Shown piece after piece: positions 1-64,000 of a stretch of DNA of 64,000 bases. Location of the stretch: assembly GCA_949293175.1 (NCBI GenBank), contig CASFCI010000003.1:78899-142898 (forward strand). The letters are read 5' to 3'. Each line of letters starts with the position of its first letter. Positions within the stretch are counted from its first letter, which is position 1. The DNA comes from an uncultured bacterium (GTDB lineage: Bacteria; Bacillota_I; Bacilli_A; RFN20; CAG-826). Below the pieces are notes generated by a model. That model worked only from the letters and a program-made list of their open reading frames with translations. It did not search any database and was not told where the DNA came from. The position numbers and the translations under genes are program-made.

Positions 1-135
1 TCTCGTCCATTTTCCCTCCATTCAATAGAAAGGGCGGCGCATAGGCCACCCAGACGTTTCAAGCCGCGGAACCGCTTCGGGATTTCCGCAAGCAAATCAT
101 AGCACACCTTAAGGTGAATTGAAGCACCAACTTCC

Positions 136-1551
136 TCACTCGATGCCCTTCAGCAGCGACTTCTTCCGCCATCCGCCCCTGCCGAAGCGGACGTAGAACA
201 TCACCGCCCGGACGCATTCGTCCATCGCCGCGCCCACGAAGGCCCCGTAGATGCCGAGGTCGAAGACGAAGCAGAGCAAGGCCGAGACGCCGACGGTGCA
301 GAGCCAGCTAGTCAATATCGAGCAGGTGACCGGGAAGGTGATGTCCCCGGCGGTCTCGAGCCCCTTCACGTAGACCAGGTTGGTCGCCCGGCCCTGATCG
401 AGCACGATGTCGATGAGCATGCAGTAGACGGCCGTCAGCCCGATCTGGCTGAGGGTCATCCCCTCCACGTTGACGGTTGGGTCGGCGTAGGCCTCCCCCA
501 TCAGCGCCATGAAGACCGGGTAGGCGATGGCGGTCACCAGCAGCGACATCAATAGCGACACCGTCCGGGCCATCGTGCCCACGTCCTTGACCAGCTGGGC
601 CGCCTCGTCCTTCTTCCCCTCGCCGATGAGGCTGCCCTCCACCACCTGCATGGCGATGCCGGTGCCGCTAGCAAAGAGGTAGATGATCGAGGTGAAGGTG
701 ATGAGGTAGCTCCGGAGATTCTGCTGCAAAACGCTCACGCAGTTGTTGACGATGATCAGCAGCACGAGCTGCGAGAAGTTATAAGAGAGCGTCTCCCCGG
801 CGGTCGGAAGGCCGATGAAAAGCAGCTTCTTTAGCAATCCGCCGGGGAAGGGGCGGAGCAGCTTGATAGAGAGGCTGCCCTTGGTGGCAATCTTGAAGAA
901 GACGTAGGAGGCCACTAGGCCCAGCAAACGGCTCACGTCGGTCGCGACGGCGACCCCGATGAGCTTGAAGCTCTCGTCCTCCTCCGGGAAGCCGAAGATG
1001 AAGACGGCCGCCACGGCGGCGTTGATGAGGTTGGTCAGGAAGGCCACCACCGTCGGGAAGGCCATATTCTTGTTGGCCCTAAGGAAGGAGGAGAAGACAT
1101 TGGTCAGGGCCTGGAATATAAGCGAGGGGGCGACGATTATCTGGTAAAGCTTGGCCAGCTCGACGACGTTGCTGGCGACGCCCATGATGGGGAAGACGAA
1201 GAAGGCGCAGCCGGCTACCACCCCCGCCACCAGGACCCCGATCAGGAGGTTCAGGTAGAAGGAAAGCGAGTAGACCTTGTTGGCCTCATCGTATTTCTTC
1301 GACCCGAACAGCTGGGTCAGCAAGATGAGCGAGGAGCTCGAAAGCACCGAGAACGACACCACGAAGATGGTGGTTATCTGGTTGGACTGCCCGACCGCGT
1401 TGGACGCCAGGGGCACGCTCGCCAGCAGGAACTGGTTGACGTAGCCCATCGCGACCGAGAGGATGAGCTCCAGGAACACCGGCACGGCGAGCCGGACTAT
1501 GGCCTTGTTCCTGACGAAGGCCCCGATGACGGGCAATGATTTCGCTTCCAT
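136..1551 (-). CDS. MATE family multidrug efflux transporter
   Basis: 471 aa and about 12 TM helices. The composition is typical of MATE/NorM family proteins. GC-rich host composition. Confidence 0.75.
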   Translation of the reverse strand: MEAKSLPVIGAFVRNKAIVRLAVPVFLELILSVAMGYVNQFLLASVPLASNAVGQSNQITTIFVVSFSVLSSSSLILLTQLFGSKKYDEANKVYSLSFYLNLLIGVLVAGVVAGCAFFVFPIMGVASNVVELAKLYQIIVAPSLIFQALTNVFSSFLRANKNMAFPTVVAFLTNLINAAVAAVFIFGFPEEDESFKLIGVAVATDVSRLLGLVASYVFFKIATKGSLSIKLLRPFPGGLLKKLLFIGLPTAGETLSYNFSQLVLLIIVNNCVSVLQQNLRSYLITFTSIIYLFASGTGIAMQVVEGSLIGEGKKDEAAQLVKDVGTMARTVSLLMSLLVTAIAYPVFMALMGEAYADPTVNVEGMTLSQIGLTAVYCMLIDIVLDQGRATNLVYVKGLETAGDITFPVTCSILTSWLCTVGVSALLCFVFDLGIYGAFVGAAMDECVRAVMFYVRFGRGGWRKKSLLKGIE

Positions 1552-1597
1552 CGGCGGAAGTCTACTCTCTTGCGCGCAAGAAGTGAATACGAATTAT

Positions 1598-2521
1598 TCA
1601 CTTCCCTCGTTCGCCGTTCCCCTCCTCCCGTTTGGCCTTGAGGAAGCGGTATAGGCTATAGCCTAGGCTGACCGAGGGGAGCAGGATCGCGAGCAGGCTG
1701 AGCGAGAGCGGCCCGTAGTTGACCGAGGTCATGAAGTCGAGCGGGAAATTGGCGACCAAAGCCTCGTTTATGAAGTACGGGTCCACCGCGTAGGCGATGA
1801 GCATATACGCCACCAGGGCCGCGCCGACAAAGAGGAAGGCGATCGAGGCGATCAGGTCGGCCTTGACGGACTTCTTCCGGAACAGGTAGTAAAGCGGCAT
1901 GGCCGCCAGGTCGGCCATCAATAGATAAACCGACAGCGCGGAGAGGAAATGGGCATAGCTCCGGTCGAAGGTGTAGGCCGACAATATCAGGTCGCCGGCG
2001 TAGAAAAGCAGCGGCACCGCCGCGATGCCCATCAAAATCCCGATAAAGAGCCCAAGGGGATCCTTCCTCCTCTTCTCGCCCCGCATCTCGCGCAGCCCGG
2101 CGTAGAACAGGAAGCCGCCCAGGAAGCAGGCGAGGAAGGCGAAGAGGATGGTGTCGAACGGGTAGCAGGCGGTGAAGCGCCCGGAGAAAAGCGAGTCGAA
2201 GGTCTTGTTCATCAATAGCGCCACGTCGGCCACGACGATGGCAAGCCCCATGGCGGATAGATAAACCCCGAACCCGAGGAAGAGCCCTTTCCTCGACTCC
2301 CCCAGCTCAATCTTCTTGATCAGGAAGAAGAGGAAGTAGGCCACCGATGGCAATAGCGCCACGAAGCATAGGTAGCAAGGGAGCGATGGCAAAAGGTAGG
2401 CAAGCCCGGAGCCCACGTCGTAGGCGAAACCCCAGGCGGCGAAGAACAGGTATCCGCCGGAAAGGAAGCAATAGGCGGCGAATCCGATTTTGCTTAGCAA
2501 AAGCAAGGTTTTCTTACTCAT
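1598..2521 (-). CDS. polytopic membrane protein, function unknown
   Basis: 307 aa and highly hydrophobic with many TM segments. An 8-nt overlap with the downstream gene suggests an operon with the phosphoesterase. Confidence 0.4.
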   Translation of the reverse strand: MSKKTLLLLSKIGFAAYCFLSGGYLFFAAWGFAYDVGSGLAYLLPSLPCYLCFVALLPSVAYFLFFLIKKIELGESRKGLFLGFGVYLSAMGLAIVVADVALLMNKTFDSLFSGRFTACYPFDTILFAFLACFLGGFLFYAGLREMRGEKRRKDPLGLFIGILMGIAAVPLLFYAGDLILSAYTFDRSYAHFLSALSVYLLMADLAAMPLYYLFRKKSVKADLIASIAFLFVGAALVAYMLIAYAVDPYFINEALVANFPLDFMTSVNYGPLSLSLLAILLPSVSLGYSLYRFLKAKREEGNGERGK

Positions 2522-3629
2522 TGAACATCGCCTCCAAACGCAGGTCCTCTATCTGATACCCGTCATCCTGATAGTCGAGGAAGGCGCGCTGCAGCGAGAG
2601 CGCTCCGCCTTCGGAGACGGTTATCAGGTTGCCCCCGATGTGGCCCCTCTCGTAGGTCAGCTCATCCCCGCTTTTGAGCCCATAGCAGAGGGCGATCGGG
2701 TCGTCGGCCCTCTTTTCGTCGAGGTAGTACTCGGCGGCGAAGTCGTTCTTGTGGTCGTGCCCCACGAACATCGCCTTGGTCGAGCCTAGTTCCTCGGCCT
2801 TCTTGAAGAATCCGGAATCGCGGTATCCGCAGTAGACCTGCGTCTCCCCCAGCCCCGGGACCTCCCAACTCTCCTCGTGCATCTGCCCCGAATAGGCCCT
2901 TATGCCGCCGGGGAAGGCGGGGTCCTCGCTATAGGCCAAGGGGTCGGCTTGCCTCGATAGGCGGTAGGCGTACTCCCACTGCCAAAGCGGGATGTGGAAG
3001 AAGGCGAGGGAGGGAACCGTCTCCCCATTCTCCAGTTTGGCTCTTTCGACCATCCGCGCATACCAGTCTATCTGGTCCTCGTGGATGACGTCGTATCCCA
3101 TCGAGTAGCCCTCGGGGTTGAGCTTGTTTGAGTCGAGGACGAAGAGCTCATACCACGGCTTGCCATCCTCGCCCACGAGGTCGATGACGTAGTTGGAGTC
3201 GCCGTATACGGCGTCGCCGGGGAGGTCCTTGTTGAGGCATTTTTCCCGGCTGAGCGCCTCCTTGGTCGGGAAGTCGGGGTCGTATAGCCCCTGCTCGTCG
3301 TGGTTGCCCCAGGCCAGGGCATAGCCCTTTAGCGAGGAGGCGTCGAGGGTGTCGAAGAGGGCCAGGTAGGTCTGCTTCGTCGCCCCGAGGACCTGGTCCC
3401 CGGTCAGTATCGCGAGGTCGGCCCCGGTCAAGGATATCAGCGCGTCGATGTATTCCGATTCGCGCTTGAGGTCGCTTTGCCACGACCAATGCACGTCGGC
3501 CAGCTGCAGGATCTTGACGCTGCCGGTGGCGGGAAATTCGCTGACGTAGTCATCAAGCGCGTATTGCTTTGATGAGCAGGATGCGCAAAGCAGCATCAGG
3601 AATAGCAGGCTCAGGCTGTTTCTCTTCAT
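2514..3629 (-). CDS. secreted/lipid-anchored calcineurin-like metallophosphoesterase
   Basis: N-terminal signal peptide (MKRNSLSLLFLMLLCASCSS). Metallophosphoesterase motifs are present: LADVHWSW, LTGDQV, WGNHDE, FFHIPL, GHDHKND. Confidence 0.7.
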   Translation of the reverse strand: MKRNSLSLLFLMLLCASCSSKQYALDDYVSEFPATGSVKILQLADVHWSWQSDLKRESEYIDALISLTGADLAILTGDQVLGATKQTYLALFDTLDASSLKGYALAWGNHDEQGLYDPDFPTKEALSREKCLNKDLPGDAVYGDSNYVIDLVGEDGKPWYELFVLDSNKLNPEGYSMGYDVIHEDQIDWYARMVERAKLENGETVPSLAFFHIPLWQWEYAYRLSRQADPLAYSEDPAFPGGIRAYSGQMHEESWEVPGLGETQVYCGYRDSGFFKKAEELGSTKAMFVGHDHKNDFAAEYYLDEKRADDPIALCYGLKSGDELTYERGHIGGNLITVSEGGALSLQRAFLDYQDDGYQIEDLRLEAMFNE

Positions 3630-3690
3630 ATAGGTTATTCTAGCATCCGCGCAAAGAAAAAGCCCATCATCTCGATGGGCGTTTGCCTTC

Positions 3691-4548
3691 TCACTCGGCG
3701 GGATGCTCGCCGTCGTTGTAGTAGAGGATGCCTAGGCAATGCGGGCCGCAGTGGCAGGATATCGTCGCCCCGGCCACGGTGGTGTAGACGTGGCGGAAGC
3801 CGACTTCCTTCATCCGCTTGACGCACCAGTCGACGACGGCCTGGGGGGCGGTCGAGTAGGTGATGAAGCCAACCTCGAGGTCCGGGTTGTTGAACTCGGC
3901 CAGGGTGTCCTCGACGTAGTTCTGTACGACCTTCATCATCGGGCCGCGGTATTTCTTCCCCGGCCCCATGGAGCCGTGCTTGACGTAGATCTCGGGCTTG
4001 ATCTTGAGCAGGTTCGCCCCAAGCATCGCGAGGGCCGAGCAGCGGCCGCCTTTGTATAGGTAGTTGACCGACTCGAGGGAGAAGGAGGCCTGGCAGTCAT
4101 CCTTCCTTTCCTCGCAGCGCTTGACTATCTCCGCGGGCTCGATTCCCTTGTCGGCGAGACGCTTGGCGTACATCGCCTGCACGGCGATGCCGGTGGACAG
4201 CGAATGGGTGTCGATCACGTCGACCTTGCCCATGAACTTCTGGCTGGCCAGCACCGCGTGCTCGCAGCTCGAGCTTATGCAGCTTGACAGCGCGAAGTGG
4301 ATGACGTGGTCGTAGTCCTTAAGCAAGGAGGCGAAGTATTCTTCGTACTCGGCTTGGTTTATGGCCGAGGTGTGCGGCAGTTTGCCGCTCTTCTCGACGT
4401 AAGCATATAGGGCGTCGGGGGTTATCTCGCCGTCCTTGCCGAACTCGTCGCCCAGCATGATGGTGTACGGAATGGTGTGGATGTCGAGCTCCGAGAGCAT
4501 GCTCTTTGGCAAGTCAATTGTCGTCTCGGCTGATATGCAAATCTTCAT
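3691..4548 (-). CDS. DegV family fatty-acid-binding protein
   Basis: 285 aa. The N-terminus MKICISAETTIDLP... and overall layout are typical of DegV/EDD-fold proteins. Confidence 0.75.
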   Translation of the reverse strand: MKICISAETTIDLPKSMLSELDIHTIPYTIMLGDEFGKDGEITPDALYAYVEKSGKLPHTSAINQAEYEEYFASLLKDYDHVIHFALSSCISSSCEHAVLASQKFMGKVDVIDTHSLSTGIAVQAMYAKRLADKGIEPAEIVKRCEERKDDCQASFSLESVNYLYKGGRCSALAMLGANLLKIKPEIYVKHGSMGPGKKYRGPMMKVVQNYVEDTLAEFNNPDLEVGFITYSTAPQAVVDWCVKRMKEVGFRHVYTTVAGATISCHCGPHCLGILYYNDGEHPAE

Positions 4549-4601
4549 GTTTTTACCTTTCTTGGTCAGTCAATTATAACGTGATTCGCCCGGGAGGCAA
4601 A

Positions 4602-5654
4602 CTAGCCCCGGAGGCGCTTTCCCTTGTCGAGTTTGTGCTTGGCGTAGATCCGCGGATAGTACTCCCGCCAAATGGCCTCGACGTGCTCCTTGGAGTAGAA
4701 CTCAGAGATCCTGTCGGCTTTTTCCTTGGCCCGGCGGTAGGCTTCGGGGTCCTCGGAGAGCTCTTTGACCTTGCTGGAGAAGGAGGATACGTCGGTCCCG
4801 ACCTCGTAATCGTCGAAGAGTATCTTCTTGTATAGATCCAGGTCGCGGAGAAGGAAGGGGACTCCGGCGCTGGCGGATTCGAGTATCGACATCGGGAAAA
4901 GCTCGGCGAAAGAGGGCATGAACAGCAAATCGGCGGCGTTGTACACCTCGTTCATCCGCTTCCGCTCCACGATGCCGAGGAACTTGACGTTGCGGGGCGG
5001 GTTCTCCATGGCCTTCTTCAGCTCGGCATAGCCATCGGTCATCCTCCCGAAGGAGAACCCCCCGGCCCAGACGAAGCTAAGATCCGGGTTCTCCCGGGCG
5101 ACCTGAAGGAAGTCGCTTACCCCCTTCCGGGTCTGCACCTGCCCCACCCCGAGGACGACGAAGGCGTCTTTGCCTATCCCCAGGCGCTCCCTGATGCCCG
5201 CCTTCTCCGCATCGGAAAGCGGATGGAAGGAGTCGGAGGAAACGAAGTTGGGGATGTAGGTGATCCGGTCCTCGCCGATGCCAAGCTTGGTCAGCGGCTC
5301 GATGAATATCGGGTTCACCACCACTATCTCGTCGGCCTTCCGGTAGAAGGCGCGGACGTAGCGCTTGAAGATGGCGAATATCGGCTTCGGGAGCTTTATC
5401 GACCCATCAAGGGTGTCCGGCAGGAAATGGACGTAGCACACGTTGACCGTGCGCTTGCCCATCCGCAGGTAGAAGCTCGGGTTGACCGTATGGACGTGGT
5501 TGATGTCCGCCCTGCCCCGCTCCCCCTTCTCAAAAACCTCGAAAACGTCTTGCTGCTCCCTGACGAGGGCGACCTGCTCGATGTAGGCCGATCCGACCCC
5601 CTGCCCCGAGACCGAGGTGGCGGTGGACAGCATCCTGATCCTCAATTTTCCCAT
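4602..5654 (-). CDS. GT4-family glycosyltransferase (likely glycolipid/diacylglycerol glycosyltransferase)
   Basis: 350 aa with a C-terminal GT4 signature (FMPSFAELFPMSILESASAGVPFLLRD, with E-x7-E). It lies next to DegV, suggesting lipid metabolism. Confidence 0.75.
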   Translation of the reverse strand: MGKLRIRMLSTATSVSGQGVGSAYIEQVALVREQQDVFEVFEKGERGRADINHVHTVNPSFYLRMGKRTVNVCYVHFLPDTLDGSIKLPKPIFAIFKRYVRAFYRKADEIVVVNPIFIEPLTKLGIGEDRITYIPNFVSSDSFHPLSDAEKAGIRERLGIGKDAFVVLGVGQVQTRKGVSDFLQVARENPDLSFVWAGGFSFGRMTDGYAELKKAMENPPRNVKFLGIVERKRMNEVYNAADLLFMPSFAELFPMSILESASAGVPFLLRDLDLYKKILFDDYEVGTDVSSFSSKVKELSEDPEAYRRAKEKADRISEFYSKEHVEAIWREYYPRIYAKHKLDKGKRLRG

Positions 5655-5683
5655 AGCGATATTCTAAAGCCCGAATCGGCACG

Positions 5684-5715
5684 AAAAAAGGCCGGATTTC
5701 CGGCCGTTTCTTCTT
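5684..5715. terminator. GC hairpin (GGCCGGA-ttt-CCGGCC) flanked by A-run/T-run; intrinsic-terminator-like, bidirectional geometry
   Basis: Sequence aaaaaaGGCCGGAtttCCGGCCgtttcttctt. It lies in the divergent region between the GT4 gene and the DUF1624-like gene; its role is unclear (see findings). Confidence 0.4.
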
Positions 5716-5981
5716 ATTGGTGCCCTCACCCTTAGTCGAAAAGAGGTCTGATCCTTACCATGGATCCGTTCTACCGCTGAACTATGAGGGCGGCATCCGC
5801 TTCCTTTAGCGGCGTTGCCTATTATAAGGAGGAGCGATGGCGGCTGCAAGTGAATTCTTGCGCCGCGGCAATTCTTTCTCTCCCCAAGGCGACCCGCCTA
5901 GCCGAATCCGGCGCGGATTTTCCCGCCATTCGGGGCCCGACCATCTTCCTAAAAGCCGCGCCCGCGGTTATCATAGTCCCG

Positions 5982-6806
5982 ATGGGAAGAGAGAAAACGC
6001 CCAGGAAGCGGATCCCGGAGATCGACTTCCTGCGCGGATTGGCCATATTGCTGATGGTGCTTGACCACCTCTGCGTCTACCTGATGAGCCTCGAGAGCCT
6101 TTTGATGAGCTTCGCGACCAACTTCCGGATCATCGGCATCATGCCGGTGTATCCCGCCATCGAGGCGGGGGCTGGCATCTACCATAGCGGCGGCCGCATC
6201 GGCTTCCACGTCATGTTCGTCGCGGTGTTCTGCCTGCTGTCCGGGATATGCGCCACCTTCTCCAGGAGCAACGGGCGGCGCACCTTATTGCTACTTGTCT
6301 TCGCCTTGGCCGTCAAGGCGGCGTTCTTCGTCTATGGCTACTATTTCGGCACCTACGGCGACTACGTCTACTTCGGGATAATCGATTGCCTGTTCATCGG
6401 CCACCTGCTCTACCTGCTGCGCGAGAAAACGCTGCCAAAATCATGGATATACGACCTCTGCATCGGCGTTTTCTTCGTCTTCTTCGCCTGCATGACGACC
6501 TCGCTTACGCCCTACTACCCCCGATCGTTTGCCGATGCGCTGAGCAACCTCTGGATGATCTTCATCGGCCAGGCGGCCATCGGGGCGGACTACATCCACC
6601 CCCTGCCGGTCATCGCCTTCATCTTCCTGGGGGCCGCGATAGGGAAGACGGTGTACCGCAAAAGGGAATCGCTCGCCCCGGTCCTATCCTCAGCCGAGCC
6701 CTTCCTCTTCCTCGGGCGCCACTCGGCGCTCGTCTATTTGCTCCACATGCCCATCCTGCTGGGGCTACTCGCCCTCGCTTGCCTTGGGTTGGGATATAGG
6801 TTCTAG
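5982..6806 (+). CDS. DUF1624-like (acyltransferase-3/heparan N-acetyltransferase-like) membrane protein
   Basis: The hallmark N-terminus IDFLRGLAILLMVLDHL follows Met at 5982. The tracked ORF begins at 5784, but its first 66 codons are not protein-like. The true start is uncertain. Confidence 0.5.
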   Translation: MGREKTPRKRIPEIDFLRGLAILLMVLDHLCVYLMSLESLLMSFATNFRIIGIMPVYPAIEAGAGIYHSGGRIGFHVMFVAVFCLLSGICATFSRSNGRRTLLLLVFALAVKAAFFVYGYYFGTYGDYVYFGIIDCLFIGHLLYLLREKTLPKSWIYDLCIGVFFVFFACMTTSLTPYYPRSFADALSNLWMIFIGQAAIGADYIHPLPVIAFIFLGAAIGKTVYRKRESLAPVLSSAEPFLFLGRHSALVYLLHMPILLGLLALACLGLGYRF

Positions 6807-6808
6807 AT

Positions 6809-8380
6809 ATGGAAAAGATTATCGATCAGCTGCGGGCGAGCGTCGCCAAGCACCCCCGCGAGGTCGCCATCAACTTCGAGCGCGGCCGCTACCGCTACAC
6901 CACCGTCTGGAGGCGGGTCGAAGAGGATGCCGAGCGGCTTTCCGGGATGGGGATCGGGGAAGGCGACGTGGTCGCCATCAACCTCCCCAACGTCCCCGAG
7001 GCCGTATACCTGCTCTACGCCTGCGACTACGTGGGGGCCATCGCCTACTTCATCCACCCGCTGACCCCGGAGGAGCAGCTATCCGGTTTCTTGCAGAGGT
7101 CTCGGGCCAAGGCGCTTTTCACCTTGCTCCCCCTCGCCAAGGCCATCGCCGCCCACTGCCCCAAAGTCCGGGTCGTCGCGCTCAACCCATATCAGGACGG
7201 CAACCTCCCGATGAGGGCGCTGGCCTATCTCAGGTACCATGACGTCGGAGACGCCTTCCGCCTGTCCGAATTGCCCCGCAGGAAAGCCAAGATGTCGCGC
7301 AAAAGCCCATCGGATACCTCGATTTACCTCAATTCGGGCGGCACCAACGGCGACCCGAAGATAATAATGCTCTCCAGCGCCGCCGTCGCCTCGCTTGCCT
7401 GCCGCGGCTTCGAGATAATCGACATCAAGGACGAGCGGCAGGCCAGGATGTACACCGTCATCCCCCTTTTCCACGGCTTCGGCCTCGCCATGGGGGTGGC
7501 CACCCCGCTATGCGCCGGGGGCCAGGTGACCCTCGACATCAAGTTCCACCCCAAGAAATGCATAAAGCGGATGGCCAAGGGCCAGGCGAGCATCATCATT
7601 GGGGTCCCCGCGCTTTTCAACGCCCTGCTATCCAGCCCCGGGTTCAAGGGCCAGGCCGTCAGGAACCTCATCGTGTGCTTCGTCGGCGGCGACTCGGTCA
7701 CCAAGCAGCTGCTCGACCGCTTCGACCAGGCCGTGGCCAAGGAAGGCGGGAAGGCGAGGCTATTCGAGGGGTACGGCCTCACCGAGACGGTGACGGTCAG
7801 CAACGTCAACACCTCCTTCGCCTGCAAAGACGGCACGGTCGGGAAGCCGCTGCGGGGCATAAAGGAGAAGATACTCGACCCCAAGACCCACCGGGAGCTC
7901 CCCATAGGGGAGAAAGGCGAGCTCGCGATTGCCGGCCCCTCCCTCATGAACGGCTACTTCGAGGACGAGGAGCTGACCAGGGAGAGCTTCATCGCCCTCG
8001 ATGGCGACCGCTACGTATTGACCCGCGACCTGGCCTATTTGGATGAGGACGGCTTCCTCCACTTCTGCTCGCGGCTGCGCCGGGTGGCCAAGGTCAACGG
8101 GGTCATGGTGCTGCCGTCTGAGCTCGAGCGGGTCGCGCTTTCCTGCAAGGACGTCTACGAGGCCTATTGCTTCGCCGAGGAGGACAAGAAGCACGGCCAG
8201 CTGCTGTCGCTGGCAGTAGCCAAAAACCGCGCTTCGAATTTGTCGGAGGAGGACATAGCCAAGCGGATAAGGGCTGCGATCGAGCTCTCGCTCCCCGTCT
8301 ATTACAAGCCCAAGCGCATCATCTTCCTACCCAAGCTCCCGCGGACCGCGGTCGGGAAGGTCGACCAAAGCAAATTCTGA
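6809..8380 (+). CDS. AMP-dependent synthetase/ligase (long-chain acyl-CoA synthetase family)
   Basis: 523 aa. The AMP-binding motif is YLNSGGTNGDPK (TSGTTGxPK-like). GYGLTET and a C-terminal PKxxxGKV-type motif are present. Confidence 0.8.
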   Translation: MEKIIDQLRASVAKHPREVAINFERGRYRYTTVWRRVEEDAERLSGMGIGEGDVVAINLPNVPEAVYLLYACDYVGAIAYFIHPLTPEEQLSGFLQRSRAKALFTLLPLAKAIAAHCPKVRVVALNPYQDGNLPMRALAYLRYHDVGDAFRLSELPRRKAKMSRKSPSDTSIYLNSGGTNGDPKIIMLSSAAVASLACRGFEIIDIKDERQARMYTVIPLFHGFGLAMGVATPLCAGGQVTLDIKFHPKKCIKRMAKGQASIIIGVPALFNALLSSPGFKGQAVRNLIVCFVGGDSVTKQLLDRFDQAVAKEGGKARLFEGYGLTETVTVSNVNTSFACKDGTVGKPLRGIKEKILDPKTHRELPIGEKGELAIAGPSLMNGYFEDEELTRESFIALDGDRYVLTRDLAYLDEDGFLHFCSRLRRVAKVNGVMVLPSELERVALSCKDVYEAYCFAEEDKKHGQLLSLAVAKNRASNLSEEDIAKRIRAAIELSLPVYYKPKRIIFLPKLPRTAVGKVDQSKF

Positions 8381-8383
8381 AAG

Positions 8384-8410
8384 AAAAACGGCCCATCGGC
8401 CGTTTTTTTC
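8384..8410. terminator. bidirectional rho-independent terminator
   Basis: aaaaACGGCCcatcGGCCGTttttttt lies between convergent genes (6809..8380 on + and 8409..9104 on -). Confidence 0.7.
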
Positions 8411-9104
8411 ATTCAACCAGCAGGAACGCCCTGACGTTTGGGTAGTCGAGGGCCCGCTTGCCGTATTCGAATTCGTACGTCGACTTAATGAGGCTCCCCG
8501 AGGAGGAGGACGAGGCCTCGTAACGGGTTATGAGCCCCTCATCCATCTCTAGCTTCGCCTGAAAACCGTCTCCATCCGCGACGCCCTCGAAGCGGCCATT
8601 TATGTCGCCATAGAACGAGTAGCTGTACCGGTCGAGGCCCAAGAACGAGGAGGATATATCGGGGTAGGTATCCTCAAATGAGGATACGCCCTGCTCCACC
8701 AGGCTCGATAGCGTCCCTTCGTCGTAGTCGGATAGGAAGGCGATGTCGCCGCTAACGCGCCCAAAGGGCCCGGACTGCTCATTGAAGGGGTAGTCCACGA
8801 GCCGGTAGGCCTCTATTATCCGGCTGCCCTCCCCGAGGTCGTCGGCATAGACCCACTTCTGCATGCTGTTGCCCTCGGGGGTCTCGTAGAAGGTGTGTAG
8901 ATACCCCTTTTCTAGGTCGAACTCGGTTAGGCCGGACTCCTCCAGGCCATCGCCGAAGCTCCGGCGGAACTCAACCCTCCCCCGGGTCAGCTCGGGGCAG
9001 GAGAGCTCGCGGACATAGGAAATGCCCGCGCTGCGGTCGAAGCTCGGCAGGCCGCAGGAGAAAAGCAGCGGGCAAGTAAGAAGCAAAGCGGCTTTGCGTC
9101 CCAT
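8409..9104 (-). CDS. probable lipoprotein, unknown function
   Basis: 231 aa. Signal peptide with a lipobox-like LFSC motif (MGRKAALLLTCPLLFSCG). It is the last gene of a long co-directional block. Confidence 0.45.
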   Translation of the reverse strand: MGRKAALLLTCPLLFSCGLPSFDRSAGISYVRELSCPELTRGRVEFRRSFGDGLEESGLTEFDLEKGYLHTFYETPEGNSMQKWVYADDLGEGSRIIEAYRLVDYPFNEQSGPFGRVSGDIAFLSDYDEGTLSSLVEQGVSSFEDTYPDISSSFLGLDRYSYSFYGDINGRFEGVADGDGFQAKLEMDEGLITRYEASSSSSGSLIKSTYEFEYGKRALDYPNVRAFLLVE

Positions 9105-10394
9105 TTAGGAGAGTACCTCCTCACCCATGAGATCGTAGACGAGGGCCCCGGTGACCTTGACCTTCACGATGTCGCCTTCTTGGTGGTCGATGGGCGAAGT
9201 GAAGGTGAAGGAGCCGTCGATGTCGTCGGGGGCGTTGAGGTAGGTCCTTATCTCGTAGGTGCCTTTGCCCCGCTTCCCGACTACCATTCCGTCGAGAACC
9301 TTCCCGATGTGGGACTTGTTGATCTCGTAGCAGATATGGCTCTGCAGCTTCATTAGCTCGTCGCGCCGCGCCTTCTTGAGCTTCTCCGGGATCTGGTCGG
9401 GGAGCGAGTAGCCCGCGGTCCCCTCCTCCCGGGAATAGGTGAAGCAGCCCATGTGGTCGAACCGGATGGTCTTCAAAAACTCGATGGTCTCCTCCTGGTC
9501 CGCCTCGTTCTCGCCGGGGAAGCCGGCGATGAGGGTGGTCCGCAGCACCGCATCGGGGCACTTCTTCCGTATCTTGGCGAAGAGCTCCCGCATCTGGGCG
9601 GCGTCGCCGTGCCGGTTCATCAAGCGAAGCAGGTGGTCGGAGGCGCACTGGACCGGGATGTCGAAGTAATGGGCGATGGACTTGGAGGAGGCGATGAGGT
9701 CAATCAGCTCGTCGCTTATCTCGCTTGGATATAGGTAAAGGAGCCTGATCGAGTAGAAGCCCATGCCGTCGAGCTCTTTGAGCAGATCGACGATGTCGGG
9801 CTTCCTCGACGGGAAATCCCTCCCGTAGACCGTGGTGTCCTGGCTTATCAGGGAAATCTCCTTGACGCCTTTATCGCGGAGGATGCGGGCCTCCTCGATT
9901 ATCTCGCCATAGGGGCGCGACTTGAACCTCCCCCGGATGTAGGGGATCGCGCAGAAGGAGCAGAAGTTGTCGCAGCCGTCGGATATGCGGAGATACGCGG
10001 AATGCTCCCCGGTGGTGAGCACCCGCTTCAGGGGGTCGAGCTTCCTGAAGCCCTTCTCCCCGGTCAGCCCGGATAGGTAATCCTGCAGCTCCCCGTAGTC
10101 CTTGATTGGCACCAGGCAATCGATCTCGGGCATCTCCTGCTTTATCTCGTCGTAGTAGCGCTCGGCCAGGCACCCCACCACCGCGACCTTGCCCTTGTAG
10201 CGGGAAAGCTCGAGGATGGTCTGTATGGATTCCTTCTTCGCGTCGGCGATGAAGGCGCAGGTGTTGATGAGGATCAGATCCGCCAGCTCGGGCGAATCGA
10301 CGAGCCGGGCCGAGTCGGGGAAGCTAGCGAGGATCATCTCGGTGTCGATGCGGTTTTTGGCGCATCCAAGCGACACGCAGTAGACCGAGATCAT
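9105..10394 (-). CDS. MiaB/RimO-family radical-SAM methylthiotransferase
   Basis: N-terminal MTTase domain (VSLGCAKNRIDTE), radical-SAM CxxxCxxC (CDNFCSFCAIP) and a C-terminal TRAM-like beta region. A length of 429 aa favours a RimO-like protein. Confidence 0.7.
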   Translation of the reverse strand: MISVYCVSLGCAKNRIDTEMILASFPDSARLVDSPELADLILINTCAFIADAKKESIQTILELSRYKGKVAVVGCLAERYYDEIKQEMPEIDCLVPIKDYGELQDYLSGLTGEKGFRKLDPLKRVLTTGEHSAYLRISDGCDNFCSFCAIPYIRGRFKSRPYGEIIEEARILRDKGVKEISLISQDTTVYGRDFPSRKPDIVDLLKELDGMGFYSIRLLYLYPSEISDELIDLIASSKSIAHYFDIPVQCASDHLLRLMNRHGDAAQMRELFAKIRKKCPDAVLRTTLIAGFPGENEADQEETIEFLKTIRFDHMGCFTYSREEGTAGYSLPDQIPEKLKKARRDELMKLQSHICYEINKSHIGKVLDGMVVGKRGKGTYEIRTYLNAPDDIDGSFTFTSPIDHQEGDIVKVKVTGALVYDLMGEEVLS

Positions 10395-11866
10395 ATCCTG
10401 CCGAAGCGGGCGAGCCGCTCCCGATATAGGGATAGCCGGGTTTGCAGCTCATCTAGGCTATCGAGGCGCCATGTCCAGTTGAAATCGTCGACCACGCCGG
10501 GGACGTTGAGCCGGGCGGAGCTATCAAGCCCCAGCACGTCCTGGGCGCTTAGTATCGCGAGGTATCCCGGCTTGGAGAGGCAGAAGTCGATGAGGTCCTC
10601 GACCATGTCGCCCTTATTGAACCCCATGCTGTTAAGGGCTTCGCGCCAAGCGTTGCGGTGGCCCTCGTCGAGGAGGGCGACGTAGCCGCGGGTGGTGTCG
10701 TTGTCGTGGGTGCCGAGGTAGCAGATCGAATTGACCTTGGAATAGCCCTCTTTGTGCATTAAAGCATCGTCGTCGAAGGTGAACTGGATGACGTTCATGC
10801 CGGGGAAGTCGTAATGGTCGCGCAGGGTCAATACCTCGGGTCGCAGGTCGCCGAGGTCCTCGGCGATGATCCTCACCTCGGGGTGGAGGGACAATAGCCT
10901 GTCGAACAAGGCGTATCCCGGGGCCTCGATCCACTCCCCCTCGATGGCGGTCGGGCAGCTCGCGGGTATCTTCCAGTAGGTGTCGAAGGCCCGGAAGTGG
11001 TCTAGGCGCAGGAAGTCGTAGACCTTCGAGCTGATGGCGATGCGGTTGATTATGAAGTCGAAGCCGGTGTCCTCAAGCTTCTTCCAGTCGTAGATCGGGT
11101 TGCCCCAGCGCTGGCCGGTCGCGGAGAAGTAATCCGGCGGTACCCCGGCGATGAAGGTCGGCTGCTTGCTGCTCTCTTCGAGCAGGAAGGTGTCCTGGTT
11201 GGCCCAGACGTCGCAGGAGTCGAACCCAACGTAGAACGGCAGGTCGCCGATTATGGAGATGCCTAGCTTATGGCAGTATTCGTGGAGCGCGTCGTATTGG
11301 CGGTAGAGGGTCATCTGCAGCCAGACCTCGAAGCGGTAGGCGTCGCGCTTTTCCCCGCGCAGGGCCGGGCGGGTCAATATCCAGTCGCGGTTCTCCTTGA
11401 CCCAGTTGTCCCAGGAGCGGGAATCGATGCGCTTGAACATCATGAAGGCGGCGTAGTCCTTGATCCAGGGGTGGGCCTTGACGAAGGCGGCGAGGCAATG
11501 CGGATGCTCGCTTAATTGCTTCTTATAGGCCTTCTGAAGCAGCGGCATCTTGTATTCGCGGCTCGCCTCATAGCTCACCTTGCCCTTCACGAGCCCGCCG
11601 AAGGGCGGGATCTCGTCGAGGTATCCCTTCTCCTTGAGGTCCTCGAGGTCGACGTAAAGCTCGTCCATGGCGAAGCTCGAGAACGGCTGGTATGGCGAAT
11701 GGCCATATCCGAGCGGGGTCAGCGGCAGGATCTGCCAATACTTGAACCCGGCCTTGGAAAGCGTGTCGGCGAAGGATCTGGCCTCCTTGCCGAAATCGCC
11801 GACCCCATAGGGGGAAGGCAATGAAGCGATGGGGAGCAAAATCCCCGCGGAGCGTGTTTTGTCCAT
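10391..11866 (-). CDS. malQ: 4-alpha-glucanotransferase (amylomaltase, GH77)
   Basis: The N-terminus SAGILLPIASLPSPYGVGDFG and overall GH77 layout are typical. 491 aa. Confidence 0.85.
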   Translation of the reverse strand: MDKTRSAGILLPIASLPSPYGVGDFGKEARSFADTLSKAGFKYWQILPLTPLGYGHSPYQPFSSFAMDELYVDLEDLKEKGYLDEIPPFGGLVKGKVSYEASREYKMPLLQKAYKKQLSEHPHCLAAFVKAHPWIKDYAAFMMFKRIDSRSWDNWVKENRDWILTRPALRGEKRDAYRFEVWLQMTLYRQYDALHEYCHKLGISIIGDLPFYVGFDSCDVWANQDTFLLEESSKQPTFIAGVPPDYFSATGQRWGNPIYDWKKLEDTGFDFIINRIAISSKVYDFLRLDHFRAFDTYWKIPASCPTAIEGEWIEAPGYALFDRLLSLHPEVRIIAEDLGDLRPEVLTLRDHYDFPGMNVIQFTFDDDALMHKEGYSKVNSICYLGTHDNDTTRGYVALLDEGHRNAWREALNSMGFNKGDMVEDLIDFCLSKPGYLAILSAQDVLGLDSSARLNVPGVVDDFNWTWRLDSLDELQTRLSLYRERLARFGRI

Positions 11867-11941
11867 ATTCAGTGCGTTTAGCCTCTCATTTTCGATATCT
11901 TAGCACAACCGGATAGGGGGCACTATGGGGATATGCTTCCT

Positions 11942-12817
11942 TTAGGAAGGGCGCCTCATTAGCCTAAGGCGGGCGCGCCGAAGGTCAGCCATTATCCGAG
12001 TATGGTCGAATGGCAAAGCGAATAGCGGCCCCAGGATAGCGGTTAGGATGGCGACGGGGAAGAAAAGCCAGAGCACCGGGACGAAGTAGAGCATCCCGTC
12101 CTTCCCGATGTAGGTCATCAGGTAGCGCGGCAAATAAGGGTATATCCCGCCGAAGATGGGATCGAGCACCGCGGAGGGCCCCATGGTGAAGGAGGCGTTG
12201 CTCATCCCGCAGTAGCGCGAGAAGAAGATGTCCCATGGGTAGGAGTACAAGGTCAGGTTGAGCAGCAGGTCGTTGACGAAGATCAATAGCTGCACCAGGC
12301 AGAACATGAAGGGTATCGCCCAAAGGCGATGGTAATTGAGTTCGTGGATCTTGGCGGCGCACATGCACGGCCCCACGAAGAGCAAGGGGGCGTGGCAGGC
12401 GTAGAAGCGGAAGGCCTCAAGATACCCCTCTAGGCTATGCAGGTTGACGCCGTCTAACCCCGTCGGGCCGAAAAGCACCACCAGGCAGGAGGCCATGCCG
12501 ATGTAATAGAGGTAGTCCCGCCCGTATTTCCCGCCGTAAAGGTAGAGGAAGGGGCTGATGACTATCAAGACGGAGCAAAGGTTCTCGAAGCTGCTTTTGG
12601 CTAGCGAGGTCGGGAAATCCTCAAGGTAGTATGGGCTAAGCTGCTTAAGGAAATGCAGCGCGAAGTTCGCCCACAGGATGAACAGGATCAGCCGGTTGGT
12701 GAACCTTTTGCCGAGGTTTTTGCATAGGAGCACGAGCAAAACGGCGCTAGAAAGCACCAGCAGCATGCATAGGAAATAAGGGAAGCTGAATATCGCTATG
12801 CCGGAAAGGACGGTCAT
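11942..12817 (-). CDS. polytopic membrane protein, unknown (in gal/mal block)
   Basis: 291 aa and very hydrophobic. A 4-nt overlap with galK implies co-transcription. Confidence 0.4.
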   Translation of the reverse strand: MTVLSGIAIFSFPYFLCMLLVLSSAVLLVLLCKNLGKRFTNRLILFILWANFALHFLKQLSPYYLEDFPTSLAKSSFENLCSVLIVISPFLYLYGGKYGRDYLYYIGMASCLVVLFGPTGLDGVNLHSLEGYLEAFRFYACHAPLLFVGPCMCAAKIHELNYHRLWAIPFMFCLVQLLIFVNDLLLNLTLYSYPWDIFFSRYCGMSNASFTMGPSAVLDPIFGGIYPYLPRYLMTYIGKDGMLYFVPVLWLFFPVAILTAILGPLFALPFDHTRIMADLRRARLRLMRRPS

Positions 12818-13989
12818 TCGACGAACTTCGGCCCGCCGGAGACCAGGCTCACGACCCTGACCCCGGATTCGCCGTAATACTTCTTGGCCATCTGGAGGAA
12901 CCCCGGCAGATCGCGCGGATAGAGGAAGGCGATGCAGCTGCCGGCGAACCCGCCGCCCATAATCCTCATCGCCCCGGCCCCGAGGTAGGGGGTGAGGCGG
13001 TCGATGGCCTCCTGCGGGGAGAATGGGTAATGCAGCGGGACCATGGTGTTCTGCAGCATCGCCGTCGAGGAGTAGCCCGACTGCCTGATCTGCTCGAGGA
13101 AGTCGTCGGGGGAGGACTCGCGGATGGCCTTCGCGGCCGCCTGCACCCTGACGTTCTCCTCATAGAAATGGGTCGCCCTCATCTTGGCGAGCTCGCTCAC
13201 CGAGGAATTGGGCATGCCGATGCGGGCGAAGAAATCGGCCCGGGAGACCTGTCGCAGGTACTCCTTGCCGAAGAGGTTCTTGGCGACGCTTTTCATGTCA
13301 TCGCCGATCGAGGCGTATTCGCCGGTCAGCCCCGCGTGGGAGCCGCCCGAATTCACCAGCACGGCATGCAGCGGGAGCTTCCACTCCAGCGGCTCGACAC
13401 CCGGCTTGTCGAGGTCGAGGAAATCGACGTAGTTCAATCCGCCGAGGCAGCTGCCGATCTGATCGAGCAACCCGCACGGCTTGCCGAAGTAGACGTTCTC
13501 GGCGTATTGGCCGATCTTGGCCATCTCCATGGGGTCCATGTGGCCGTCGTTGTATAGGCTATCGAGTATCCCGGCGATGAGGGACTCGAAGCAGGCGCTC
13601 GAGCTCACGCCCGCGCCCTTGAAGATGTCCGAGTCGAGGTAGGCCTCGAAGCCGCCTATCTTGTAGCCGAGCTCCTTCATCTTGGCGGCCACGCCGCGGA
13701 TGAGCCCCTGCGAGGATGAATGCTCGCTCGCTTTCGGGGCGAGGTCCTCGTGGAGCAGGTCGACCTCGGCGGGCCGGTAGCCCTTCGATATCACCCTGAT
13801 GACGCCGTCTTCCGTCTTCCTCACGGCGGCGAGCGTCCCCATATCGACCCCGCCCACCAGGCAAAGCCCGTGGTTGTGGTCGGTGTGGTTGCCGATTATC
13901 TCCAGCCTCCCGTGAGCCTGAAACAGGTAATCCGGGTCGAAGAAGAAGGACTTGGCAAAGCCCTCCCTCACTTTTTCTTTGTCGATCAT
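12814..13989 (-). CDS. galK: galactokinase
   Basis: Galactokinase signature GRLEIIGNHTDHNHG and a GHMP kinase motif region. 391 aa. Confidence 0.9.
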   Translation of the reverse strand: MIDKEKVREGFAKSFFFDPDYLFQAHGRLEIIGNHTDHNHGLCLVGGVDMGTLAAVRKTEDGVIRVISKGYRPAEVDLLHEDLAPKASEHSSSQGLIRGVAAKMKELGYKIGGFEAYLDSDIFKGAGVSSSACFESLIAGILDSLYNDGHMDPMEMAKIGQYAENVYFGKPCGLLDQIGSCLGGLNYVDFLDLDKPGVEPLEWKLPLHAVLVNSGGSHAGLTGEYASIGDDMKSVAKNLFGKEYLRQVSRADFFARIGMPNSSVSELAKMRATHFYEENVRVQAAAKAIRESSPDDFLEQIRQSGYSSTAMLQNTMVPLHYPFSPQEAIDRLTPYLGAGAMRIMGGGFAGSCIAFLYPRDLPGFLQMAKKYYGESGVRVVSLVSGGPKFVE

Positions 13990-15485
13990 AGGCCGATCCC
14001 TCCAATGAATTTATCTAGGCCCTGCTGGCCTTTTTTATCGTGCTTATACACCGCGACGTCGCCTAGGATATCGCGGCAGGTCGAGGCGAGGTATTCCTTC
14101 TCGTCCATGCCAGATTGTAGCTTGCCGTACATCTGGGCGAACCCCTCCCCCGCCAGTCCGGGGTCATCCTCCACTATGGCTTGTAGCGGCTTCCCGGCCT
14201 TGATGCCGTCGACGAGCTCGCCGATCTGACGCTTAAGGCGGGCTGGCAATATGAAGAGCCCCGCCGCCTCGATCAGCCCGATGCCCTCGCGCTTGATGTG
14301 GAAGCGCTCGGGATGGACGTGGAAGATGCCATCCGGGTAGGCCTCGTCGCAGCGGTTGTTGCGCAAGATGATGTAGAGGCGGTAATCGTCCCCCACCTTC
14401 CTGCCGATCGGGGTGATGGTCGAGTGCTGCCCCGCCCCATCGCGGCTTATTATCCCGTTTTCTAGATCGTCGTAGCCGCGCCAGGCGAGCAATATCCTCT
14501 CCCCGGCGTCGAGGATCTCCTGCTTGTCCTTGCCCTGCAGGCAGAGGCAGGTGTCGTGGAAGTCGACCTGCCAAAGCTTCGTGTGGGATAGTCCGGTCTT
14601 GAATTCCTTGCTGAATCCGGCCTGCAGCAGCGGCAGCATGTGGCCACCGCCCTGGAAGTGCTCGTGGTCGAGTATCGAGCCCCCCACTATCGGGAGGTCG
14701 GAGTTCGATCCCATGAAGAAGCAGGGGAAGGCATCGACAAAGTCGAGCAGCGTCGCGAGTATCCCCCTGTCCATCCTCATCGGGGAATGGGCGTCGTTGA
14801 ATAGGATGCAGTGCTTGTGGTAGTAGACGTAAGGCGAGTATTGCAGGTACCACCTCCCCGAGGGGAAGTCTAGCGCCAGGTAGCGGATGTTCTCCCGCGC
14901 CGGGTGGGTCGGCGTCCCGGCATAGCCGAGGTTCTCCTTGCAAAGCAGGCATTTGGGATAGCCGGTCGCCTTCTTGGTGAGCAGTTTGGCGATGTCTTTG
15001 TTGTTCTTCTCCGGCTTGGAGAGGTTGATCGATATCTCCAGCGGAGACCCCTCCTTGAACGAATACGGGAAGACGATGTTCCGGTCGACCTTCGACTTGG
15101 CGATGTAGTAGTTGGCTATCGAGAGGCGGTATAGGTAATCGAGGGCCTCGTCCGGCTTGCCCTGCCCGACTAGATCGCGGCAATGGGCGTTGACGTTCTC
15201 CGGGGAAGGCGAAAGCAGCCCGAGCACGTAGACGGCGAAGCGCTCGGCCTCCCCCTCGTCGCCTCCCCTTTCGGCCTTATATCCCTCCATAAGGTCGGCC
15301 ACGACTCCGTCTGGCAGGGTGGCGAGCTCGGCCTTTTCCAGGTCGACCTCCCCGAGGTAGGGGGCGTCCTCGCCTAGGTAATGCAAAAGCAGGTTGCGCT
15401 TATAGATGGCGTCGAGCTCGCCGAGCCCTAGGTGGGCCCTGGCGTAGGCAATGGCTTCCTCGATGGCTTGTAGCAGCATCGTCAT
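13986..15485 (-). CDS. galT: UDP-glucose--hexose-1-phosphate uridylyltransferase (type-2 GalT, Firmicutes form)
   Basis: A length of 499 aa is typical of family-2 GalT. It sits between galK and galM with 4-nt overlaps on both sides. Confidence 0.8.
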   Translation of the reverse strand: MTMLLQAIEEAIAYARAHLGLGELDAIYKRNLLLHYLGEDAPYLGEVDLEKAELATLPDGVVADLMEGYKAERGGDEGEAERFAVYVLGLLSPSPENVNAHCRDLVGQGKPDEALDYLYRLSIANYYIAKSKVDRNIVFPYSFKEGSPLEISINLSKPEKNNKDIAKLLTKKATGYPKCLLCKENLGYAGTPTHPARENIRYLALDFPSGRWYLQYSPYVYYHKHCILFNDAHSPMRMDRGILATLLDFVDAFPCFFMGSNSDLPIVGGSILDHEHFQGGGHMLPLLQAGFSKEFKTGLSHTKLWQVDFHDTCLCLQGKDKQEILDAGERILLAWRGYDDLENGIISRDGAGQHSTITPIGRKVGDDYRLYIILRNNRCDEAYPDGIFHVHPERFHIKREGIGLIEAAGLFILPARLKRQIGELVDGIKAGKPLQAIVEDDPGLAGEGFAQMYGKLQSGMDEKEYLASTCRDILGDVAVYKHDKKGQQGLDKFIGGIGL

Positions 15486-16438
15486 TCCTCCTTGAACGCG
15501 TAGATGTGGCGGCTGACCGCGGTGGTCCCGCCCTTGACGAGGATCGACTTCGGGTCGGATGGGTATTTGACCTCCTCCAGGGTGAAGTTGAGGTATCCGC
15601 CGCCCTTCTTCGGCATGGTGAATACCTGCAGGGCATCAGAGGAGGTGTATAGGGTCATGGTTATCCCATTCCCCTTGGCCTCGGCGGCCGGGGTCAGGAA
15701 ATCGCGCCGGTCGAGGATGAAGGCGTGGTCGTAGCCCTGCAGCCGCTTGCACGACTGCACCAAGGCCGAGGAGGCCCATTTGCCGATCTCCATCCCCGAG
15801 GAGAAGTCGAATTCCTTCTCGCAGGCGACGTCGCCTTGGGGCAGCAGCTCCGCGTCATAGGTCGCGTGGCGGTGGGCGTTTAGGCGCAGATAGACGCCGC
15901 TTACGTCGTCTAGCCCCAGGTTGAAGTAGGCGTGGTTGGTCAGGTTTATCGGCGAGTCGAGTTCCGGCGTCGCCTCGTAGACCAATAGGAGCATTGGCGA
16001 GTCGTCGGAAAGCAGATACGTGACCTTGACGTCGAGCTTGCTAGGATAAGCCTCGCCGAGGTTATCCAATGAAAGCGAGTACTCGGCGCAGGCGGAATGG
16101 TAGGTGTCGGATAGATTCAAAGCGAACCGCTTGTCGTGGATGGCGATGGAGGAGGAATGCAGCGCGTTGGCGCCCTCGTTGCCGTCTAGGCGGTATTCCT
16201 TGCCCCCTACTATGTAGCGGGCGCCTTTGATCCGGCCGGCCATCGGGCCGACGGTCTTTCCGAAGTAGAACCGCGAGTAGTACTCGAGGTCATCGGGGAC
16301 GTATAGCAATTGCTTCCCCTTATACGAAAGCGAATAGATGCCGGCCCCGACGTCGGAGAAGGTGGCCTCGAGCCCGGTGCTCGACTTAAGGCGGAGGAAG
16401 TTTATCCCCGCTTTTGAGAATATGTCTTTTTCCATCAA
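15482..16438 (-). CDS. galM: aldose 1-epimerase (galactose mutarotase)
   Basis: 318 aa with an aldose-epimerase beta-sandwich pattern. It is the first gene of the galM-galT-galK block. Confidence 0.75.
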   Translation of the reverse strand: MMEKDIFSKAGINFLRLKSSTGLEATFSDVGAGIYSLSYKGKQLLYVPDDLEYYSRFYFGKTVGPMAGRIKGARYIVGGKEYRLDGNEGANALHSSSIAIHDKRFALNLSDTYHSACAEYSLSLDNLGEAYPSKLDVKVTYLLSDDSPMLLLVYEATPELDSPINLTNHAYFNLGLDDVSGVYLRLNAHRHATYDAELLPQGDVACEKEFDFSSGMEIGKWASSALVQSCKRLQGYDHAFILDRRDFLTPAAEAKGNGITMTLYTSSDALQVFTMPKKGGGYLNFTLEEVKYPSDPKSILVKGGTTAVSRHIYAFKEE

Positions 16439-16474
16439 GCCGATTATATGCCAAAGACGGATGGTTTCCTATAC

Positions 16475-18046
16475 TCATAGGAAGGGGGCGATGGCCTTAA
16501 GCAGCCCCCAGTAGTACTTGTTCTTCCTCTCCCACCTCGCGTAGTCCTCCATCGTCACCTGCTTGGAGACGGCGATGGTGTCGAGGTAATCGCGCTTCAT
16601 GTTCTTTATGGCCGGGTGAGCGTAAAGCAGGGTCCCGTTCTCGAAGTGGAGGTATAGCGACCGGTAGTCGAGGTTGATGGTCCCCACGGTCGCGATGGCG
16701 TCGTCGGAGACGAACATCTTCTCGTGGACAAAGCCGGGGGTGTACTCATACACCTTGGCCCCGGAGAGCAGCAGCTTCTTGTAGTTTGACCTGGTCAAGC
16801 CGAAAACCGCCTTCTTGTCGGGTATGTGGGGCGTCAGCACCCGCACGTCGACGCCCGACTTCGCGGCGAAGCAAAGGGCGTTCTCCATCTCGGAGTCCAT
16901 GATGAGGTATGGGGTGGCGATGTAGACGTATTTCGTCGCCCGCTCGATGATCGAGAGGTAGACCCGCTCCCCCACCGGCTCGCCGTCGTAAGGCAAGTCG
17001 GCGTAGGGCTCGACGTAGCCCTCCTCCTCCGGATAGCCGCCGATCTCGTCGATGTGCGAGGAGCAGTGGTAGTACGCTTTGTCTATGACCTCGCCCGGAT
17101 GGGACAGCAGCCAATCGGAGAGGAAGGTGAGCGTATAGGCGGTGACGGCCTCCCCCCGGACTAGGATCGCGTTGTCCTTCCAGTGCCCGAACCGCTCCTT
17201 CTTGTTCAGGTACTCGTCGGCGATGTTGAAGCCGCCGGTGAAGGCGGTATGCCCATCGACTATGAGGATCTTGCGGTGGTTGCGGTTGTTCTGCCGGACA
17301 TCCAATAACGGCCGGAACCGGTTGAACGGGGTGACCTTGATGCCGAGCCTCTCCATCCGCTCGGGGAAGGAATCGTCGACCGTGGTTAGGCTGCCGACGT
17401 CGTCGTAGATGATCCTGACGTCGACCCCATCCGCGGCCTTTTTGCGCAGAATCTCGAGCATCGAGGAGAAGAAGACGCCCTTTTCCTCGATGATGAAGAA
17501 CTCGATGAAGATGTAGTGCTTGGCCTTCGACAGCTCGCGCAGCATCGCTTCGAGGACGAAGTCCGCCAGCGGGAAGTACTCCACGCTGCAGTGGCGGTAT
17601 GGGATTATCTTGTCGACGTTGTATAGGAAGCAGGAGATGTTGTAGCAGGGGTCGGAGAACTTCCGTAGCCCCTGCTTCTCCTCCTCGTCCCAATCCTGCT
17701 CGATCACCGGCAGCACCATCTTCCGCGTGCCGTCCCTCACCCGGCGGGTGTTCTGCTTATTGGCGAAGAACAAGTAAAGGAAAAGCCCGACCCCGGGAAG
17801 GACGAAGACGACCAGCATCCAGCTCAGCCGGTAGGCATCGGAAGAGGTGGAATTGAGGATGTAGAACCCCGCCACGTCGGAGGCGGCGCATAGGGCCACC
17901 ACGATGATGATGACCCAGGCCGGGTTGAGGCCCGAGAAGCCGGACAGCCAAAGGAAAAGAACCAGCAGCAGGACGAACTGGACCAGGATCAGGAAGGCGA
18001 TGATCGCTTTCCTGGCGAACCCGCGCGAGAGCAGCTTCCGTATCAT
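16475..18046 (-). CDS. cls: cardiolipin synthase (two PLD HKD motifs)
   Basis: Two N-terminal TM helices, then HKD motifs HRKILIVDG and HEKMFVSDD. The likely start is Met at 18046 (ATGA overlap with the upstream ORF stop); the tracked ORF extends to 18103. Confidence 0.85.
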   Translation of the reverse strand: MIRKLLSRGFARKAIIAFLILVQFVLLLVLFLWLSGFSGLNPAWVIIIVVALCAASDVAGFYILNSTSSDAYRLSWMLVVFVLPGVGLFLYLFFANKQNTRRVRDGTRKMVLPVIEQDWDEEEKQGLRKFSDPCYNISCFLYNVDKIIPYRHCSVEYFPLADFVLEAMLRELSKAKHYIFIEFFIIEEKGVFFSSMLEILRKKAADGVDVRIIYDDVGSLTTVDDSFPERMERLGIKVTPFNRFRPLLDVRQNNRNHRKILIVDGHTAFTGGFNIADEYLNKKERFGHWKDNAILVRGEAVTAYTLTFLSDWLLSHPGEVIDKAYYHCSSHIDEIGGYPEEEGYVEPYADLPYDGEPVGERVYLSIIERATKYVYIATPYLIMDSEMENALCFAAKSGVDVRVLTPHIPDKKAVFGLTRSNYKKLLLSGAKVYEYTPGFVHEKMFVSDDAIATVGTINLDYRSLYLHFENGTLLYAHPAIKNMKRDYLDTIAVSKQVTMEDYARWERKNKYYWGLLKAIAPFL

Positions 18047-18549
18047 AGCGACATGAGGAAGGCGTAGGCTTCGCGCAGCTGAGCGATGTGGCTCTGGCGG
18101 CATAGCAGGCCCTTGAAGTCCTTCGCCTCATCTTTCCCCTTCCTATCTAGGGCGCGCAGCATCGACTTGGCCTCGCGGAGGTCATCGGGGGATAAGGGCA
18201 GCTCGCGCCGAGTATCGAATAGCAGCGGGTAGAAGCAAAACGCCGCCTTGATTAGGGTCAGCGAGCCTTTGTCTATGCAAGGCGAGTCGAGCTCGTCTAG
18301 GCCGAAATAGCGATGCGGCAGCCCGCTTGGTAACGGCAGCAATTCGCAATACCCGACTATCGGCAGCCTCCTTCCGCCCATAGCCCATGAGCGGACGCGC
18401 CCGACCTCGCATAGCGAATCCGGGACGAAGCTCGCCACCGGCAGGCTGTATTTCCCATCCTCGCCCCGCAGCAATAGCAATCCCCGGCCATCGGTAATGG
18501 CGACGGCCCTATCCTCGTTTCCCTTCATATCCGGCCTCCATATTGCCAA
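18043..18549 (-). CDS. hypothetical protein (translationally coupled to cls)
   Basis: 168 aa with no recognisable motif. It shows overlap-coupling with the cls start. Confidence 0.3.
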   Translation of the reverse strand: MAIWRPDMKGNEDRAVAITDGRGLLLLRGEDGKYSLPVASFVPDSLCEVGRVRSWAMGGRRLPIVGYCELLPLPSGLPHRYFGLDELDSPCIDKGSLTLIKAAFCFYPLLFDTRRELPLSPDDLREAKSMLRALDRKGKDEAKDFKGLLCRQSHIAQLREAYAFLMSL

Positions 18550-19429
18550 AGGCGACGTCGCAGTGCCTCATCGTTTTGCCGAAATGGCAGCCGTCGTGGT
18601 CCGTGCGGTCGACGAACCGGCTCAGCCCCTCGACGTCGTTGTGGTCGATCAGCGGGTAGATCCGGAGGTAGTCGAGCAACGCCTGGTCGAGCAGCTCCGG
18701 GAACGAATCGGTCCGCTCCTCCCCGCTCTCCGGGACCTTCCAGGCCGAATGGGAGAGGTTGAGCACGTCGAGCTCCTTGGCTTGCCTTAAGCTGGCGGGG
18801 TAGCTCATGCCATAGGCCAGCGAGTATTTCCCGACGAGGCGGAACAATATCCGCTTCGCGCCGGTAATCGAGAAGAGGAAGCGCTCGGTGCGGCTAAACG
18901 CGTTGACCGAGGCGACGTAATCCCCCGCCAGAGCCCCCTCGATTCCCTCGAATAGGAGGGAGAAGCGCTCAATCTCCTCGCGAGAGAAATCGAATAGCCT
19001 ACCCGGGTTGCGGTATTGGCCTTCCCGCTTGCCGAGCATCTTATCGATATAGGCCTCGAGCTTCCCATGGGCGAATTTGTAGTAGCCGACGAGCTCTCCG
19101 TCCGCGTCGAACCCCGAACGGTAGAAGACGTAAGGGTGGGCGACGCGGTCGAGGCAGTAATGGAGCCAAAGCCCCTTGACCAGGGAACGGCCGTCCTCAT
19201 CGGCCCGCTCATAGATTGTCGAATAGGGGACGGAGACGTCGGTGTGGTGCAGCCTCTCCCCCACCGCGTTGATCCTTTCCTTGCCCGCCTTCTCGCCCCA
19301 AGGCAAAGTGGCGTAGTAGAAGAACGGGTCCGGGCCCTGGGCGCCGAGAAGAAACGGCTCGGGCCTGACGTCGGGAAGGCTTTCCAATGCCCTAAGGGCG
19401 AGTATGTGGTGGGTTAGGGCGGCCGGCAC
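18509..19429 (-). CDS. zinc-dependent phospholipase C-like / S1-P1 nuclease-fold hydrolase
   Basis: N-terminal LTHHIL...GAQGPDPFFY and HYCLDRVAHPY (H-x3-D-x3-H), resembling the Zn-ligand pattern of the Zn_dep_PLPC family. Confidence 0.4.
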   Translation of the reverse strand: MPAALTHHILALRALESLPDVRPEPFLLGAQGPDPFFYYATLPWGEKAGKERINAVGERLHHTDVSVPYSTIYERADEDGRSLVKGLWLHYCLDRVAHPYVFYRSGFDADGELVGYYKFAHGKLEAYIDKMLGKREGQYRNPGRLFDFSREEIERFSLLFEGIEGALAGDYVASVNAFSRTERFLFSITGAKRILFRLVGKYSLAYGMSYPASLRQAKELDVLNLSHSAWKVPESGEERTDSFPELLDQALLDYLRIYPLIDHNDVEGLSRFVDRTDHDGCHFGKTMRHCDVAFGNMEAGYEGKRG

Positions 19430-20880
19430 TAATCGTCACCCCCAAGCGATTCGAGGCCCTTGGCGATCTTGGTCTTGCTAAGCTTCACGTTCTTGACGAA
19501 GAGGAAAACGATCAAGGCACCCAGAACCGCCGAGAAGGCGTAGACCGGGAGGTATCCGAAGGAGAAGCCCTCGTTCAATAGCAGCAAGCCGATGAGGCAG
19601 GGGGTGACAGTCTGCGCCGCCATCGAGGAGGCGTAGTAGTAGCCGGTGAAGGCCCCGACCTTCTTCGAGGAGCATAGCTCGACGACCATCGGGTAGGAGT
19701 TTACGTGGACCAGCGACATCCCGAAGCCCTTCAGCACCCAGACGGCGTAGAGGTAGATCGGGAAGGGGTTGAACTCGCCCTGCGGGACGTCCTTCGGCGG
19801 GATCGCGAACCCGCATAGAACCCAGATGAGCAGCCCGGCGGCGGTCAAAGAAAGCCCAAGCATGACGGTCCATTTCCTGCCGATCTTCCCGGCGAGGATG
19901 CCGCCCACAAGGAAGCCGATGACGGAGGCCGCCCCGCCGCCGATGGTCAGTATCATCGAGTTGGAGGATTCGCAGCGCAGGTAGTAGATGGTGTAGTTGT
20001 TGAGGAAGGTGGAGATGCCGTTGTCGGCCATAAACCAGAGGAACTCGGCCCCCAGGATGAGGAAGAGCATGATCTTGTTCGCCCTGCTCATCGGGGCGTC
20101 GTCGTCGACCTTGTCTACCGACTGCGATTCCATCTCGCCCCGATTCATCTCCTCCGCCAGGTCACGGGCGAGCTTGTTCTCCTTTATCTTGAAGAATAGC
20201 ACCATGGCCGAGATTATCATCAAGGCCGAGGCCACCAAAAACGGGGTCTCGATGATCCAGATGTTCGGCTTGCCGGTATTGTAGTCCTTGAGGTAGTCGG
20301 TGAAGACGCAGAAGATGCCCATCAAGGTGGCGCAGGCCCCGCCGACGTAGCCCATAATGTTGATGACGCCATTCGCCTTCGAGCGCAGGGGCTTCGGGGT
20401 GATGTCCGGCATCAGCGCGACCGCTGGGTTGCGGTACATCATGGCGAAGAAGACGACGATGGCCATGGTGACGATGAGCCCGGCTAAGCTATGGAAATGG
20501 AATGCCAGCGGGATGAAGGGGAAGGCGATGGCGCATACGGCGGTGCCGACCAGGATGTATGGCATGCGCTTGCCTAATCTCGTGTGGGTTTTGTCGCTGA
20601 GATGGCCGAATATCGGCAGCATGATCAGGGCGGCTAGGTTGTCCAAAGCCATGACGATGCCGACCAAATACTGGACGGATTCCTCGTCATCGGTGTGGAA
20701 CGCCTCCATGAACAGCTCGGTGAGCATCGGGCTGCACCAGGAGTCGTATACCTGCCATAGCAGCAATATGCCGAAGAAGGCGAACCCGATGATCAGGGTG
20801 CGCTTATAGTTCAGCTTTAGGGGCGGAAGTCCCGCTTCGTTTGGTTTTGTCTCTGCCATGTATTTGATTTTAGCCCCCAA
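19429..20880 (-). CDS. MFS transporter (GPH/glycoside-cation symporter-like)
   Basis: 483 aa and 12 predicted TM helices, with the characteristic charged loop between TM2 and TM3. Confidence 0.7.
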   Translation of the reverse strand: MGAKIKYMAETKPNEAGLPPLKLNYKRTLIIGFAFFGILLLWQVYDSWCSPMLTELFMEAFHTDDEESVQYLVGIVMALDNLAALIMLPIFGHLSDKTHTRLGKRMPYILVGTAVCAIAFPFIPLAFHFHSLAGLIVTMAIVVFFAMMYRNPAVALMPDITPKPLRSKANGVINIMGYVGGACATLMGIFCVFTDYLKDYNTGKPNIWIIETPFLVASALMIISAMVLFFKIKENKLARDLAEEMNRGEMESQSVDKVDDDAPMSRANKIMLFLILGAEFLWFMADNGISTFLNNYTIYYLRCESSNSMILTIGGGAASVIGFLVGGILAGKIGRKWTVMLGLSLTAAGLLIWVLCGFAIPPKDVPQGEFNPFPIYLYAVWVLKGFGMSLVHVNSYPMVVELCSSKKVGAFTGYYYASSMAAQTVTPCLIGLLLLNEGFSFGYLPVYAFSAVLGALIVFLFVKNVKLSKTKIAKGLESLGGDD

Positions 20881-20892
20881 ATGTGGGCATTG

Positions 20893-23040
20893 CTAGGCCA
20901 TAGATGCGTTAGTGAGGCGCTTATTGTTGCACTTGACGCGCCGGTTGCGCCGTTTCATGTACACCCGGCCGCACTTCTCGATGTAGCGCCAATCGTGGAT
21001 CTCGATGGCGATACATAGCCTCCCCTCCAGCCGGAAATAGGCCATCGGGAGCGGGCCGAGCAGGCTTGGGAAAGCCGCGAGCCAAGCGAAGTAAAGCAAA
21101 TAGGAAAGCGCGAACAAGGCGGCATAGCCGGATAGGCTCAGCTTGAGGCAATAGGCGAGCGGGAAGCATATCGCGGCGGAAGCGGCAACCGGCGCCAGGC
21201 CCATGCAAAGCGCGAACGCGGATTCCTTCCCCTTGCCCCACCCAAGCACCGCTCCGGCGGCCCCAAAGATGGCCATGGCGGCGATCGCGAGTGCGAAAAC
21301 AGCCGGGTTGGGGGCGAAAACCAGCGCCACGTAGAAGCCCAAATAGGTCAGAAGGCCCGCAAGATAGGCATAGCCCCAATTCCTTCGGCCAATAGGCAGT
21401 GACGCCATCCCCAAGCAGATACCGCCGACGATGCCGTAAACCGAAAGGAATACCGCATTCGCCGATTGGCAGATCCCAAGCGGGCCGAGCAATATCGGAA
21501 GCAGCACGCCCAAGCCGATTGACAAACAGGTCGCGACGATGGCTAGCGGCCTAAACGAAAGCAATTCGCGGGCGCGGACCGCCTCATAGTCCTCCTGCCT
21601 GCGTAAAGGGCGCTTGAGGACGTAGCGGTTGTAATCGGATAGCAGCGGCACATAGGCCATCAAGACGATCATGAAGGCCTTGGTGTCGGTCATTAGGAAC
21701 GCGGTGCTCTCGGCCATGCCGTGTATCAGGAAGCCGATGAAGAAGACGAGGCACGGGAAGGCAGACTTCGAATGCCTTCGCCAGGCACGGAAGGCCACAT
21801 ATAGGAAATAGACCAGAATAAACAGGTAGGCAGCGAGCCGGATGACGCCCCCGCTGCAAAGTACATGGACGAAGCCGTTGTGGGCGTAGAAGATCCCGCC
21901 GGCGCTCGGCTTGTCGATATCGAACATCTTCCCCAATAGGTACCCGAAGTTGCTCTCCCCCACGCCGAATATCCATCTTATGGGGGAATCGGAGAGCATC
22001 ATGATGCTCGCATACCAGATGTCGAAGCGCGACTTCACCGACCCGGCATCGGTGCCCTCAAAGGCGAGCAACAGGTTATCGACCATCTTGGAGAAGACGA
22101 AGTTCTCGCCGAGCGTCTTGTAGAACCCTAGCAGGAACACCGCCAAAGGCGCGGCGAGGAAGAAGAAAAGCGTGATGAGGTTCCTCCGCCAATGCAGCCT
22201 GATGGTCAGCAGGAAGCGGTAAAGCAGGAAGGCGAATACCGCGAACATGGCAATCAGGATCGATGTCTTGGATATGACGAAGAAAAGCTCGCAGAACAAT
22301 ATCCCTATCAATAGGAAATTCCACCAATGGGGATGGTGGTTGTGGACGAATATCAAAGAGCAGATGCCGATGACCAGCATCATCCCGAACAGGTTGCGGT
22401 TATAGAAGAACGAGCTCGCGTACACCGAAGCCGTGACCTCGGTCTTGATCGAGAAGTACTTGACGTAGATTTGCCACTCCATGCCGATGCTCCAGGCGAC
22501 GGCGAAGAAGCTCACGAAGGCGGCGGCATAGAAGAGGAACATCAGCGACCTTCCGTCCTTCAGCAGCTGAGGCAATACGCAGAACAGGACATACAGGTAC
22601 CCCATGCCCACCACGAAAAGGATCATGAACCTGACCCGGTCCATGACATCAATGGAATAGGAGAACGCCGTCTTTGTCCCGTCTAGATGGTGGGTGAAGC
22701 CATCGATCGAGGAAGGGAACGCCAACAGCCCCACCGCGTTGGATATGATCAAAAGGCCGAACAGCCCGATGAATAGGTAATTTGCCTTCAGGCTTCCCTT
22801 CCTGATGGCCACGATCAGGAACAAGGCCATCGAGGCCAGGCAGGCGGCCATGGTCAGGAAGAACTCGACGTCGTCCATCAAGACGTAGTTCGGGGTGTTG
22901 AAGAAGGCAATAGCCTCCTCGAAATACGCCCCGACGCTTATGGACATCAGCCCCAGAAGCAGCAACAGCAGGTAAGGGGTGTTGCCTTTCCTCGCCCTGC
23001 CGACGCCGACTATGGACCAATCGATACGCCTTCGATGCAT
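20893..23040 (-). CDS. large polytopic membrane protein (O-antigen-ligase/Wzy-like?)
   Basis: 715 aa with more than 15 TM helices and a single large extracytoplasmic loop containing IFYAHNGFVHVL. The functional call is tentative. Confidence 0.35.
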   Translation of the reverse strand: MHRRRIDWSIVGVGRARKGNTPYLLLLLLGLMSISVGAYFEEAIAFFNTPNYVLMDDVEFFLTMAACLASMALFLIVAIRKGSLKANYLFIGLFGLLIISNAVGLLAFPSSIDGFTHHLDGTKTAFSYSIDVMDRVRFMILFVVGMGYLYVLFCVLPQLLKDGRSLMFLFYAAAFVSFFAVAWSIGMEWQIYVKYFSIKTEVTASVYASSFFYNRNLFGMMLVIGICSLIFVHNHHPHWWNFLLIGILFCELFFVISKTSILIAMFAVFAFLLYRFLLTIRLHWRRNLITLFFFLAAPLAVFLLGFYKTLGENFVFSKMVDNLLLAFEGTDAGSVKSRFDIWYASIMMLSDSPIRWIFGVGESNFGYLLGKMFDIDKPSAGGIFYAHNGFVHVLCSGGVIRLAAYLFILVYFLYVAFRAWRRHSKSAFPCLVFFIGFLIHGMAESTAFLMTDTKAFMIVLMAYVPLLSDYNRYVLKRPLRRQEDYEAVRARELLSFRPLAIVATCLSIGLGVLLPILLGPLGICQSANAVFLSVYGIVGGICLGMASLPIGRRNWGYAYLAGLLTYLGFYVALVFAPNPAVFALAIAAMAIFGAAGAVLGWGKGKESAFALCMGLAPVAASAAICFPLAYCLKLSLSGYAALFALSYLLYFAWLAAFPSLLGPLPMAYFRLEGRLCIAIEIHDWRYIEKCGRVYMKRRNRRVKCNNKRLTNASMA

Positions 23041-23177
23041 AGTAGGCGTATTTTACTATTCTCGTATACCTTATTGAAGGGCGCGCAGCATGATTCAGGA
23101 AGCATTTCCCGACTATTGAATATTCAACGAAACAACGCGCTTCTGCGAGCCTTTTGCTGATCGTTATCGGTTTTGCC

Positions 23178-23209
23178 AAGAGAAAAGCCGGCCCGTTGGG
23201 GTCGGCTTG
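23178..23209 (-). terminator. rho-independent terminator downstream of the TasA-like gene
   Basis: The minus strand reads AGCCGACCCCaacGGGCCGGCT followed by TTTTCTCTT. Confidence 0.55.
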
Positions 23210-23231
23210 CTGGCGAGTGGTTCAGCCTAGA

Positions 23232-24107
23232 TTAGGCGCCAACGTCGGCATCGGCGTCAAGGGCGCCGAAGGCCAATTTGATGTTGATCATCTTGCCGCT
23301 GGCATCGTTCTGGTTTTGGACGATCGCGCCTTCCATCCAGATGGAAACGGTGACGTATAGGCGATTGACCCCGGTTGTTCCTTGGATGTCGCCGAGGTAG
23401 CAGGCCAACTCTTCGTTGTTCGTGTTGTCGGTTGGCATCGGATCAACGCCTGTAACAGTGGTGAAGAAATTATCTCCTTCGCCATAGGTTGCGGTGTCAT
23501 CGGTTGTGGTTCCGTCGACATAAGTCTTTAAGCTACCGGTTTCGGACCCTTCGGTGTTCTGCATGAAAACGAAATGGCCGGGCTTGGTGATGTCGTTGGC
23601 GCCGAAAGACGTCGGCTGCTCGCTGCCTTCCGTCTGGGCGTTGATGGCAACTTTTGTCCACCTTGCCAGCGGCTCGTTTTCGGTGCCGGTTATCGAGGAA
23701 TTGGCGGAGTCGAAGTAGCAGCTGATGGGATCGGTGCCTTGGTTGCTCAGGACGATGCCGAAGGTCAGATAGCCTTCAGTAGTGGTCTTATAGGCGATGG
23801 GCTCATCCCCAGTGCCCCAAACAGGCGCGTAGAAGGTCTGACCCTCGCGGGAAGAGACGTCGTATAGCGGGGTGTCGGAGGTTAGTGTGGCGGTGTTGGT
23901 GGTGCCGCCGGTGACCGGAGCGGAGGCCTCGAGATCGAAGTAGCCGATGTTCAAATTGCCGCGGGTGTTGGTGGCGGTGATGTTGGTGATGTTCATGGTC
24001 GCGGTGCGCGAGGCGGTGAACCACGCATAGGTGCCGGTCGCCCCAGCGGCAACGGTGCCGACGGTGAGGGCGGAGAGGGCTAGTAAGAGTTTGCTCTTGG
24101 TTTTCAT
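23232..24107 (-). CDS. secreted protein with SipW-cognate class signal peptide (TasA/camelysin-like fibre subunit)
   Basis: N-terminus MKTKSKLLLALSALTVGTVAAGATGTYAWFTASRTA matches the TasA-type signal (…GTYAYFTD…). T/G/N-rich beta-type body. 291 aa. Confidence 0.7.
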   Translation of the reverse strand: MKTKSKLLLALSALTVGTVAAGATGTYAWFTASRTATMNITNITATNTRGNLNIGYFDLEASAPVTGGTTNTATLTSDTPLYDVSSREGQTFYAPVWGTGDEPIAYKTTTEGYLTFGIVLSNQGTDPISCYFDSANSSITGTENEPLARWTKVAINAQTEGSEQPTSFGANDITKPGHFVFMQNTEGSETGSLKTYVDGTTTDDTATYGEGDNFFTTVTGVDPMPTDNTNNEELACYLGDIQGTTGVNRLYVTVSIWMEGAIVQNQNDASGKMINIKLAFGALDADADVGA

Positions 24108-24345
24108 GAAAAAAGTTCCTTTCGGCGATGCTTACTGCATCAAGCGAACGGATTCCAATGGCTTTCGACTTACGTCGCTATGTGGGCAACGCCTCGGAGG
24201 CCTCGGCCGCGGGCACGGCCTTCGTTTCCCTTCGAAGCGAGGTAATTCTAAAATGAACCGACGCGATTTTTCAACAACCAATCTTCCATTTCCTTCGTCA
24301 ATTGCCGTATTTGTGCTAATATCACCCTCGAAAGAAGACTTTGCC

Positions 24346-24729
24346 ATGGACAAAAAGAAGAAAATCCTGCTGTGGGCGGCGGGCATAGCCGAGGCCGCGA
24401 TTATCATATTCGGCCTGGTGGTATCGATTCTGGTGATCGTCACCTACAACTCCCCCGAGGAATTCCCGGCCACCTACAAAGAGCTCAACCTTGCGGAAAA
24501 CGGCCCGATGATCGGGTATTTCCAGAACAACGCGACGGTTTTCTTCCTCGTGATAGTCCTTCCCCTGCTGCTCATACTGGCCGTCGATATCGTCTACCTC
24601 GTCTACTTCGCATTGAAGCGGGAATCCAAGCTAAGCGACTCCGAGCGGAAGATCATCGCCGAGAAGGCGAAAGAAGAGGCCAAGGCGGAACTGTTGAAGG
24701 AACTGGAAGAGGAGTCGACCAAGAAATAG
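24346..24729 (+). CDS. small two-TM membrane protein
   Basis: Met at 24346 (MDKKKKILLWAAGIAEAAIIIFGLVVSILVIV...) is preceded by gaaagaag. Two hydrophobic helices precede a charged C-terminal tail. The tracked ORF start at 24031 overlaps the convergent TasA-like gene and is unlikely. Confidence 0.4.
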   Translation: MDKKKKILLWAAGIAEAAIIIFGLVVSILVIVTYNSPEEFPATYKELNLAENGPMIGYFQNNATVFFLVIVLPLLLILAVDIVYLVYFALKRESKLSDSERKIIAEKAKEEAKAELLKELEEESTKK

Positions 24730-24745
24730 GCTGCCCGTCAACGCC

Positions 24746-24772
24746 ATCGCCCCACGCGGGCGTTTTATTTTG
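24746..24772 (+). terminator. putative intrinsic terminator
   Basis: CGCCCcacgcGGGCG followed by ttttatttt, just after the stop of the small membrane protein gene. Confidence 0.45.
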
Positions 24773-24784
24773 CCCGCACGGCTA

Positions 24785-24816
24785 TTGACATGCACCGGCG
24801 ATAAGGCAAATAATAG
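24785..24816 (+). promoter_or_regulatory. candidate sigma70-type promoter (TTGACA ... TAATAG) for fibre operon 1
   Basis: TTGACA at 24785 and a TAATAG-like -10 near 24811; the spacing is long, so this is weak. It lies immediately upstream of the riboswitch-like leader. Confidence 0.25.
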
Positions 24817-24817
24817 C

Positions 24818-24900
24818 GGCGTGAAAGGCAAAGCCAGGGAAACCTGGCGGCGCAAAACTAAAGGGCCTAAGCGAAAGACGGCAGCCAGTTACCCCAGGAA
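24818..24900 (+). ncRNA. candidate c-di-GMP-I (GEMM-like) riboswitch aptamer, copy 1
   Basis: aGGCAAAgCC followed by hairpin CAGG-GAAA-CCTG (GNRA loop). Then GGCGCAAAACTAAAGGGCC, a CCUAAG element, and GGCAGCCAG. It resembles the GEMM core (GGCAAACC ... GACGCAAAGCC). It lies about 120 nt upstream of the operon start at 25021. Confidence 0.45.
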
Positions 24901-25020
24901 GCAGGAGATCATCTCCGCGGGCAACTGAGCTGCATTTTCCTTGCTTCCACTAGGGCTAAGCCCCCAATCCCCGGGAATGGATTCCAATGGTAATACCGAG
25001 GAGAAGGAGCGCCCGCCTTG

Positions 25021-25977
25021 ATGATAGGCGGAAAAAAGGATTTTTCAGCCGTGCCCAAAAAGAAGAAAGAGAAAAAGGTCAAGCAGGACCTGCCTAAGAT
25101 CGACGCCATCGGCATGAAGGGCGTTTTGACGCCCGAGAAAGCCGCCAAGCGCAGGAAGAGGCGGAATATAGCCATCGCCGTCGGCTCCACCTCAGCCGCG
25201 GTTTTGGCCATGCTCATGATCATCGCCTTCCTCGGAAGGGTAAGCGGCAACTTCACCATCTCCATCGACCCCCGCGATTTCTCAAATCGCCTGGGCCTAT
25301 CCTACGAGGTCGATGGCTCCATGACCTCAACCATGCTTGGATCGGGCCTATCCGAGGCCAAGCCGGTCGCGGCCAGTCAGGTGTTCAACCACATCGACAG
25401 CTTCGATTCCTCCGCGCAGCTTTCGGGCGAGAACTCGCTTTACGAGGGGGAAGGTGACAGTCGGCGCAACTACGCGCTCGTGTACACCTGGTACCTACGG
25501 AATAAGACCGACGACGAGGTGACCTACCGGGTCACGCTCAACGTCAGCGACTACGTATCCCCCACCAACGAGGCGATCGAGCCTTACGAGTATCTGCGCG
25601 TGGCCGTCTTCGTCAACCCGGTGCTGACCTTCCCGGGCGCCGAGCAGACCCACGACTACACCGTCTATGGGCTGCAGTCGCGCACCGCCGGGACCGCCGA
25701 GGACGATGACGACGTCAGGGAATGCATCTCGCAGTTCTCCACTGACGACGAGGGAAGAAGGAACCCGATGAGCACCGACAACCAGAAATCCTCGGGCTAC
25801 TGCACCCCCTTCCTCGACACCAAGGGAAGGATATTCGACCTATCGGGGATGACCATCGCCCCGAGCGCGGCGGTCAGGTACACGTTGGTGGCCTGGCTAG
25901 AGGGATACGATCCGGAATGCCGCGGAAAGGCACCTGAAGGCGCCTCGATGACGTTCTCGTTGGAATACCAGTCATAG
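25021..25977 (+). CDS. membrane-anchored secreted protein (TapA-like accessory/anchor candidate)
   Basis: ATG at 25021 has a strong SD (GGAGAAGGAG). The protein has a K-rich N-terminal region, one TM helix and an extracytoplasmic domain. It is the first gene of an 8-gene coupled operon. Confidence 0.5.
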   Translation: MIGGKKDFSAVPKKKKEKKVKQDLPKIDAIGMKGVLTPEKAAKRRKRRNIAIAVGSTSAAVLAMLMIIAFLGRVSGNFTISIDPRDFSNRLGLSYEVDGSMTSTMLGSGLSEAKPVAASQVFNHIDSFDSSAQLSGENSLYEGEGDSRRNYALVYTWYLRNKTDDEVTYRVTLNVSDYVSPTNEAIEPYEYLRVAVFVNPVLTFPGAEQTHDYTVYGLQSRTAGTAEDDDDVRECISQFSTDDEGRRNPMSTDNQKSSGYCTPFLDTKGRIFDLSGMTIAPSAAVRYTLVAWLEGYDPECRGKAPEGASMTFSLEYQS

Positions 25978-25981
25978 TTTC

Positions 25982-26959
25982 ATGGAAAGAAAAGGCAATC
26001 GGCTCGGCGTATACCTGGCCGTCATAGCCGCCTGCATGGGGCTGTCTTTGGCCTCATCCGTGACGGCGACCTACGCCTTCTTTGAGGTAAGCAGCTCGCA
26101 GAAGGTGCAGGGATTGGATTTTTCTTTCGCCGGCGAGGACGAGATAAAGATCGGGCTGCCGAACTCATTGCTAGGCGACGTCGCCTACTACCAAGACGTC
26201 GATTCCTCGATCCTGCAGGCCCATTACCCCGACATCCCCTCGTCAATAAGCACCGTCACCACGGCATTCGGGGGAAACAAAGGGGAGCTTCCGACCTTCT
26301 ACGCCGACCCGCCGCAGTTCACTAAAACCTCCCGCGGATTCATCCAGTTCGACGTGTATCTGCTGTCGAGCGAATCCTGCTATGTCTACCTAGAGGACGG
26401 CTCGGGCATTGAGGAGGACGCGACCTACAACCGAAGCCAGGAAGAGGCTTTGGGATTAGAGTCCGGAAGCCTCAAGCGGATAGAGCAGGCCAGCCGGATC
26501 GCCATGTCGTTTGACGGCGGCACCACCATCTTCGCCAAAGAGGGCCGCAGCATATCCTACGCCGCCCCGCTCGACCTCGACTTCGACGGCTATGCCGATT
26601 CAAAAGACGGCAAAGACGTCCTATACGGGGATTACCAAGGCGAGCCAACCTACATCCAAGACGAAGGCCACGTCTACCCCAACGGAGAGAAAACCGCGCC
26701 GGGAAGCCTGTCGATCGACCTAGACGGCGAAGGAATCGCGAAAGAGAGCAACGAATCCTTCTCTTCCTACGTCCACGACGGGGCCGCTTCCTCGCAGGGG
26801 AGCGCCGCCAAGCCGCTATTGCAGCTAGAGGCCAATAAGGCCAAGAAAATCACCATCAGCTTCTACGTCGAGGGCTTCGACCCCCTCGCGGACAACAGCC
26901 TAAGCGGGGCCCGGGCGAAACTAAGCCTCGGCTTCATCCCATTATTCCAAAACGACTAA
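25982..26959 (+). CDS. secreted protein with SipW-cognate class signal peptide (TasA-like)
   Basis: N-terminus ...LSLASSVTATYAFFEVSSSQK. 325 aa. Only a 4-nt gap from the upstream gene. Confidence 0.65.
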   Translation: MERKGNRLGVYLAVIAACMGLSLASSVTATYAFFEVSSSQKVQGLDFSFAGEDEIKIGLPNSLLGDVAYYQDVDSSILQAHYPDIPSSISTVTTAFGGNKGELPTFYADPPQFTKTSRGFIQFDVYLLSSESCYVYLEDGSGIEEDATYNRSQEEALGLESGSLKRIEQASRIAMSFDGGTTIFAKEGRSISYAAPLDLDFDGYADSKDGKDVLYGDYQGEPTYIQDEGHVYPNGEKTAPGSLSIDLDGEGIAKESNESFSSYVHDGAASSQGSAAKPLLQLEANKAKKITISFYVEGFDPLADNSLSGARAKLSLGFIPLFQND

Positions 26960-26968
26960 GGAGGGCAT

Positions 26969-28522
26969 ATGAGCGCTTACTTCGAATACCTAAAGCAGAT
27001 GATAATCGAGTTCTTCACCAACCTCGGACTTTTCTTCTCCGACGCGTTCGCCTATCCGTGGTCGAAGGTGCCGGGGCAGGTTGACTACTACAATTCGCTT
27101 TTCGCCAACTACTCGCCCGACTTCGGGGGAGGAGGATGGTTCTTCTTCATCCTGTTCCTAATCTTGCTCATCGCCGCCTTCGGGGCTTTGGGCTATCTTG
27201 TATACTACCTTATACGCCGCTACGTGCATTTCCGCGCCTCCACCGAAGACACCACTAAGTACCGCGAGGAGATCGAGCGGCTCAACCTCGAGCTATACCA
27301 CGCGCTCTCCGAGAAGGACCGCGTGTTGGGGCTGCAGGTCCATAGCCTAGCCACCGCCGGGATCGACGTCGACGCCCCCAAGGCGGAAGAAGGCGGGGAG
27401 AAGAAGGAAGAGGAGGTTAGCGAGGACGACGTCAGGTTCCCGAAGCTATGCGACGTCGACGCCCGCTACGCCACCCCGATGCGCCCCACCGTCCTGCCCG
27501 AGGACGCCGCCAATATATCGCTAGAGGGCATCTGCGAGCGGTTCCGCCTATTCTGCGCCTCCCAGCTCGGCCTTTACTACACCATCGAGACCATGCGGGA
27601 GTTCATCGCCTCCATCGGCACCTCCAAGATCATCATCCTCGAGGGTATATCCGGCACCGGCAAGACCTCCTTGCCCTACGCTTTTGGGCGCTTCATAAGG
27701 CACAACGCCGCCATCTGCTCGGTCCAGCCTAGCTGGCACGACCGCTCGGAGCTGCTCGGCTACTACAACGACTTCACCCACCGCTTCACCGAGACCGAGT
27801 TCCTCCGCGCCATCTACGAGGCCACCTACCGCGACGACCTATCCGTCGTCGTCCTCGACGAGATGAACCTCGCCCGCATCGAGTACTACTTCGCCGAGTT
27901 CCTCTCCATCATGGAGATGCCTAACGTCAGCGAGTGGAACATCTCATTGGTCGCCGCGCCGAGAAAAGACGACCCGAAGCACCTCACCGACGGGAAGCTC
28001 TTGATCCCGCAGAACATAATCTTCGTCGGCACCGCCAACAACGACGACTCGACCTTCACCATCACCGACAAGGTCTACGACCGCTCGATGTCGCTTTTCT
28101 TCGACAACAAGGGCATCCCCTTCGACTCGACCTTCACCGAGGCCTGCCCGCTGCCATACGAATACGTCGCCTCGCTATTCGAGAAGGCCAAGGCCGACTT
28201 CCCGCTATCGGCCAAAAACCGCGAGAAGTTCGAGTCCCTCGACGAGTTCGTCATCGCCAAGTTCCGCCTGGCCTTCGGCAACCGAATATTGCGCCAGATG
28301 GAGTCCTTCGTCCCCTGCTACGTCGCCTGCGGCGGGACCGAGCTCGAGGCCATCGACTACATCTTCGAGTCGAAGATCCTCAAGAAGTTCGAGGTGCTCA
28401 ACATCTCCTTCCTCCGCGATGAGCTGATGGACCTCGAGGCCGAGCTCACCAAGCTCTTCGGCAAGAACGAGTTCAAGCTGTCCAAAGCCAAGATAAGGAG
28501 CTTCCTCAAGACCGTAAGCTGA
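26969..28522 (+). CDS. membrane-anchored McrB-family AAA+ (GTPase-type) ATPase
   Basis: N-terminal TM helix (FFFILFLILLIAAFGALGYLVYYLI) and a coiled-coil. Walker A is IIILEGISGTGKTS. Walker B/McrB signature is VVVLDEMNLARIEYYFAEFLSIME (compare DEINRANxxxxFGEL). The NxxD-type segment FVGTANNDDS matches the McrB MNTADRS region. Confidence 0.65.
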   Translation: MSAYFEYLKQMIIEFFTNLGLFFSDAFAYPWSKVPGQVDYYNSLFANYSPDFGGGGWFFFILFLILLIAAFGALGYLVYYLIRRYVHFRASTEDTTKYREEIERLNLELYHALSEKDRVLGLQVHSLATAGIDVDAPKAEEGGEKKEEEVSEDDVRFPKLCDVDARYATPMRPTVLPEDAANISLEGICERFRLFCASQLGLYYTIETMREFIASIGTSKIIILEGISGTGKTSLPYAFGRFIRHNAAICSVQPSWHDRSELLGYYNDFTHRFTETEFLRAIYEATYRDDLSVVVLDEMNLARIEYYFAEFLSIMEMPNVSEWNISLVAAPRKDDPKHLTDGKLLIPQNIIFVGTANNDDSTFTITDKVYDRSMSLFFDNKGIPFDSTFTEACPLPYEYVASLFEKAKADFPLSAKNREKFESLDEFVIAKFRLAFGNRILRQMESFVPCYVACGGTELEAIDYIFESKILKKFEVLNISFLRDELMDLEAELTKLFGKNEFKLSKAKIRSFLKTVS

Positions 28523-28523
28523 T

Positions 28524-30650
28524 ATGCCAAAGGCCCGCACCACCCTTAGCCTTGCCGAGCGGGCATACCTAAGGAAGATAAAAACCCTGCTCACCCAAAG
28601 CGCCTCATTCTATGAGCTGCTGCTTTCGCTGCGCCAGGAGAGGAACACCTACCTCGCCCAGAAGTCGCGCCTCGAGGCCAAGTCCATCGACCCCTCCTTC
28701 ATCGACGAGCTCGAGAAGGGGTTCGACGCCATCGACGCGATCATCAAGAACCCCCGCACCTTCATCAAGGAGGACGACGTGCTGGTCGAGGCCGGAAGGG
28801 CCAAGCGGATCTCGCCCCGCTCGATAAGCCATCTGGCATCCCACACCCAATACGTCCATAACGTCGACGATGACGGCAACGTCACCCCGGAGAAGCTGAT
28901 GGTCCCGGAGTCCGACATCGACTACTGGATCTACGAGAACCGGTTCATCATGACCCTGATCAAGAAGTGCTCGGTCTTCATCCAGAAGAGACTTCTCTTC
29001 ATCAAGGACCATGGCGAGACCCGCGATTCCGAGGTGCTGCTGCTGCACACCGACCACAATGTCGGCGAGGTCAAGTACGAGGTCGACACCAGGATCAAGC
29101 TTTCCTGCGCCTCCACCGACTCGGGCAAAGCCAAGGTCAACGAGGACCTCTTGATCCGCCTCGCCAAGCTGCGCGAGCGGGTCGCCTACTTCGCCTCCTC
29201 GCCCTTCATGTCGGCCATGAAGGGGGCCAAGGAGGTCGCCAACCCGATCCACCCCACCAACCTGCTGGTCAAGAACCCGGAGTACAAGAAGGCCCTCGCC
29301 CTATGGAAGTTCATCGACTCCTACAAGGAACTCGGCATCGAGGTCTCCGTCAAGGAGGACAGCAAGAAGTTCAAAGACGACTACGTCGAGACGCTTTGCT
29401 CGCTTTTAGCCGCCTCGATCGTCACCCTCGAGGGGAACCTCGTCAAAGACGACGAGGTCAAGGCCAAGTCGACGAAGAAGAAGATAATCCCGAAGGTGCT
29501 CTTCTCGCTTGAGGACGAGACCTTCTACGACGGCCGCTTCCTCTACGACCAGTTCCCGCTCCGCGAGCGGAAGAAGATCAGCCCGCTCTACCCGACCGTC
29601 GAGGAATCGAAGGCCTACCGGGAGGAGTTGGAGCGCAAACGGGCCGAGGACAAGGCCAAGAAAGCCATCGTCGAAGCCGAGATCGAGCGCGCCAAGGAAC
29701 GCGAGATCGAGCTGCAGGCAAGGGCCAACCGCAAGATGCTAGAGGAACAGAGGAAGCAGGACGAGCGCGAGCTCATCCGCGCCGCCATCGAGGCCGAGAA
29801 GGCCAAGCTTTCCGAGCAGCTAGAGGCCAAGCGGAAGGCCGATCGGGCCGCCGAGGAGGAGCTGCGCAAGCTGCGCAAGGCGAGGATCATGATCGTCGAG
29901 GCCGGCAAGAAAGACCGCGCCGGAGAAAAGCCCGCCCCGAAGAGCAGCGACGGCTTCCCCGACGAGACCCCAATCGTCGTCGAGCAGACCCCGATCATCG
30001 CCTCCACCCCCGAGGAGCAGGGCATAAAGACCACCGTCGGCAAGCCCAAGCGGGTCCGCCGCACGGCCAAGAAAGTCACCAAGAAGGCCAAGCCGGCCAA
30101 GAGGGTAGAGGAAGAGAAGCCGCTGGAAGCGGAGACTGTTTCGGAATCGCCCGTCGAAGAGGAGCCAATCAAAGAGGAGGCCCCAAAGCAAGAGGACGTC
30201 GCCGCGATAATCTCCAGCGCCCCGGAAGAGGAACTGGCCAAACAGCAGTCCGCGCCCGCGGTGGAAGAGTCCGCCCCAATAGCCGAGGAGGCTCCCAAGG
30301 AAGAGACAAAGCCGGCGGAGGAGACCGAGCAAAAGCAGGATTCTTCAGAAGGTAAGGCCGAGGATAAAACCCCAGGCGAGCCCGAGGAAGAAGCCAAGGC
30401 CGAGCCGGAAAAGCCCGCAGATTCCAAGGATTCGGAGCAGGAAAAGCCCCAGGATTCAGCCTCGGAGAATAAGCCCGAGGATAAGAGGAAGAAGAAAGGC
30501 AAGGCCGCCCGCAAAGCCAAGAAAGAGGAGAAGAAGGCCGAGGAAGCCGCTAAGCCCAGCAAGCCGACCTACACCACCCTCAAGACCCGCTCCAAGCGCG
30601 GCGGCAGGAGCTTCGTCGTCGACTACGCTAGGAAAGGCAAAAGAAGATGA
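28524..30650 (+). CDS. partner protein of the McrB-like ATPase; structured N-half, coiled-coil, long E/K/P/A-rich disordered tail
   Basis: The start codon lies 1 nt after the upstream stop. Residues about 1-340 are ordered. Then a coiled-coil segment (EELERKRAEDKAKKAIVEAEIERAKE...). About 250 aa of acidic, proline-rich low complexity follow, ending in a K/R-rich patch. A McrC-like nuclease motif could not be confirmed. Confidence 0.5.
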   Translation: MPKARTTLSLAERAYLRKIKTLLTQSASFYELLLSLRQERNTYLAQKSRLEAKSIDPSFIDELEKGFDAIDAIIKNPRTFIKEDDVLVEAGRAKRISPRSISHLASHTQYVHNVDDDGNVTPEKLMVPESDIDYWIYENRFIMTLIKKCSVFIQKRLLFIKDHGETRDSEVLLLHTDHNVGEVKYEVDTRIKLSCASTDSGKAKVNEDLLIRLAKLRERVAYFASSPFMSAMKGAKEVANPIHPTNLLVKNPEYKKALALWKFIDSYKELGIEVSVKEDSKKFKDDYVETLCSLLAASIVTLEGNLVKDDEVKAKSTKKKIIPKVLFSLEDETFYDGRFLYDQFPLRERKKISPLYPTVEESKAYREELERKRAEDKAKKAIVEAEIERAKEREIELQARANRKMLEEQRKQDERELIRAAIEAEKAKLSEQLEAKRKADRAAEEELRKLRKARIMIVEAGKKDRAGEKPAPKSSDGFPDETPIVVEQTPIIASTPEEQGIKTTVGKPKRVRRTAKKVTKKAKPAKRVEEEKPLEAETVSESPVEEEPIKEEAPKQEDVAAIISSAPEEELAKQQSAPAVEESAPIAEEAPKEETKPAEETEQKQDSSEGKAEDKTPGEPEEEAKAEPEKPADSKDSEQEKPQDSASENKPEDKRKKKGKAARKAKKEEKKAEEAAKPSKPTYTTLKTRSKRGGRSFVVDYARKGKRR

Positions 30651-31432
30651 GGAAGTGGATCAGCTACACCATCAACGGCCTGCTCATCGCCCTGGTGGCG
30701 TTCTTTGCCTATTGCCAGATCTCGATGGTCGCCTCGATGGGTAGCAACTACGGCGTGCCCTCGGTATTCGGCTATTCCTTCCTCTACGTCGCGACCGACT
30801 CGATGGAGGGCGACCTGCCCGATTCGCTGCCGGTCGGCTCGGGCATCGTCATCAAGGACGAGGGGCCGGAGAACGTGCAGGTCGGGGACATCATCACCTT
30901 CTATTACCCCGAGCTCGGCGCGACCGACACCCACCGCGTCCACGAGATAGAGCGCAACCAGGACGGGACCCTCACCTTCTATACTAGGGGCGACAACCTC
31001 AACGCCCAGCTTTCCGGGGGATCCTGGAGCGAGGACTACCGCGAGGTGGTGCCGGAGTCCAATTACGTCGGCACGGTCGTATACAGCTCGCTGCCTTTCG
31101 GGAGCTTCCTAACCTACGTCAGCCCCCAGGTCCCCTCGGAGAAGAGCCATTCCAGCTGGGTGTTCCCGCTGCTGATCGTCACCCCGCTTTCCATCGCCGC
31201 CGTCTACTCCATAGCCGACATGGCCATCAAGCTGCGGAAAGAATCCAAGGCCGAGAAGGAGGAGCTCGAGCAGGCCAAGAAGCAATCCGGCATCGACTTA
31301 AACGACGAAGCCGCCGTTTTGGCCTTCGAGGAAAAGTGGCATTATAAGAAGGAGCTTCGCGAGGACATGCAGAAGCAGAAGGAAAAAGAGCTCCGAAAAT
31401 TAAGGAAAGAGCTTAGGAGGGAGAGAAGATGA
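30647..31432 (+). CDS. sipW: signal peptidase I, SipW/archaeal type (S26B)
   Basis: YVATDSMEG (SGSMEP-like catalytic Ser box), GDIITFYYP...THRVHEI and FYTRGDNLNAQ align with B. subtilis SipW motifs. C-terminal TM helix. ATGA overlap with the upstream gene. Confidence 0.75.
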   Translation: MRKWISYTINGLLIALVAFFAYCQISMVASMGSNYGVPSVFGYSFLYVATDSMEGDLPDSLPVGSGIVIKDEGPENVQVGDIITFYYPELGATDTHRVHEIERNQDGTLTFYTRGDNLNAQLSGGSWSEDYREVVPESNYVGTVVYSSLPFGSFLTYVSPQVPSEKSHSSWVFPLLIVTPLSIAAVYSIADMAIKLRKESKAEKEELEQAKKQSGIDLNDEAAVLAFEEKWHYKKELREDMQKQKEKELRKLRKELRRERR

Positions 31433-33021
31433 ACCAATCCCAGAAGCTTAGCCTAGGCCTATTCGCCGGGCTCGCCTGCCTCGACGCCGCCTGCTTCGCG
31501 GCCTTGATAAGCCTGTTGTCGCTCTCGCTTTCCTCCGGCCGCCCGGTCGCCGGGGACTCGCTTTGGGCGGTGCTCTGCCTATCGCTCTCATTCGCCATAT
31601 TGACCATCGGGTCTTTGTTCCCCCTATCGAGATTCATGACATCGTCGCTGAAGAGCAAGCGCATCAAGGAGATATTCGGCGAGGACCTTCCGATCTTCAC
31701 CCCAAAGCAGCTCGCCAGGATGGCAAGGAGGGCCAAGGCCGACGGCAGGAAGAACAAGCTGATCTGCCTCATGGTCTCGGTCAAGGGGCCGTCGAACTCA
31801 TCGGTTTCCTCGATGCAGAAGGAAAACGCCATCAAGGCCATGCGGCATTCCTACGATTTCCTCCGCGATAAATTGCCCTACGCCACGATCGGCTATTCGA
31901 TAATCGGCGGGTTCACCCTGCTCGAACTTGTCGAGGATGAGGCCGAGCGCCTCGACGAATACCGGGCCATCGTGCTCGAGCTTTCCTCCTCGCTGCAGAA
32001 CACCGGGGCCTTGCCCTACGCCTATCTTTTGGCCGGTGAATCCCGAAGGCTGGTAGAGAAGGGCAGGCGCATCGACGGCAAAGCGCTGCTGCAGGAGGCC
32101 GAATACGCCCTCCGGCATTCCGCCAACAACCGCCTTTCCTGCGACCTGCAGCCGTATAGCCCCTCCCTTCAGGAAGACGACGCGGCCCTGCACTGGCTCG
32201 ACACCGACCTCTCCTCCGCCATCGAGCGCGGCGAATTGATCGTTTTCTACCAGGCCAAGCGCTCGCTTAGAAGCGGCGGCTACTACGGGGCCGAGGCGCT
32301 GATCCGCTGGAAGCACCCCCGGAGGGGCCTATTGCCGCCATCGGTCTTCGTGCCCTATTGCGAATACTCCGGACGCATCGTCGAGATCGACCACTTCGTT
32401 TTCCTCTCCGCCTGCAAGGCAAAGCAGGAATGGGCCAAAGCCGGGAGGAAGCCGCTCACCATATCGGTCAACCTATCCCGCCGGACGGTATATGACCCCG
32501 GGCTGCTCGACTTCCTTTCCAGCACCGTCGAGAAGTACGGCGTCGACCCATCGGAGATGGAGCTTGAGCTAACCGAATCCCTCGCGGCCGAGAACCTGGT
32601 CTTCATCTCCTCGGTCATCAAGCGCATCAAGGAGCTCGGATTCAAGACCTCGATCGACGACTTCGGGATCGGCTATTCCTCGCTAAGTGCCCTCAAATCG
32701 ATACCTTTCGACGTCCTCAAGATAGACAAATCGTTCATCGACGACCTCGAGATCGAGAAGAAGTCCCGCGACATGGTCGGGTCGATCATCTCGCTGGTCC
32801 ATGCTTTAGGAATGAAGGTCGTGGCCGAGGGGGCCGAAAGCCTGAAGCAGGTCGAGATACTCTCCTCGCTCGGGGCCGATGGCATCCAGGGATACTACTT
32901 CTCCCGCCCGCTACGCAAAGACGCCTTCGAGGCGCTGGTCGAGGAAGACGAGGCCAGGCGCAGGAAGAAGGAGAAAGACGACCGCGATCGGCGCAAGGCC
33001 GAGAAGGAGGCAAGGCAATGA
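31429..33021 (+). CDS. membrane-anchored c-di-GMP phosphodiesterase (degenerate GGDEF + catalytic EAL)
   Basis: N-terminal TM region. The GGDEF position carries IGGFTLLE. EAL motifs are intact: EALIRW, ELELTES, DDFGIGYSSL, KIDKSFI, VAEGAES, QGYYFSRP. Confidence 0.8.
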   Translation: MNQSQKLSLGLFAGLACLDAACFAALISLLSLSLSSGRPVAGDSLWAVLCLSLSFAILTIGSLFPLSRFMTSSLKSKRIKEIFGEDLPIFTPKQLARMARRAKADGRKNKLICLMVSVKGPSNSSVSSMQKENAIKAMRHSYDFLRDKLPYATIGYSIIGGFTLLELVEDEAERLDEYRAIVLELSSSLQNTGALPYAYLLAGESRRLVEKGRRIDGKALLQEAEYALRHSANNRLSCDLQPYSPSLQEDDAALHWLDTDLSSAIERGELIVFYQAKRSLRSGGYYGAEALIRWKHPRRGLLPPSVFVPYCEYSGRIVEIDHFVFLSACKAKQEWAKAGRKPLTISVNLSRRTVYDPGLLDFLSSTVEKYGVDPSEMELELTESLAAENLVFISSVIKRIKELGFKTSIDDFGIGYSSLSALKSIPFDVLKIDKSFIDDLEIEKKSRDMVGSIISLVHALGMKVVAEGAESLKQVEILSSLGADGIQGYYFSRPLRKDAFEALVEEDEARRRKKEKDDRDRRKAEKEARQ

Positions 33022-33740
33022 TACTCATCGTCGGCGAAGACCAGGACGCCTTGCTCTACCTGCGCAACCGGCTAAACCTCGCCCGGGAGGAGAACATCAA
33101 CGACTACCTCCACGCCGCGGTTGGGACGCTCGGCGAGGAGAAGGTCGCCGTCTCCTGCGTTGGCATCGGGCTCAGCTTAGTCGGCATAAACACCGCCACC
33201 CTGCTTTCAGTATACGATCCGTATCTGGTCATCAACATCGGCTGCGTCGCCTCCATCAAGGGGACGCTCCACCAAGGCGACATCTTCATCCCCGAGCGCT
33301 ACTACGTCGAGGGCATAGACTATTCCGGCGACGGCAAGACCATATCCGGGCAGCTCCCGGGCCTGCCGCCTTTCTTCCTAACCGAGCCTAGCCTCGCCGA
33401 GAAGGCCGAATCAATCGGGTATGAGCTGGGCGGCAAATTCATTGAGCGCGCCTCCTTGCTAAGCGGGGACATGCGCCTGCTCGATGAACCAGAGTACCAG
33501 CAGAAGCTCAAGATGAGGTACGCCGGCTACTCGAGGCTCACCTGCTACGACAACTCCTCGTACGGCGTTGCCTTGGCCTGTTATCTCCGCAAAACCTCGC
33601 TTCTTTCGATAAAAGCCGTCAATTACGAGGCCAATGCCGTCTCCGAGCGGCTCAATTTCCGCCGCAAGGGACTCGAGGCGATGCCCTTCATCGGGCGCCT
33701 AGTGGCCGGGCTGCTGCTTAGCCTGTCGAAGGGCCGTTGA
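33018..33740 (+). CDS. purine nucleoside phosphorylase/MTA-SAH nucleosidase family (PNP_UDP_1) protein
   Basis: MILIVGEDQDA..., VAVSCVGIGLSLVGINTATLL..., YLVINIGCVAS and QGDIFIPE parallel MtnN motifs (MKIGIIGAMEEE / SGIGKVAAA / VINTGSAG / VGDIVVSD). It is the last gene of operon 1. Confidence 0.55.
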   Translation: MILIVGEDQDALLYLRNRLNLAREENINDYLHAAVGTLGEEKVAVSCVGIGLSLVGINTATLLSVYDPYLVINIGCVASIKGTLHQGDIFIPERYYVEGIDYSGDGKTISGQLPGLPPFFLTEPSLAEKAESIGYELGGKFIERASLLSGDMRLLDEPEYQQKLKMRYAGYSRLTCYDNSSYGVALACYLRKTSLLSIKAVNYEANAVSERLNFRRKGLEAMPFIGRLVAGLLLSLSKGR

Positions 33741-33765
33741 CGGATTTTATATGTAATATAAAAAC

Positions 33766-33793
33766 TTGATACGCTCCCGTATAAGTGTAGAAT
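33766..33793 (+). promoter_or_regulatory. candidate sigma70 promoter TTGATA-N16-TAGAAT for fibre operon 2
   Basis: It sits in an AT-rich spacer directly upstream of the second riboswitch-like leader. The geometry mirrors copy 1. Confidence 0.3.
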
Positions 33794-33797
33794 GAAC

Positions 33798-33875
33798 TCG
33801 ACAAAGGCAAACCTAGAGCGATCTAGGGGCGCAAAACTACAGGGCCTCTCCGAGGCAGCCAGGTGCCACTAATCC
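33798..33875 (+). ncRNA. candidate c-di-GMP-I (GEMM-like) riboswitch aptamer, copy 2
   Basis: aaaGGCAAACC followed by hairpin TAGA-GCGA-TCTA (GNRA loop). Then GGGGCGCAAAACTACAGGGCC, hairpin GGCCTC-tcc-GAGGC, and AGCCAGG. 18 of 19 identical to copy 1 over GGCGCAAAACTA(A/C)AGGGCC. It overlaps the tracked GTG start at 33863, which argues for the ATG at 33887. Confidence 0.5.
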
Positions 33876-33886
33876 AAAGCAAGACT

Positions 33887-36625
33887 ATGGCCACCTGTTC
33901 CTTCAAAACGAAATTAGCCCTATCGCTCACCGCGGCTTTTTCGTTTTTCGCCTTGGTCTTCTCCGTCGGCGGCATAACCTTGGCGGCCTACCTAAACGCC
34001 ATCGAGGCCGAGTATTCCAACAAGATCGGTTTCCGCGATCTGGGACAGTACTTCAACGGTGTCTCTACCGATTCCAATACTGGCAAGACAACCTACCAGA
34101 TAAGCAATGCGGATGAGTTCCGAAACCTCCAGATGCTGGTTTCGCTTGGGCTATTTGATGAAGATGACATATTCAATTTGACCTCCGATATCACCTGGAG
34201 TGGAACCGCCATGGCCCCGATCGGATCCGACGACATGCCGTTCAACTCGACCTTCAATGGCTGCGGGCATACCATATCCAACCTTCAAATCGCTTGTTCG
34301 GACGGGCGCGATGCCGGCCTTTTCGGGTATACCTCAATCAACAGCGAAGTGAAGAACCTCATCTTGGCAAGTCCCACCATCACCATCAATGCAAATTCAA
34401 ACGGTGGCAACGAGGTTTCGGGGTCACCGATTGAAGCGGTTTTGTCTACGGCGGCCAAAGGCATGCCAGAGATCGTGTTCTCAAATCCGGGTCAAGAAGT
34501 CACCGGAAGCATAAACGTCATCAACGATTCCGATAAGTCTCAATCCACCATCAAGGGATTCCCGCCAACCGTGCAAGACATCAACGGGAATTCTTACGAG
34601 GTCATATATGAATCGTCTGACGAAAACCTCATCAAAGCCCAGGGCGATGGATCTTTCCTGACTTTCAAAACTGAGACCGCGGCACCGAATTACGATCTTT
34701 TCGCCTGCACAATTACTTCCAAGGTTAAATACTTAATTGACGATAGGTTCGGATATTACGTTCTTGAACGTTATCAGTTCAACGTGTTGGGGAACGGCTT
34801 AGTCACAACTACCACAGATCAAGACGGCAACCACATGGGGGCGTTTAAGACAATCCACCCAAGCAACAACGAGCACAAAACATACGCCGGTTTTTTCATT
34901 GGGCACTGTGATGGAAAAGCCAATCATCTTGGTCTTGTTGGTGACGATGAGCAAGGCAATTTCAAAGCTAAATTAGTTATTAACGAAGGCTCCAGAAAGT
35001 ATATTTATTCATCAAGAGTCTTGATAGGGATGACAAGAAGCGACAACCCAATTGATGCCTCCGCCGGCGAATCAATGAGTATTACCTATGACTTTGATTC
35101 GCCAATCACCGAAGCGAATGTCACGAATGGCCCTACTGGAGAAATGTGGGTAAAAGACATAGAATCCGGATACGCAAATGCAAGTTATGCCTATGGGTCA
35201 AATTATTTAACTAACGAAGACCCGTATGATACCGGAAACGATAAAGATGTTAACCACCAGTGGGAAAACGCTGAGCTTCTAACCAAACCATACATTCCAA
35301 ACACAACCATTAGGGAATATTCGAAAATCTTTCCAGGCAGTAAACCATCCGCCGCGGAAGGGCCAAGCGGAACCAAACAAGCGACCAATTATTTTGCTAA
35401 CGTCAAACTCCCAGAATCCGATGAAACGACCAATAAAAGTTCATTCTTCGGCCTAGTTTTGGATGGTGGTTTAGGCGCCGGGACGATGACGCAAGTCGTT
35501 CATAAAGGAGGGTTGTTAAACTCCTATAGACGATGGGTAAGGGGCATATATGCAAATAACGGAATATGGCTTTGGTCAACAAAGAACCTCAGTCCTCTAT
35601 TCGGGGAAAACCTATTCTATATAAACATCAGGATTTCGTACGTTGCAACAAGAACTGGGGGCAATGAAGGACAAAACAGTTTTCAGATACTCGCAAATGC
35701 CTACAATCCCGAAGTAATATCAGGCGAAAATGAAGAACTGACTGGATCTTATGCGCAAAACTTATTTTGGCAGGACCTCCACTCTCCATACAATTACCAT
35801 CTCCAAAAGCAGGATTCTATGTACGATCCAACAAATTATCCAATCATAGACGATGGGAAGCTTCACTCGGCTGTTATTACATTGAAAATAGATCAAGACA
35901 ACAACAACTTTTTGGGTTCGATTTTCCAATCGTGGTTTGGAAACGAAAACTCCGAGATTCGATATCCAATGCTTGCAATAGGCATGGGTTCAAACCAAAA
36001 TCCGGACAGCATAAACGATTCTACGATGCGATACTATGCTGACATATATGAAGAAGAAAATTTAGTTGGCGATTCTCATTTTTTAACTTACGAAAGCAAT
36101 AAATTCGGATCTAATGGAAATGAAGACATAGGGAATTATTTATATGCCGCTTCCCTAATAGATGTTGGACTGGCCACTTATGGATATCAAACTTTCCAAA
36201 GAAACGGGGACGATACATTCCTTGGCTTGCCGAATTTGTCTCAAAGGTACCGAGATCACGAACGAGGCTATTTTAATTCTTATTTTACTGTAGAAAACGG
36301 CACCAAACTTTATATCAAGGATTTCCAAATGACCTTTACAAACAGGCAAGGAAACACCGAAGACATCATTTATGATGTCGATTATATTAATTCGCGAGAT
36401 CTCCCGATTTTTGAAGCTAATGCCTATTCTTACTGGCCAAGTTCGAGCAACGTATTGGTTGCATTCGACATAGACGGAAGTCAGGGGAACGAAGCTGTTT
36501 CTTTCTCTTTCTACCGGAATGCAAATGGCACGATATTTGGCAACTCCAGTAACACGAATGCTGGCTATGGTTTGACCAATTCTGGCGGAACGGGCTACAC
36601 CGACGCCACCTTGACGCAGGGGTAA
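33887..36625 (+). CDS. large secreted adhesin-like protein (SipW-cognate-like signal; GLUG/parallel beta-helix-like N-domain), AT-rich body
   Basis: N-terminus MATCSFKTKLALSLTAAFSFFALVFSVGGITLAAYLNAIEAEY. The GLUG-type motif is PFNSTFNGCGHTISNLQIACSDGRDAGLFGY. About 910 aa with an N/T/G/Y-rich beta body. GC drops sharply about 200 nt into the gene. The alternative tracked start at 33863 (GTG) overlaps the leader. Confidence 0.6.
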   Translation: MATCSFKTKLALSLTAAFSFFALVFSVGGITLAAYLNAIEAEYSNKIGFRDLGQYFNGVSTDSNTGKTTYQISNADEFRNLQMLVSLGLFDEDDIFNLTSDITWSGTAMAPIGSDDMPFNSTFNGCGHTISNLQIACSDGRDAGLFGYTSINSEVKNLILASPTITINANSNGGNEVSGSPIEAVLSTAAKGMPEIVFSNPGQEVTGSINVINDSDKSQSTIKGFPPTVQDINGNSYEVIYESSDENLIKAQGDGSFLTFKTETAAPNYDLFACTITSKVKYLIDDRFGYYVLERYQFNVLGNGLVTTTTDQDGNHMGAFKTIHPSNNEHKTYAGFFIGHCDGKANHLGLVGDDEQGNFKAKLVINEGSRKYIYSSRVLIGMTRSDNPIDASAGESMSITYDFDSPITEANVTNGPTGEMWVKDIESGYANASYAYGSNYLTNEDPYDTGNDKDVNHQWENAELLTKPYIPNTTIREYSKIFPGSKPSAAEGPSGTKQATNYFANVKLPESDETTNKSSFFGLVLDGGLGAGTMTQVVHKGGLLNSYRRWVRGIYANNGIWLWSTKNLSPLFGENLFYINIRISYVATRTGGNEGQNSFQILANAYNPEVISGENEELTGSYAQNLFWQDLHSPYNYHLQKQDSMYDPTNYPIIDDGKLHSAVITLKIDQDNNNFLGSIFQSWFGNENSEIRYPMLAIGMGSNQNPDSINDSTMRYYADIYEEENLVGDSHFLTYESNKFGSNGNEDIGNYLYAASLIDVGLATYGYQTFQRNGDDTFLGLPNLSQRYRDHERGYFNSYFTVENGTKLYIKDFQMTFTNRQGNTEDIIYDVDYINSRDLPIFEANAYSYWPSSSNVLVAFDIDGSQGNEAVSFSFYRNANGTIFGNSSNTNAGYGLTNSGGTGYTDATLTQG

Positions 36626-36631
36626 ACATCG

Positions 36632-37597
36632 ATGGGAAGCAAGAAGACATTGATATTGACCGCTGCGGTCAGCCTGCTGGCCACCTTGTCCATCTCGGTG
36701 GCCACCTACGCCTGGTTTTTGACCAGCTTCGGGGCCAATGGCGGCAAGACAATCAACCTGACCTCAGGCGTCAGCTCGGTCATGGTCACCGCCAAGGCCT
36801 ACTCGATGAACGCCGATGAGAACGGCGGTTTCAGCGCGAAGAACAGCATCTCCATCGACAAAGCCGGAAACGTCACCGCCGAGGAGCAGGCTACCGGCCC
36901 CACCATCAGCTCGAGTTCCCTATCCGTCTCGTTCAATCAGGTCCGGGATGCCTACGACTATCTGCCTCTATACGCAAACGAGGTGAGCCTAAACCGCGAG
37001 AAGCTGCCTCGGGCCTACGTCGAATTGGAGTACCGCCAGGACAATGTCGGAGGCTACGTGAAAGTCGACGTCGAGCCAGTTGTCAAGAATACCTCTATAG
37101 AATGGTCAAAATCCGGGGATGCGTCGACATTTGGCGCGTATCTTCGCAGCTTCACCTACCGCAACGACGAATCCGCCCCAACCAGCGAATCGATCAGACA
37201 AATGCTCGAGGATAGGACAGAAAACGGCGCAAATCCCGACTCCAGCGTCTGGACCTCGCTTTCCTCTACTGCCGACGTCTATTCGGGACAGCTGCACGTC
37301 AATCCGCTCAACCTATCGCAGAACGGCGAACTCTACTATTCCTGCGCGACCTTGCTCGAGATAACGATCGACCCGTTGCCGTTCCTTGATATGCTTATGG
37401 ACACCATGCAGTCCTTAGACCAAGCAACATCTGATACGGAGTCCACCGGCCAGGGAACATCTAGCGTCAAATTCGAGCTTTCGCTCAACTTCAAGCTCAA
37501 CATCAGCTACTCCTCCAGCCCGTTCCGGGAAGGGAATAACGAGCTGCCGGTGGCCGAGCTCAACCCAGGAAGCTTTCTAGAAGGGGGCAACGCATGA
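36632..37597 (+). CDS. secreted protein with SipW-cognate class signal peptide (TasA-like paralog)
   Basis: N-terminus MGSKKTLILTAAVSLLATLSISVATYAWFLTSFGANGG. 321 aa. Only a 6-nt gap from the upstream gene. Confidence 0.65.
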   Translation: MGSKKTLILTAAVSLLATLSISVATYAWFLTSFGANGGKTINLTSGVSSVMVTAKAYSMNADENGGFSAKNSISIDKAGNVTAEEQATGPTISSSSLSVSFNQVRDAYDYLPLYANEVSLNREKLPRAYVELEYRQDNVGGYVKVDVEPVVKNTSIEWSKSGDASTFGAYLRSFTYRNDESAPTSESIRQMLEDRTENGANPDSSVWTSLSSTADVYSGQLHVNPLNLSQNGELYYSCATLLEITIDPLPFLDMLMDTMQSLDQATSDTESTGQGTSSVKFELSLNFKLNISYSSSPFREGNNELPVAELNPGSFLEGGNA

Positions 37598-38559
37598 GGA
37601 AGGGCAAGCTATTGACAAAACTGCTCGCCATGTCGGTCGCCCCATTGCTCTGCTTGGGATCTTTGGGCGTGGCCACCTACGCCTGGTTCACCGCCTCGAG
37701 GCGGGCCGAGCTAGGCGTCAACGAGATCAAGGTGAAGGCCCCGGAGTTCCCGGATACCTTCAGGCTATATGCCTATAACGGCAACTCCCCAAGCGGCTAC
37801 ACCGACTACGCCTACCTATCCGCGATCGGCGAGGCCGACCAAGCGGCGACCATAGGATCAGGCGTTTCCTTCTCCAGCCAATTCAGCGAAATAACCGGAT
37901 CGGAATACCGCCTGGAGAACCTCTTCCCGAAGTCCTGCTACCTCTTCGCGCTTTTCTTCGAGAAGGGCGAGGACTTCAATTCATTCTCGCTTAGCCTCAC
38001 CGCCTCTTGCTATGGCGAGGCCAGTGAAGGGACTGGCAAAGCGGTGCTCTACAACATAGAGGATGACGGCAGCGAGGGTCTCAACCACGGGCAGCAGATC
38101 GTGCTGGCCTCGGCCATCGACGTCTACACCAAGACGCTGCAGCTTTCCGATTCGGAATACACCGCGGACGACGGGGTTCTCCAGCTTAGCGACGCCAACT
38201 CGGAAGCCGCCAACGCCTTCATCACCACCGACATGGGCAGCGGCGACCCGACCCTGGGCCAGGTTACCGGTCGGCTGGTGGAGGACAGGTTCGACTACTT
38301 CCAGAACCGCGACGATGACGACACCTCGGCGATAACCCGGCAGGTGGTCGAGGAGACCGCGATGTCCACTTCGGCTTGCCTGGTCCTAATCCAAGTCGAG
38401 TTCTCCGACTTCCCGGAGACCCATATGTCGCCCCTCGACGAATCCGATCCGTCGTCTGGGGCCGATTATTGGGAATTCGACCCGTCATCAAGCCTATCGA
38501 CGCCCTACCAGGGGCTGCCGTTTTCCATCGAGGAACTGACTCTAAGGGGGAATAGATAA
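37594..38559 (+). CDS. secreted protein with SipW-cognate class signal peptide (TasA-like paralog)
   Basis: N-terminus ...LCLGSLGVATYAWFTASRRAELGVNEIKVKAP. 321 aa. ATGA-type overlap with the upstream gene. Confidence 0.65.
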   Translation: MRKGKLLTKLLAMSVAPLLCLGSLGVATYAWFTASRRAELGVNEIKVKAPEFPDTFRLYAYNGNSPSGYTDYAYLSAIGEADQAATIGSGVSFSSQFSEITGSEYRLENLFPKSCYLFALFFEKGEDFNSFSLSLTASCYGEASEGTGKAVLYNIEDDGSEGLNHGQQIVLASAIDVYTKTLQLSDSEYTADDGVLQLSDANSEAANAFITTDMGSGDPTLGQVTGRLVEDRFDYFQNRDDDDTSAITRQVVEETAMSTSACLVLIQVEFSDFPETHMSPLDESDPSSGADYWEFDPSSSLSTPYQGLPFSIEELTLRGNR

Positions 38560-38561
38560 CC

Positions 38562-41561
38562 ATGAAGAAGAACTCCGCAAAGCGGGCCGCGCTCATACTC
38601 TCGGCCAGCATGCTCGGCGCCTGCATCGCCTGTTACCTCATCCTGGCCATCGTGCTATTGAGCCTTGGGATGCACGACGTGCTTTCCTACATCTCCGTCT
38701 TTTTCTGCTTCGCCTGCGCCATAAGCTCGGCCGTGTTCGGCTACCTCGCCTACCGCCGCGCCAAGGTCGGCCGCCGGATGAGGCAATCCCTCATCGGGCA
38801 GCTCGACGACCTTTCCAAGGGCATAGTCAGCTATGGCGAGCCGCTGACGGGCTACGACGACCTCGACCGGTTCCAGGACGAGTTCAACTACTCGCTTTCC
38901 AGCCTGCGGGCGGTCGAGAAGGCCGAGGACGCGCCCCACTACAAAGGGCTGGGGTTCATCGAGGAGGAGACCTCTTTCCCGTCCACGCTGCTTGAGGAGA
39001 TAAGGCGCAACCCGAGCTACCGCCAGGCTCTGCTGGCCATCAAGGCGACCGGCAAGGGCAAGATCGACGACATCGGGTTCCAGAAGCTCCGGGTGGAGAT
39101 ACTCTCCGAGTTCCCCGACGCGCTGCTATCCCCTTATGGGGATGACGGCTATTTCGCCTACGTCTACGACTGCTCCTCCTTCGTCGAGCTTTATAAGCGG
39201 TGCGCGACTTTGGTCGCGAACTTCGCCCACCAAGACAAGGACCAAAGCCAAGGCGAGGGCAACGTCTTCGGCGCCAGGGTCGGCGGGGCCATCTTCCCCT
39301 TCATCCCGGCCGTGATGCTCATCGACTCGGCCAAGAAGGCCCTCGACAAGGGCAAGGACGTCGAGATCGACAAAGGGGACGGCAAGATCTACTACCCCTC
39401 CAACAAGAGCAACCGCCTGGCGAGGCAGGTCATCGCCCTCACCAACTTCGAGAAGCTCTTCTCCGCCACCTACACCGCGAAGGACGAGAAGCAGCGCCGC
39501 CAGACACTAAGGGACTCGCTGTCTTATTTCCTTAAGACCGAGGGGTTCTCCCGCGGGGGATTCCTCCGCTACGACCATCTGAAGCAGGGCTACGAATTGC
39601 TATTCGAGGTGGCGGAAGGCGAGGACGAGGTATGCTCCCCCAAGGCGCTGGGCGACTTCATGCCCGAGCGGTTCATCGATCCGCTTTACGACCGGGCAAA
39701 GGAGGATTTCCCCCTGCTGGTCAACTCGTTGCCCTACGCCGACAAGGCGGTCGCCGATTTCCTCGACTCGCTGCGCGCCGGATCGGCCGTGCTCGCCCCG
39801 GTGGAATGGTCCGGGGAGAAGTTCGGCCTGCTTTACATGCTGTCCAAAGACCCCGGGAAGGCGTTCGGCCTCGACGAGGCCAGCAAGCTCCACGACCTCT
39901 ATTCCCTTTTCGCCACCGCGATCATATCCTCGAAGAGGCTGCAGAAGGACGAGGAGAAGAAGTCGTTGCTCGACGCCTTATCGCGCCGGGCTGGCAAGTA
40001 CATATACGCCATAGACGAGGACTACCTGATTTCCGAATGCACATCCAACCTGCAGAAGAAGCTCGGATTCGACCCGCGGAAGATGAAGTGCCACAAGGCC
40101 CTCTTCGACTCCGACTCGCCCTGCCCGATGTGCCCGCTTAGGCAGGGAGCCATCAGCGCCACCATCAAGAAGATATCGGCCAAGCCGTCGCTCGTCTCGG
40201 TGGTCACCCGCGGCAAATCGGGGTCAAGCTCGGGCTCGGTGCTCATAATCGAGCCGACCGGGAAGGCCGGCGACTCGCCCCTATCAAAGTCGAGCCTGGA
40301 CAAGAACCTGCTCATCCCGAACCTCGCCTCCTTCAAAAGCGCCCTCTCCCGCGAGCTGGTCGACGGCGATGGATTCATATTGGCCTTCCGCCTCATCAAC
40401 GCCCAGAAGGTGCTCTCATCCCATCCGCTGCAGACATACTCGACCTTGCTATACGCGATCCTGGAGAACCTCGAGTCGACGCCCTACATCTCCGAGTGCT
40501 ACCGCTACGACGACCACACCATCGCCATCAAGCTATCGAGCATGTACAAACGCACCGAGCTCTACGCCGCGGTCGAGGAGATCGCCCTTTCCCTAAACGC
40601 CGCCATCGACGTCGAGGGCGAGCAGTTCTCCCCGCGTTATAGTTACTGCGCCATCTATTACCCCGCCGAGGTCGGCTCGGTCGAGGAGATGGTCTCGCTT
40701 ATCCGCACCGAGCTCAGCCGCTCGCAGAAGCTTGGCGAGGGATTGCTCGCCGAGGTGGGCCGCAACAACCTCCGCAAGGCCAGCCGGAAGGACAACTTCC
40801 TCTCCCTTGCCGCCACCATGGCCGCCCGGGACAAGGCCAAGTTCGCCTTCTCGCCGATCTACGAGGCCTCGACCAAGCGAATCGCCGCCTTCGAGGCCTT
40901 CCCGATTCTCGAGGAGAACGGCAAGCCGATATCCAGCGGGGAGTTCGTGTCGATATTCCAGTCCGACCAGAAGGCCTTGGTCGCCTATGGGCAAAGCGCG
41001 ATGCGCGGCACCCTGAGCTTCCTATCCGGCATCCGCAACGAGCTGCGCAAGGCCAGCGTCGCCCGCGTCTATTTCCGCATCCGCTCGGAATTGGTGTCCA
41101 GCGACGCCCTATATGACTTCCTCACCGCCACCTTGCCATCATACCCCGAGGTCAAGGATAAGGTCGGCATCTTGGTCGACGCCGGGACCACCATCGAGTC
41201 CCCCACCGCCAAATCCGGCATGGAGAGGCTATCCAAGCTCGGGGTCAAGATCGCCCTGTCCGACGTGCGGGAGGAGCACCTCGGATCGGACTTCGACTTC
41301 TCCTCCGCCGACCTGGTCGAGGTGACCGAGGGACTCTGCCGCGACGCGATGGACAACGACTCGACCTCATTGGCATTGCTCCGCTTCGCCTCGAGGATGC
41401 AGCAGGAGAAGGTTCAGGTCGCCTGCAAAGGCGTTTCCGACGAGAGGACGCTCGGCTTCCTATCCGGCTCGATGATCGGGCTGGCCAAAGGCGGTATGTT
41501 CGGCAGCAATGTGCTGCTCCCCGAGGGGGTCGTCAGCGCCCTCAACTACTCATCCAATTGA
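38562..41561 (+). CDS. 999-aa membrane protein with degenerate GGDEF-like and degenerate EAL-like domains (candidate c-di-GMP receptor/regulator)
   Basis: Two N-terminal TM helices. The GGDEF position reads CYRYDDHTIAIKL (RxGGDEF replaced). The C-terminal EAL-like block (…VQVACKGVSDERTLGFL…GGMFG) lacks key catalytic residues. Only a 2-nt gap from the upstream gene. Confidence 0.5.
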   Translation: MKKNSAKRAALILSASMLGACIACYLILAIVLLSLGMHDVLSYISVFFCFACAISSAVFGYLAYRRAKVGRRMRQSLIGQLDDLSKGIVSYGEPLTGYDDLDRFQDEFNYSLSSLRAVEKAEDAPHYKGLGFIEEETSFPSTLLEEIRRNPSYRQALLAIKATGKGKIDDIGFQKLRVEILSEFPDALLSPYGDDGYFAYVYDCSSFVELYKRCATLVANFAHQDKDQSQGEGNVFGARVGGAIFPFIPAVMLIDSAKKALDKGKDVEIDKGDGKIYYPSNKSNRLARQVIALTNFEKLFSATYTAKDEKQRRQTLRDSLSYFLKTEGFSRGGFLRYDHLKQGYELLFEVAEGEDEVCSPKALGDFMPERFIDPLYDRAKEDFPLLVNSLPYADKAVADFLDSLRAGSAVLAPVEWSGEKFGLLYMLSKDPGKAFGLDEASKLHDLYSLFATAIISSKRLQKDEEKKSLLDALSRRAGKYIYAIDEDYLISECTSNLQKKLGFDPRKMKCHKALFDSDSPCPMCPLRQGAISATIKKISAKPSLVSVVTRGKSGSSSGSVLIIEPTGKAGDSPLSKSSLDKNLLIPNLASFKSALSRELVDGDGFILAFRLINAQKVLSSHPLQTYSTLLYAILENLESTPYISECYRYDDHTIAIKLSSMYKRTELYAAVEEIALSLNAAIDVEGEQFSPRYSYCAIYYPAEVGSVEEMVSLIRTELSRSQKLGEGLLAEVGRNNLRKASRKDNFLSLAATMAARDKAKFAFSPIYEASTKRIAAFEAFPILEENGKPISSGEFVSIFQSDQKALVAYGQSAMRGTLSFLSGIRNELRKASVARVYFRIRSELVSSDALYDFLTATLPSYPEVKDKVGILVDAGTTIESPTAKSGMERLSKLGVKIALSDVREEHLGSDFDFSSADLVEVTEGLCRDAMDNDSTSLALLRFASRMQQEKVQVACKGVSDERTLGFLSGSMIGLAKGGMFGSNVLLPEGVVSALNYSSN

Positions 41562-41575
41562 TCGGGTTAAAAAGA

Positions 41576-41610
41576 AAAACGGGCTTGTCGGAAGGCAAAC
41601 CCGTTTTCTT
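41576..41610. terminator. bidirectional rho-independent terminator
   Basis: aaaaACGGGCTTGtcggaaggCAAACCCGTtttctt lies between the convergent 999-aa gene (+) and the acnX small-subunit gene (-). Confidence 0.6.
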
Positions 41611-41627
41611 ATATACCTAGAATGATA

Positions 41628-42071
41628 TCAGCTGACCGTGACCGTGCCGTCTTCATCGATCTCGATGGTATCGCCGGTGGTGACGGTTTGCAGGAACTCA
41701 TCGCCGAGGCAGTCGATGGCGATCAGGGGGACCTTGTTCCAGGTGGTGGCCAGCACGATGCCCGAGGCCGCCAGGGGGTCGATCGGCTTGGAGAAGAGGA
41801 AGGCCGCCGGGGCGATGAGCCGGCTCGCGACGGTCTGGATGACCATGCCGCCGGTGGTCGAGCCGATGGTCATAGGCAGGCAAAGCGCCTTCCCGGTGAT
41901 GTTCTTCCCGAACAGGTCGGGGTTGTTCTGGTCGGAGACGATGACCTTCTTGCAGCGGCTGTTGAGCGCGCTCTTCTGGAAGGAGGCGAGGGTGTTGAAC
42001 CCGCCTTTGCTCACGGCCGCTTCGCCTTTCCATTTCCCGGGGGCGATGACCCGTCCTTTGAACTTCCTCAC
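41628..42071 (-). CDS. aconitase X swivel-domain small subunit (DUF126)
   Basis: A GTG start overlaps the upstream TGA (aaaGTGAgg) and follows SD GGAGAGG. GRVIAPGKWKGEAAVSKGGFNTLASF matches the DUF126 consensus. The tracked ORF (41628..42185) over-extends into the upstream gene. Confidence 0.55.
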   Translation of the reverse strand: MRKFKGRVIAPGKWKGEAAVSKGGFNTLASFQKSALNSRCKKVIVSDQNNPDLFGKNITGKALCLPMTIGSTTGGMVIQTVASRLIAPAAFLFSKPIDPLAASGIVLATTWNKVPLIAIDCLGDEFLQTVTTGDTIEIDEDGTVTVS

Positions 42072-43366
42072 TTTATCCTCTCCTTCCCGACGAGGATGCT
42101 TAGCAGCTCCTCGTCCTTGGCGTAGCGCGCGAACGTGTAGGTGCGCAGCTTGTTGGAGTTGGTGATGAGCCGCTTCATCCCGCACAGCGGGTTATCGGCG
42201 TACATCAGCGGGCAGATGCTCGCTAGGTGCGCCCCGGTGGCCATTAGCCTATCGTAATCCGGGGTGGCCTTGAACTTCTTGACGACCGCGGGGGCGGCGG
42301 TCAAGACGGTGTAGCAGGTTAGCTTCTTCCTGCCGGTGTCCTTCAATCCCGCCTCGAGCTTGTCCGTCCAGTCGAGGAGCTGCTTGTAGCTCAGGTGCGG
42401 GCAGCCGATGAAGGCGCGCTGCGGGGCCTTGTCCTTATGCTTCCACATGATGGGGTAGGACTTGTAGACCCTTTCGATCTCGGCGTCGTCGATGACGTAT
42501 TCGATTGCGTTGTCCTTGATGAGCTTGGCGCCCAATCTCTTCGCCTCGGGGGTGATGCCATCCACGTGGTATAGCCCCACCGCCCCGTTGGAGGCGCTGG
42601 CGGCGCCCATGTCCTTCAAGTAGGCGACGGTGTCGTCGTCTGGCAGCTGCTTGAGGAACTTGTCGAGCCCGATGATGTAGGGGACCTTCTCCATGACCTT
42701 CATGCCGATGGCCGAGCCGAGTATCTGGGCCTCGGGGGCCTTGCTGGTCCTGATGATTACCCGGTAGTCGGCCTTCCTGCCCTCATCGGTGAGGAAGCCG
42801 AACTCGGGGGCGACCCCGAGGATGGTCATGAATAGCTCAAGCACGCCGGAGTTGCGGTTGCACTTCGCGCCGAGGACCGAGTTGGCGTAGACGACGGCGC
42901 TTGATTCCGCCCAGGCGATGACGTCCCCCTCCTTGGGGGCGTTGCCGACCTCGGGCAGGTAGCAGGTGCAGGAGAAGGAGTCGTCGGATAGCAATCCGAC
43001 CTTCTTGAGCATTCCCTCGTATTCTTCCTGACGGCCGTAGATTATCTTCTTGAAGACGAGCTTCTCGAGCGGGTTGGCGGAGCAGTTATCGAACTCCATC
43101 GGGCGCGGGTCGGCGGTGAATCCGCCCTCGGCTTTGCAGCCCGCCTCGATGAGCTCCTCCATCAAAGGGTAGATCGGGGTGAGCATCGAGATGCCGAAGC
43201 TAGTGACCAGATGGCCGGTGTTGTAGGTGAGGGGCAATAGCCGCTTGGCGTTGAAGATATCGCCATAGCGGACCACGCATTCCATCATCTTGGCCCTGGT
43301 CTCGCCCTGGGCGCCTTCCAATATGGAGAGTTGCTCGGGGGTCAGTTCCATCTTTGGCTGGTACAT
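42068..43366 (-). CDS. aconitase X catalytic (large) subunit (DUF521)
   Basis: 432 aa with the N-terminal MELTPEQLSILEGAQGETRAKMMECVVRYGDIF pattern. It is paired with a DUF126 partner, as in AcnX-type dehydratases. Confidence 0.65.
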   Translation of the reverse strand: MYQPKMELTPEQLSILEGAQGETRAKMMECVVRYGDIFNAKRLLPLTYNTGHLVTSFGISMLTPIYPLMEELIEAGCKAEGGFTADPRPMEFDNCSANPLEKLVFKKIIYGRQEEYEGMLKKVGLLSDDSFSCTCYLPEVGNAPKEGDVIAWAESSAVVYANSVLGAKCNRNSGVLELFMTILGVAPEFGFLTDEGRKADYRVIIRTSKAPEAQILGSAIGMKVMEKVPYIIGLDKFLKQLPDDDTVAYLKDMGAASASNGAVGLYHVDGITPEAKRLGAKLIKDNAIEYVIDDAEIERVYKSYPIMWKHKDKAPQRAFIGCPHLSYKQLLDWTDKLEAGLKDTGRKKLTCYTVLTAAPAVVKKFKATPDYDRLMATGAHLASICPLMYADNPLCGMKRLITNSNKLRTYTFARYAKDEELLSILVGKERIK

Positions 43367-43367
43367 T

Positions 43368-43769
43368 TCATTCCTTCCTTTCCAATTTGTGGGTGGCTAG
43401 ATAAGAGAGGACGGCGGTCGAGGTCGCCTCGTTGGTGGCGAACGGTATGTCGTATACCGCGGCGATCCGCATCAGCGCCTTGACGTCGGGGTCATGGGGC
43501 TGGCTGGAAAGCGGGTCCCAGAAGAAGAACACCGCATCGATGAGCCCCTCGGCGATGGCCGCGCCGATCTGCTGGTCGCCGCCCATCGGTCCGGAGAGAT
43601 ACCCCTCCACCGGAAGCGAGGTCGCCTGCTGCACGAGCTTGGCGGTATGGCCGGTCCCAACAAGGCGGAAAAGCGAAAGCCTATCCTTGTGGGCGGAAGC
43701 CCAAATCGCCATTTGGCTCTTCTTGTTGTCGTGGGCCACCAAGGCCAAAACCAATCTGCCGTCTTTCAT
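43368..43769 (-). CDS. mgsA: methylglyoxal synthase
   Basis: LVLALVAHDNKK...GPMGGDQQIGA...DAVFFFWDPL are signature MGS motifs. 133 aa. Confidence 0.85.
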   Translation of the reverse strand: MKDGRLVLALVAHDNKKSQMAIWASAHKDRLSLFRLVGTGHTAKLVQQATSLPVEGYLSGPMGGDQQIGAAIAEGLIDAVFFFWDPLSSQPHDPDVKALMRIAAVYDIPFATNEATSTAVLSYLATHKLERKE

Positions 43770-43824
43770 AGGCTTAGTATATATTGCCTAAGGCCATTTT
43801 TTCAGTCGGAAAAGGGCGAAGCGC

Positions 43825-43838
43825 TGAAAATATTTTCA
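43825..43838. promoter_or_regulatory. perfect 14-bp palindrome TGAAAATATTTTCA (cre-like operator)
   Basis: It lies in the divergent region between the mgsA operon and the small-protein gene. The half-sites are identical to the cre TGAAA/TTTCA arms. Confidence 0.35.
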
Positions 43839-43912
43839 ACCGCCAAGGGAAAACAAGTGCAAAACGAAGCGCATTTTCGCCAAAAAAGTTACGTGTTTAT
43901 CGTATGTTTTTA

Positions 43913-43926
43913 TGAAAGCGTTTTCT
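43913..43926. promoter_or_regulatory. cre-like site TGAAAGCGTTTTCT (CcpA catabolite-responsive-element consensus TGWAANCGNTNWCA)
   Basis: It is followed 1 nt later by a second partial copy, TGAAAGCGCATACTGAAATCG. Confidence 0.4.
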
Positions 43927-44032
43927 GAAAGCGCATACTGAAATCGGTTACATAAACAATCGCTTTCCTTTTGCCATATATTAATGCTGCTCCAAGAGAG
44001 GAGCGAAGTAGAAAGCAAGAGGAGGTAGTGAC

Positions 44033-44185
44033 ATGGACAAGGAATACACTGCCAAGCTAGAGGAGCTCGCCGCGGAAGGCGCCATCTTCGACGACGGATA
44101 CGATTCGGAGAGCGGACAATCCTACGAGCAGCCCCATTTCGTTGAGCTGATGGTCAGCCCGATCGAGATCAACCGGGCGTTCTGA
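44033..44185 (+). CDS. small acidic protein (50 aa), not in ORF track
   Basis: ATG is preceded by a strong SD (GAGGAGG-N5). MDKEYTAKLEELAAEGAIFDDGYDSESGQSYEQPHFVELMVSPIEINRAF. It is followed by a strong terminator. Confidence 0.45.
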   Translation: MDKEYTAKLEELAAEGAIFDDGYDSESGQSYEQPHFVELMVSPIEINRAF

Positions 44186-44200
44186 TCCAAAACGCAAAGT

Positions 44201-44230
44201 CAAGGCCCCTTTGGGGGCCTTTTCTTTTTC
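44201..44230 (+). terminator. rho-independent terminator
   Basis: AGGCCCCtttGGGGGCCT followed by tttctttttc. Confidence 0.65.
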
Positions 44231-44286
44231 TTCGAGCATAGCCGATGGCTATTTGCCCGATTTGGGGTACAATCTCCCCGAGGTAT

Positions 44287-44856
44287 ATGACCAAGGGAAA
44301 CAAGATAATAAGATTGGGGGGCGGGAACGCCCTCAAGCGGCTAACCGCGTCGAGCTTCTTGACGGCCGCTTACGTGGCTTTGTCGTTTTTCTGCGTGCGG
44401 ATGGGGAACTACACCATCACGCTGGCCCCGCTGCCGATAATCCTCTCCGCGGTGCTCTTCGGCCCGATAGAGGGGGTCTGCGTGGCGGCCTTAGGCGAGT
44501 TCCTGGTGCAGGTGGCCCTATATGGGTTCACGCCCACCACCGCCATCTGGATGGCGGCGCCGCTGTTCCGGCCATTGCTGATCGGGCTGGTAAGCTTAGG
44601 CTACTCCAGGAAAGGCGAGGCGCTGGAGGACCACTGGGTGGCCTTCCTATTGTCCATCATATCCGCCAGCTTATTGGTCACCGGGCTCAACACCCTCGCC
44701 CTCTACCTCGATTCGCTGATCTACGGCTACCCATTCGCCTTCGCCGTCGTGGAGACGCTCATCCGGGTTGCCTTCGGGCTGGCCACCGCGGTCATCTGCT
44801 TCCTGCTTAGCCGGCCGCTCATCAGATCGATAAGGAGCTTAATGAACGCAAAATGA
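44287..44856 (+). CDS. ECF-transporter S-component-like membrane protein
   Basis: About 190 aa with 5-6 TM helices, resembling substrate-capture proteins of ECF transporters. The likely start is Met at 44287 (GAGG 4 nt upstream); the tracked ORF starts at 44245. Confidence 0.4.
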   Translation: MTKGNKIIRLGGGNALKRLTASSFLTAAYVALSFFCVRMGNYTITLAPLPIILSAVLFGPIEGVCVAALGEFLVQVALYGFTPTTAIWMAAPLFRPLLIGLVSLGYSRKGEALEDHWVAFLLSIISASLLVTGLNTLALYLDSLIYGYPFAFAVVETLIRVAFGLATAVICFLLSRPLIRSIRSLMNAK

Positions 44857-45608
44857 AAAGAGCCAAAGCGGTATTCGTCGTTTCTTTAGTCGTCTCAATC
44901 CTCGGCGCCCTGGGGGTCGCGGCCCCTTGGATCGCCGTCTTCTTGATCGCCGCCATGGGCGATCCCGGGCAGGACATCAACTTGCCCTTGCTGACCGGCA
45001 TCGAGATCTGCTTCATCATAGTCCTCGCCATCGGGCTCATCATGTGCCTGTCCTCGATCCCCCAGTACGTGATCGCAAGGAAGGCCAGCAAGCTGTCCGC
45101 CGCGCCCATTGAGGAAGGCGGCGAGCCGATACTATCCAAGGAAGACGGGAGCCTCCCCTACTCGAAGATGTTTACGGCCCACTTCTACTCCAATTCCAAC
45201 CTGCTCATCCAGAACATGATCGTCTTGGCCTTGGCCATCGTTGGCTTCGCCGTCAGCTGCTACTATGGTGAGATCCCGGTCGTGGCGCTCCTCTCCATTC
45301 TGCTCGGGATATCGCTGGTGTTCTTCTTGGCGATACTCTTTCTCGCGCCCTACACCTACTCAAAGCAGAAGATCGTCTATTCGCTTTATGAGGACCACGT
45401 CACCGTCGAGGCCATAGCGAAGGGCAAGAACCAGACCAGCTCGACGAAGCTTTCCATCGCCTATGGAAGCATCGCGAAGTCGATAAGGCAGAACGGCTAC
45501 GCCATATACCGCAGCTACATCCTGACCGAGAAGACGGCCAAGCGCATCGACCTGATAGTGATCGACGCCGAGCTTAAGGAAGCGCTGGACAAGAGGCTAT
45601 CGATATGA
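44853..45608 (+). CDS. membrane protein, unknown
   Basis: 251 aa with four TM helices plus a C-terminal soluble domain. It overlaps both neighbouring genes by 4 nt. Confidence 0.4.
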   Translation: MKRAKAVFVVSLVVSILGALGVAAPWIAVFLIAAMGDPGQDINLPLLTGIEICFIIVLAIGLIMCLSSIPQYVIARKASKLSAAPIEEGGEPILSKEDGSLPYSKMFTAHFYSNSNLLIQNMIVLALAIVGFAVSCYYGEIPVVALLSILLGISLVFFLAILFLAPYTYSKQKIVYSLYEDHVTVEAIAKGKNQTSSTKLSIAYGSIAKSIRQNGYAIYRSYILTEKTAKRIDLIVIDAELKEALDKRLSI

Positions 45609-46363
45609 GGATCGTTTCGTATAACGTCAACGGCATCAGGGCCGCGATAAAGAAGGGGCTCGAAGAGAAGGTCCTTTCGCTCTACCCAGACGTCTTGTTC
45701 ATCCAGGAGACCAAGCTAAGCGACGACTCGATGCCGCTTAGCCTGCCGGGATACCATTGCTACTCCACCCATTCCAAGGTCAGGAAGGGGTATTCGGGGA
45801 CCGCGGTCTTCGCTAGGGAAGAGCCGGTCTCGGTCCGTTATGGGTTAGAGAACGGCGAATACGACGACGAGGGAAGGATAATAACGCTTGAATATCCTTC
45901 TTTTTACCTAGTCGGGGCCTATGTGCCGAACTCCGGGGAGGGGCTAAAGCGCCTATCCTTCCGGATGGATTTCGAGGATGCCATGAGGGCTTACCTAAAT
46001 AAGCTGAGCGCCGCAAAGCCGCTTGTTTACTGCGGGGACCTCAACGTCGCCCACGAGGAGATCGACATCAAGAACCCCAAGGCCAACATCCGTAACGCCG
46101 GCTTCACCATCGAGGAGCGGAACAAGATGAGCGAGCTGCTCTCCGGACCCTTCGTCGACGCCTTCCGCTACCTATACCCGGACAAGGTCGCCTACTCCTG
46201 GTGGAGCTACCGCTTCCACGCCAAGGAAAACGACGCCGGCTGGCGCATCGACTGCTTCATAGTGTCGGATTCGATCAAAGGCAAGATCAAATCGTCATCG
46301 ATGGCCCGCGAGTTCGATTGCTCCGACCACTGCCCGATTATCCTCGACATCGACCTTCAGTAG
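45605..46363 (+). CDS. xth: exodeoxyribonuclease III (AP endonuclease)
   Basis: MRIVSYNVNGIRAA... at the N-terminus and the C-terminal DHCPI motif of the EEP family. 252 aa. Confidence 0.85.
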   Translation: MRIVSYNVNGIRAAIKKGLEEKVLSLYPDVLFIQETKLSDDSMPLSLPGYHCYSTHSKVRKGYSGTAVFAREEPVSVRYGLENGEYDDEGRIITLEYPSFYLVGAYVPNSGEGLKRLSFRMDFEDAMRAYLNKLSAAKPLVYCGDLNVAHEEIDIKNPKANIRNAGFTIEERNKMSELLSGPFVDAFRYLYPDKVAYSWWSYRFHAKENDAGWRIDCFIVSDSIKGKIKSSSMAREFDCSDHCPIILDIDLQ

Positions 46364-47031
46364 ACGTAGAAGTAAAGGCTGCAGAACATCAGTATCGCCC
46401 CGGCCAGCACGAAGAAATGGAACACCGTGTGGAACCAGAGGTTCTTTTTGCCGCCTAGCCCATAGAGCACCGCGCCGATCCAATAGGCGACGCCGCCGGA
46501 GGCGAGCAGCACCACCGCCTCCCATTTTAGGGCGAGTATCAAAGGATAGAAGGCCAAGACGATGGTCGAGCCAAGTATCACGTAGAGGGCCACCACGACC
46601 GTGTTGAACTTCTTTAGGCTAACCGAATTGAGCGCTATCCCGGTTATGCAGCCGGCATAGACGATGGCTAGTATCACATACCCCCAGGGGAAGCTTTGCC
46701 CAGGCACGGAGTGAAGCCCAACCAGGCAATATGGGGTATAGGTCCCCATGATGGGGAGGAAGACGAAGTCGTGGTCGAGGACCCGGAGCACCTTCTTGCC
46801 CCTGTTTTTGGCGAGGCTATGGTAAAGGCAGCTCATCAAAAACATCAGGAAGACGCCGACGACGTAGATGCAGGCCGACATTATGCCGACCCAATCGCTG
46901 GTTCGGCAGGCTTTGTCGATAAGGAAACCGCCGCCGATGAGGGCGAGTACGGCGCCCAGTCCATGGCTTATGGCGTTCCACAGTTCCTGGCTTAGGCGGT
47001 ATGGGGGTAGGTTCAGCTTGTGTTTTCCCAT
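46357..47031 (-). CDS. hemolysin III / PAQR family membrane protein
   Basis: N-terminal NAISHGLGAVLALIGGGFLI and seven TM helices. 224 aa. Confidence 0.8.
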   Translation of the reverse strand: MGKHKLNLPPYRLSQELWNAISHGLGAVLALIGGGFLIDKACRTSDWVGIMSACIYVVGVFLMFLMSCLYHSLAKNRGKKVLRVLDHDFVFLPIMGTYTPYCLVGLHSVPGQSFPWGYVILAIVYAGCITGIALNSVSLKKFNTVVVALYVILGSTIVLAFYPLILALKWEAVVLLASGGVAYWIGAVLYGLGGKKNLWFHTVFHFFVLAGAILMFCSLYFYVY

Positions 47032-47097
47032 GCCAAAATCATACCTACCTAGTATGAAATGTCAAGCCATCTAGTTTTAATTACTAGTTGTATTTCA

Positions 47098-47964
47098 TTA
47101 AATGATTCCTAGTATTGAAAATAGTTCAAATAGATTGGTGCCCAAATTATCGTAAAGGTCGGGGAAAGTCGTGGCGAAGCCTTTGGCCCGCTCCGCGCCT
47201 TTCTTGATGTTTGGATAGTATAGTTCCATGAACTTGGCGCTGGATATCCTCTTCGCGTGGTGAGCTGCCTCAGACAAAGCTTTGCTCACCGCCGTATGCT
47301 TATCGGATACGCGTCTATTCGCTTTGAAGCCCTCCATCTCCTGCTCGTTATAAGCACTTTTGACATCGCAGACATGAAGCAGGAGGAAAAACTCGAAGCA
47401 GGGATTCGACAAAAACACGCGGTGCCCTTCGCCTTCGCACCTTTCCACGCATCCTGAAAGGAGCTGTTTGGGCCTAGATTTCTCATCACGGTCGAGGACC
47501 ACGCAGAAATATGTGCCTTCTGATTTCAAATCCGACAAGTACTTGCGGTAATCAAGATCTATTCCGGCCTGAAGCAAGTCCGCTTTGAGCTCTTTTGCTT
47601 TTGTTGGATCGACGCTACTAGGCTTCTTCAAATAAGAATCTATGAATTCATAACCATATTTATTCAAAATCCAGGCGACAGATTCATCAACCGGAAACGG
47701 CCCATTCTTTCTAGCATCAACCGCTTCTTCCAAAAGTTCGATGACGTGCTCTGGATCGCTATATCCATCGCCTCGTCGATGCCTGAGCGTCTCGATTTTG
47801 ATGACGCTATTATCCAAGCAGCCATTTAACGAGTTGAAGTAATCCACCTCGGTTTGGCTTCCTTCAACCGAAAGGAAAACAAGCTTCTTAAGCTGCCGTT
47901 TTTCCGACTCGTCTTTTCTTTCGAATGCCGATGATGTAAGACGAAACTTGCTTTTCACGGCCAT
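47098..47964 (-). CDS. RloB-like protein (AbiLii-like)
   Basis: KLVFLSVEGSQTEVDYFNSL matches the RloB N-terminal box (ILIVCEGEKTEPNYF). AT-rich. It starts 3 nt downstream of the ATPase gene. Confidence 0.6.
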   Translation of the reverse strand: MAVKSKFRLTSSAFERKDESEKRQLKKLVFLSVEGSQTEVDYFNSLNGCLDNSVIKIETLRHRRGDGYSDPEHVIELLEEAVDARKNGPFPVDESVAWILNKYGYEFIDSYLKKPSSVDPTKAKELKADLLQAGIDLDYRKYLSDLKSEGTYFCVVLDRDEKSRPKQLLSGCVERCEGEGHRVFLSNPCFEFFLLLHVCDVKSAYNEQEMEGFKANRRVSDKHTAVSKALSEAAHHAKRISSAKFMELYYPNIKKGAERAKGFATTFPDLYDNLGTNLFELFSILGII

Positions 47965-47967
47965 AGG

Positions 47968-49317
47968 TCAGTTAGTGTCCGCCTTTTCATCGGAAAGGAA
48001 TTTTGGTTTAAAGTTAGGGACCGCCCCGTATCTGCCGAGCAGGTATTCCTTCTCAATCTTCTTGTCGAAGCGCTCATTGAAGGCGTTAAGGGAATAGAGT
48101 TCGCTGCTGCAATCCTTTTTCCTATTGATGAACCATATTTCATCCTGCCTTAGGAAATCCAAATCCAGCAGATTCGTGTCGTGCGTAGTGGCGATCAGCT
48201 GCGATTTGACGCCTTTTGATATTTCGAAAAACCGATCTATGAATTCCTTCGTGGCCTCGGTGTGGAGGCTACGGTCCAATTCGTCTATGACAATGACCGA
48301 TTCTTCTGTAGCATCCCTAAAAATTGGTATCAACGAGAACAGCCTTTTGGTTCCGTCTGATTCATCGCCGAACTCAAAAAGATCTGATGAGTTCCCGTGG
48401 TTCGTCATGATCACATAGGCATTTATCTGGCCGCCTTCTTTAACGAATTCATACAAAGAGGAGTCAAGTTGGCATAAATACGACTTCCTCCCATTTAACG
48501 CGGAGAGTATATGGTCTATAGATTTCCCTAATTTTGAGGCGATTTTGCCGAAATCGACCGGTTTTCTAGATAAGGATTTTATCCCAGTATCGAAATACGA
48601 TAGGAGGTTCTCGACCTTTGTCTTATTGTCGCGATTCTCCAAAAGCTCCTCGATGCCCACGTATTTGACGTTGGGGAACAGCACGTAAAGACGCGTAAAC
48701 CATCCGAAGACATCGGCGAATGCTTGATAGGAATGGTTATCTGAAGGCGCCCTGAAGGCGATGTCGCTTAAGAAGAATCTCTGCTCCATCTTGTTGGATA
48801 AGAAGTCTTCTTTGTAAAGTTGGAATCTCATTTTCTCTTTAGGGCTGGAAAAAGAGAGGTCGGAGCGGATGCGGCAGACCCACGGGGCCGGATAGCTGCG
48901 CAGGAAGATGCACTTCTCATCATCCTGTTTGTCGATGTTGTATAGCCATTCCTCGACAATCGATTGCGATTGGTACGAAATGGCAAAGCCATAGGAATAG
49001 AAATGTCCGTTGGCGAATATATCGAACTGAAAAACGCCGGGCTTATCTTTGCAAGCGTCGTCTAGGCGAAAATACTTTTTGAAAACGCTTATCCTATCCA
49101 AGCCATATAACACTAACTGACTAGCAACGAAAATCGCCTTGACGAAATTGGATTTGCCGCTGGCGTTGGGCCCAAACAAAACAGCGCTTTTGAGAACCCT
49201 TTTCCCGTTGCACGAGACGACGTGGTCTGAATGGCGGACTATCTTGCTGGCCATCATATTGAATTCCGTCATGTCCTTGAATGAGGCAAAATTCTCAACA
49301 GCGAACCTAATTAGCAT
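47968..49317 (-). CDS. AAA_15/AAA_21-type ATP-binding protein (AbiLi-like)
   Basis: N-terminus MLIRFAVENFASFKD...AVLFGPNASGKSNFVKAI (P-loop) and a C-terminal IVIDELDRSLH Walker B/D-loop. 449 aa. Confidence 0.7.
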   Translation of the reverse strand: MLIRFAVENFASFKDMTEFNMMASKIVRHSDHVVSCNGKRVLKSAVLFGPNASGKSNFVKAIFVASQLVLYGLDRISVFKKYFRLDDACKDKPGVFQFDIFANGHFYSYGFAISYQSQSIVEEWLYNIDKQDDEKCIFLRSYPAPWVCRIRSDLSFSSPKEKMRFQLYKEDFLSNKMEQRFFLSDIAFRAPSDNHSYQAFADVFGWFTRLYVLFPNVKYVGIEELLENRDNKTKVENLLSYFDTGIKSLSRKPVDFGKIASKLGKSIDHILSALNGRKSYLCQLDSSLYEFVKEGGQINAYVIMTNHGNSSDLFEFGDESDGTKRLFSLIPIFRDATEESVIVIDELDRSLHTEATKEFIDRFFEISKGVKSQLIATTHDTNLLDLDFLRQDEIWFINRKKDCSSELYSLNAFNERFDKKIEKEYLLGRYGAVPNFKPKFLSDEKADTN

Positions 49318-49428
49318 TATCGTTTCTCCTTAGCGATTGCTATTTGTGATTTTTTCACAATTAGAAAATACAATGCAAATTAAGAAAATGCAAATGGTTA
49401 ATAACAGAAGTGAAATCGCTAGCGACAA

Positions 49429-50628
49429 TCAGGATATGCCTTTTATCGTCCCGCACACCCCGCGCCGCTGCTTATAGCGCACCGCCTCGTTGCATAAAGT
49501 CAGCACGACCAGGAAGGCCAATAGGTAATACGGGTAATAGACGAACCCGGCGTATTGCCCTATCACCCCGAATAGCGGCGAGGCCGAGACGTTGGATAGA
49601 TAGGCGCAGCCGATCTGCACCGCCATCACCGAGGCGCTGAATGAGGGGGTGAACCTCGTGGGCGTGGAATGGATGATCGATGGGTATACCGGGGCGCAGC
49701 CTAGCCCCACCAGCGATATCCCGACCGGCAGCAAATACGGATTGGCCCCGCCTAAGGCCAATAGCAGTATCCCGGCGGCGATTATGCCCTCGCCTATCCT
49801 CATCAGGTTGTGGTCCTTGATCTTCAGCGACAAGATGCCGGAGAGCATCCTGCCGGCGGTGATGGCGATGAAGAAGTAGCTGGCCCAGCGGCTGGCGACG
49901 TTCTCCTCTACCGCGAAGCCGAAGACCGCGTAGGAGGAGAACCAGTTTAGCGAGGTCTGCTCAACCGCGATGTAGCAGAAGAAGCCGATGACCGCGAGGG
50001 CGACGCCGTTGATGCGGAAGGTCTTGAAGAAGCCCAGCTTGGCGGATGCCTCCTCTTGTTCTAGCTCGTCGCGCTTGGAATCGACCTTGCGCCATATGGG
50101 GATGATAGAAAGGGCGATAAGGAATATGACGCCCTGGATGGCCCCAAGGGTCAAAGCCCCATATCGCCACCCCATCCCATTGGTGAGGAACTCGGAGATG
50201 ATAAGCGGCGACACCGCGGCCCCTAGCCCCCAGAAAGCGTGCAGGAAATTCAGCTGGATTGCCTTGTAGTTGTTCGCGACGTAGTTGTTGAGCGTCGCGT
50301 CTATCGCCCCGGCCCCGAGCCCAAGCGGCACGGCGGCCAGGCAAAGGTGGTAGAACTCCTTGGAGAAGAAAAAGCCCAATAGGCCGGTGACGGTCAGCAA
50401 TATAGAGACCACGACCGTCCCATATGGCTTGAGCTTCCTATTTAGCCATCCGGTGGCGAAGGAGCTTATTATCGTCCCAGCCGAGACGATGATGGTCACC
50501 GCCCCCTGCATGCCCTCGTCGACCTGCAGCTCGGCGGATATGACCGGCCAGCTTGAGCCGATCAAGGAATCGGGCAGGCCCAGCGAGATGAACACCAGAT
50601 ATATGACCGCGAGCAGCAAGACTGACAT
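49429..50628 (-). CDS. MFS transporter
   Basis: 399 aa and 12 TM helices. GC-rich host composition. Confidence 0.7.
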   Translation of the reverse strand: MSVLLLAVIYLVFISLGLPDSLIGSSWPVISAELQVDEGMQGAVTIIVSAGTIISSFATGWLNRKLKPYGTVVVSILLTVTGLLGFFFSKEFYHLCLAAVPLGLGAGAIDATLNNYVANNYKAIQLNFLHAFWGLGAAVSPLIISEFLTNGMGWRYGALTLGAIQGVIFLIALSIIPIWRKVDSKRDELEQEEASAKLGFFKTFRINGVALAVIGFFCYIAVEQTSLNWFSSYAVFGFAVEENVASRWASYFFIAITAGRMLSGILSLKIKDHNLMRIGEGIIAAGILLLALGGANPYLLPVGISLVGLGCAPVYPSIIHSTPTRFTPSFSASVMAVQIGCAYLSNVSASPLFGVIGQYAGFVYYPYYLLAFLVVLTLCNEAVRYKQRRGVCGTIKGIS

Positions 50629-50730
50629 ATCGGCCGGATTGTAGCCCGCAGACCGTTCTTATTCAAGCCCGCTTGGCAATCCCTTGTGGGATTGATGGGC
50701 AAGGAAGGATTAAGGTGCTAGACTTTATCA

Positions 50731-51321
50731 ATGCACATCACCGTCAGCGAGCAGGAAAGGCGATACCTATCATCGGTCGACCCGGACATGAAGCGGGCCT
50801 GCCGGATCATCGGGCCGATCGACCGCGAGATCGGAAGGACCTTGTTCGAGGGGATCGCACTGCAGATAGTCGCGCAGCAGATATCCAACGCCGCCTTCGC
50901 CTCCATAAGGGCGAGGCTGGGCGATGGGCTGCTATCAGCCGACAACGTCCTTGCATTGGGCAAGGCGACGCTCCGGTTCGCCGGGCTAAGCGAGGCCAAG
51001 GCGAATTGCCTGCTGGATGTCGCCGATAGGTTCAACCAAGGCTATTTCCGCGACCTTCCGCTTCTAGACGACGAGGCGGCTAGGCAGAAGCTCGTCGCCA
51101 TCAAGGGGATCGGCAGCTGGACCGCCGACATGGTGCTCATATTCGCCTTGGGAAGGAAGGATGTCTTCACCATCAAGGACGCCGGGATAAGGATTGGCCT
51201 GAGGAAGCTATATGGCTTCAAGACCATATCCGAGGCCAGGGCGGGGAAGCTTAGGAAAAAGTATTCTCCCTGCGCCACCGCGGCCTGCCTATTGCTTTGG
51301 GAAGCCGCCAAATGGGAATAA
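50731..51321 (+). CDS. HhH-GPD DNA glycosylase (AlkA/3-methyladenine glycosylase II-like)
   Basis: IKGIGSWTADMVLIFALGRKDVFTIKDAGIRIGL is a helix-hairpin-helix/GPD motif with the catalytic Asp. Confidence 0.7.
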   Translation: MHITVSEQERRYLSSVDPDMKRACRIIGPIDREIGRTLFEGIALQIVAQQISNAAFASIRARLGDGLLSADNVLALGKATLRFAGLSEAKANCLLDVADRFNQGYFRDLPLLDDEAARQKLVAIKGIGSWTADMVLIFALGRKDVFTIKDAGIRIGLRKLYGFKTISEARAGKLRKKYSPCATAACLLLWEAAKWE

Positions 51322-51323
51322 AA

Positions 51324-54293
51324 TCACTTTTTTATAACGCCTATTTCTGAAAAGGATTTTTCAAATAGTCTCAATCCGTTATCTTTGCTTGATTTCTCCA
51401 CTAATTTGTCGTCCCAGAAGCGGATAACCTTGATGTCGTTTGCATATTGAAAGTTTCTTACAACATTAGAAACGTTATACATATAGGTATCCGAAACGAA
51501 AGTGCTCTTTCTTACTAATTGCGATTTTTGATTTCGCTTAGCCGGAAAAGTCATTGAATAAAACTCGTTAATCACGTTTGAGCGCAAAAAGCGATCTAAT
51601 AAAGGGGGGCATTCTTCGGCGATAAGACTTCTAATAGAAGGATAAACTTCTTTATCAACAACTGAGACGGCATGATAAGGGATAAGTTTTCCGTCAAATG
51701 GGTTGAAGTAAAGATGATTGAAGAAATCGATATCTATTATGCAACCGTGAATCGTTCCGTATCCGCCAAACGATTTTACCCATTCAGATATTTTCTTTTG
51801 CTTTTCAAAATATGGCCCAAAATAAAGAGATATGCTCCTTTGAATTATTTCAAGTTTATCAAAAAAATATGTCAGAGGATGGCTTGGCACATTGCGAATC
51901 GCCCCACCGTTAAGTAATCTCAGTTCGCCTTTTTGGTTCGTCATCATGAAAAGGTGAACGCCAGACCGCTTTATCAAGTATAGTTTTTGATAATCCTGAA
52001 AGAAATCCATAGATATGGACATTCCTTGGCAAAAAGTCAGATAGTCCTCCCGACTTATCTCGTATATTCCGTCAGAATATGTATCAAACCAATTAGATTT
52101 CTTGTTTAAATAGAAGTACTTAAATTGTACTTTGCGTGGCCCGTATCCAACTTGATTGTCGGCAATTACTCTAGATTGCCCATTATCAAAATAAAACTGG
52201 CGATGATCGTGGCCGTGTACATAGACAACTCCAGGATCCATATCTTTCTTCTCGATAAAATCGAAAGTTGGAATATGCGTAACGACAACAAGGTTTCTAC
52301 CTCTCTCTGCAATGGCGACTTTTTTGTACAAATCATGAAAAGCTTGAATTGCGTTAGAATGATCATTATTCCCAAACAAAGATCCATATCCTCCAAATAT
52401 GACAAGCTTTGAACCCCTTGTCATGCCGCGCAATTCTTCCGTGCTAAGAGAAATCAGTTTCGTGGTTGGAATATTTTGAATTAATCCATTTTCAGAAATG
52501 TAATAAAGTTCATTCTCAACAAGATAAATACCGTTTTTTTCTGCCTCCGCTCGATGTTTTTCGATAGATTGAGAAATTGAAACTATAGGCTTGGACATAA
52601 GCAATTCATGATTGCCTAAAACAAGGAAAGTTTTTCCTTTGCACTTATATTTTCCCAATGCCTTTAAGAATATTTTGAAATCATCGAATGGGGCGGCAAT
52701 GTCTCCAGCAATAAGATTAATGTCATAGCTAGAACTTGAAGAAAGAGATGATGCAGTCTCGTAAGCGACTCTCGTCTTATCTCCAATGCTTTTGCATTTC
52801 TTGTCAAAAAACTTATTTGTAATATGTATATCGCTGATATATCCAACGCATATTTCTTCGTTTGAATAATCAAATTTTTCGGAAGGAGGTAATTCTTCGT
52901 GAACTATATTATTTGGCAATTTCTCGTTTTCCTCTGAGTCTTTGCTACGATTAAGGCTTTCTTCCAAAACCTCGCTTGGTTCAAACGACAAACCAAGGGC
53001 TATAGAAGAGCTCGTTGTCATCTCCGCCCCTTCTAAGTTTAGGGATTTGACATCGGTAAGCCTTTCCAAACCGTCACATAAAACCAAATCTGCTTTTGAC
53101 AAATCGCCTTTGAGAAAGTGAGCAAAATCACAGAAATAAGAAAATTTAAACTGGTGTCTATATACTTCTTCCCCCGATGAGTTAATCCAGCACAAAGTTA
53201 CAACAAAGTTTTCCCCATTGTATTCTTTCTCTACCTTTCGTTTTAGTTTGAGAGAAAGCAATGGCATGATGGTAGAGTTATCAGTCTCGCATTTTGATAT
53301 ATCCGAAGAAAGAATTGGAAGTTTTGAAAGATCTAGACCTTTCAAATTATATTTTAAAAATTTTGACAAACATTCGAAATCGAAAAAGTCAAAATTTATG
53401 AAAATATTTGTGTTTTTCCATATTATTCTGCCGAAGAATCTATATAATCCAGTTTTACGATCGAGATCTATATTCCGATCTTCAGCCGCTTTGGATAGTA
53501 TAGCTTTAATAAATCTACGGTACTTGTTTTTCAAATATTCCGATAACTTCAACTCTTTGATTAAATTTAATAATTCTGAAGAATATCTCGCTCCAAACAG
53601 GTATGCCAGCTCTTCGAATGCAATTCCTTTTTCTCCACATTTAGCTAAGCTATTAGCACGGCAACACTGAATAAGCGGAATGGCCAACCCGTCACCATAT
53701 TTCTCGTAAAGCATGCCTAGAGGCGAAAAAACATTGCCAATGCTGAAATATGAGTGAATGATTTCAAGTAGCCTTTTTTCGCTTGGAACGTCATGCGGCA
53801 AATTTTCATACCAGCTTTGCGCTTTCTTAGGTATGTAATAAGGGCTTGACTTATCAGCCGATAAAATGGAATCAAGACTTATGCTATCTATATCGTAATC
53901 AATATAGGAATCAAAATTCATTTTTCGGATATCAGCCTTGCATTTTTTAATTTGTGCGGGTTGAATTGTCATTCCGAAATAACACGCATCTTCGTAAATG
54001 TTCCCTTTAAAATATTTTAAAAAAGCGTTAAATTCCGTGAAAGTAGATATCTTAAATTGGACATCTAGCGGTGAAGAAAAATCATAATTCTCAAAGAAAA
54101 ACTTTCCTTTGAGCACATCATATCCCATCCTTCCAACAAAAATATCGTTTTTCCAAGATGAGTTCTGTATAAATTGTGCTACTTCGTGCCGAGAAGCGTA
54201 ATCCAAATCTTCAAAATGATTATTTAATCCAGTAATCATTTTTATATATTTGGATAATTTGCAAATGCGTTGCCGACGGCCAAGTCCTAACAT
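51324..54293 (-). CDS. 989-aa orphan protein with central calcineurin-like metallophosphoesterase domain and pentapeptide-repeat-like region (candidate defense/nuclease)
   Basis: AT-rich. The metallophosphoesterase motifs are GYISDIHIT, IAGDIAAPFDDF, LGNHELL, VVVTHIP and VHGHDH. An upstream block resembles pentapeptide repeats (KADLVLCDGLERLTDVKSLNLEGAEM). The N- and C-terminal regions are unassignable. Confidence 0.55.
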   Translation of the reverse strand: MLGLGRRQRICKLSKYIKMITGLNNHFEDLDYASRHEVAQFIQNSSWKNDIFVGRMGYDVLKGKFFFENYDFSSPLDVQFKISTFTEFNAFLKYFKGNIYEDACYFGMTIQPAQIKKCKADIRKMNFDSYIDYDIDSISLDSILSADKSSPYYIPKKAQSWYENLPHDVPSEKRLLEIIHSYFSIGNVFSPLGMLYEKYGDGLAIPLIQCCRANSLAKCGEKGIAFEELAYLFGARYSSELLNLIKELKLSEYLKNKYRRFIKAILSKAAEDRNIDLDRKTGLYRFFGRIIWKNTNIFINFDFFDFECLSKFLKYNLKGLDLSKLPILSSDISKCETDNSTIMPLLSLKLKRKVEKEYNGENFVVTLCWINSSGEEVYRHQFKFSYFCDFAHFLKGDLSKADLVLCDGLERLTDVKSLNLEGAEMTTSSSIALGLSFEPSEVLEESLNRSKDSEENEKLPNNIVHEELPPSEKFDYSNEEICVGYISDIHITNKFFDKKCKSIGDKTRVAYETASSLSSSSSYDINLIAGDIAAPFDDFKIFLKALGKYKCKGKTFLVLGNHELLMSKPIVSISQSIEKHRAEAEKNGIYLVENELYYISENGLIQNIPTTKLISLSTEELRGMTRGSKLVIFGGYGSLFGNNDHSNAIQAFHDLYKKVAIAERGRNLVVVTHIPTFDFIEKKDMDPGVVYVHGHDHRQFYFDNGQSRVIADNQVGYGPRKVQFKYFYLNKKSNWFDTYSDGIYEISREDYLTFCQGMSISMDFFQDYQKLYLIKRSGVHLFMMTNQKGELRLLNGGAIRNVPSHPLTYFFDKLEIIQRSISLYFGPYFEKQKKISEWVKSFGGYGTIHGCIIDIDFFNHLYFNPFDGKLIPYHAVSVVDKEVYPSIRSLIAEECPPLLDRFLRSNVINEFYSMTFPAKRNQKSQLVRKSTFVSDTYMYNVSNVVRNFQYANDIKVIRFWDDKLVEKSSKDNGLRLFEKSFSEIGVIKK

Positions 54294-54321
54294 ATTGAGA
54301 TTTTAGCAAACCATATATAAT

Positions 54322-54356
54322 CTTTAAACTCAAAACCCTCCTTGGAAGGAGGGGCA
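54322..54356 (-). terminator. rho-independent terminator of the aldo/keto reductase gene
   Basis: CCCTCCTTggAAGGAGGG hairpin with a T-run on the minus strand. Confidence 0.6.
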
Positions 54357-54375
54357 AAGATGGCCTTAGCTTTTT

Positions 54376-55149
54376 CTAATACAATAAGTCGAACACCTCG
54401 TCGGCGCTTAGGTCGAGGTCGGCGGGGATGTTCTCCCGCAGATGCTCTTCCGAGGTCGCCTTGCATATCGGGGTGGTCCCGATCTGGGCGAGGAAGCTCA
54501 TGGCTAAGGTGGTGAGGGGAACGCCGTGCTCCTTGGCCATCTTCTGCAGGCCCTCGTCGCTTAGCAGCTTCCCATGACCCAAGGGGCTATAGGCCTCGAT
54601 CTTGATCCCCTTTCCCTTGCAGAACTCTAGCAGGTCGCTATCGACGTTGTGGGCGTGGCAGCAGATCTGGTTCACGTAGGGCTTGATCGAGCAATGGGCG
54701 AGGATGTTCTCTAGATCGGCAATCGAGAAGTTCGAGACGCCGATGTGGGCGACCTTTCCCTCCCTCACCGCCTCTTCCATGGCCTTATAGACCTCGAGGT
54801 TCTCCTGGTGGAAATCGCCGCGGTTGGGGTCGTACATAATCGCCCAGGGCGCCGGGGCGTGGATAAGCAATAGGTCGATGTAGGGGGTGTCTAGCTTCCT
54901 AAGCGACTCCTCGATGCTCTTCTTGGCCTCGTCGTAGCTCTTTATCTCGGCGGCGACTTTGGTCGATAGGAAGACGCTTCCCCTATCGAGGCCCTTGATG
55001 GCCTTCCCCAGTGCCTCCTCGTTATCGTAGGCCTGGGCGCAGTCGAAAAGGCGGTACCCCAGCTTATAGGCGGTGGGGATGGCGGAGAGGACGTCCTCGT
55101 CCTTCATCATCCAAGTCCCCAGTCCGAATCTTGGCAGATCCATATTCAC
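54376..55149 (-). CDS. aldo/keto reductase
   Basis: LGTWMM, the catalytic tetrad region and the C-terminal IPKS-like motif, as in 2,5-diketo-D-gluconate reductase-type AKRs. Confidence 0.75.
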   Translation of the reverse strand: MNMDLPRFGLGTWMMKDEDVLSAIPTAYKLGYRLFDCAQAYDNEEALGKAIKGLDRGSVFLSTKVAAEIKSYDEAKKSIEESLRKLDTPYIDLLLIHAPAPWAIMYDPNRGDFHQENLEVYKAMEEAVREGKVAHIGVSNFSIADLENILAHCSIKPYVNQICCHAHNVDSDLLEFCKGKGIKIEAYSPLGHGKLLSDEGLQKMAKEHGVPLTTLAMSFLAQIGTTPICKATSEEHLRENIPADLDLSADEVFDLLY

Positions 55150-56339
55150 TTGCCCTCCAGCAGCTTAAGCTCGGGGCTAAGTCTAAATGCGGAAGCAAGC
55201 GATATCAAGACGCATTCGTCCTCGCCGCGGAAGACGGTGGTCTGCGGGCTGCGGCGGAACAGCCGGTAGAGGATGCCATCCCCCTTGGCTTTCTCCTCCT
55301 CGATGAGCTTCGCCATGGCGGAGTAGGCCGCCTCCTTGGGGCGAAGCAATTCGTCGGTCGGGGTCTTGGCCTTCGACAGCAGGTGCTCCAGCGGGAGCAG
55401 CAGCAATTGCTCCGGGGTTGGCCGGTGCAGCCCCTTGGCGTCGGCGGCGTCCATCAGCCACTTGACCGCCTTCCGCATGTCATCCTCCTCCATGGAGAGG
55501 ACGGACCGCTTGAAGCTCTCGGCGGCCCGCTTGACGTCCTTGCTCAAAAACGAGTAATCGAAGCCGATGTAGTCGCCGTATTCCTTCTTCGCGTCGGCGT
55601 AGCCCTGGTTCATGTTGGCTATTATGACCTCGGGGGTGAAGTCCATTATCGAGCCAAGCGACTTCGAGGGGGTTATGAGCTTGACGTTGGGCAGCCTAAG
55701 CAGCTCGGAGTGCTGCGGGGTGAACGAGAGCATGTTCATGTCGACGCAGACTATCTCGTCGGCCCCCATCGAGATGGCGTAGTCGATCGGGACGTTGTTC
55801 TTGTAGAACCCGTCGATGTACATGCTGCCAGCGACGGTCTCGATCGGGAAGATCGGCACGCAGGCGCTTGAGGCGTGCAGGAAGGGGAGGATGTCCTCCT
55901 CCCTGGCCTTGTTCAGCTCGACCCGGGTTTCCTTTAGCCCGGGGAAGGAGACCGTGACGATGCCAAGCCTCACCTTCGATTCCTTGATCCGCTTGGGGTC
56001 GATGTATTTGGCGCACAGCTGCTTGAACGGGGTGATGTCGGCCCCGCGCGACTTGACGTAGGACAAAAGGAAGGACAGCGACCCGGCGATGTCGAAGCTG
56101 GTTATGGCGTCCTTGTTGAAGTTCATCCCGTCCTTCATGACCTTGTCCGGGGTGATCTCGAGCCAGAGGGTGCGCAGCTTCTCGTAGTCGCCGGTGCATA
56201 GCAAGGCCCCGTTTAGCGCGCCAATAGAGGTCCCGGTGATGATGTCGAACCGCTCGCCTTTCTCCAGCAGGCACTTCACCGCGCCGACCTGATAGGCGCC
56301 AAGGCTCCCGCCTCCGGCTAGGACCAGCGCCTTGCTCAT
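55146..56339 (-). CDS. patatin-like phospholipase
   Basis: LVLAGGGSLGAYQVGAV (oxyanion GGGxxG) and GTSIGALNGAL (GxSxG nucleophile). 397 aa. Confidence 0.75.
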   Translation of the reverse strand: MSKALVLAGGGSLGAYQVGAVKCLLEKGERFDIITGTSIGALNGALLCTGDYEKLRTLWLEITPDKVMKDGMNFNKDAITSFDIAGSLSFLLSYVKSRGADITPFKQLCAKYIDPKRIKESKVRLGIVTVSFPGLKETRVELNKAREEDILPFLHASSACVPIFPIETVAGSMYIDGFYKNNVPIDYAISMGADEIVCVDMNMLSFTPQHSELLRLPNVKLITPSKSLGSIMDFTPEVIIANMNQGYADAKKEYGDYIGFDYSFLSKDVKRAAESFKRSVLSMEEDDMRKAVKWLMDAADAKGLHRPTPEQLLLLPLEHLLSKAKTPTDELLRPKEAAYSAMAKLIEEEKAKGDGILYRLFRRSPQTTVFRGEDECVLISLASAFRLSPELKLLEGK

Positions 56340-57184
56340 ATCTTGAACCCCCGGGACTGCTGCAGCTTGTTGAAGAAGATGGCGGCGGTGATGGAGATGT
56401 TGCTCTTCTTCCGCTCCTCTATCTCGTCCCTAATCCAGCGCTGCCCCGCTTCCTTTATCTTCGATAATGTCATCTGGGATAGCACCTTCTGCCCGAACTC
56501 GCGGCCATAGTCATAGGATATATCGAGCATCCGGTTGATGTTCCTCAGGTCGAAGGAATAGGTCTTGATCGAGTTGCCGCAGCGGGTCCCGACGTCGATG
56601 TCGATGACCACCGTGTCGGAATTGACGATCTCCGCCGGGGGCAGGTAGCGCGGGTAGTTGTGCAGTATGAGCAATAGGTCGACGTGCTTGATGAGGAAGG
56701 GATAGACCGGGATGTTGTCGGTCGCCCCGCCGTCGAGGTAGAACTTCTTCCCGTACCGGCGGTATACCCCATTGACGAAGGGGAAGGTCAAGGTGATGTT
56801 CATCGCCTCGTAAAGCTCGTCCTTGGGTTTGGAGGAATCGAGGTAGAAGTAATGCGTCGAGAGGGTGTTGAGGCAGGTCCCGGTCACATATAGCGGGATG
56901 TCGACCCGACCGCCCTTTATCAAGGAATCAATGACCTGGTCGACCAGCTTGTTCTTAAGATTGAGCCGAAGGTTGGATATCGAGGTGATGTTGGTGTGGC
57001 GGTATATCTGCTCGCCATAATCGAGCCGGTCGGCGCTTAGCGCCAAGCCAGTCAAAGCGCCGGAAGAGGAGCAGGAGAGCAGCTTTATGTCGGAGCGGTT
57101 CAAAAACGGCAGCATCCCCCTGAGGAACCCAAGCTGGGCCGCGCCCCGGGCGAACCCGCCGCCGAATACGATGCCGATGTCCAT
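56336..57184 (-). CDS. patatin-like phospholipase (second copy)
   Basis: IVFGGGFARGAAQLG and CSSSGALTG (GxSxG). A 4-nt overlap with the downstream patatin gene. Confidence 0.7.
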   Translation of the reverse strand: MDIGIVFGGGFARGAAQLGFLRGMLPFLNRSDIKLLSCSSSGALTGLALSADRLDYGEQIYRHTNITSISNLRLNLKNKLVDQVIDSLIKGGRVDIPLYVTGTCLNTLSTHYFYLDSSKPKDELYEAMNITLTFPFVNGVYRRYGKKFYLDGGATDNIPVYPFLIKHVDLLLILHNYPRYLPPAEIVNSDTVVIDIDVGTRCGNSIKTYSFDLRNINRMLDISYDYGREFGQKVLSQMTLSKIKEAGQRWIRDEIEERKKSNISITAAIFFNKLQQSRGFKI

Positions 57185-57188
57185 TGCC

Positions 57189-58052
57189 CTACCCCTTGGT
57201 GGCGAAGCGGCTCTTCATCCTTAGCGAGGAGAATATGCCGGCGTTGATTGCGCAAAGCAGGTTGAGCGCGAAGCAGACGTAGATGATTATGCAGCTGTTC
57301 TCGTCTATAGACAGCCCGCATTGGGGGATGAAGGTCATGATGAATAAAACCGCGGAGCAGACCAATAGGATCAAGACGTAGAAGAAGGTCGAGAATACGT
57401 TGAAGTTCTTTATGGCGATGTAGCGGGCGAGGCCGAAGAGGAAAAGCAGGCTCAGGAAAACCGGGGCGATGTATCCGAAGCAAAGCGAATACGAGCTCAT
57501 TCCGAAAAGCGGGAAATACGGCGGGTATCCACCAGCCCCGATGGCACTCACCTGCGTCCCTTCCGGGGACATCCTGACCCAGCTTGGATAGGAGAACATC
57601 AGGATCAGCATGAAGGCCAAGCCAAAGCCGAATGCCTTAAGGAAAAGCAAGCGGTTGCTGTTTTGCCTCGGCGCGATGGCCTCGTTTATCAAGAACAAGG
57701 CCCCGAAAAGCGAAAGGAAGGCCCATGGGGATAGGTGGTAGTTATGGCGCGGCCCCAGGAAGACCAAGGCGATGTCGATTATGCAGATAAGGGCGAAGAG
57801 GTTGGCGATGATGATGCTGATGAGCTGCCTGGTCGAGATCTCGGCCCAGCGGAGCATGAACCGCTTCTCATCAAGCGGGGCAGGCTTGGAAAAAGGCGTG
57901 CCGCAATAAGGGCACTTGTCCTCCACGCCTTTGGTTATGAAGCCGCATTTGTGACAATACATTGACATTCGAATTTTACTACAAGAAAAACCGCCTGCAA
58001 CAGGCGGTTTTACATTTTTCCTAACGTCAACCGATATGGGCGTTTTTGGCAA
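57189..58052 (-). CDS. zinc-ribbon-containing membrane protein
   Basis: The N-terminus carries CHKCGF...CPYCGTPF (C4 ribbon), followed by six TM helices. Confidence 0.45.
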   Translation of the reverse strand: MPKTPISVDVRKNVKPPVAGGFSCSKIRMSMYCHKCGFITKGVEDKCPYCGTPFSKPAPLDEKRFMLRWAEISTRQLISIIIANLFALICIIDIALVFLGPRHNYHLSPWAFLSLFGALFLINEAIAPRQNSNRLLFLKAFGFGLAFMLILMFSYPSWVRMSPEGTQVSAIGAGGYPPYFPLFGMSSYSLCFGYIAPVFLSLLFLFGLARYIAIKNFNVFSTFFYVLILLVCSAVLFIMTFIPQCGLSIDENSCIIIYVCFALNLLCAINAGIFSSLRMKSRFATKG

Positions 58053-58665
58053 CCCAATCGACCATGTGGGTCATGGCCCAGAAGGTGTAGATGCCGAGGG
58101 TGATTATCGACAGTATCCACCAGACTATCCAGTGCCCGAGCAAGCCGAGGCCGGATCCGCCGAAGCTGACCTTCTCCCCGCCGATGACCATGCGCTCGAC
58201 GACATAGGTGATGACCAGGTTGAGGCCAACCGGGAACAGCAAGCCGAGGGTGAAGACGGTGATTAGATCCATGGCGAGCAGGTGGACGAAGAGCATGAAC
58301 GCCCCGCCTTCCCAGCTGCCTTTGCCGGTGCCGCCCTCGATGCTGATGTGGGAAGTGACCCACTGAATGACCTTTTTCGGCAAGAAGAACATGTAGATGC
58401 CGAGGGTGACGATGCAAAGAAGCAGCCACACGATCCATTTGCCGATTAGCTGTCCACCCGTGCCGTCGAAGCTAAGGGTGCGTCCATCGACTTTGGTTTT
58501 GCCCAAGATGTAGCGGATCTGAGCGCATAGGACCCATGGATATCCGATTCCAAGGGTGATGATGGTGAGCAGCGACCAAAGGATGCAGTGTCCTAGCAAT
58601 CCAAGGCCGGTGCCGGTGTAGCCTCCCTTTTCCTTGACGGGGGCTGCGTTGACAACGTCTGCCAT
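58027..58665 (-). CDS. DUF898/YjgN-like membrane protein
   Basis: Two internal repeats of G(L/T)GLGLLGHxI(L/V)W(S/W)xL(T/S)IITLGIY...W, characteristic of DUF898. Confidence 0.55.
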   Translation of the reverse strand: MADVVNAAPVKEKGGYTGTGLGLLGHCILWSLLTIITLGIGYPWVLCAQIRYILGKTKVDGRTLSFDGTGGQLIGKWIVWLLLCIVTLGIYMFFLPKKVIQWVTSHISIEGGTGKGSWEGGAFMLFVHLLAMDLITVFTLGLLFPVGLNLVITYVVERMVIGGEKVSFGGSGLGLLGHWIVWWILSIITLGIYTFWAMTHMVDWVAKNAHIG

Positions 58666-58890
58666 TTTGTCCTTCCTTTCGGGCTATTGCCCTTTTGACT
58701 TCATTAGAATAAGGCCCGAAATTGATAATCTCAACATTTTTTTCGTCACTTGAAAGACGCTTACAATTCTTTCCATTAGGAAAGGGTGAACGTAAAATGA
58801 ACACCTGTGCATTTATCTGAATTGGCTTTTCAAATCAGCAAAATAGGACAGCCATTTGTTTAAGGTGCGTCTACCGATTAAAATATTGAT

Positions 58891-59379
58891 TTGAGTTATA
58901 TGACTTTGACTATAGGAATGGGCGAAGATGAGCGCGGGAAAAGCCGCGGATCGTTTTCTTCTCCTTTTGGGAATATTGCCATCGAAAGCGAAGATGGGTT
59001 CATAACGGCCGTCTACTTCGACGATGAAGAGTACGGCGGAACCAGCAAGGCCATAGACAAAGCCAAGGCTTGGCTAGAGGAATACTTCCTCGGACGTAAT
59101 CCGAAGATGGATATCGGATTGATGCTCAAAGGGACGGAGTTCCAGCTGAGGGTATGGGAAGAGCTTATGAGCATCCCATATGGCACGACCATAACCTATG
59201 GGGAATTGGCCAGGCGGATCGGCTCCCATCCCCATCCGGTCGGGCAGGCAATGAAGAGGAACAGGATAATGCTATTGCTCCCTTGCCACCGCGTTGTGGC
59301 TAGCAATGGCTTAGGCGGGTATGCCGGAAGGGAATACAATAAGCTTAGGCTGCTGCAGCTCGAAGGATCGCTTAGATAG
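58891..59379 (+). CDS. ogt: methylated-DNA--protein-cysteine methyltransferase
   Basis: GTEFQLRVWEELMSIPYGTTITYGELA and the active-site PCHRVV. Confidence 0.85.
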   Translation: MSYMTLTIGMGEDERGKSRGSFSSPFGNIAIESEDGFITAVYFDDEEYGGTSKAIDKAKAWLEEYFLGRNPKMDIGLMLKGTEFQLRVWEELMSIPYGTTITYGELARRIGSHPHPVGQAMKRNRIMLLLPCHRVVASNGLGGYAGREYNKLRLLQLEGSLR

Positions 59380-59433
59380 CAAATAATAAAATGCTTTGCT
59401 TTATTATTAGGCTATATATTTTATTTGATATCG

Positions 59434-60315
59434 TTAAAGACGATTCTTTTTCGCCGATTGGGTGATGGTTGAGTGATAGAAATAGTTGATGATTATAGGC
59501 TTGCCGGTCGCGTTCCTTAGGAATGGCTCCTCGTCTATTACATACTCGAACCCGTTTTCCTTAGCATAGCCATCGACCGCCTTATCAAGCTCCTTCCAAT
59601 AGGTCAGGTCTCCTTTTGAATAGATGCGCGAATAAAGCTCATCCAGCTCAGGGCGATGGGAATGGATGTAGTCGATTATCGTCTTTTTGAAGCCGCCGCG
59701 TAGGTTAAGGTTCTCTAGCCAGATATAGTCACAGCAGTCCTTGATTCTATTTATTATGCTTAGGACATCGGTTATGCCTGGGAATATAGGCGAGATGAAG
59801 CAGGTGGTCCTTATGCCGGCTTCATGGCATTTCCTCATCGCCTCAATCCTTCTTTCGATGCTTGGGGTACGTTCCATGTCGCTTTTGAAGGATTCGTCTA
59901 GCGTATTGATAGACCAGGATATCAGCGGATCGGGGAAGGTCTTTATCAAATCTATGTCGCGGGTCACTAGGTCGGACTTGATGGTGATTATTAGATGTAT
60001 CTTGGCTCCCTGCATCTGGGCGAGAAACGCCCTTGTCCTTTCGTATTTTATCTCCTGCGGTATATACCCGTCGGTCACCGAGCCAACTATGAAAGTCGAG
60101 CCATCATAGCGATTGGGATGAGTGATTGGCGGCCACATCTTCACGTCGATGAACTCGCCCCATGGCTCAGTGTGGCCAGTGAACCGCTTCATGAAGCAGG
60201 CGTAGCAGTATTTGCAGGCGTGGCTGCAGCCGACATAGGGGTTGACCGAGTATCCGGCGATGGGAAGGTTGGACTTGGTCAAAACGCTTTTGACTTGTAT
60301 TTGCTTGATGATCAT
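59434..60315 (-). CDS. radical-SAM DNA repair photolyase family protein (SplB-like)
   Basis: NPYVGCSHACKYCYA (CxxxCxxC) and the overall COG1533-like layout. 293 aa. Confidence 0.65.
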   Translation of the reverse strand: MIIKQIQVKSVLTKSNLPIAGYSVNPYVGCSHACKYCYACFMKRFTGHTEPWGEFIDVKMWPPITHPNRYDGSTFIVGSVTDGYIPQEIKYERTRAFLAQMQGAKIHLIITIKSDLVTRDIDLIKTFPDPLISWSINTLDESFKSDMERTPSIERRIEAMRKCHEAGIRTTCFISPIFPGITDVLSIINRIKDCCDYIWLENLNLRGGFKKTIIDYIHSHRPELDELYSRIYSKGDLTYWKELDKAVDGYAKENGFEYVIDEEPFLRNATGKPIIINYFYHSTITQSAKKNRL

Positions 60316-60605
60316 AGATTGTCCTCCGCCTCCTCTAGGTTATGCAGGATCCTCTGCAGGCAATTCTCAAAATCGGCAATCTCGTCCTCGGAGAAGCCGC
60401 GGTAGTAGATTGAGCAGACTTCTTCGCTGACGGAGTCATATTCGCCCTTGAGCATTCTGGCCTTGTCGGTTAGCTGCACGAGCAATATGCGGTGGTCATC
60501 CTCGGATTGCCTTAAATCGACCAGCCCTTCGTCCTTCATATGTTTGACCATGGCAGAAACACTGTTTTGACTAATCTCATAAATTTGCTTTCGTTGACTA
60601 AGCAT
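60312..60605 (-). CDS. MarR-family winged-helix regulator, N-terminally short (possibly truncated)
   Basis: ISQNSVSAMVKHMKDEGLVDLRQSEDDHRILLVQLTDKARML is the MarR recognition helix plus wing. Only 97 aa, and the upstream sequence is AT-rich non-coding. ATGA-coupled to the splB-like gene. Confidence 0.5.
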   Translation of the reverse strand: MLSQRKQIYEISQNSVSAMVKHMKDEGLVDLRQSEDDHRILLVQLTDKARMLKGEYDSVSEEVCSIYYRGFSEDEIADFENCLQRILHNLEEAEDNL

Positions 60606-60806
60606 TATTTACAAATATTTTAATATCGCCCCACGTATAATGCATAGTTTCTATCTTGGAAACATCTAGTTGAATACCACCTATCCATCAGTCATTGAGA
60701 AAAGAAATATAGCAAAACTTTTTAATATAAGAAGTGGACCCTAGATGATTATCAAAACGTATTAGGAAGAAAGTATTAAACATATGCTGTTCTTCTATTA
60801 GCACAA

Positions 60807-62495
60807 TCAATCTGATTGAATTTCAAAGCCCAACATCTCATTAATCTCGGACTCGTTCTTTTCGAATTCTTTGCGGCAAAGAAGCCTTGGAGCCGCGCGA
60901 TCACCGTCATCAAATTTGTCAAAGTCAATAAGATTATATCTAGGTAAATTCACACCACACTTAGCTATTCTGTTTAAACAATCAATAGAAAACACGAAGC
61001 TTTGAGGATAACGATCAATATTGGCAATTCTTTCAAAAATAGATTTAAACGAACAAATTAAATTAGACTCGTTCATATCCAAATTTGGAAAATCGAAAAT
61101 AACTGGCATATTAATCGTTTCGTCTTTTGTATCTAGAAAAGCCAAAAACTTGGAAATCGCAAATCTAGGAACTTCACTGCCGGAAAGTTTGAAATTTTTA
61201 TTTATTGCTATTTTTTCTACTGGGATATCATCCAAATGTATGTTGGTCTCCCTTGCTAATTTAATAAAGTTGGCCTTGTATTTAGAATCAGCTTCCTTTT
61301 TAAGACTTGTATATTTGGCCATCATTTTGGACTGTTCCTTCAGCCTTCGCTTTATCCACTCAATTTTCTCAATTATTGGCGAATAATCGCGTTGGGCCTC
61401 TAGAAGTTGCTGATTCCATACAATCACCGCCCTAGAAATATCAATGTTTTTTCGCTGCGCATCAATTTTTATAATTTCGCTTGCAAGTTTTTCCGATTTT
61501 TCAATTTTAAGATCGAGCGCGCGCTTAGAATCGAGCAGGCTTGAGTTTAAATCGGACAACTCTCTTGAAACATCACTATTACAAATAGAAACCTGTAATG
61601 CCCTTTCTAAAAATCCGGTTATATCATTATTGCAAAAAGGACATTTGATATCTTCCTCATGTAGAAGCCTATTAGAAAAAGCTATGTTGTCTTCTAATGT
61701 TTTCTTCAAAAGAGCAATTTGACGATTTAATGTTTCTATCCGCTTCCTAATGCTATAAATTTCTAAGTTAAGCGAACTCATTCTTTTATATTTAGCTATA
61801 TCAGAATCAAGTTCTTTATCAAAATTAACAATTGCCGCGCTTTTATTTTCGTCCAGTTTTCTTGTTAAATAATCAATTTCGCTTTTTTTGCTTTCAGATT
61901 CTTTCTCAAAATTATCGAGTTCGATATTTAGTTTCGTTTTTTCTTCCACTAAATTAGTATAATTCGGATCCAAAACGCCTATATGATAGTAAAAAGTTTC
62001 GTAAATATCGTTTTTAGAATACATCCCCAAATCCGTGAAGAATTCTTTGTCACTCAGAAAACTGATTTGGGGAAGATAGTATGGCAAAAGGTATATTGAA
62101 GGAATCGCCGTAGAATAATTGTCCGATTCTTTGTCCTTAATTTTTATTGTAAATCCTAATAATTCATAAAGCTTATCAGAATATCCTCGCCTCTGCGTAG
62201 AGAAGAAAAACGATTTGTTTTCGTGTTGTATAAGATATGAGTTATTGTGACGAATTACTATGATTGGGGTATCGTTCTTAAGTATTGTCAGTTTTGTGTA
62301 TATATTCTTCAAATCCCATTTGTCGCTAAAAGCGACTTTCGCTCCAAAGGCATATGCCATAAACATCGATAAAGATGTTTTTCCAACGCTGTTTTGTAAC
62401 GAAGTAATAATATTAATCCCCTTATCAAAAATAACCTTTCTTGCAGATTGCTCGCTCTTGTCGTAAATCAATATCTCTTTAAACAAAATGCTCAT
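60807..62495 (-). CDS. SMC/Rad50-like ATPase with central CxxC zinc-hook (LmuB-like, Lamassu)
   Basis: N-terminal P-loop (GINIITSLQNSVGKTS), long coiled-coil, central CPFCNND hook and C-terminal MPVIFDFPNLDMNESN (Walker B/D-loop). The ATG at 62495 forms an ATGA overlap with the upstream gene (the tracked start at 62513 is TTG). AT-rich. Confidence 0.6.
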   Translation of the reverse strand: MSILFKEILIYDKSEQSARKVIFDKGINIITSLQNSVGKTSLSMFMAYAFGAKVAFSDKWDLKNIYTKLTILKNDTPIIVIRHNNSYLIQHENKSFFFSTQRRGYSDKLYELLGFTIKIKDKESDNYSTAIPSIYLLPYYLPQISFLSDKEFFTDLGMYSKNDIYETFYYHIGVLDPNYTNLVEEKTKLNIELDNFEKESESKKSEIDYLTRKLDENKSAAIVNFDKELDSDIAKYKRMSSLNLEIYSIRKRIETLNRQIALLKKTLEDNIAFSNRLLHEEDIKCPFCNNDITGFLERALQVSICNSDVSRELSDLNSSLLDSKRALDLKIEKSEKLASEIIKIDAQRKNIDISRAVIVWNQQLLEAQRDYSPIIEKIEWIKRRLKEQSKMMAKYTSLKKEADSKYKANFIKLARETNIHLDDIPVEKIAINKNFKLSGSEVPRFAISKFLAFLDTKDETINMPVIFDFPNLDMNESNLICSFKSIFERIANIDRYPQSFVFSIDCLNRIAKCGVNLPRYNLIDFDKFDDGDRAAPRLLCRKEFEKNESEINEMLGFEIQSD

Positions 62496-63550
62496 ATTTC
62501 TTCCCCAGACCAATCATAAGCCACTACGATTACTATAAGTTGCACTATTGGCTTTGGATAATAAGATAAAATATGTAGGCATTTTTCGGTTGTCCTGCGC
62601 ACCGCATCTTCTGTTGTTGAGCATTCCGATGCGATTGTTTTATATGATTCTCTAACCGTTTTAAGAGCCTTTGGGTAAACTTCGTCTGTTAAATTGCGCC
62701 TGCAAGACACAAATTCGCTATAGTAACTTTCTATATCGATGCATTCTCTCGGTGTAAATATTCTATGGGCATGGTTTAGAATCTCGCGTTTTGTCAAGCC
62801 ACACCTTTGTTTTGCGTCATTAATCAATTTTTTAATATCAATAGTCTTAATTCCCTTTTTATCGATGGCTTCATCTTCGTCAACTTCACTAGTCTTGAAT
62901 TTATGAATTCTTTTTTTCTCAAAAATCAATTTTAATGCCGACAGAATCGTTCTTGGATTTATAGAATCACAGTCGTCACCAACACAATGATAAATTACAT
63001 CATTTGTTTTGCCGGTGAGCGTTTCTATATACCTGCTTTCCGTGGAAGAAAACGGTAATGACGATCTTATGTAAACTAATTTGCCAACATAAGTATCAAG
63101 GTTTGGCATTTCCTTATTTTTACTTTTTAGAAATTCGGAAACATTCTCCTTGACCCTTTGCAATTCGTTTTCGTCGAATTTATCGCAAAAATAAAATTTA
63201 TCAAGGCATTCTGTTCTCTTACCCTTAAAATTAGCGTTGCAGATTATGTTCAATGTTTTGGCTTTTGAATTTGCGTATATATCACTCAAAACTATTTTTC
63301 CGAGAGCGTGGTCTTCAAATAGCGCATTTTTATCGTACAATCCGCCACCTTTAGTTTTTACTTGATATACTTCCAACTCTTCGTTTTGCTCATGAAAATT
63401 GTAATAAATAGCGAAATCTTCTATGGTTTCCAGCACAACTATTGCATCACAATCAATATTTGAGAGTAAATAATCAATAGCGACAGCCATTTGATAATCA
63501 AATCCACGGCTTGCATCAGTACCAGATTGTTCCCTAATTTTGATTTTCAT
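62492..63550 (-). CDS. Cap4/DUF4297-like nuclease-domain protein (LmuA-like, Lamassu effector)
   Basis: N-terminal SRGFDYQMAVAIDYLLS hallmark, then D...VVLE...YQVKTK (PD-(D/E)xK-like). 352 aa, AT-rich, ATGA-coupled to the ATPase. Confidence 0.5.
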   Translation of the reverse strand: MKIKIREQSGTDASRGFDYQMAVAIDYLLSNIDCDAIVVLETIEDFAIYYNFHEQNEELEVYQVKTKGGGLYDKNALFEDHALGKIVLSDIYANSKAKTLNIICNANFKGKRTECLDKFYFCDKFDENELQRVKENVSEFLKSKNKEMPNLDTYVGKLVYIRSSLPFSSTESRYIETLTGKTNDVIYHCVGDDCDSINPRTILSALKLIFEKKRIHKFKTSEVDEDEAIDKKGIKTIDIKKLINDAKQRCGLTKREILNHAHRIFTPRECIDIESYYSEFVSCRRNLTDEVYPKALKTVRESYKTIASECSTTEDAVRRTTEKCLHILSYYPKPIVQLIVIVVAYDWSGEEI

Positions 63551-63677
63551 TATTTAATATTATATGACTCTGTTAAAAATCATTTATTAATCTTTTTTGA
63601 TTAGCTTCCTTCGGTTCCGTTCAATATCATGCCTTATATATTGAAATAACGCGATTCAATTTAATACTCTGTTCAAA

Positions 63678-63968
63678 ATGTTGCTCTTTGTGCCTAGTAG
63701 AGAACGTGAACTATCCAGTGACAAAGTTCTCCTCTATCGATCCCTGATATCCATTATTGAGGCTACTGACGGTGATATAGGCGAAGCAAAAGGAATCATT
63801 GTATTCATTAGACCAGCACCCGCCTATTTCAGTGAAAATTCCATATCTACTTTTGGCTTCACTGGATTGACTTATATCTTTATTGCTTTGTCATATCCGT
63901 TTATCAGACCAGATCCTAAGACTCAATTCCACACCCGACCTAGCCAGTTTCGATGGGTATCCATTTGA
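63678..63968 (+). CDS. hypothetical protein in AT-rich island (weak)
   Basis: 96-aa ORF of unknown function. It continues the AT-rich segment to the window edge. Confidence 0.2.
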   Translation: MLLFVPSRERELSSDKVLLYRSLISIIEATDGDIGEAKGIIVFIRPAPAYFSENSISTFGFTGLTYIFIALSYPFIRPDPKTQFHTRPSQFRWVSI

Positions 63969-64000
63969 TCTTGGCGAGATATTCGCTTAGCCCGATTCAA

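Follow-up and report, generated by a model that had tools for sequence, protein, structure and literature searches.

Introduction

The archetype of the class I c-di-GMP riboswitches (Rfam RF01051) is Vc2 of Vibrio cholerae, whose crystal structure is available as 3IRW. In Bacillus thuringiensis, the Bc2 RNA is a c-di-GMP-I ON switch that works by anti-termination ahead of cap, a gene for a collagen adhesion protein (PMC4933901). Tandem c-di-GMP-I arrangements are among the subjects of a review (PMC9481103), and a sipW-bsaA system has been described in C. perfringens (PMC7395162). In the literature searched, we found no link between a c-di-GMP riboswitch and either a sipW operon or the gene cassette described here.

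We analyzed a 64-kb stretch of DNA (64,000 nucleotides, hereafter the window) from an uncultured lineage of the chicken gut, a relative of Candidatus Alloenteromonas pullicola. Two leaders in the window, each followed by an operon, are ordinary members of the known c-di-GMP-I family, and they most likely switch on operons for secreted surface proteins at high c-di-GMP. As a full explanation, we consider it highly probable that the canonical aptamers at 24817-24896 and 33796-33870 head the two operons as c-di-GMP ON switches. All of the features located below lie on the forward strand.

Two class I aptamers in the window

The leader at 24818-24900 had initially been annotated as a candidate GEMM-like c-di-GMP-I riboswitch with a second copy at 33798-33875, and both calls held when we scanned the whole window against 4227 Rfam families with cmscan. 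Copy 1 (24817-24896) matched RF01051 with 63.3 bits (E=4.8e-10) and copy 2 (33796-33870) with 52.6 bits (E=2e-7), both well above the gathering score of 35 bits and both full-length (model positions 1-87); the bounds proposed earlier differ from these by a few bases. The c-di-GMP-II model (RF01786) had no match at gathering anywhere in the 64-kb window, nor did any other Rfam family besides the two RF01051 copies. The motifs quoted for copy 1 are all found where they had been placed when the sequence is read: GGCAAAGCC at 24827-24835, the hairpin GCCAGG-GAAA-CCUGGC with its GAAA tetraloop at 24833-24848, GGCGCAAAACUAAAGGGCC at 24849-24867, a CCUAAG receptor-like element at 24866-24871 and GGCAGCCAG at 24880-24888. 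Copy 2, read in the same way, has a GCGA tetraloop, a short P2 stem and no receptor element. Both copies have the two-hairpin architecture: a GNRA-capped hairpin is flanked by GGCAAA and (G/A)CGCAAA, and AGCC closes the second one. The copies had also been described as near-identical, which overstates their likeness: they are 72% identical across 75 aligned positions and therefore have the family core in common rather than near-identity.

The bases expected at the ligand site are in place. With Vc2 numbering carried over to the model columns by way of the Vc2 sequence, the model alignment puts the equivalents of G20, C44, A47, G83 and C92 at 24827, 24851, 24854, 24884 and 24892 in copy 1, and those of G20, A47 and C92 at 33806, 33833 and 33866 in copy 2, with C44 and G83 equivalents beside them in both. 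A47 is the intercalating base of Vc2. G20 and C92 are ligand-contact nucleotides of the same RNA (PMC6140456). Both aptamers are predicted to bind c-di-GMP.

Conservation and covariation among relatives

Metagenomes contain at least 432 relatives of the AAA+ gene in the operon downstream of copy 1, from uncultured Bacillota of the gut, the rumen and digesters. Counting the window, 34 related loci extend 4 kb or more upstream, and in 33 of these an aptamer lies on the same strand, 1.4-5.7 kb ahead of the AAA+ gene. In the single locus without one (L066), a cmsearch with the filters off gave a best score of 7.5 bits; the riboswitch is truly absent there. The gene order is also kept across related loci (anchor, secreted protein, AAA+, DUF2357, SipW, EAL and PNP). 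Rfam matches both aptamers of L002, an orthologous locus with 40-68% identity, as well as 13 aptamers in 13 further loci, and some orthologous leaders have tandem aptamers (6689-6768 and 6770-6857 in L030; 730-805 and 807-895 in L031).

Covariation was scored on 51 distinct aptamers and 17 stem pairs. The stems were paired in 97.2% of cells, compared to 16-41% in slid-partner controls. Four of the same sequences had gone into the model to which the alignment was fitted, and this inflates the 97.2%. Less affected by the fitting are the compensatory changes, which occur as double changes in 9 of the 17 pairs and in 120 cells vs. 33 in shuffles; none of 500 shuffles reached the observed covariation score. 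In the tetraloop hairpin, each of the six pairs covaries, and one P2 pair is split evenly between CG (25 aptamers) and UA (25 aptamers). Membership of the two copies in the family, covariation of the stems and the conserved pairing of riboswitch and operon are established by these analyses. None of the computational checks set out with the initial annotation went against it.

Promoters and expression platforms

An intrinsic-terminator-like site at 24748..24771 (stem CGCCCCACGCGGGCG, then TTTTATTTTG) would end the upstream gene (24031-24729) and isolate the transcription unit of the riboswitch. The sigma-70-like promoter of operon 1 (24785..24814; TTGACA, an 18-nt spacer and AATAAT) matches the consensus at 11 of 12 positions; in its 900-nt region, three promoter-like sites were counted vs. 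0.4 expected from shuffles. The promoter of operon 2 (33766..33793; TTGATA, a 16-nt spacer and TAGAAT), also sigma-70-like, matches at 10 of 12. Each aptamer begins 2-3 nt 3' of its promoter, and transcription of operon 1 presumably starts at about 24820-24822, some 6 nt 5' of the G20 equivalent. From sequence alone, both aptamers are assigned to a predicted 5' UTR with a competing expression platform. In the modeled folds, aptamer and platform structures are mutually exclusive in both leaders.

The platform of copy 1 is a terminator hairpin with its tail (24881..24946). Its 5' arm (24881-24894) doubles as the 3' strand of the aptamer, the 3' arm spans 24919-24933, an inner hairpin lies at 24901-24918, and the tail that follows reads A-UUUU-CCUUGCUU (24934-24946). 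The terminator fold is the minimum-free-energy structure of the leader, with an advantage of 13.2 kcal/mol over the fold in which the aptamer is enforced, and the overlapping aptamer-terminator design is found in 33 of 38 distinct orthologous leaders. Without ligand, the aptamer 3' strand would pair with 24919-24933, giving a strong hairpin with a U-tract behind it, and RNA synthesis would halt ahead of gene 1; with c-di-GMP bound, the aptamer would keep its 3' strand, no terminator would form and transcription would read through into operon 1. Because terminator and aptamer use one strand, only ON logic is available to copy 1, which is predicted to act as a genetic ON switch in vivo. The U-tract is short (UUUU, then CCUU) and a simple terminator scan of the region did not flag the site, making its termination efficiency uncertain. 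The leader that follows (24947..25020) has a Shine-Dalgarno sequence, GGAGAAGGAG, at 25000-25009 and corresponds in part to a conserved, structured element specific to the clade (UUCYAAUGGUAA). No second Rfam family was found in this post-terminator leader at E<=10, and permissive scans of 24890-25040 and of 7690-7900 in the orthologous locus L011 returned noise.

Copy 2 is followed by a predicted start-codon sequestor (33860..33897), in which the aptamer 3' strand CAGGUGCCA pairs with UGG-C-CACCUG. The hairpin covers the AUG at 33887-33889 and precedes a weak UUCCUUC run; it is the minimum-free-energy structure, 7.9 kcal/mol more stable than the aptamer-enforced fold. When free, the 3' strand would pair with the start-codon region (33887-33897) and block translation, and the ligand-bound aptamer would release this region and turn translation on. 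By our reading, one orthologous aptamer (L028:2054-2128) has an analogous platform.

Genes of the two operons

Operon 1 (25021-33740) has seven genes. The product of gene 1 (25021..25977; 318 aa) is a membrane-anchored protein with a basic N-terminus, a single transmembrane segment and, at its C-terminus, a W-LEG-Y-DPEC motif; it has no family match in Pfam or NCBIfam, and orthologues 24-40% identical are present in nearly all loci. Gene 2 (25982..26959; 325 aa) encodes a putative SipW substrate whose signal peptide ends in ..SSVTATYAFF, and its orthologues carry the signal-peptide motif ..T.AW[FY]. A Y.EG[WF]D block is common to the C-termini of the gene 1 and gene 2 proteins (hhalign E=4.5e-4, probability 33%). 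The product of gene 3 (26969..28522; 517 aa) is an McrB-like AAA+ protein with an N-terminal hydrophobic segment. It scores 20.6 bits for AAA_5, just under the 22-bit cutoff, and matches McrB structures in the PDB (E=2e-4); with 68% identity to the L002 orthologue, it is the best conserved protein of the cassette. Gene 4 (28524..30650; 708 aa) encodes a DUF2357 protein (28.3 bits vs. a cutoff of 23.3) with a long Lys/Glu/Ala/Pro-rich tail.

The sipW gene that the initial annotation placed in this operon is gene 5 (30647..31432), a signal peptidase I of the SipW (archaeal/ER) type that matches TIGR02228 with 61.4 bits, above the cutoff of 51.85. Against NF046067, the equivalog for SipW of B. 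subtilis, it scored 54.9 bits and fell short of the 190-bit cutoff, so gene 5 encodes an enzyme of the SipW type rather than the B. subtilis orthologue itself. The same annotation had an EAL phosphodiesterase close the operon. An EAL gene is indeed present (gene 6, 31429..33021), for a membrane protein with a PF00563 domain (217.9 bits), but it is the penultimate gene and a PNP_UDP_1-type gene follows. Reading its sequence reveals the motifs EALIRW, NLS, ELTES, DDFGIG, KIDKSF, EGAES and QGYYF, and the protein is predicted to be a c-di-GMP phosphodiesterase with intact catalytic motifs. The last gene of the operon, gene 7 (33018..33740), encodes a PNP_UDP_1 or MTA-SAH-nucleosidase-like protein (49.8 bits), for which no nucleosidase equivalog of NCBIfam scored above cutoff. 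No GGDEF or GGEEF motif of a diguanylate cyclase occurs in any frame of the 64-kb window, and the source of the c-di-GMP is therefore not seen in it.

The four genes of operon 2 (33887..41561) encode a 912-aa secreted protein (33887-36625) and two proteins of 321 aa each whose signal peptides carry ..ATYAWF (36632-37597 and 37594-38559), all without a Pfam match, and a 999-aa membrane protein (38562-41561) with a degenerate EAL domain (37 bits), the sole Pfam match in the operon. Orthologous second operons are alike in their content of small and large secreted proteins. The secreted proteins of the window match nothing above cutoff in Pfam, NCBIfam or PDB sequences, and ten orthologues likewise match nothing in Pfam. 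No likeness to TasA/camelysin (Peptidase_M73) was found in Pfam or NCBIfam for the products of 25982-26959, 36632-37597 and 37594-38559, and a profile of the putative SipW substrate family had no match among PDB sequences. Relatives of the gene 2 protein numbered 2 in a single-sequence search and 15 in a profile search, and its AlphaFold2 model, computed on a 16-sequence alignment, had a mean pLDDT of 35.2, too low to be of use. The "fibre" label of the initial annotation, like an "adhesin" label, is putative for secreted proteins of no recognisable family; those with ..T.AW[FY] signal peptides are probably surface or extracellular structural proteins.

High c-di-GMP would induce SipW together with the proteins carrying the ..T.AW[FY] signal peptides, a response put together in part from predicted functions of the operon products, and would also induce the membrane McrB-like AAA+/DUF2357 pair. 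The EAL phosphodiesterase, induced with them, would lower c-di-GMP and provide negative feedback.

Alternative explanations

That the two sequences are no more than remnants of former aptamers, or resemble aptamers by chance, and regulate nothing is a possibility that draws on the uncultured status of the host lineage, but it is negligible and already contradicted by the conservation data: two copies match at E=4.8e-10 and 2e-7, the aptamer keeps its position in 33 of 34 loci whose proteins are 49-68% identical, its stems show compensatory changes, and promoters and overlapping terminators are conserved with it. A different ligand is also very unlikely. The aptamers would then sense 3',3'-cGAMP (GEMM-Ib), or both ligands, rather than being specific for c-di-GMP. 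cGAMP riboswitches are marked by an A at position 20, and Vc2 with the G20A mutation binds either ligand (PMC6140456). Among the related aptamers, 53 have a base at the equivalent position, which is A in 31 and C in 6; the best match of one orthologue (L071) is the Rfam variant c-di-GMP-I-GGC, at 59.2 vs. a gathering score of 59 and hence barely above it. Both window copies, however, lack the GEMM-Ib signature, with G at 24827 and 33806 and C at both C92 equivalents, and the wild-type G20 RNA binds cGAMP at ~10 μM compared to picomolar for c-di-GMP (PMC6140456). Further, operon 1 has an intact EAL domain, of a family that acts on c-di-GMP, and the EAL gene is found in A20-type loci too. Somewhat more room is left for OFF switching, at least by copy 2, which we regard as unlikely. 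It supposes that the 912-aa gene starts at GTG 33863, where ligand binding would occlude the start, and use of this codon would invert or abolish the ON logic of copy 2. The open reading frame listed for the gene extends to this in-frame codon, which has a GAGG (33852-33855) well spaced at 7 nt upstream, both inside the aptamer, and ATG 33887 has no clear Shine-Dalgarno sequence. Yet GTG 33863 is buried in the ligand-free hairpin (33860-33897) as well; occluded with and without ligand, it would allow no regulation from that start. Orthologous second leaders typically start 19-29 nt past the aptamer end, in line with ATG 33887 at +17. On account of the hairpin burial and this spacing, we rejected GTG 33863 as the less likely start. 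Several orthologous second leaders also use the 3' strand of the aptamer to build a terminator and so follow ON logic, and the shared strand of copy 1 permits nothing else.

The remaining alternative accepts the switches and concerns their output, taking the AAA_5/DUF2357 pair for an McrBC-like anti-phage defence under c-di-GMP control instead of part of a surface-structure operon. DUF2357 accompanies McrB-like ATPases, and nucleosidases of the PNP type are found among defence effectors. The AAA+ protein has a distant likeness to McrB and matches the PADLOC candidate family PDC-M26A (E=1.9e-39). We nevertheless judge a defence role improbable: PDC-M26A is a candidate system only, no other protein of the operon matches PADLOC, Pfam finds no nuclease domain in the DUF2357 protein, and the AAA+ protein has an N-terminal hydrophobic segment. 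Moreover, across dozens of loci the AAA+ gene always occurs with SipW, 1-4 signal-peptide proteins and a membrane-anchored paralogue, a linkage unlike that of a cytoplasmic restriction module. This invariant linkage led us to reject defence as the main reading of the operon.

As riboswitches, the two leaders add routine cases to a family that is already well characterised; both would be picked up automatically by annotation with Rfam. Their value lies in the context, which offers a functional handle on an uncultured lineage: the aptamers indicate c-di-GMP signalling in the host, and also that the conserved cassette of secreted proteins, SipW and membrane AAA+ belongs to a high-c-di-GMP, presumably sessile or adhesive, programme. 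Because the link between riboswitch and operon is almost invariant in dozens of distant relatives, it provides a strong guilt-by-association clue to the function of the orphan families. We offer as a tentative idea, possible though doubtful at present, that the riboswitches are master controls of an undescribed surface-assembly cassette with novel proteins processed by SipW, handling by the AAA+/DUF2357 pair, feedback by the EAL protein and a receptor with a degenerate EAL domain. Position 20 varies naturally between G, A and C within this one orthologous riboswitch lineage, which would provide a natural series for the drift of cyclic-dinucleotide specificity under unchanged regulated genes.

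Comparison with known systems

Both copies resemble Vc2 in the succession of GGCAAA, GNRA-capped hairpin and (G/A)CGCAAA, in a P2 closed by AGCC, and in the equivalents of G20, A47, C92 and the C44-G83 pair (PMC6140456). They differ from it in having a shorter P2, above all copy 2 with its GCGA loop and no receptor element, and in a likely transcription start that would leave hardly any P1 stem; the host belongs to an uncultured lineage of gut Bacillota and the expression platform is unlike that of Vc2. A functional parallel is Bc2, likewise a class I aptamer located in the 5' UTR of a Bacillota gene, whose logic of a ligand-blocked terminator is predicted here too. Bc2, however, controls one gene for a sortase-type adhesin, whereas a seven-gene cassette that includes SipW, AAA+ and an EAL feedback enzyme follows copy 1, a second, paralogous switch precedes the neighbouring operon, and the mechanism is a prediction from sequence. 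The GEMM-Ib 3',3'-cGAMP riboswitches of Geobacter (for example Gs1761) have the same fold and belong to the same Rfam clan, and many of the orthologous leaders have A20 as well; both window copies instead have G20, the c-di-GMP-specific state. Unlike tandem c-di-GMP-I arrangements, the window aptamers are 9 kb apart in one transcription unit each and are best described as paralogous single switches. Finally, the locus recalls the matrix-fibre operons SipW-TasA/TapA of B. subtilis and SipW-BsaA of C. perfringens in the pairing of a SipW-type peptidase with proteins that share an unusual signal-peptide motif. It departs from both in its putative substrates, which match no TasA/camelysin, Pfam, NCBIfam or PDB sequence, and in an operon that, besides the SipW-type peptidase, codes for a McrB-like AAA+ protein of the membrane, DUF2357 and EAL proteins and a nucleosidase-like product.

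Two c-di-GMP-I aptamers precede adjacent operons

Searching the whole window with Rfam 15 cmscan at gathering thresholds returned only two matches to the c-di-GMP-I family (RF01051), both on the plus strand. Copy 1 (24817-24896; 63.3 bits, E=4.8e-10) and copy 2 (33796-33870; 52.6 bits, E=2e-7) exceed the gathering score of 35 and cover model positions 1-87 in full. The sequence elements listed in the initial annotation were found where it placed them, and its interpretation of both candidates as c-di-GMP-I aptamers is supported; the copies that it called near-identical share 72% identity over 75 aligned positions, with the family core in common. No c-di-GMP-II aptamer or any further RNA family was found in the window by the same search, and c-di-GMP-II membership was rejected for want of a model match. 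Both copies belong to a known riboswitch family, and any Rfam-based annotation would pick up the copy 1 element.

All defining features of RF01051 that can be checked from sequence are present in both copies, which are predicted to bind c-di-GMP. Copy 1 comprises, in order, GGCAAA, the hairpin GCCAGG-GAAA-CCUGGC, GGCGCAAA, and a second hairpin with CCUAAG closed by GGC-AG-CC-AGUU. Copy 2 shares this core; its tetraloop is GCGA, and its second hairpin is short and lacks the receptor-like element. The numbering of Vc2, the Vibrio cholerae archetype aptamer, was placed on the Rfam columns; this placement agrees with itself in making A47 the first A past GACGC and C44 the C of GAC. On this presumed mapping, the contact bases are G24827, C24851, A24854, G24884 and C24892 in copy 1 and G33806, A33833 and C33866 in copy 2. 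G20 of Vc2 reads the Hoogsteen edge of one ligand guanine and C92 forms a Watson-Crick pair with the other, while an A at position 20 gives a cGAMP or bispecific state (PMC6140456). With G, A and C at the contact positions, both copies are therefore expected to be of the canonical c-di-GMP-binding type. The 3',3'-cGAMP signature was also considered and is absent from the window copies, which carry G rather than A at the position 20 equivalent.

Each aptamer has its own promoter-like site. Between the end of the preceding gene (24729) and copy 1 lie a terminator-like site (24748-24771) and a strong promoter-like site (24785-24814; TTGACA, 18 nt spacer, AATAAT) that stops 2 nt before the aptamer. 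The corresponding site for operon 2 is at 33766-33793 (TTGATA, 16 nt spacer, TAGAAT). Judging from these motifs, transcription would start about 6 nt 5' of the G20 equivalents. Further upstream, the opposite strand encodes a 715-aa Wzy_C/O-antigen-ligase-like membrane protein (20893-23040, minus strand), another cell-envelope function adjoining the cassette.

Both expression platforms are predicted to be ON switches

In the minimum-free-energy fold of the copy 1 leader (24817-24948), the aptamer 3' strand (24881-24894) pairs with 24919-24933, enclosing an inner hairpin (24901-24918) and followed directly 3' by A-UUUU-CCUU. In the nearest-neighbour model, enforcing the aptamer costs 13.2 kcal/mol relative to this terminator fold. 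Because aptamer and terminator compete for one strand, a ligand-stabilised aptamer would have to block termination, and copy 1 is a predicted ON switch. Terminator hairpins overlapping the aptamer and followed by a U-run (<= -12 kcal/mol, 5' arm beginning in the last 22 nt of the aptamer) occur in 33 of 38 distinct orthologous leaders, mostly at -20 to -31 kcal/mol.

A classical terminator would not fit in the copy 2 leader. Here the aptamer 3' strand, CAGGUGCCA (33860-33868), pairs instead with the start-codon region (33887-33897) in a hairpin favoured by 7.9 kcal/mol over the aptamer-enforced fold. Less probably, translation starts at GTG 33863. Among the orthologous second leaders, the start codon typically lies 19-29 nt past the aptamer, and we read these leaders as using the aptamer 3' strand in a terminator or else placing a hairpin like that of copy 2 over the ribosome-binding site and first codons. 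From these hairpins and this spacing we infer that operon 2 starts at ATG 33887 and that copy 2 is a translational ON switch. The weak UUCCUUC run 3' of the hairpin may add a termination component.

Other leaders are more elaborate. Tandem c-di-GMP-I aptamers precede a single terminator in some related metagenomic loci (L030:6689-6857, L031:730-895 and L028:6777 to ~6935); in L031, Rfam reports only the second aptamer at gathering. One sub-clade (L011:7715-7810, L012, L016-L020) has a second conserved structured element between terminator and start codon (..AGGGC..GCCC, GGACC..GUGUUCUAAUGGUAAAC-GAAA-GUUUGGUCC), with compensatory changes in 7 of 14 predicted pairs. The window retains it in part only (24947-25005; UUCCAAUGGUAA), no Rfam family matched it, and more distant leaders have YUGGGACA right after the U-tract in its place.

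The riboswitch is conserved with the cassette

A search with the PNP-like gene recovered two loci: L001, 100% identical, from the chicken-gut MAG Candidatus Alloenteromonas pullicola (Bacillota incertae sedis), and L002, 40% identical, in which Rfam also detects two c-di-GMP-I aptamers. L001 differs from the window by one base at the end of copy 2. The contig of L002 (CAVGNR010000015.1) is titled as an Escherichia coli isolate "cleanbin", yet its Bacillota-type cassette encodes proteins 40-68% identical to those of the window, and the bin appears to be mislabelled.

Of the operon 1 products, the AAA+ protein is the most conserved (68% identical between window and L002), and a metagenome scan with it yielded at least 432 relatives, from which 80 loci were retained. 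A covariance model trained on the window and L002 aptamers (four in all) detected 56 aptamers in these loci, and independent Rfam calls found 13 in the 13 loci tested. Where at least 4 kb was available upstream of the AAA+ gene, 33 of 34 loci (window included) had a same-strand aptamer 1.4-5.7 kb upstream of it. The association of riboswitch and cassette is thus near-universal among related loci, L066 being the sole exception, with the aptamer truly absent. Alone among the long loci in lacking a riboswitch ahead of its cassette, L066 (L066:1-21488) also has neither an EAL nor a PNP-like gene that could be detected after SipW, a single case that hints at joint gain or loss of the riboswitch and the EAL feedback gene.

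Across 51 distinct aptamers, stem positions form 97.2% standard pairs, a figure inflated by fitting the alignment to a model derived from the same sequences, against 84.7% after shuffling and 16-41% with partners slid. Compensatory double changes affect 9 of 17 pairs (120 double-change cells observed versus 33 in shuffles), and none of 500 shuffles reached the covariation score. In the tetraloop hairpin every one of the six pairs covaries, and one P2 pair is split CG:25/UA:25.

The position 20 equivalent (alignment column 11; window 24827 and 33806, G in both) varies: of 53 related aptamers that have a base in this column, 31 carry A, 15 G, 6 C (the L002 clade) and 1 U. All variants, such as L030:6689-6768, L011:7613-7691 and L002:100-177, head the same EAL-containing cassette. 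We know of no C20 state; such a base might read the guanine Hoogsteen edge as protonated C.

The regulated genes

Operon 1 (25021-33740) encodes a 318-aa anchor that has a basic N-terminus and a single transmembrane segment; a 325-aa protein whose signal peptide ends ..TATYAFF; a 517-aa McrB-like AAA_5 protein with a hydrophobic N-terminal region; a 708-aa DUF2357 protein with a long charged tail; a SipW-type signal peptidase; a membrane EAL protein; and a PNP_UDP_1/MTA-nucleosidase-like protein. The EAL phosphodiesterase gene noted in the initial annotation is present with all catalytic motifs, though as the penultimate gene rather than the last, the PNP-like gene coming after it. The AAA+ protein scores slightly under the Pfam cutoff for AAA_5, and matches McrB structures (E=2e-4) and the PADLOC candidate PDC-M26A (1.9e-39). 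The AAA_5 and DUF2357 genes form a pair (26969-30650), the Lys/Glu-rich tail of the latter spanning ~350 aa; lying beside SipW and secreted proteins, the AAA+ gene is the best conserved of the cassette (49-68% identity).

Operon 2 (33887-41561) encodes a 912-aa protein, two 321-aa proteins with ..ATYAWF signal peptides and a 999-aa membrane protein (38562-41561) with a degenerate EAL domain (37 bits). The last lacks the EAL and DDFG motifs and may be a c-di-GMP receptor, not an enzyme. The conserved order across loci is anchor, one to four signal-peptide proteins, AAA+, DUF2357, SipW, EAL, PNP and degenerate EAL. In many loci a second riboswitch-headed operon of varying orientation, encoding a small and a very large ..T.AWF protein, adjoins the cassette; in L002 and L003 it is convergent. 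The degenerate-EAL gene immediately follows the PNP-like gene in most orthologous loci (L002-L020), whereas in the window (33741-38561) a second promoter, the riboswitch and three secreted-protein genes separate them.

The "sipW-containing fibre operon" of the initial annotation holds for SipW (TIGR02228 above cutoff); "fibre" does not stand as a result, as the putative SipW substrates matched no Pfam, NCBIfam or PDB family, and is a reasonable inference from gene linkage to SipW. The anchor and secreted families have in common a C-terminal Y/W-LEG-W/Y-D block, their similarity being weak, and one structure prediction for a putative substrate gave a pLDDT of 35, too low for use.

A predicted c-di-GMP response and its precedents

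To the annotation, our analysis adds the ON-switch architecture, the near-universal conservation with the cassette and the canonical ligand contacts. In the literature searched, we found no paper that connects this cassette, or any sipW operon, with a c-di-GMP riboswitch, so the regulated system is less charted than the riboswitches themselves. The interest lies mainly in this orphan cassette and in the natural G/A/C variation at position 20 of orthologous leaders. In the proposed mechanism, high c-di-GMP would load both aptamers, allowing read-through into operon 1 at copy 1 and freeing the start codon at copy 2. SipW, its putative substrates and the membrane AAA+/DUF2357 pair would then be produced, and the co-induced EAL enzyme would degrade c-di-GMP and limit the response. 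The ON direction agrees with the usual promotion of surface structures by c-di-GMP. Bc2, an anti-terminator switch ahead of an adhesin gene (PMC4933901), likewise works in the ON direction, which is demonstrated for Bc2 and predicted here.

Follow-up and report, generated by a model that had tools for sequence, protein, structure and literature searches.

The window, the whole 64,000-nt stretch of DNA analysed here, carries at positions 26969-30650 a pair of co-oriented genes, and both ORFs lie exactly where the earlier note had placed them. The first (26969..28522, +) encodes a 517-aa membrane-anchored homologue of McrB-family AAA+ GTPases, called A below, and the second (28524..30650, +) a 708-aa nuclease-less McrC homologue, called B. 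The genes are real, and thousands of A homologues were found with 45-99% identity.

A starts with a conserved segment predicted to be extracellular (residues 1-55), followed by the only strong hydrophobic helix of the protein at approximately residues 56-82 (nt 27134-27214; Kyte-Doolittle 19-residue maximum of 2.75). The N-terminal transmembrane (TM) helix described earlier is thus present, and the coiled coil described along with it corresponds to a helical zipper at approximately residues 95-125, a leucine-rich and conserved E/L-rich stretch with a heptad-like pattern, recognized by eye only. Across the homologues, the mean net charge is -1.9 in the N-segment and +2.7 in the 20 aa after the TM helix, which argues for a cytoplasmic AAA+ domain. 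No DNA-binding family was detected by Pfam searches of residues 1-200, where the TM helix and the helical segment stand instead.

The AAA+ core (residues 205-377, nt 27581-28099) matches Pfam AAA_5 with an E-value of 5e-4 (20.6 bits, slightly under the gathering score of 22) and the NCBIfam McrB model with 1e-3, while the A family profile matches the solved McrB chains 6hz4/6ut6 with E-values from 2e-4 to 5e-4. In the profile alignment to these chains, GISGTGKTS (G226-S234, nt 27644-27670) falls on the Walker A motif, LDEMNLAR..F.E....ME, including Walker B (L296-R303), pairs with DEINRAN..FGE....ME of McrB, and GTANNDDS pairs ungapped with GLMNTADRS, which bears out the McrB-like core and the motif likeness first read from the DNA. 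The NNDD motif (residues 357-360, nt 28037-28048) fits NxxD as well as NxD with a second D behind it, the alignment being compatible with both. Walker A (GISGTGKT), Walker B (LDExNxA), and NNDD are invariant in 120 of 120 homologues. Judged from its sequence, A is an intact McrB-type AAA+ NTPase in which the DNA-binding N-domain is replaced by the 55-aa segment, the TM helix and the zipper.

B has a conserved N-module (residues 1 to ~310, nt 28524-29453) containing a DUF2357 domain (residues 63-192, nt 28710-29099) with 28.3-31.6 bits, over the Pfam gathering score of 23.3. The same domain was matched in 23 of 29 B homologues. Residues E51, I73, P77, P122, Y137-E138-N139-R140, L145, R156, P241, T245-N246, and W261 are invariant, with no conserved D...(D/E)xK among the invariant columns. 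PD-(D/E)xK nuclease families were found neither in the 29 homologues nor in 8 long-tailed members, and the region 197-310 is mostly helical with one strand in the predicted model, in line with the earlier remark that no convincing McrC-type nuclease motif could be seen. B has no TM segment (maximum KD of 1.27), and Pfam gave no family for residues 193-370 or for the tail. Comparison of the B profile with PDB sequences returned low-complexity coiled-coil matches only and no McrC, and Foldseek of the B model against PDB returned nothing significant.

The remaining part of B begins with a charged segment of helix type and balanced K/R/E/D composition (residues 355-454, nt 29586-29885); the only part of it within the model, residues 359-369, is predicted as helical. 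The segment is followed by an acidic/proline-rich tract (residues 455-650, nt 29886-30473; net charge -18, with 50 D/E and 22 P) and by a basic tip (residues 651-708, nt 30474-30647; net charge +17) containing the KKKGKAARKAKKEEKK patch. The tail had been described as about 250 aa long and interpreted as a polyanionic spacer with a basic tip. The tract and the opposite charges do exist, but the tract measures about 200 aa, is interrupted by a basic island at residues 501-530, and is lineage-specific. B-type partners range from 389 to 2331 aa, with tails that vary hugely in sequence and length and are not conserved beyond close relatives, and for this reason we consider the acidic tail a real but not defining feature of B. 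Tandem-repeat search of the corresponding DNA revealed trivial two-copy repeats only, and the tail is therefore no array of repeats. At the level of predicted domains, B keeps the McrC N-terminal module, lacks the nuclease, and has in its place a helical region, then a charged helix, and finally a charged tail that is hypervariable.

Directly upstream of A, on the same strand, are the genes of T2 and T3. T2 (25018..25977, +) has a basic disordered cytoplasmic N-segment, one TM helix, and an extracellular domain, being a candidate membrane anchor or base subunit, and T3 (25982..26959, +) is secreted with a SipW-type signal peptide (..SVTATYAFF..). Immediately downstream of B there is a 261-aa SipW-type (archaeal-type) signal peptidase I (30647..31432, +; TIGR02228 with 61.4 bits, cut-off 51.85) with two TM helices and a charged cytoplasmic tail of ~70 aa; its orthologues in related loci also have charged cytoplasmic tails, mostly of 40-150 aa. 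The next genes encode a predicted membrane-anchored EAL-domain c-di-GMP phosphodiesterase (31429..33021, +; Pfam EAL, E = 2e-64) and a protein of the PNP_UDP_1 nucleoside phosphorylase/nucleosidase superfamily (33018..33740, +), the last of the operon. One base separates the stop of A from the start of B (TGAtATG), and ATGA overlaps are found at the B/SipW, SipW/EAL, and EAL/PNP junctions, an arrangement consistent with co-translation from A to the phosphorylase-like gene. The operon is bracketed by a promoter-like site upstream of T2 (TTGACA-18-AATAAT; 24785..24814, +), which is an 11/12 consensus match only, and a terminator-like hairpin (33723-33743). The promoter-like site is likely the start of a T2-T3-A-B-SipW-EAL-phosphorylase-like operon.

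Further related genes are found on both sides. T1 (23232..24107, -) has the SipW-type signal peptide ..GATGTYAWF.. and is homologous to T3 over the full length (hhalign probability of 98% over 259 columns), and a C-terminal W-x-EG strand is common to T1, T2, and T3. The predicted model of T1 has a jelly-roll fold like that of TasA and archaeal pilins, with TasA (8aur), 7ueg, and 7pnb as best structural matches, and we propose T1 as the candidate major fibre subunit. TasA was found by structure comparison only, since the T1 profile has no TasA match among PDB sequences. Upstream of T2, here and in 34 related loci, lies a gene (24346..24729, +) for a small conserved 127-aa protein, which has two TM helices and, at its C-terminus, a charged helix. 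Following the operon, a low-GC (42-48%) accessory module (33863..38559, +) contains a 920-aa secreted protein and two more proteins with SipW-type signal peptides, T4 (36632-37597, +) and T5 (37594-38559, +). None of T1-T5 matches a Pfam or NCBIfam family, including Peptidase_M73 (camelysin/TasA). The next gene (38562..41561, +), kept downstream of the operon in most related loci, encodes a 999-aa candidate c-di-GMP receptor; it has two TM helices, and its C-terminal EAL domain is weak and possibly degenerate. The locus is flanked by housekeeping genes (gal genes, a MiaB-like enzyme, and a glucanotransferase). The evident defence-type genes of the window are located elsewhere, in low-GC islands.

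The arrangement is conserved well beyond this genome. Wherever the contig of a related locus continues, A and B are neighbours; a SipW-type peptidase adjoins them in almost all loci, and EAL and PNP_UDP_1 genes lie downstream in about 50. Genes with xTxAW[FY] signal peptides, from 1 to 7 per locus, are present in 66 of 80 loci; many of the remaining 14 have A close to a contig end. The same layout is seen where B is only 33% identical, with EAL and GGDEF-EAL genes as conserved neighbours. More than 570 matches were obtained in species-representative genomes, B forms 342 clusters at 50% identity, and the hosts are uncultured Bacilli and metagenome-assembled genomes labelled Acholeplasma and Anaeroplasma. 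With A at 45-80% identity and in fixed synteny across hundreds of species genomes, this looks like a core gene passed on vertically and not like a sporadic defence gene. The earlier note had said that occurrence only in defence islands, and never with sipW or TasA-like genes, would refute its reading, and the outcome is in its favour: the homologues are not so confined, and a SipW-type peptidase and genes for SipW substrates are their neighbours in essentially all loci with enough flank. We reject a defence-island reading on the grounds of the conserved synteny, the housekeeping flanks, and the lack of an effector.

McrBC is the textbook GTP-dependent restriction motor. The A/B pair resembles canonical McrBC from E. 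coli and Thermococcus (6hz4, 6ut5, 6ut6) in the Walker A, DExNxA, and N..D motifs of A, in the DUF2357 N-module of B, and in having adjacent and co-oriented genes. It differs from them since A is anchored to the membrane and has no DNA-binding N-domain, B has no PD-(D/E)xK domain, and the pair is vertically conserved within a fibre operon rather than found in a defence island. The architecture of A/B was named CoCoPALM by Bell et al. 2024 (eLife; PMC11090510, section 7), in one paragraph with the analysis deferred; among the McrB GTPases, the clade belongs to the NxD group and branches there with the CoCoNuT systems. The text-form supplements of that paper do not mention CoCoPALM, and no follow-up paper was found in our literature searches. 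A/B is a CoCoPALM module: A has a TM helix and a coiled-coil segment replacing the DNA-binding domain, its NNDD (N-x-D and then a second D) fits the NxD clade, B combines DUF2357 with a putative coiled coil, a signal-peptidase gene is adjacent, and nothing in the locus contradicts membership. The architecture is not new, because the class was already named, and A/B is a further member of a class that has remained uncharacterised. To the published paragraph, the locus and its relatives add the TasA-like fold predicted for a neighbouring substrate, the conservation of genes for c-di-GMP enzymes and PNP_UDP_1, the tail that SipW has in the cytoplasm, the finding that the McrC-like tail is hypervariable, and the range of hosts.

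The CoCoNuTs (CnuB/CnuC) share the NxD branch and the coiled-coil fusions with A/B, and their McrC homologues are often without an active nuclease. However, they are always paired with HEPN or other nucleases (PMC11090510), while no such nuclease is present in the A/B locus, where the context is of secretion and fibre genes. Alternatively, A/B could still be an immune module. It would then be a sensor of McrBC/CoCoNuT type, tethered to the membrane, that guards the pilus (a likely phage receptor) and acts through an unrecognised effector. The closest defence-library profile to A, and its best match in PADLOC, is PDC-M26A (E = 2e-39), a defence-candidate McrB-like profile of which only the shared GTPase core matches; our literature searches found nothing on PDC-M26. 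The grouping of the clade with CoCoNuT systems (PMC11090510, section 7) agrees with immunity, and an arms race could be the reason why the tail of B is hypervariable. On the other hand, searches of B and of 37 homologues revealed no nuclease or other effector domain, and the core-gene pattern of A, the housekeeping flanks, and the separate location of the defence-type genes all speak against it. We regard an immune function as very improbable.

A role in the envelope or in cell division, unrelated to fibres and with a merely historical link to the SipW locus, would agree with the report that the N-terminal domain of the CoCoPALM GTPase is homologous to FtsB (Bell et al., PMC11090510) and with one source that labels the A homologue P0047 as FtsL. 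In our hands, the similarity of the A N-terminus to FtsB/DivIC/FtsL was not significant (Pfam, hmmscan; 1 of 12 members, E = 0.13). Moreover, the synteny with SipW and its substrates holds down to 33-45% identity and, together with the overlapping frames, would be difficult to account for if no functional link existed. This reading has the smallest chance that we would give to any.

The nearest counterparts of the fibre genes are the B. subtilis tapA-sipW-tasA operon and the TasA-like archaeal filaments (Pyrobaculum bundling pili, Sulfolobus threads). Features in common are a dedicated SipW-type peptidase, substrates with ..T-x-A-W/F-type signal peptides, and a jelly-roll subunit of the kind predicted for T1. 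T1-T5 differ from TasA in matching neither Peptidase_M73 nor the TasA sequence. TasA-like fibres are thought to polymerise extracellularly without an energy source. Where it has been characterised, in TasA, the archaeal bundling pili, and the threads, assembly proceeds by donor-strand exchange, and the literature we found describes no associated NTPase, whereas here a GTPase pair and c-di-GMP enzymes are built into the operon. Nor does that literature give any experimental link between TasA or SipW and McrB; the only paper matching "McrB" does not use the terms GTPase or AAA.

The best explanation for these observations is that A/B lost the restriction function and now belongs, as a fixed part working in the cytoplasm, to a locus for SipW-dependent, TasA-like fibres, and the non-restriction role proposed in the earlier note is supported by the missing nuclease and by the SipW and fibre gene context. 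We suggest that A/B likely serves fibre assembly from the cytoplasm, as a platform or switch driven by GTP. Canonical McrC uses its N-terminal module to enter the McrB hexamer and to stimulate the hydrolysis of GTP. By this model, A would form a hexameric ring tethered beneath the membrane through six TM helices, with one B bound through its pore and turning GTP hydrolysis on. The tail of B would be a variable, non-catalytic spacer or tether. The pair would build a platform with the coiled-coil tails that SipW and the small two-TM protein have in the cytoplasm. Under c-di-GMP control, this platform would couple GTP turnover to the step by which the TasA-like subunits are processed, polymerised, or anchored to the membrane on its outer face. 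This coupling step is purely what we infer, since A and B are cytoplasmic and polymerisation is extracellular, and no experiment ties any McrBC-like protein to fibre assembly. There is little doubt about the identity of A/B and its non-restriction context, the assembly-platform mechanism is tentative and somewhat short of an even chance, and we hold the two taken jointly to be rather probable.

Another role would be a regulatory switch in which an A6-B complex, with or without bound GTP, gates SipW activity or c-di-GMP signalling, for example via the coiled-coil tails, setting the timing of the fibres and having no part in their polymerisation. The conserved EAL and GGDEF-EAL genes, the membrane protein with a weak EAL domain, and the long cytoplasmic tail of SipW would all suit such a switch, and the C-terminus of B. 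subtilis SipW reportedly has a second, peptidase-independent regulatory role. Nevertheless, a switch would hardly need so costly a design as an AAA+ hexamer and a partner that activates it, and no c-di-GMP-binding motif surfaced in A or B in the general analysis. We consider this role unlikely, although less so than the immune or envelope ones.

CoCoPALM has been named without published analysis or experiment, and the locus provides it with a defined operon, motifs, and candidate partners. The retention of a nuclease-less pair, in abutting or overlapping frames, beside SipW, TasA-like subunits, and c-di-GMP enzymes, at the scale of the species-representative matches and B clusters counted above, implies that the motor has a job other than defence and that fibre biogenesis includes a cytoplasmic step not recognised so far. 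It is possible, if on the doubtful side, that the TasA-type donor-strand-exchange fibres of these Bacilli/Mollicutes-related gut bacteria are built, anchored, or retracted via a cytoplasmic McrBC-derived GTPase motor controlled by c-di-GMP. If true, it would be the first NTP-dependent assembly machinery for TasA/archaeal-thread filaments and a case in which the motor of a restriction enzyme was exapted to build the cell surface.

The membrane-anchored McrB-family GTPase homologue (A, 517 aa) is encoded at 26969-28522 and its McrC-like partner (B, 708 aa) at 28524-30650, exactly where the earlier note had placed them. In A, residues ~56-82 form one strong hydrophobic helix (Kyte-Doolittle maximum 2.75), after which comes a conserved E/L-rich helical stretch, and the AAA+ core gives hits to Pfam AAA_5 (E=5e-4) and to NCBIfam McrB (E=1e-3). 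A profile of 12 A-family sequences matched the solved McrB chains 6hz4, 6ut6 and 7vsr (E=2e-4 to 5e-4), aligning GISGTGKTS with Walker A of McrB, LDEMNLAR..YFAEFLSIME with DEINRAN..FGEVMMLME, and GTANNDDS with GLMNTADRS. Walker A, Walker B and NNDD occur in 120/120 homologues. The previous reading of A as a TM helix joined to an AAA_5/McrB core, with GTANNDDS matching MNTADRS of McrB, is upheld. Across 118 homologues, the mean net charge is -1.9 before the TM helix and +2.7 in the 20 residues after it; the positive-inside rule thus predicts a cytoplasmic AAA+ domain and an outward-facing conserved 55-aa N-segment.

No TM segment was found in B. Pfam DUF2357 scores above its gathering threshold in B; this domain, found in 23 of 29 diverse B homologues, corresponds to the N-terminal domain of McrC (Bell et al. 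2024, PMC11090510, legend to Figure 3). Structural support for McrC descent is weak, since rmsd values are high, helical bundles score alike, and Foldseek of the B model against the PDB returned nothing significant; the probable descent is carried by sequence evidence and gene adjacency. The conserved 340-aa N-module defines a family of 342 50%-identity clusters at E<=1e-30 (1018 at E<=1e-10), with members of 207-2240 aa among the best 150 matches. No nuclease family was detected in the 29 homologues nor in 8 long-tailed members. The invariant residues (E51, I73, P77, P122, Y137-E138-N139-R140, L145, R156, P241, T245-N246 and W261) show no D...(D/E)xK pattern, and residues 197-310 are modelled as helical with a single strand, all in agreement with the earlier note, which had seen no convincing PD-(D/E)xK McrC motif.

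In the remainder of B, residues 355-454 are a balanced-charge helical region, residues 455-650 have a net charge of -18 and 22 prolines, and the last 58 residues a net charge of +17. The acidic, proline-rich tail with a basic end is therefore confirmed, but its length is ~200 aa and not the 250 aa first proposed. In the related loci, 68 complete orthologues range from 389 to 2331 aa; beyond residue ~350 they are always E/K/A/P-rich or similar, yet unalignable between lineages, and their C-terminal ends vary from subclade to subclade. Outside close relatives (e.g. L001) the acidic spacer and basic tip do not recur, so the tail is a real feature, but a lineage-specific one. In one subclade (L041, L043, L046, L047, L050, L052) it ends in a conserved ~45-aa motif, ..GYY(V/I)....FS......(I/V)F.DFDEA......GKV(I/V).L, which suggests a small folded C-terminal domain, not present in the window's B.

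Relatives of A gave at least 571 matches in species-representative genomes, the carriers among the matches listed being almost wholly uncultured "Bacilli bacterium" or "Erysipelotrichaceae" MAGs from gut and rumen, Candidatus Enteromonas and Enterosoma, and MAGs labelled Acholeplasma, Paracholeplasma or Anaeroplasmataceae. ORFs were called in the best 80 of these loci and matched to the window's proteins. B comes next after A in all 77 loci where the contig continues past A. About 50 loci share the order small 2-TM protein, T2 (candidate membrane anchor/base subunit), T3 or other signal-peptide genes, A, B, SipW-type signal peptidase, EAL phosphodiesterase, PNP_UDP_1-like gene and ~1000-aa EAL-related membrane protein. 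Genes with xTxAW[FY] signal peptides (one to seven) occur in 66/80 loci, and in many of the remaining 14 A lies near a contig end. Where identity to A is lowest (45-49%), SipW lies directly upstream of A-B, downstream, or both. Even where identity in B drops to 33%, A, B and a signal peptidase persist, together with GGDEF-EAL genes (L081/L082) or EAL, GGDEF-EAL and PNP_UDP_1 genes (L083/L084).

In the window, the operon lies between a promoter-like site (24785-24814, agreeing with the consensus at 11/12 positions) and a terminator-like hairpin (33723-33743). A has a strong ribosome-binding site (AAGGAGG), one base separates its stop from the B start (TGAtATG), and ATGA overlaps join B/SipW, SipW/EAL and EAL/PNP. 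The last gene, of the PNP_UDP_1 (nucleoside phosphorylase/nucleosidase) family (33018-33740, +), keeps its place even in distant loci (e.g. L083 12705-13439). SipW (30647-31432, +) and its orthologues in L001-L080 mostly have a 40-150-aa charged cytoplasmic tail after the second TM helix, with a recurrent ..(E/D)(K/R)ERLKKELLEEM.. motif in many lineages; the coiled coils of A and B might dock onto this tail. Conserved downstream in most loci, a 999-aa protein (38562-41561, +) with two N-terminal TM helices and a weak EAL match (E=3e-9, "EAF" replacing "EAL") could serve as a degenerate receptor for c-di-GMP and not as an enzyme.

Within the fibre locus, a segment of low GC (33863-38559, +; 42-48%, most of the window being at ~60%) carries the genes for a 920-aa secreted protein and for T4 and T5, which have SipW-type signal peptides. 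The module takes up other positions or orientations in L001, L012 and L023 and thus resembles an accessory set that is mobile or evolves quickly; it may provide a tip adhesin. Next to the S/T-rich T1 (candidate major fibre subunit) is a multi-TM protein of 715 aa (20893-23040, -) that carries a Wzy_C (O-antigen ligase-like) domain and was found among the related loci only in L001. Pilin O-oligosaccharyltransferases (PilO/PglL) belong to the Wzy_C family, and the 715-aa protein may therefore glycosylate the fibre.

By the earlier note, homologs occurring only in defence islands and never with sipW or TasA-like genes would have refuted its reading; A-B relatives adjoin SipW and signal-peptide genes, and housekeeping genes flank the operon. 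The window's defence-type genes lie in separate low-GC islands. The island at 47098-49317 (-; ~46% GC) encodes a 449-aa ATPase of the AAA_21/AbiEii type and, after it, a 288-aa RloB-like protein, a candidate defence pair unrelated to A-B. At the window edge (60807-63550, -; 33-35% GC), the gene for a 352-aa protein bearing a Cap4-type dsDNA endonuclease domain overlaps that for a 568-aa protein without family match, a possible CBASS-like or other defence remnant. Another gene of very low GC (51324-54293, -; 36-43%) looks horizontally acquired; its 989-aa product has a calcineurin-like phosphoesterase domain. That A-B retains a residual immune function is very improbable, as no effector domain was detected in B or in 37 homologues and the gene is conserved like a core gene.

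The loss of the nuclease and DNA-binding domain, and operon partners comprising a peptidase, its substrates and c-di-GMP enzymes, support the non-restriction role suggested previously, and we propose that the complex would serve fibre biogenesis as a platform or switch driven by GTP. With the catalytic motifs of A intact and the McrB-binding module of B kept, the simplest model is a McrB-like hexamer of A under the membrane, held by six TM helices and switched on when a single B binds through the pore. Possible partners of this complex are the cytoplasmic tails of SipW, of the small 2-TM protein and of T2, and it might drive assembly, anchor the fibre base or gate SipW. The chief objection is that polymerisation of the known TasA-like fibres takes place outside the cell and is not known to need an NTPase. 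A pure regulatory switch is plausible as well, and a division role is weakly supported; the FtsB similarity of A was not reproduced with hmmscan.

Bell, Koonin and colleagues (eLife 2024, PMC11090510, section 7) described a large clade of McrB-like GTPases of the "NxD" type in which the GTPase is joined to an FtsB-like TM and coiled-coil domain, signal-peptidase-family genes are associated, and McrB and McrC homologues alike bear coiled coils. They called this clade CoCoPALM and left its analysis for a later publication. Our literature search found neither that follow-up nor any experiment that connects a McrBC-like protein to TasA or SipW. The A-B pair fits the published description, and NNDD is compatible with N-x-D plus their "second aspartate", although N-x-x-D is a second possible reading when the motif is aligned without gaps to E. 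coli McrB. The pair thus belongs to a kind already named but uncharacterised, and its locus makes the function of that kind testable.

Follow-up and report, generated by a model that had tools for sequence, protein, structure and literature searches.

The second of the two GEMM elements in the window (the whole 64-kb stretch of DNA that was analysed), hereafter copy 2, is an ordinary class I c-di-GMP riboswitch from an uncultured chicken-gut Bacillota. We regard it as nearly certain that the segment 33796-33870 is a genuine c-di-GMP-I (GEMM-I) aptamer. In the full reading that we favour, and consider moderately probable, this receptor-less aptamer is transcribed from its own promoter, stands at the head of a four-gene operon and acts as a translational ON switch.

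Identity and conservation of the aptamer

Rfam cmscan matches the 75 bases at 33796-33870 (plus strand) to RF01051, the c-di-GMP-I family, at 52.6 bits and E = 2e-7, with a full-length alignment over model positions 1-87. The gathering score of RF01051 is 35, which copy 2 exceeds by 17 bits; score and E-value together place the match far above the chance expectation for a 64-kb window. Just two matches above the gathering score were returned by the Rfam 15 scan of the whole window, and both belong to RF01051. The preliminary description, made from the letters of this DNA, had proposed a GEMM element here, and every string that it quoted is found in the sequence at 33798-33875: aaaGGCAAACC at 33803-33813, CCUAGA-GCGA-UCUAGG at 33812-33827, GGCGCAAAACUACAGGGCC at 33828-33846 and GGCCUC-UCC-GAGGC at 33843-33856. 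The GEMM, or c-di-GMP-I, identity is borne out by the Rfam score, by the ligand-contact nucleotides and by covariation. The anatomy of copy 2 was obtained by alignment to RF01051 and RF03167; the latter also models the closing helix, and the positions of P1 and C92 were read off its alignment.

G33807-C33808 with G33831-C33832, and 33812-33817 with 33822-33827, plus strand: first hairpin of the aptamer, with the GCGA loop at 33818-33821
GGC including C33830, and the A-rich linker from A33833, plus strand: junction
AACU 33835-33838 and GGGCCUC 33842-33848, plus strand: second hairpin, 5' side
GAGGC 33852-33856, CC 33859-33860 and AGGU 33861-33864, plus strand: second hairpin, 3' side
G33865, C33866 and CA 33867-33868, plus strand: 3' end of the aptamer after the second hairpin

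The equivalents of the ligand-contact nucleotides (Vc2 numbering) are present in copy 2, where G20 corresponds to G33806, A47 to A33833 and C92 to C33866. The inter-helix Watson-Crick pair C44-G83 corresponds to C33830-G33858, and is a C-G pair in all 19 related sequences. The roles of these three nucleotides and of the C44-G83 pair have been described previously (PMC4744006, PMC6140456). The closing helix (P1 of the crystal structure) is weak and consists of one G-C pair plus mismatches. The pair G33800-C33867 is G-C in 18 of the 19 related sequences, the next position is a C-A mismatch in copy 2 and a C-G pair in the sister alleles L062-L065, and the third pair is mostly unpaired. With the exception of a strong closing helix, every testable hallmark of c-di-GMP-I is present in copy 2. 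Taken in isolation, the 80 nt do not fold with unusual stability (z = -0.75); what supports the aptamer is the covariance model together with conservation and covariation, not its folding energy.

The aptamer of Vc2 from Vibrio cholerae (PDB 3IRW), the prototype of RF01051, resembles copy 2 in its two hairpins, in the GGCAAAC and GCGCAAA cores, in the G20/A47/C92 equivalents and the C44-G83 pair, in the GNRA loop on the first hairpin and in its location in a 5' leader. In contrast to the GAAA loop and receptor of Vc2, copy 2 has a GCGA loop and no receptor; its closing helix is reduced to about one pair, and its second hairpin is short, with the apical loop UCC. The 3' strand of this hairpin is one base short relative to the Rfam consensus, a feature of the copy 2 lineage as a whole.

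The other RF01051 match in the window belongs to the second known form of the motif.

24817-24896, plus strand: copy 1 riboswitch, RF01051 at 63.3 bits, with a GAAA loop and a CCUAAG receptor

Copy 1 is situated ~9 kb upstream of copy 2. Over GGCGCAAAACUA[A/C]AGGGCC the alignment of the two copies differs at one of 19 positions, in agreement with the 18 of 19 identities counted beforehand. The GEMM motif was reported to be dichotomous, with either a GAAA loop and a receptor or a GYRA loop and none (PMC1950547). The suspicion that the two copies are of different subtypes proved correct: copy 1 combines GAAA with CCUAAG, while copy 2 carries a GCGA (GYRA-type) loop and lacks a CCUAAG-type receptor. 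Copy 2 is a member of the receptor-less GYRA-loop subtype of GEMM-I, and the subtype distinction itself was already known.

The exact proteins of the locus occur in chicken-gut metagenome assemblies, and the nearest named genomes are those of Candidatus Alloenteromonas pullicola, Candidatus Alloenteromonas pullistercoris and Candidatus Enteromonas, all uncultured Bacillota. Eighteen homologous loci from species-representative genomes were picked by alignment of homologues of the 912-aa protein encoded after copy 2. Rfam finds a c-di-GMP-I aptamer upstream of the homologue, on the coding strand, in 17 of these 18 related Bacilli loci. The aptamer directly precedes the large gene in the high-GC relatives. 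In the low-GC relatives it is located ~1 kb upstream of the large gene and directly before a gene for a ~275-aa product, which carries the N-terminal motif F[AS]WI/YAWF, as do the two 321-aa proteins of the window. Seven extra loci, L062-L068, belong to the same three leader types already seen.

In a comparison of 19 related aptamers, 91% of cells are paired in the named structure; sliding the partners lowers this to 15-40%. Two-sided changes are seen at eight pairs: the whole of the first stem (six pairs) and a single pair each in the second hairpin and the closing helix. None of 500 shuffles matched the observed covariation score. The covarying aptamer is conserved across genomes of 34-60% GC. 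Its position upstream of homologues of the 912-aa and 321-aa proteins, adjoining a promoter, shows by context that the role of the aptamer is cis-regulatory.

Promoter and start codon

A candidate promoter and a palindrome lie immediately upstream of the aptamer, and a GTG within the aptamer was tracked as the start of the downstream gene.

33745-33763, unstranded: AT-rich perfect palindrome TTTTATAT-GTA-ATATAAAA, adjoining the -35 box
33766-33793, plus strand: sigma-70/sigma-A type promoter with TTGATA at 33766-33771, a 16-nt spacer and TAGAAT at 33788-33793 (10 of 12 matches)
33863-33865, plus strand: GTG tracked as the start (920 aa), inside the aptamer and not the real start

The end of the -10 box TAGAAT is separated by 2 nt from the Rfam match and by 12 nt from G33806. 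One promoter-like match alone is what shuffled sequence also yields; this one recurs in three diverged leader types, and all 17 related riboswitch loci have a TTGACA/TATAAT-like promoter at the equivalent place, a few bases 5' of the aptamer. Such conserved geometry across the relatives is consistent with a transcript that would start at the aptamer, as had been suggested from the -10 box of the two copies. This geometry supports rather than proves that the mRNA begins at the aptamer from the candidate promoter at 33766-33793. The sole plus-strand terminator-like site, a weak hairpin at 33723-33743, is located upstream of this promoter. The TTTATAT...ATAT.AAA portion of the palindrome is conserved in all three diverged leader types and the palindrome is absent from the leaders of the low-GC relatives; it is a possible protein-binding site or UP-like element.

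The preliminary description had argued that ATG 33887, and not GTG 33863, is the true start codon, and four observations bear this out. Public gene calls give 912 aa for the gene after copy 2, Met1 is an invariant column in 19 homologues, GUG 33863 is replaced by CUG in the other leader types, and the L006 and L008 leaders carry an in-frame TAG three codons before the ATG. We also note that an SD-like GAGG is present 7 nt before GTG 33863. In leaders of the L007/L067/L068 type the reading frame is open through the whole aptamer, and gene callers start the gene at an ATG inside the -10 box; this is the same kind of artefact as the one suspected for copy 2. The riboswitch fixes the start of the downstream gene, and shows that gene callers run open reading frames through the riboswitch in sister genomes.

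Expression platform and direction of switching

The platform of copy 2 is best introduced through those of copy 1 and the relatives. In copy 1 and at least ten relatives (most of the low-GC ones), AGCCAGUUACC pairs with a downstream complement that is followed by a U-run. In copy 1, GCAGCCAGUUACCCC pairs with CGGGCAACUGAGCUGCA at -21.9 kcal/mol, a value reached by none of 200 shuffles, and the terminator tail is UUUUCC. Weinberg et al. (2007) found a terminator overlapping the 3' side of the second hairpin in 78 of 322 GEMM instances, and read the overlap as the ligand preventing the terminator, so that higher ligand gives more expression (PMC1950547). To judge by their sequences, copy 1 and the low-GC orthologous leaders would be textbook terminator-overlap GEMMs of the classic ON design, in which the 3' strand of the aptamer doubles as the 5' half of the terminator.

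24918-24934, plus strand: ON-type terminator strand of copy 1, followed by UUUU
33860-33868, plus strand: switching strand CAGGUGCCA of copy 2, which takes in the second hairpin 3' strand, C92 and the 3' side of the closing helix (from minimum free energy, MFE, folds)
33869-33886, plus strand: A/C-rich linker without a Shine-Dalgarno sequence, the loop of the proposed OFF-state hairpin
33887-33897, plus strand: ATG 33887-33889 and codons 2-4, of which U33888-G33897 (UGGC-C-ACCUG) is complementary to 33860-33868

In copy 1 and the relatives, the strand homologous to CAGGUGCCA provides the 5' half of their terminators. In copy 2, CAGGUGCCA can form a duplex of 9 bp with one bulge between 33860-33868 and 33888-33897 (-13.8 kcal/mol), which takes in codons 2-4 and two bases of the start codon. 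The gap from the Rfam match to AUG 33887 is just 16 nt, and the gene has no Shine-Dalgarno sequence, whereas most neighbouring genes have GGAGG-like sites. The terminator scan found no plus-strand terminator in 33744-34300. Of the elements of the GEMM ON-type terminator, the complement is present at 33888-33897; it is followed by the tail UUCCUUCA and received no terminator call.

The unconstrained MFE structure of 33800-33905 (-30.6 kcal/mol) contains the 33860-33868/33888-33897 hairpin, which appears in the MFE structure whatever 3' end is tried. Enforcing the aptamer costs 11.7 kcal/mol and leaves 33892-33897 unpaired in the secondary-structure model; this is about the energy that binding of a picomolar-to-nanomolar ligand would supply (Kd values in PMC6140456). 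U33888-C33891 is still paired to GCCA 33865-33868 in the aptamer-enforced two-dimensional model, and ligand binding and P1 would be expected to occupy this GCCA. A 165-nt fold is unusually stable, with z = -2.9 and 1 of 200 shuffles as stable.

The statistics for the start-codon hairpin itself are mixed. Pairing with the switching strand is as good at about 3 of 86 other ATG-ORF starts of the window, which ranks the copy 2 start about third of 87. When pairing anywhere in 110 shuffled downstream bases is allowed, the hairpin is not significant, being equalled in 75 of 200 shuffles. Start-codon complementarity is weak in the other leaders, where null starts are as good in 3 of 19 cases for L004, 3 of 13 for L008 and 14 of 22 for L007. 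The leaders of sister alleles close to copy 2 are 97% identical, and their differences 5' of the ATG fall within 33869-33886 except for two single-base changes; since the differences lie in the hairpin loop, they provide no covariation for the arms of the OFF-state hairpin. L006-L008 have a long-range helix of ~20 bp, in which the 3' end of the aptamer, the linker and the AUG pair with codons ~25-32 (0-3 of 300 shuffles as good). A corresponding long-range helix to codons 21-33 was considered for the window and set aside as marginal, with 12 of 300 shuffles as good; the changes in L005 and L064 do not covary with the linker changes for this helix.

In the mechanism that we propose, the switching strand CAGGUGCCA would quit the second hairpin when no ligand is bound and pair with UGGC-C-ACCUG at 33888-33897, burying AUG 33887 with no Shine-Dalgarno sequence to help. 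When c-di-GMP binds, the aptamer would retain the strand, leaving the AUG and the A/C-rich linker single-stranded, and translation would start. By analogy with known riboswitches and from folding, we consider it rather probable that copy 2 is an ON switch. Occlusion of the start codon by the local 33860-33897 hairpin, which comes from the folding model, has about an even chance of being the way in which this would be achieved. The ON polarity is firmer than the exact helix because, in either candidate OFF-state helix, the AUG is buried and the 3' strand of the aptamer is taken up. As copy 2 has no U-tract and its OFF-state helix encloses the start codon, control is probably translational, and we infer an ON switch that acts on translation initiation.

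The opposite polarity has been weighed. A compact ligand-bound aptamer that ends 18 nt before the AUG could block the 30S subunit on a leader without a Shine-Dalgarno sequence, while the ligand-free RNA would be loose enough for translation. The aptamer does lie within the usual 30S footprint of AUG 33887, the hairpin evidence for the ON logic is statistically weak, and both polarities are known among class I c-di-GMP riboswitches, Cd1 being OFF and Vc1 and Bc2 being ON (PMC4744006, PMC11218506). We nevertheless think an OFF switch unlikely. The AUG is buried in the unconstrained fold and codons 2-4 are freed in the aptamer-constrained one, and copy 1 and the low-GC orthologous leaders of the same gene family have ON-type terminator designs. 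Moreover, high c-di-GMP typically induces exported matrix or surface proteins.

We give equally little weight to control that acts mainly on transcript elongation rather than on translation initiation. Such control could take the form of a weak intrinsic terminator made of the 33860-33897 hairpin and UUCCUUC, or of an untranslated early reading frame exposed to Rho or to a U-rich pause at 33936-33948. The hairpin is indeed homologous in position to the terminators of copy 1 and the relatives; U-runs occur in the first 100 nt of the reading frame in all three leader types, at non-homologous codons, and L004 and L066 carry a clear terminator-like hairpin, AAAGGGGGCGAAAACCGCCCUCUUUUU, inside the reading frame. 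Against this, 4 of the 8 nt of tail after the 33860-33897 hairpin are U and its loop spans 19 nt; the site accordingly fails the terminator scan, which detected none on the plus strand across 33744-34300. The U-runs of the window lie inside a weak A/U-rich stem instead of after a GC-rich one, and their U-richness derives in part from the Phe codons of a membrane segment. An intrinsic terminator at the early U-runs 33936-33948, where there is neither a GC-rich stem nor a terminator call, is retained only as a minor alternative. Initiation of translation, with c-di-GMP turning it on, is the reading retained below.

Ligand, regulated operon and relation to known systems

The predicted ligand of copy 2 is, with high confidence, c-di-GMP. 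Both copies in the window have G at position 20 and A at position 47. A gene for a canonical EAL phosphodiesterase (217.9 bits) lies 0.8 kb upstream of copy 2, and EAL-domain genes are present in both riboswitch-headed operons; with this canonical EAL upstream and a divergent EAL-like domain ending the operon, c-di-GMP is the expected ligand. In the bound state c-di-GMP would sit at the three-helix junction, where G33806 would read one guanine, C33866 would pair with the other and A33833 would stack between them.

Recognition of 3',3'-cGAMP, as in GEMM-Ib, or of an unknown ligand, as proposed for the GGC variant, is very improbable. The GEMM-Ib riboswitches (Geobacter Gs1761; Clostridium beijerinckii Cbe 1-2) have the same fold and belong to the same Rfam family as copy 2. 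Their signature, A at position 20 (PMC6140456), is found in 6 of the 19 related aptamers, in contrast to the G of both window copies (G33806 in copy 2), on which GEMM-Ib specificity of the window copies was rejected. The c-di-GMP-I-GGC variant, RF03167, is close in overall sequence: the nearly identical sister aptamers L007, L067 and L068 are assigned to it by clan competition. Their 60.6 bits just pass the gathering score of 59, the assignment is marginal, and the best clan member for copy 2 is RF01051. The defining G47 of RF03167 (GCGAA) is replaced by A in copy 2 and in L007, L067 and L068 (GCAAA in copy 2 and L007; A33833 in copy 2), and the variant was rejected for copy 2 on this ground. 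The canonical EAL phosphodiesterase encoded next door likewise speaks against another ligand. It is hardly credible that copy 2 resembles an aptamer by chance, has decayed into a relic or is simply the beginning of a coding sequence that starts at GTG 33863, despite its ordinary folding energy in isolation, the SD-like GAGG before the GTG and the L007-type frame used by gene callers, given the Rfam score, a covarying aptamer kept across genomes of widely different GC, the unconserved GUG, the in-frame stop of L006/L008 and the invariant Met1.

The genes under the presumed control of copy 2, together with two genes of the operon headed by copy 1, are as follows.

33887-41561, plus strand: four-gene operon behind copy 2
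33887-36625, plus strand: first gene, 912 aa, beta-rich, with a TasA-like signal sequence (GGITLAAY), AT-rich (GC 0.45)
36632-37597 and 37594-38559, plus strand: two paralogous 321-aa genes with the invariant N-terminal motif SVATYAWF
38562-41561, plus strand: 999-aa membrane protein with a divergent C-terminal EAL-like domain (Pfam EAL, 37 bits against a cut-off of 31.3)
30647-31432: SipW-type signal peptidase gene of the copy 1 operon, TIGR02228 (archaeal/SipW-type) at 61.4 bits against a cut-off of 51.85
31429-33021: EAL phosphodiesterase gene of the copy 1 operon

The 912-aa protein is hypervariable between strains and has no Pfam or NCBIfam match. Its AlphaFold2 model has a mean pLDDT of 66, and a Foldseek comparison of this model with the PDB returned nothing below E = 0.01, with only vague resemblance to jelly-roll and lectin-like sandwiches; as neither a family nor a solved fold was matched, the term adhesin stays a guess. 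The model of the 321-aa protein (pLDDT 51.6) is too poor for a fold search. A homologue of this protein is encoded directly behind the riboswitch in the low-GC relatives. The EAL-like domain of the 999-aa protein gave no BLASTP alignment with the canonical EAL protein of 31429-33021.

Copy 1 heads an operon that contains both the SipW-type signal peptidase gene and the EAL phosphodiesterase gene. The N-termini GGITLAAYLNA of the 912-aa protein and SVATYAWF of the 321-aa proteins resemble the SipW cleavage region of TasA, GGGTWA|AF, with an aromatic residue at P2' (PMC10269814). The motif resemblance and the nearby SipW-type peptidase gene suggest that the operon products may carry TasA/SipW-type signal peptides. 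NCBIfam HMMs for the signal-peptide class gave no match to the N-terminal 60 residues even at E = 10, and none of the papers listed by a loose search on c-di-GMP riboswitches and SipW/TasA contains the term 'c-di-GMP riboswitch'. If the SipW link is true, the two riboswitches would couple c-di-GMP to a processing enzyme and to its substrates, and the EAL enzyme of the first operon would give negative feedback.

Two characterised ON switches provide the closest functional parallels. Bc2, upstream of cap in Bacillus thuringiensis, is an ON switch (PMC11218506). Terminator-overlap GEMMs such as Bc2 resemble copy 2 in that one strand is common to the aptamer and the OFF-state helix, in the Firmicute host and in the control of a surface or matrix protein. 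Copy 2 differs from the Bc2 type in lacking a U-tract, in having its OFF-state helix around the start codon and in regulating a gene without a Shine-Dalgarno sequence. Vc1, upstream of gbpA in V. cholerae, is also an ON switch (PMC4744006), in which a class I aptamer raises a secreted colonisation factor at high c-di-GMP, as proposed for copy 2. The Vc1 leader has ~130 nt between the aptamer and the start codon, in contrast to the 16-nt gap of copy 2. Copy 2 is proposed to work like Bc2 and Vc1 but without long leaders and a terminator.

These comparisons suggest a derivation of the copy 2 design from the classic GEMM ON design, in which the terminator helix would have kept its 5' strand and would now enclose the start codon. 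The U-tract would have been lost, and the 3' strand of the terminator would have become the start codon and first codons of a gene without a Shine-Dalgarno sequence. We offer only tentatively the wider proposal that the platform was rebuilt within one gene family, from the terminator type of low-GC genomes to the start-codon type of high-GC Alloenteromonas-like genomes, giving a switch of ~100 nt, and that c-di-GMP is a master switch over the SipW peptidase, the EAL enzyme and the TasA-like peptidase substrates, among them a surface protein that is hypervariable between strains, in an uncultured gut Bacillota lineage with small genomes.

The aptamer itself brings nothing new to riboswitch biology, as Rfam finds it directly. 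Its potential interest lies in the rewired, very short platform without a Shine-Dalgarno sequence and in the conserved association with a strain-variable surface system of TasA/SipW-like type. With terminator-type and start-codon-type leaders in one window, the locus would provide a convenient natural system for studying how platforms are rewired as genome GC changes. The riboswitches point to the use of c-di-GMP in an uncultured chicken-gut lineage near Candidatus Alloenteromonas and Candidatus Enteromonas, and would tie the second messenger to an uncharacterised conserved set of genes. The set encodes EAL proteins, a SipW-type peptidase, a hypervariable exported protein of 900-1000 aa and proteins whose signal peptides are TasA-like, and may well constitute a biofilm-matrix or surface-fibre system.

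Palindrome at the promoter and predicted structures around the start region

Upstream of the 912-aa exported-protein gene (window 33887-36625), whose leader carries the c-di-GMP-I aptamer termed copy 2, a perfect AT palindrome adjoins the -35 box:

Window 33745-33763: palindrome TTTTATAT-GTA-ATATAAAA

It is kept in three of three high-GC leader types and is absent from the low-GC relatives. The palindrome may be a binding site for a regulator, layered over riboswitch control.

In the sister loci L006, L007 and L008 (L numbers denote related loci fetched from other genomes), a helix of ~20 bp (about 5950-6065 / 6010-6125) is predicted, in which the aptamer 3′ end, the linker and the AUG form one side and GUCGUUUUUUCUAUCG..GGC, at codons ~25-32, forms the other. 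The register of its upper end differs among the three genomes, and the helix was equalled by only 0-3 of 300 shuffles. As modelled, this helix is a different means of concealing the start region in the sister species. In two further loci, the orthologous gene carries a terminator-like hairpin, AAAGGGGGCGAAAACCGCCCUCUUUUU, within the initial 70 nt of its coding sequence:

L004, about 5994-6025: hairpin in coding sequence
L066, about 1536-1567: hairpin in coding sequence

Variability and gene content of the two operons

The 912-aa gene is hypervariable among strains (window and L062-L065). The protein identity between these strains is 50-61%; the flanking genes are 81-100% identical, and the leader together with the first 100 nt of the gene is 97% identical. 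Residues 1 to ~150-300 are conserved and the remainder is divergent. The GC content of the gene is 0.45 (minimum 0.37), compared with 0.56-0.62 for its neighbours. For a surface protein, this pattern is suggestive of diversifying selection or of an exchange of cassettes. More AT-rich islands, with GC of 0.33-0.49 against a genome GC of about 60%, lie at window 47000-49000, 51000-54000 and 59000-64000.

The 999-aa membrane protein of the same operon (window 38562-41561) possesses an EAL-like domain scoring only 37 bits, and BLASTP did not align this domain with the canonical EAL domain, which is encoded 7 kb upstream. Instead of being an enzyme, the EAL-like domain may be a degenerate receptor for c-di-GMP. 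The operon headed by the other aptamer, copy 1, encodes at window 26969-30650 an McrB-like AAA_5 protein, which matches weakly at 20.6 bits, and a protein that matches DUF2357 at 28.3 bits. Their genes adjoin those of a SipW-type peptidase, an EAL phosphodiesterase and a PNP_UDP-family nucleosidase-like protein, which is an odd mixture for a c-di-GMP regulon.

Family assignment and ligand signatures of related aptamers

Three sister aptamers are assigned to RF03167 (c-di-GMP-I-GGC):

L007:5943-6017
L067:1506-1580
L068:1506-1580

Their score is 60.6 bits versus a gathering score of 59, and position 47 (Vc2 numbering) is A, not G; the assignment is probably a marginal misassignment. The ORFs called in L067 and L068 have as their start an ATG that lies within the -10 box, and they span the entire aptamer.

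In the alignment, the counterpart of G20 is A rather than G in 6 of the 19 related aptamers (position in locus after the colon):

L009:4151
L009:2117, minus strand
L010:4959
L013:11648
L015:138
L018:2189

An A at position 20 is the signature of GEMM-Ib riboswitches, which are cGAMP-sensing or bispecific (PMC6140456). The ligand range for the same gene set may thus be different or broader in related Bacilli.
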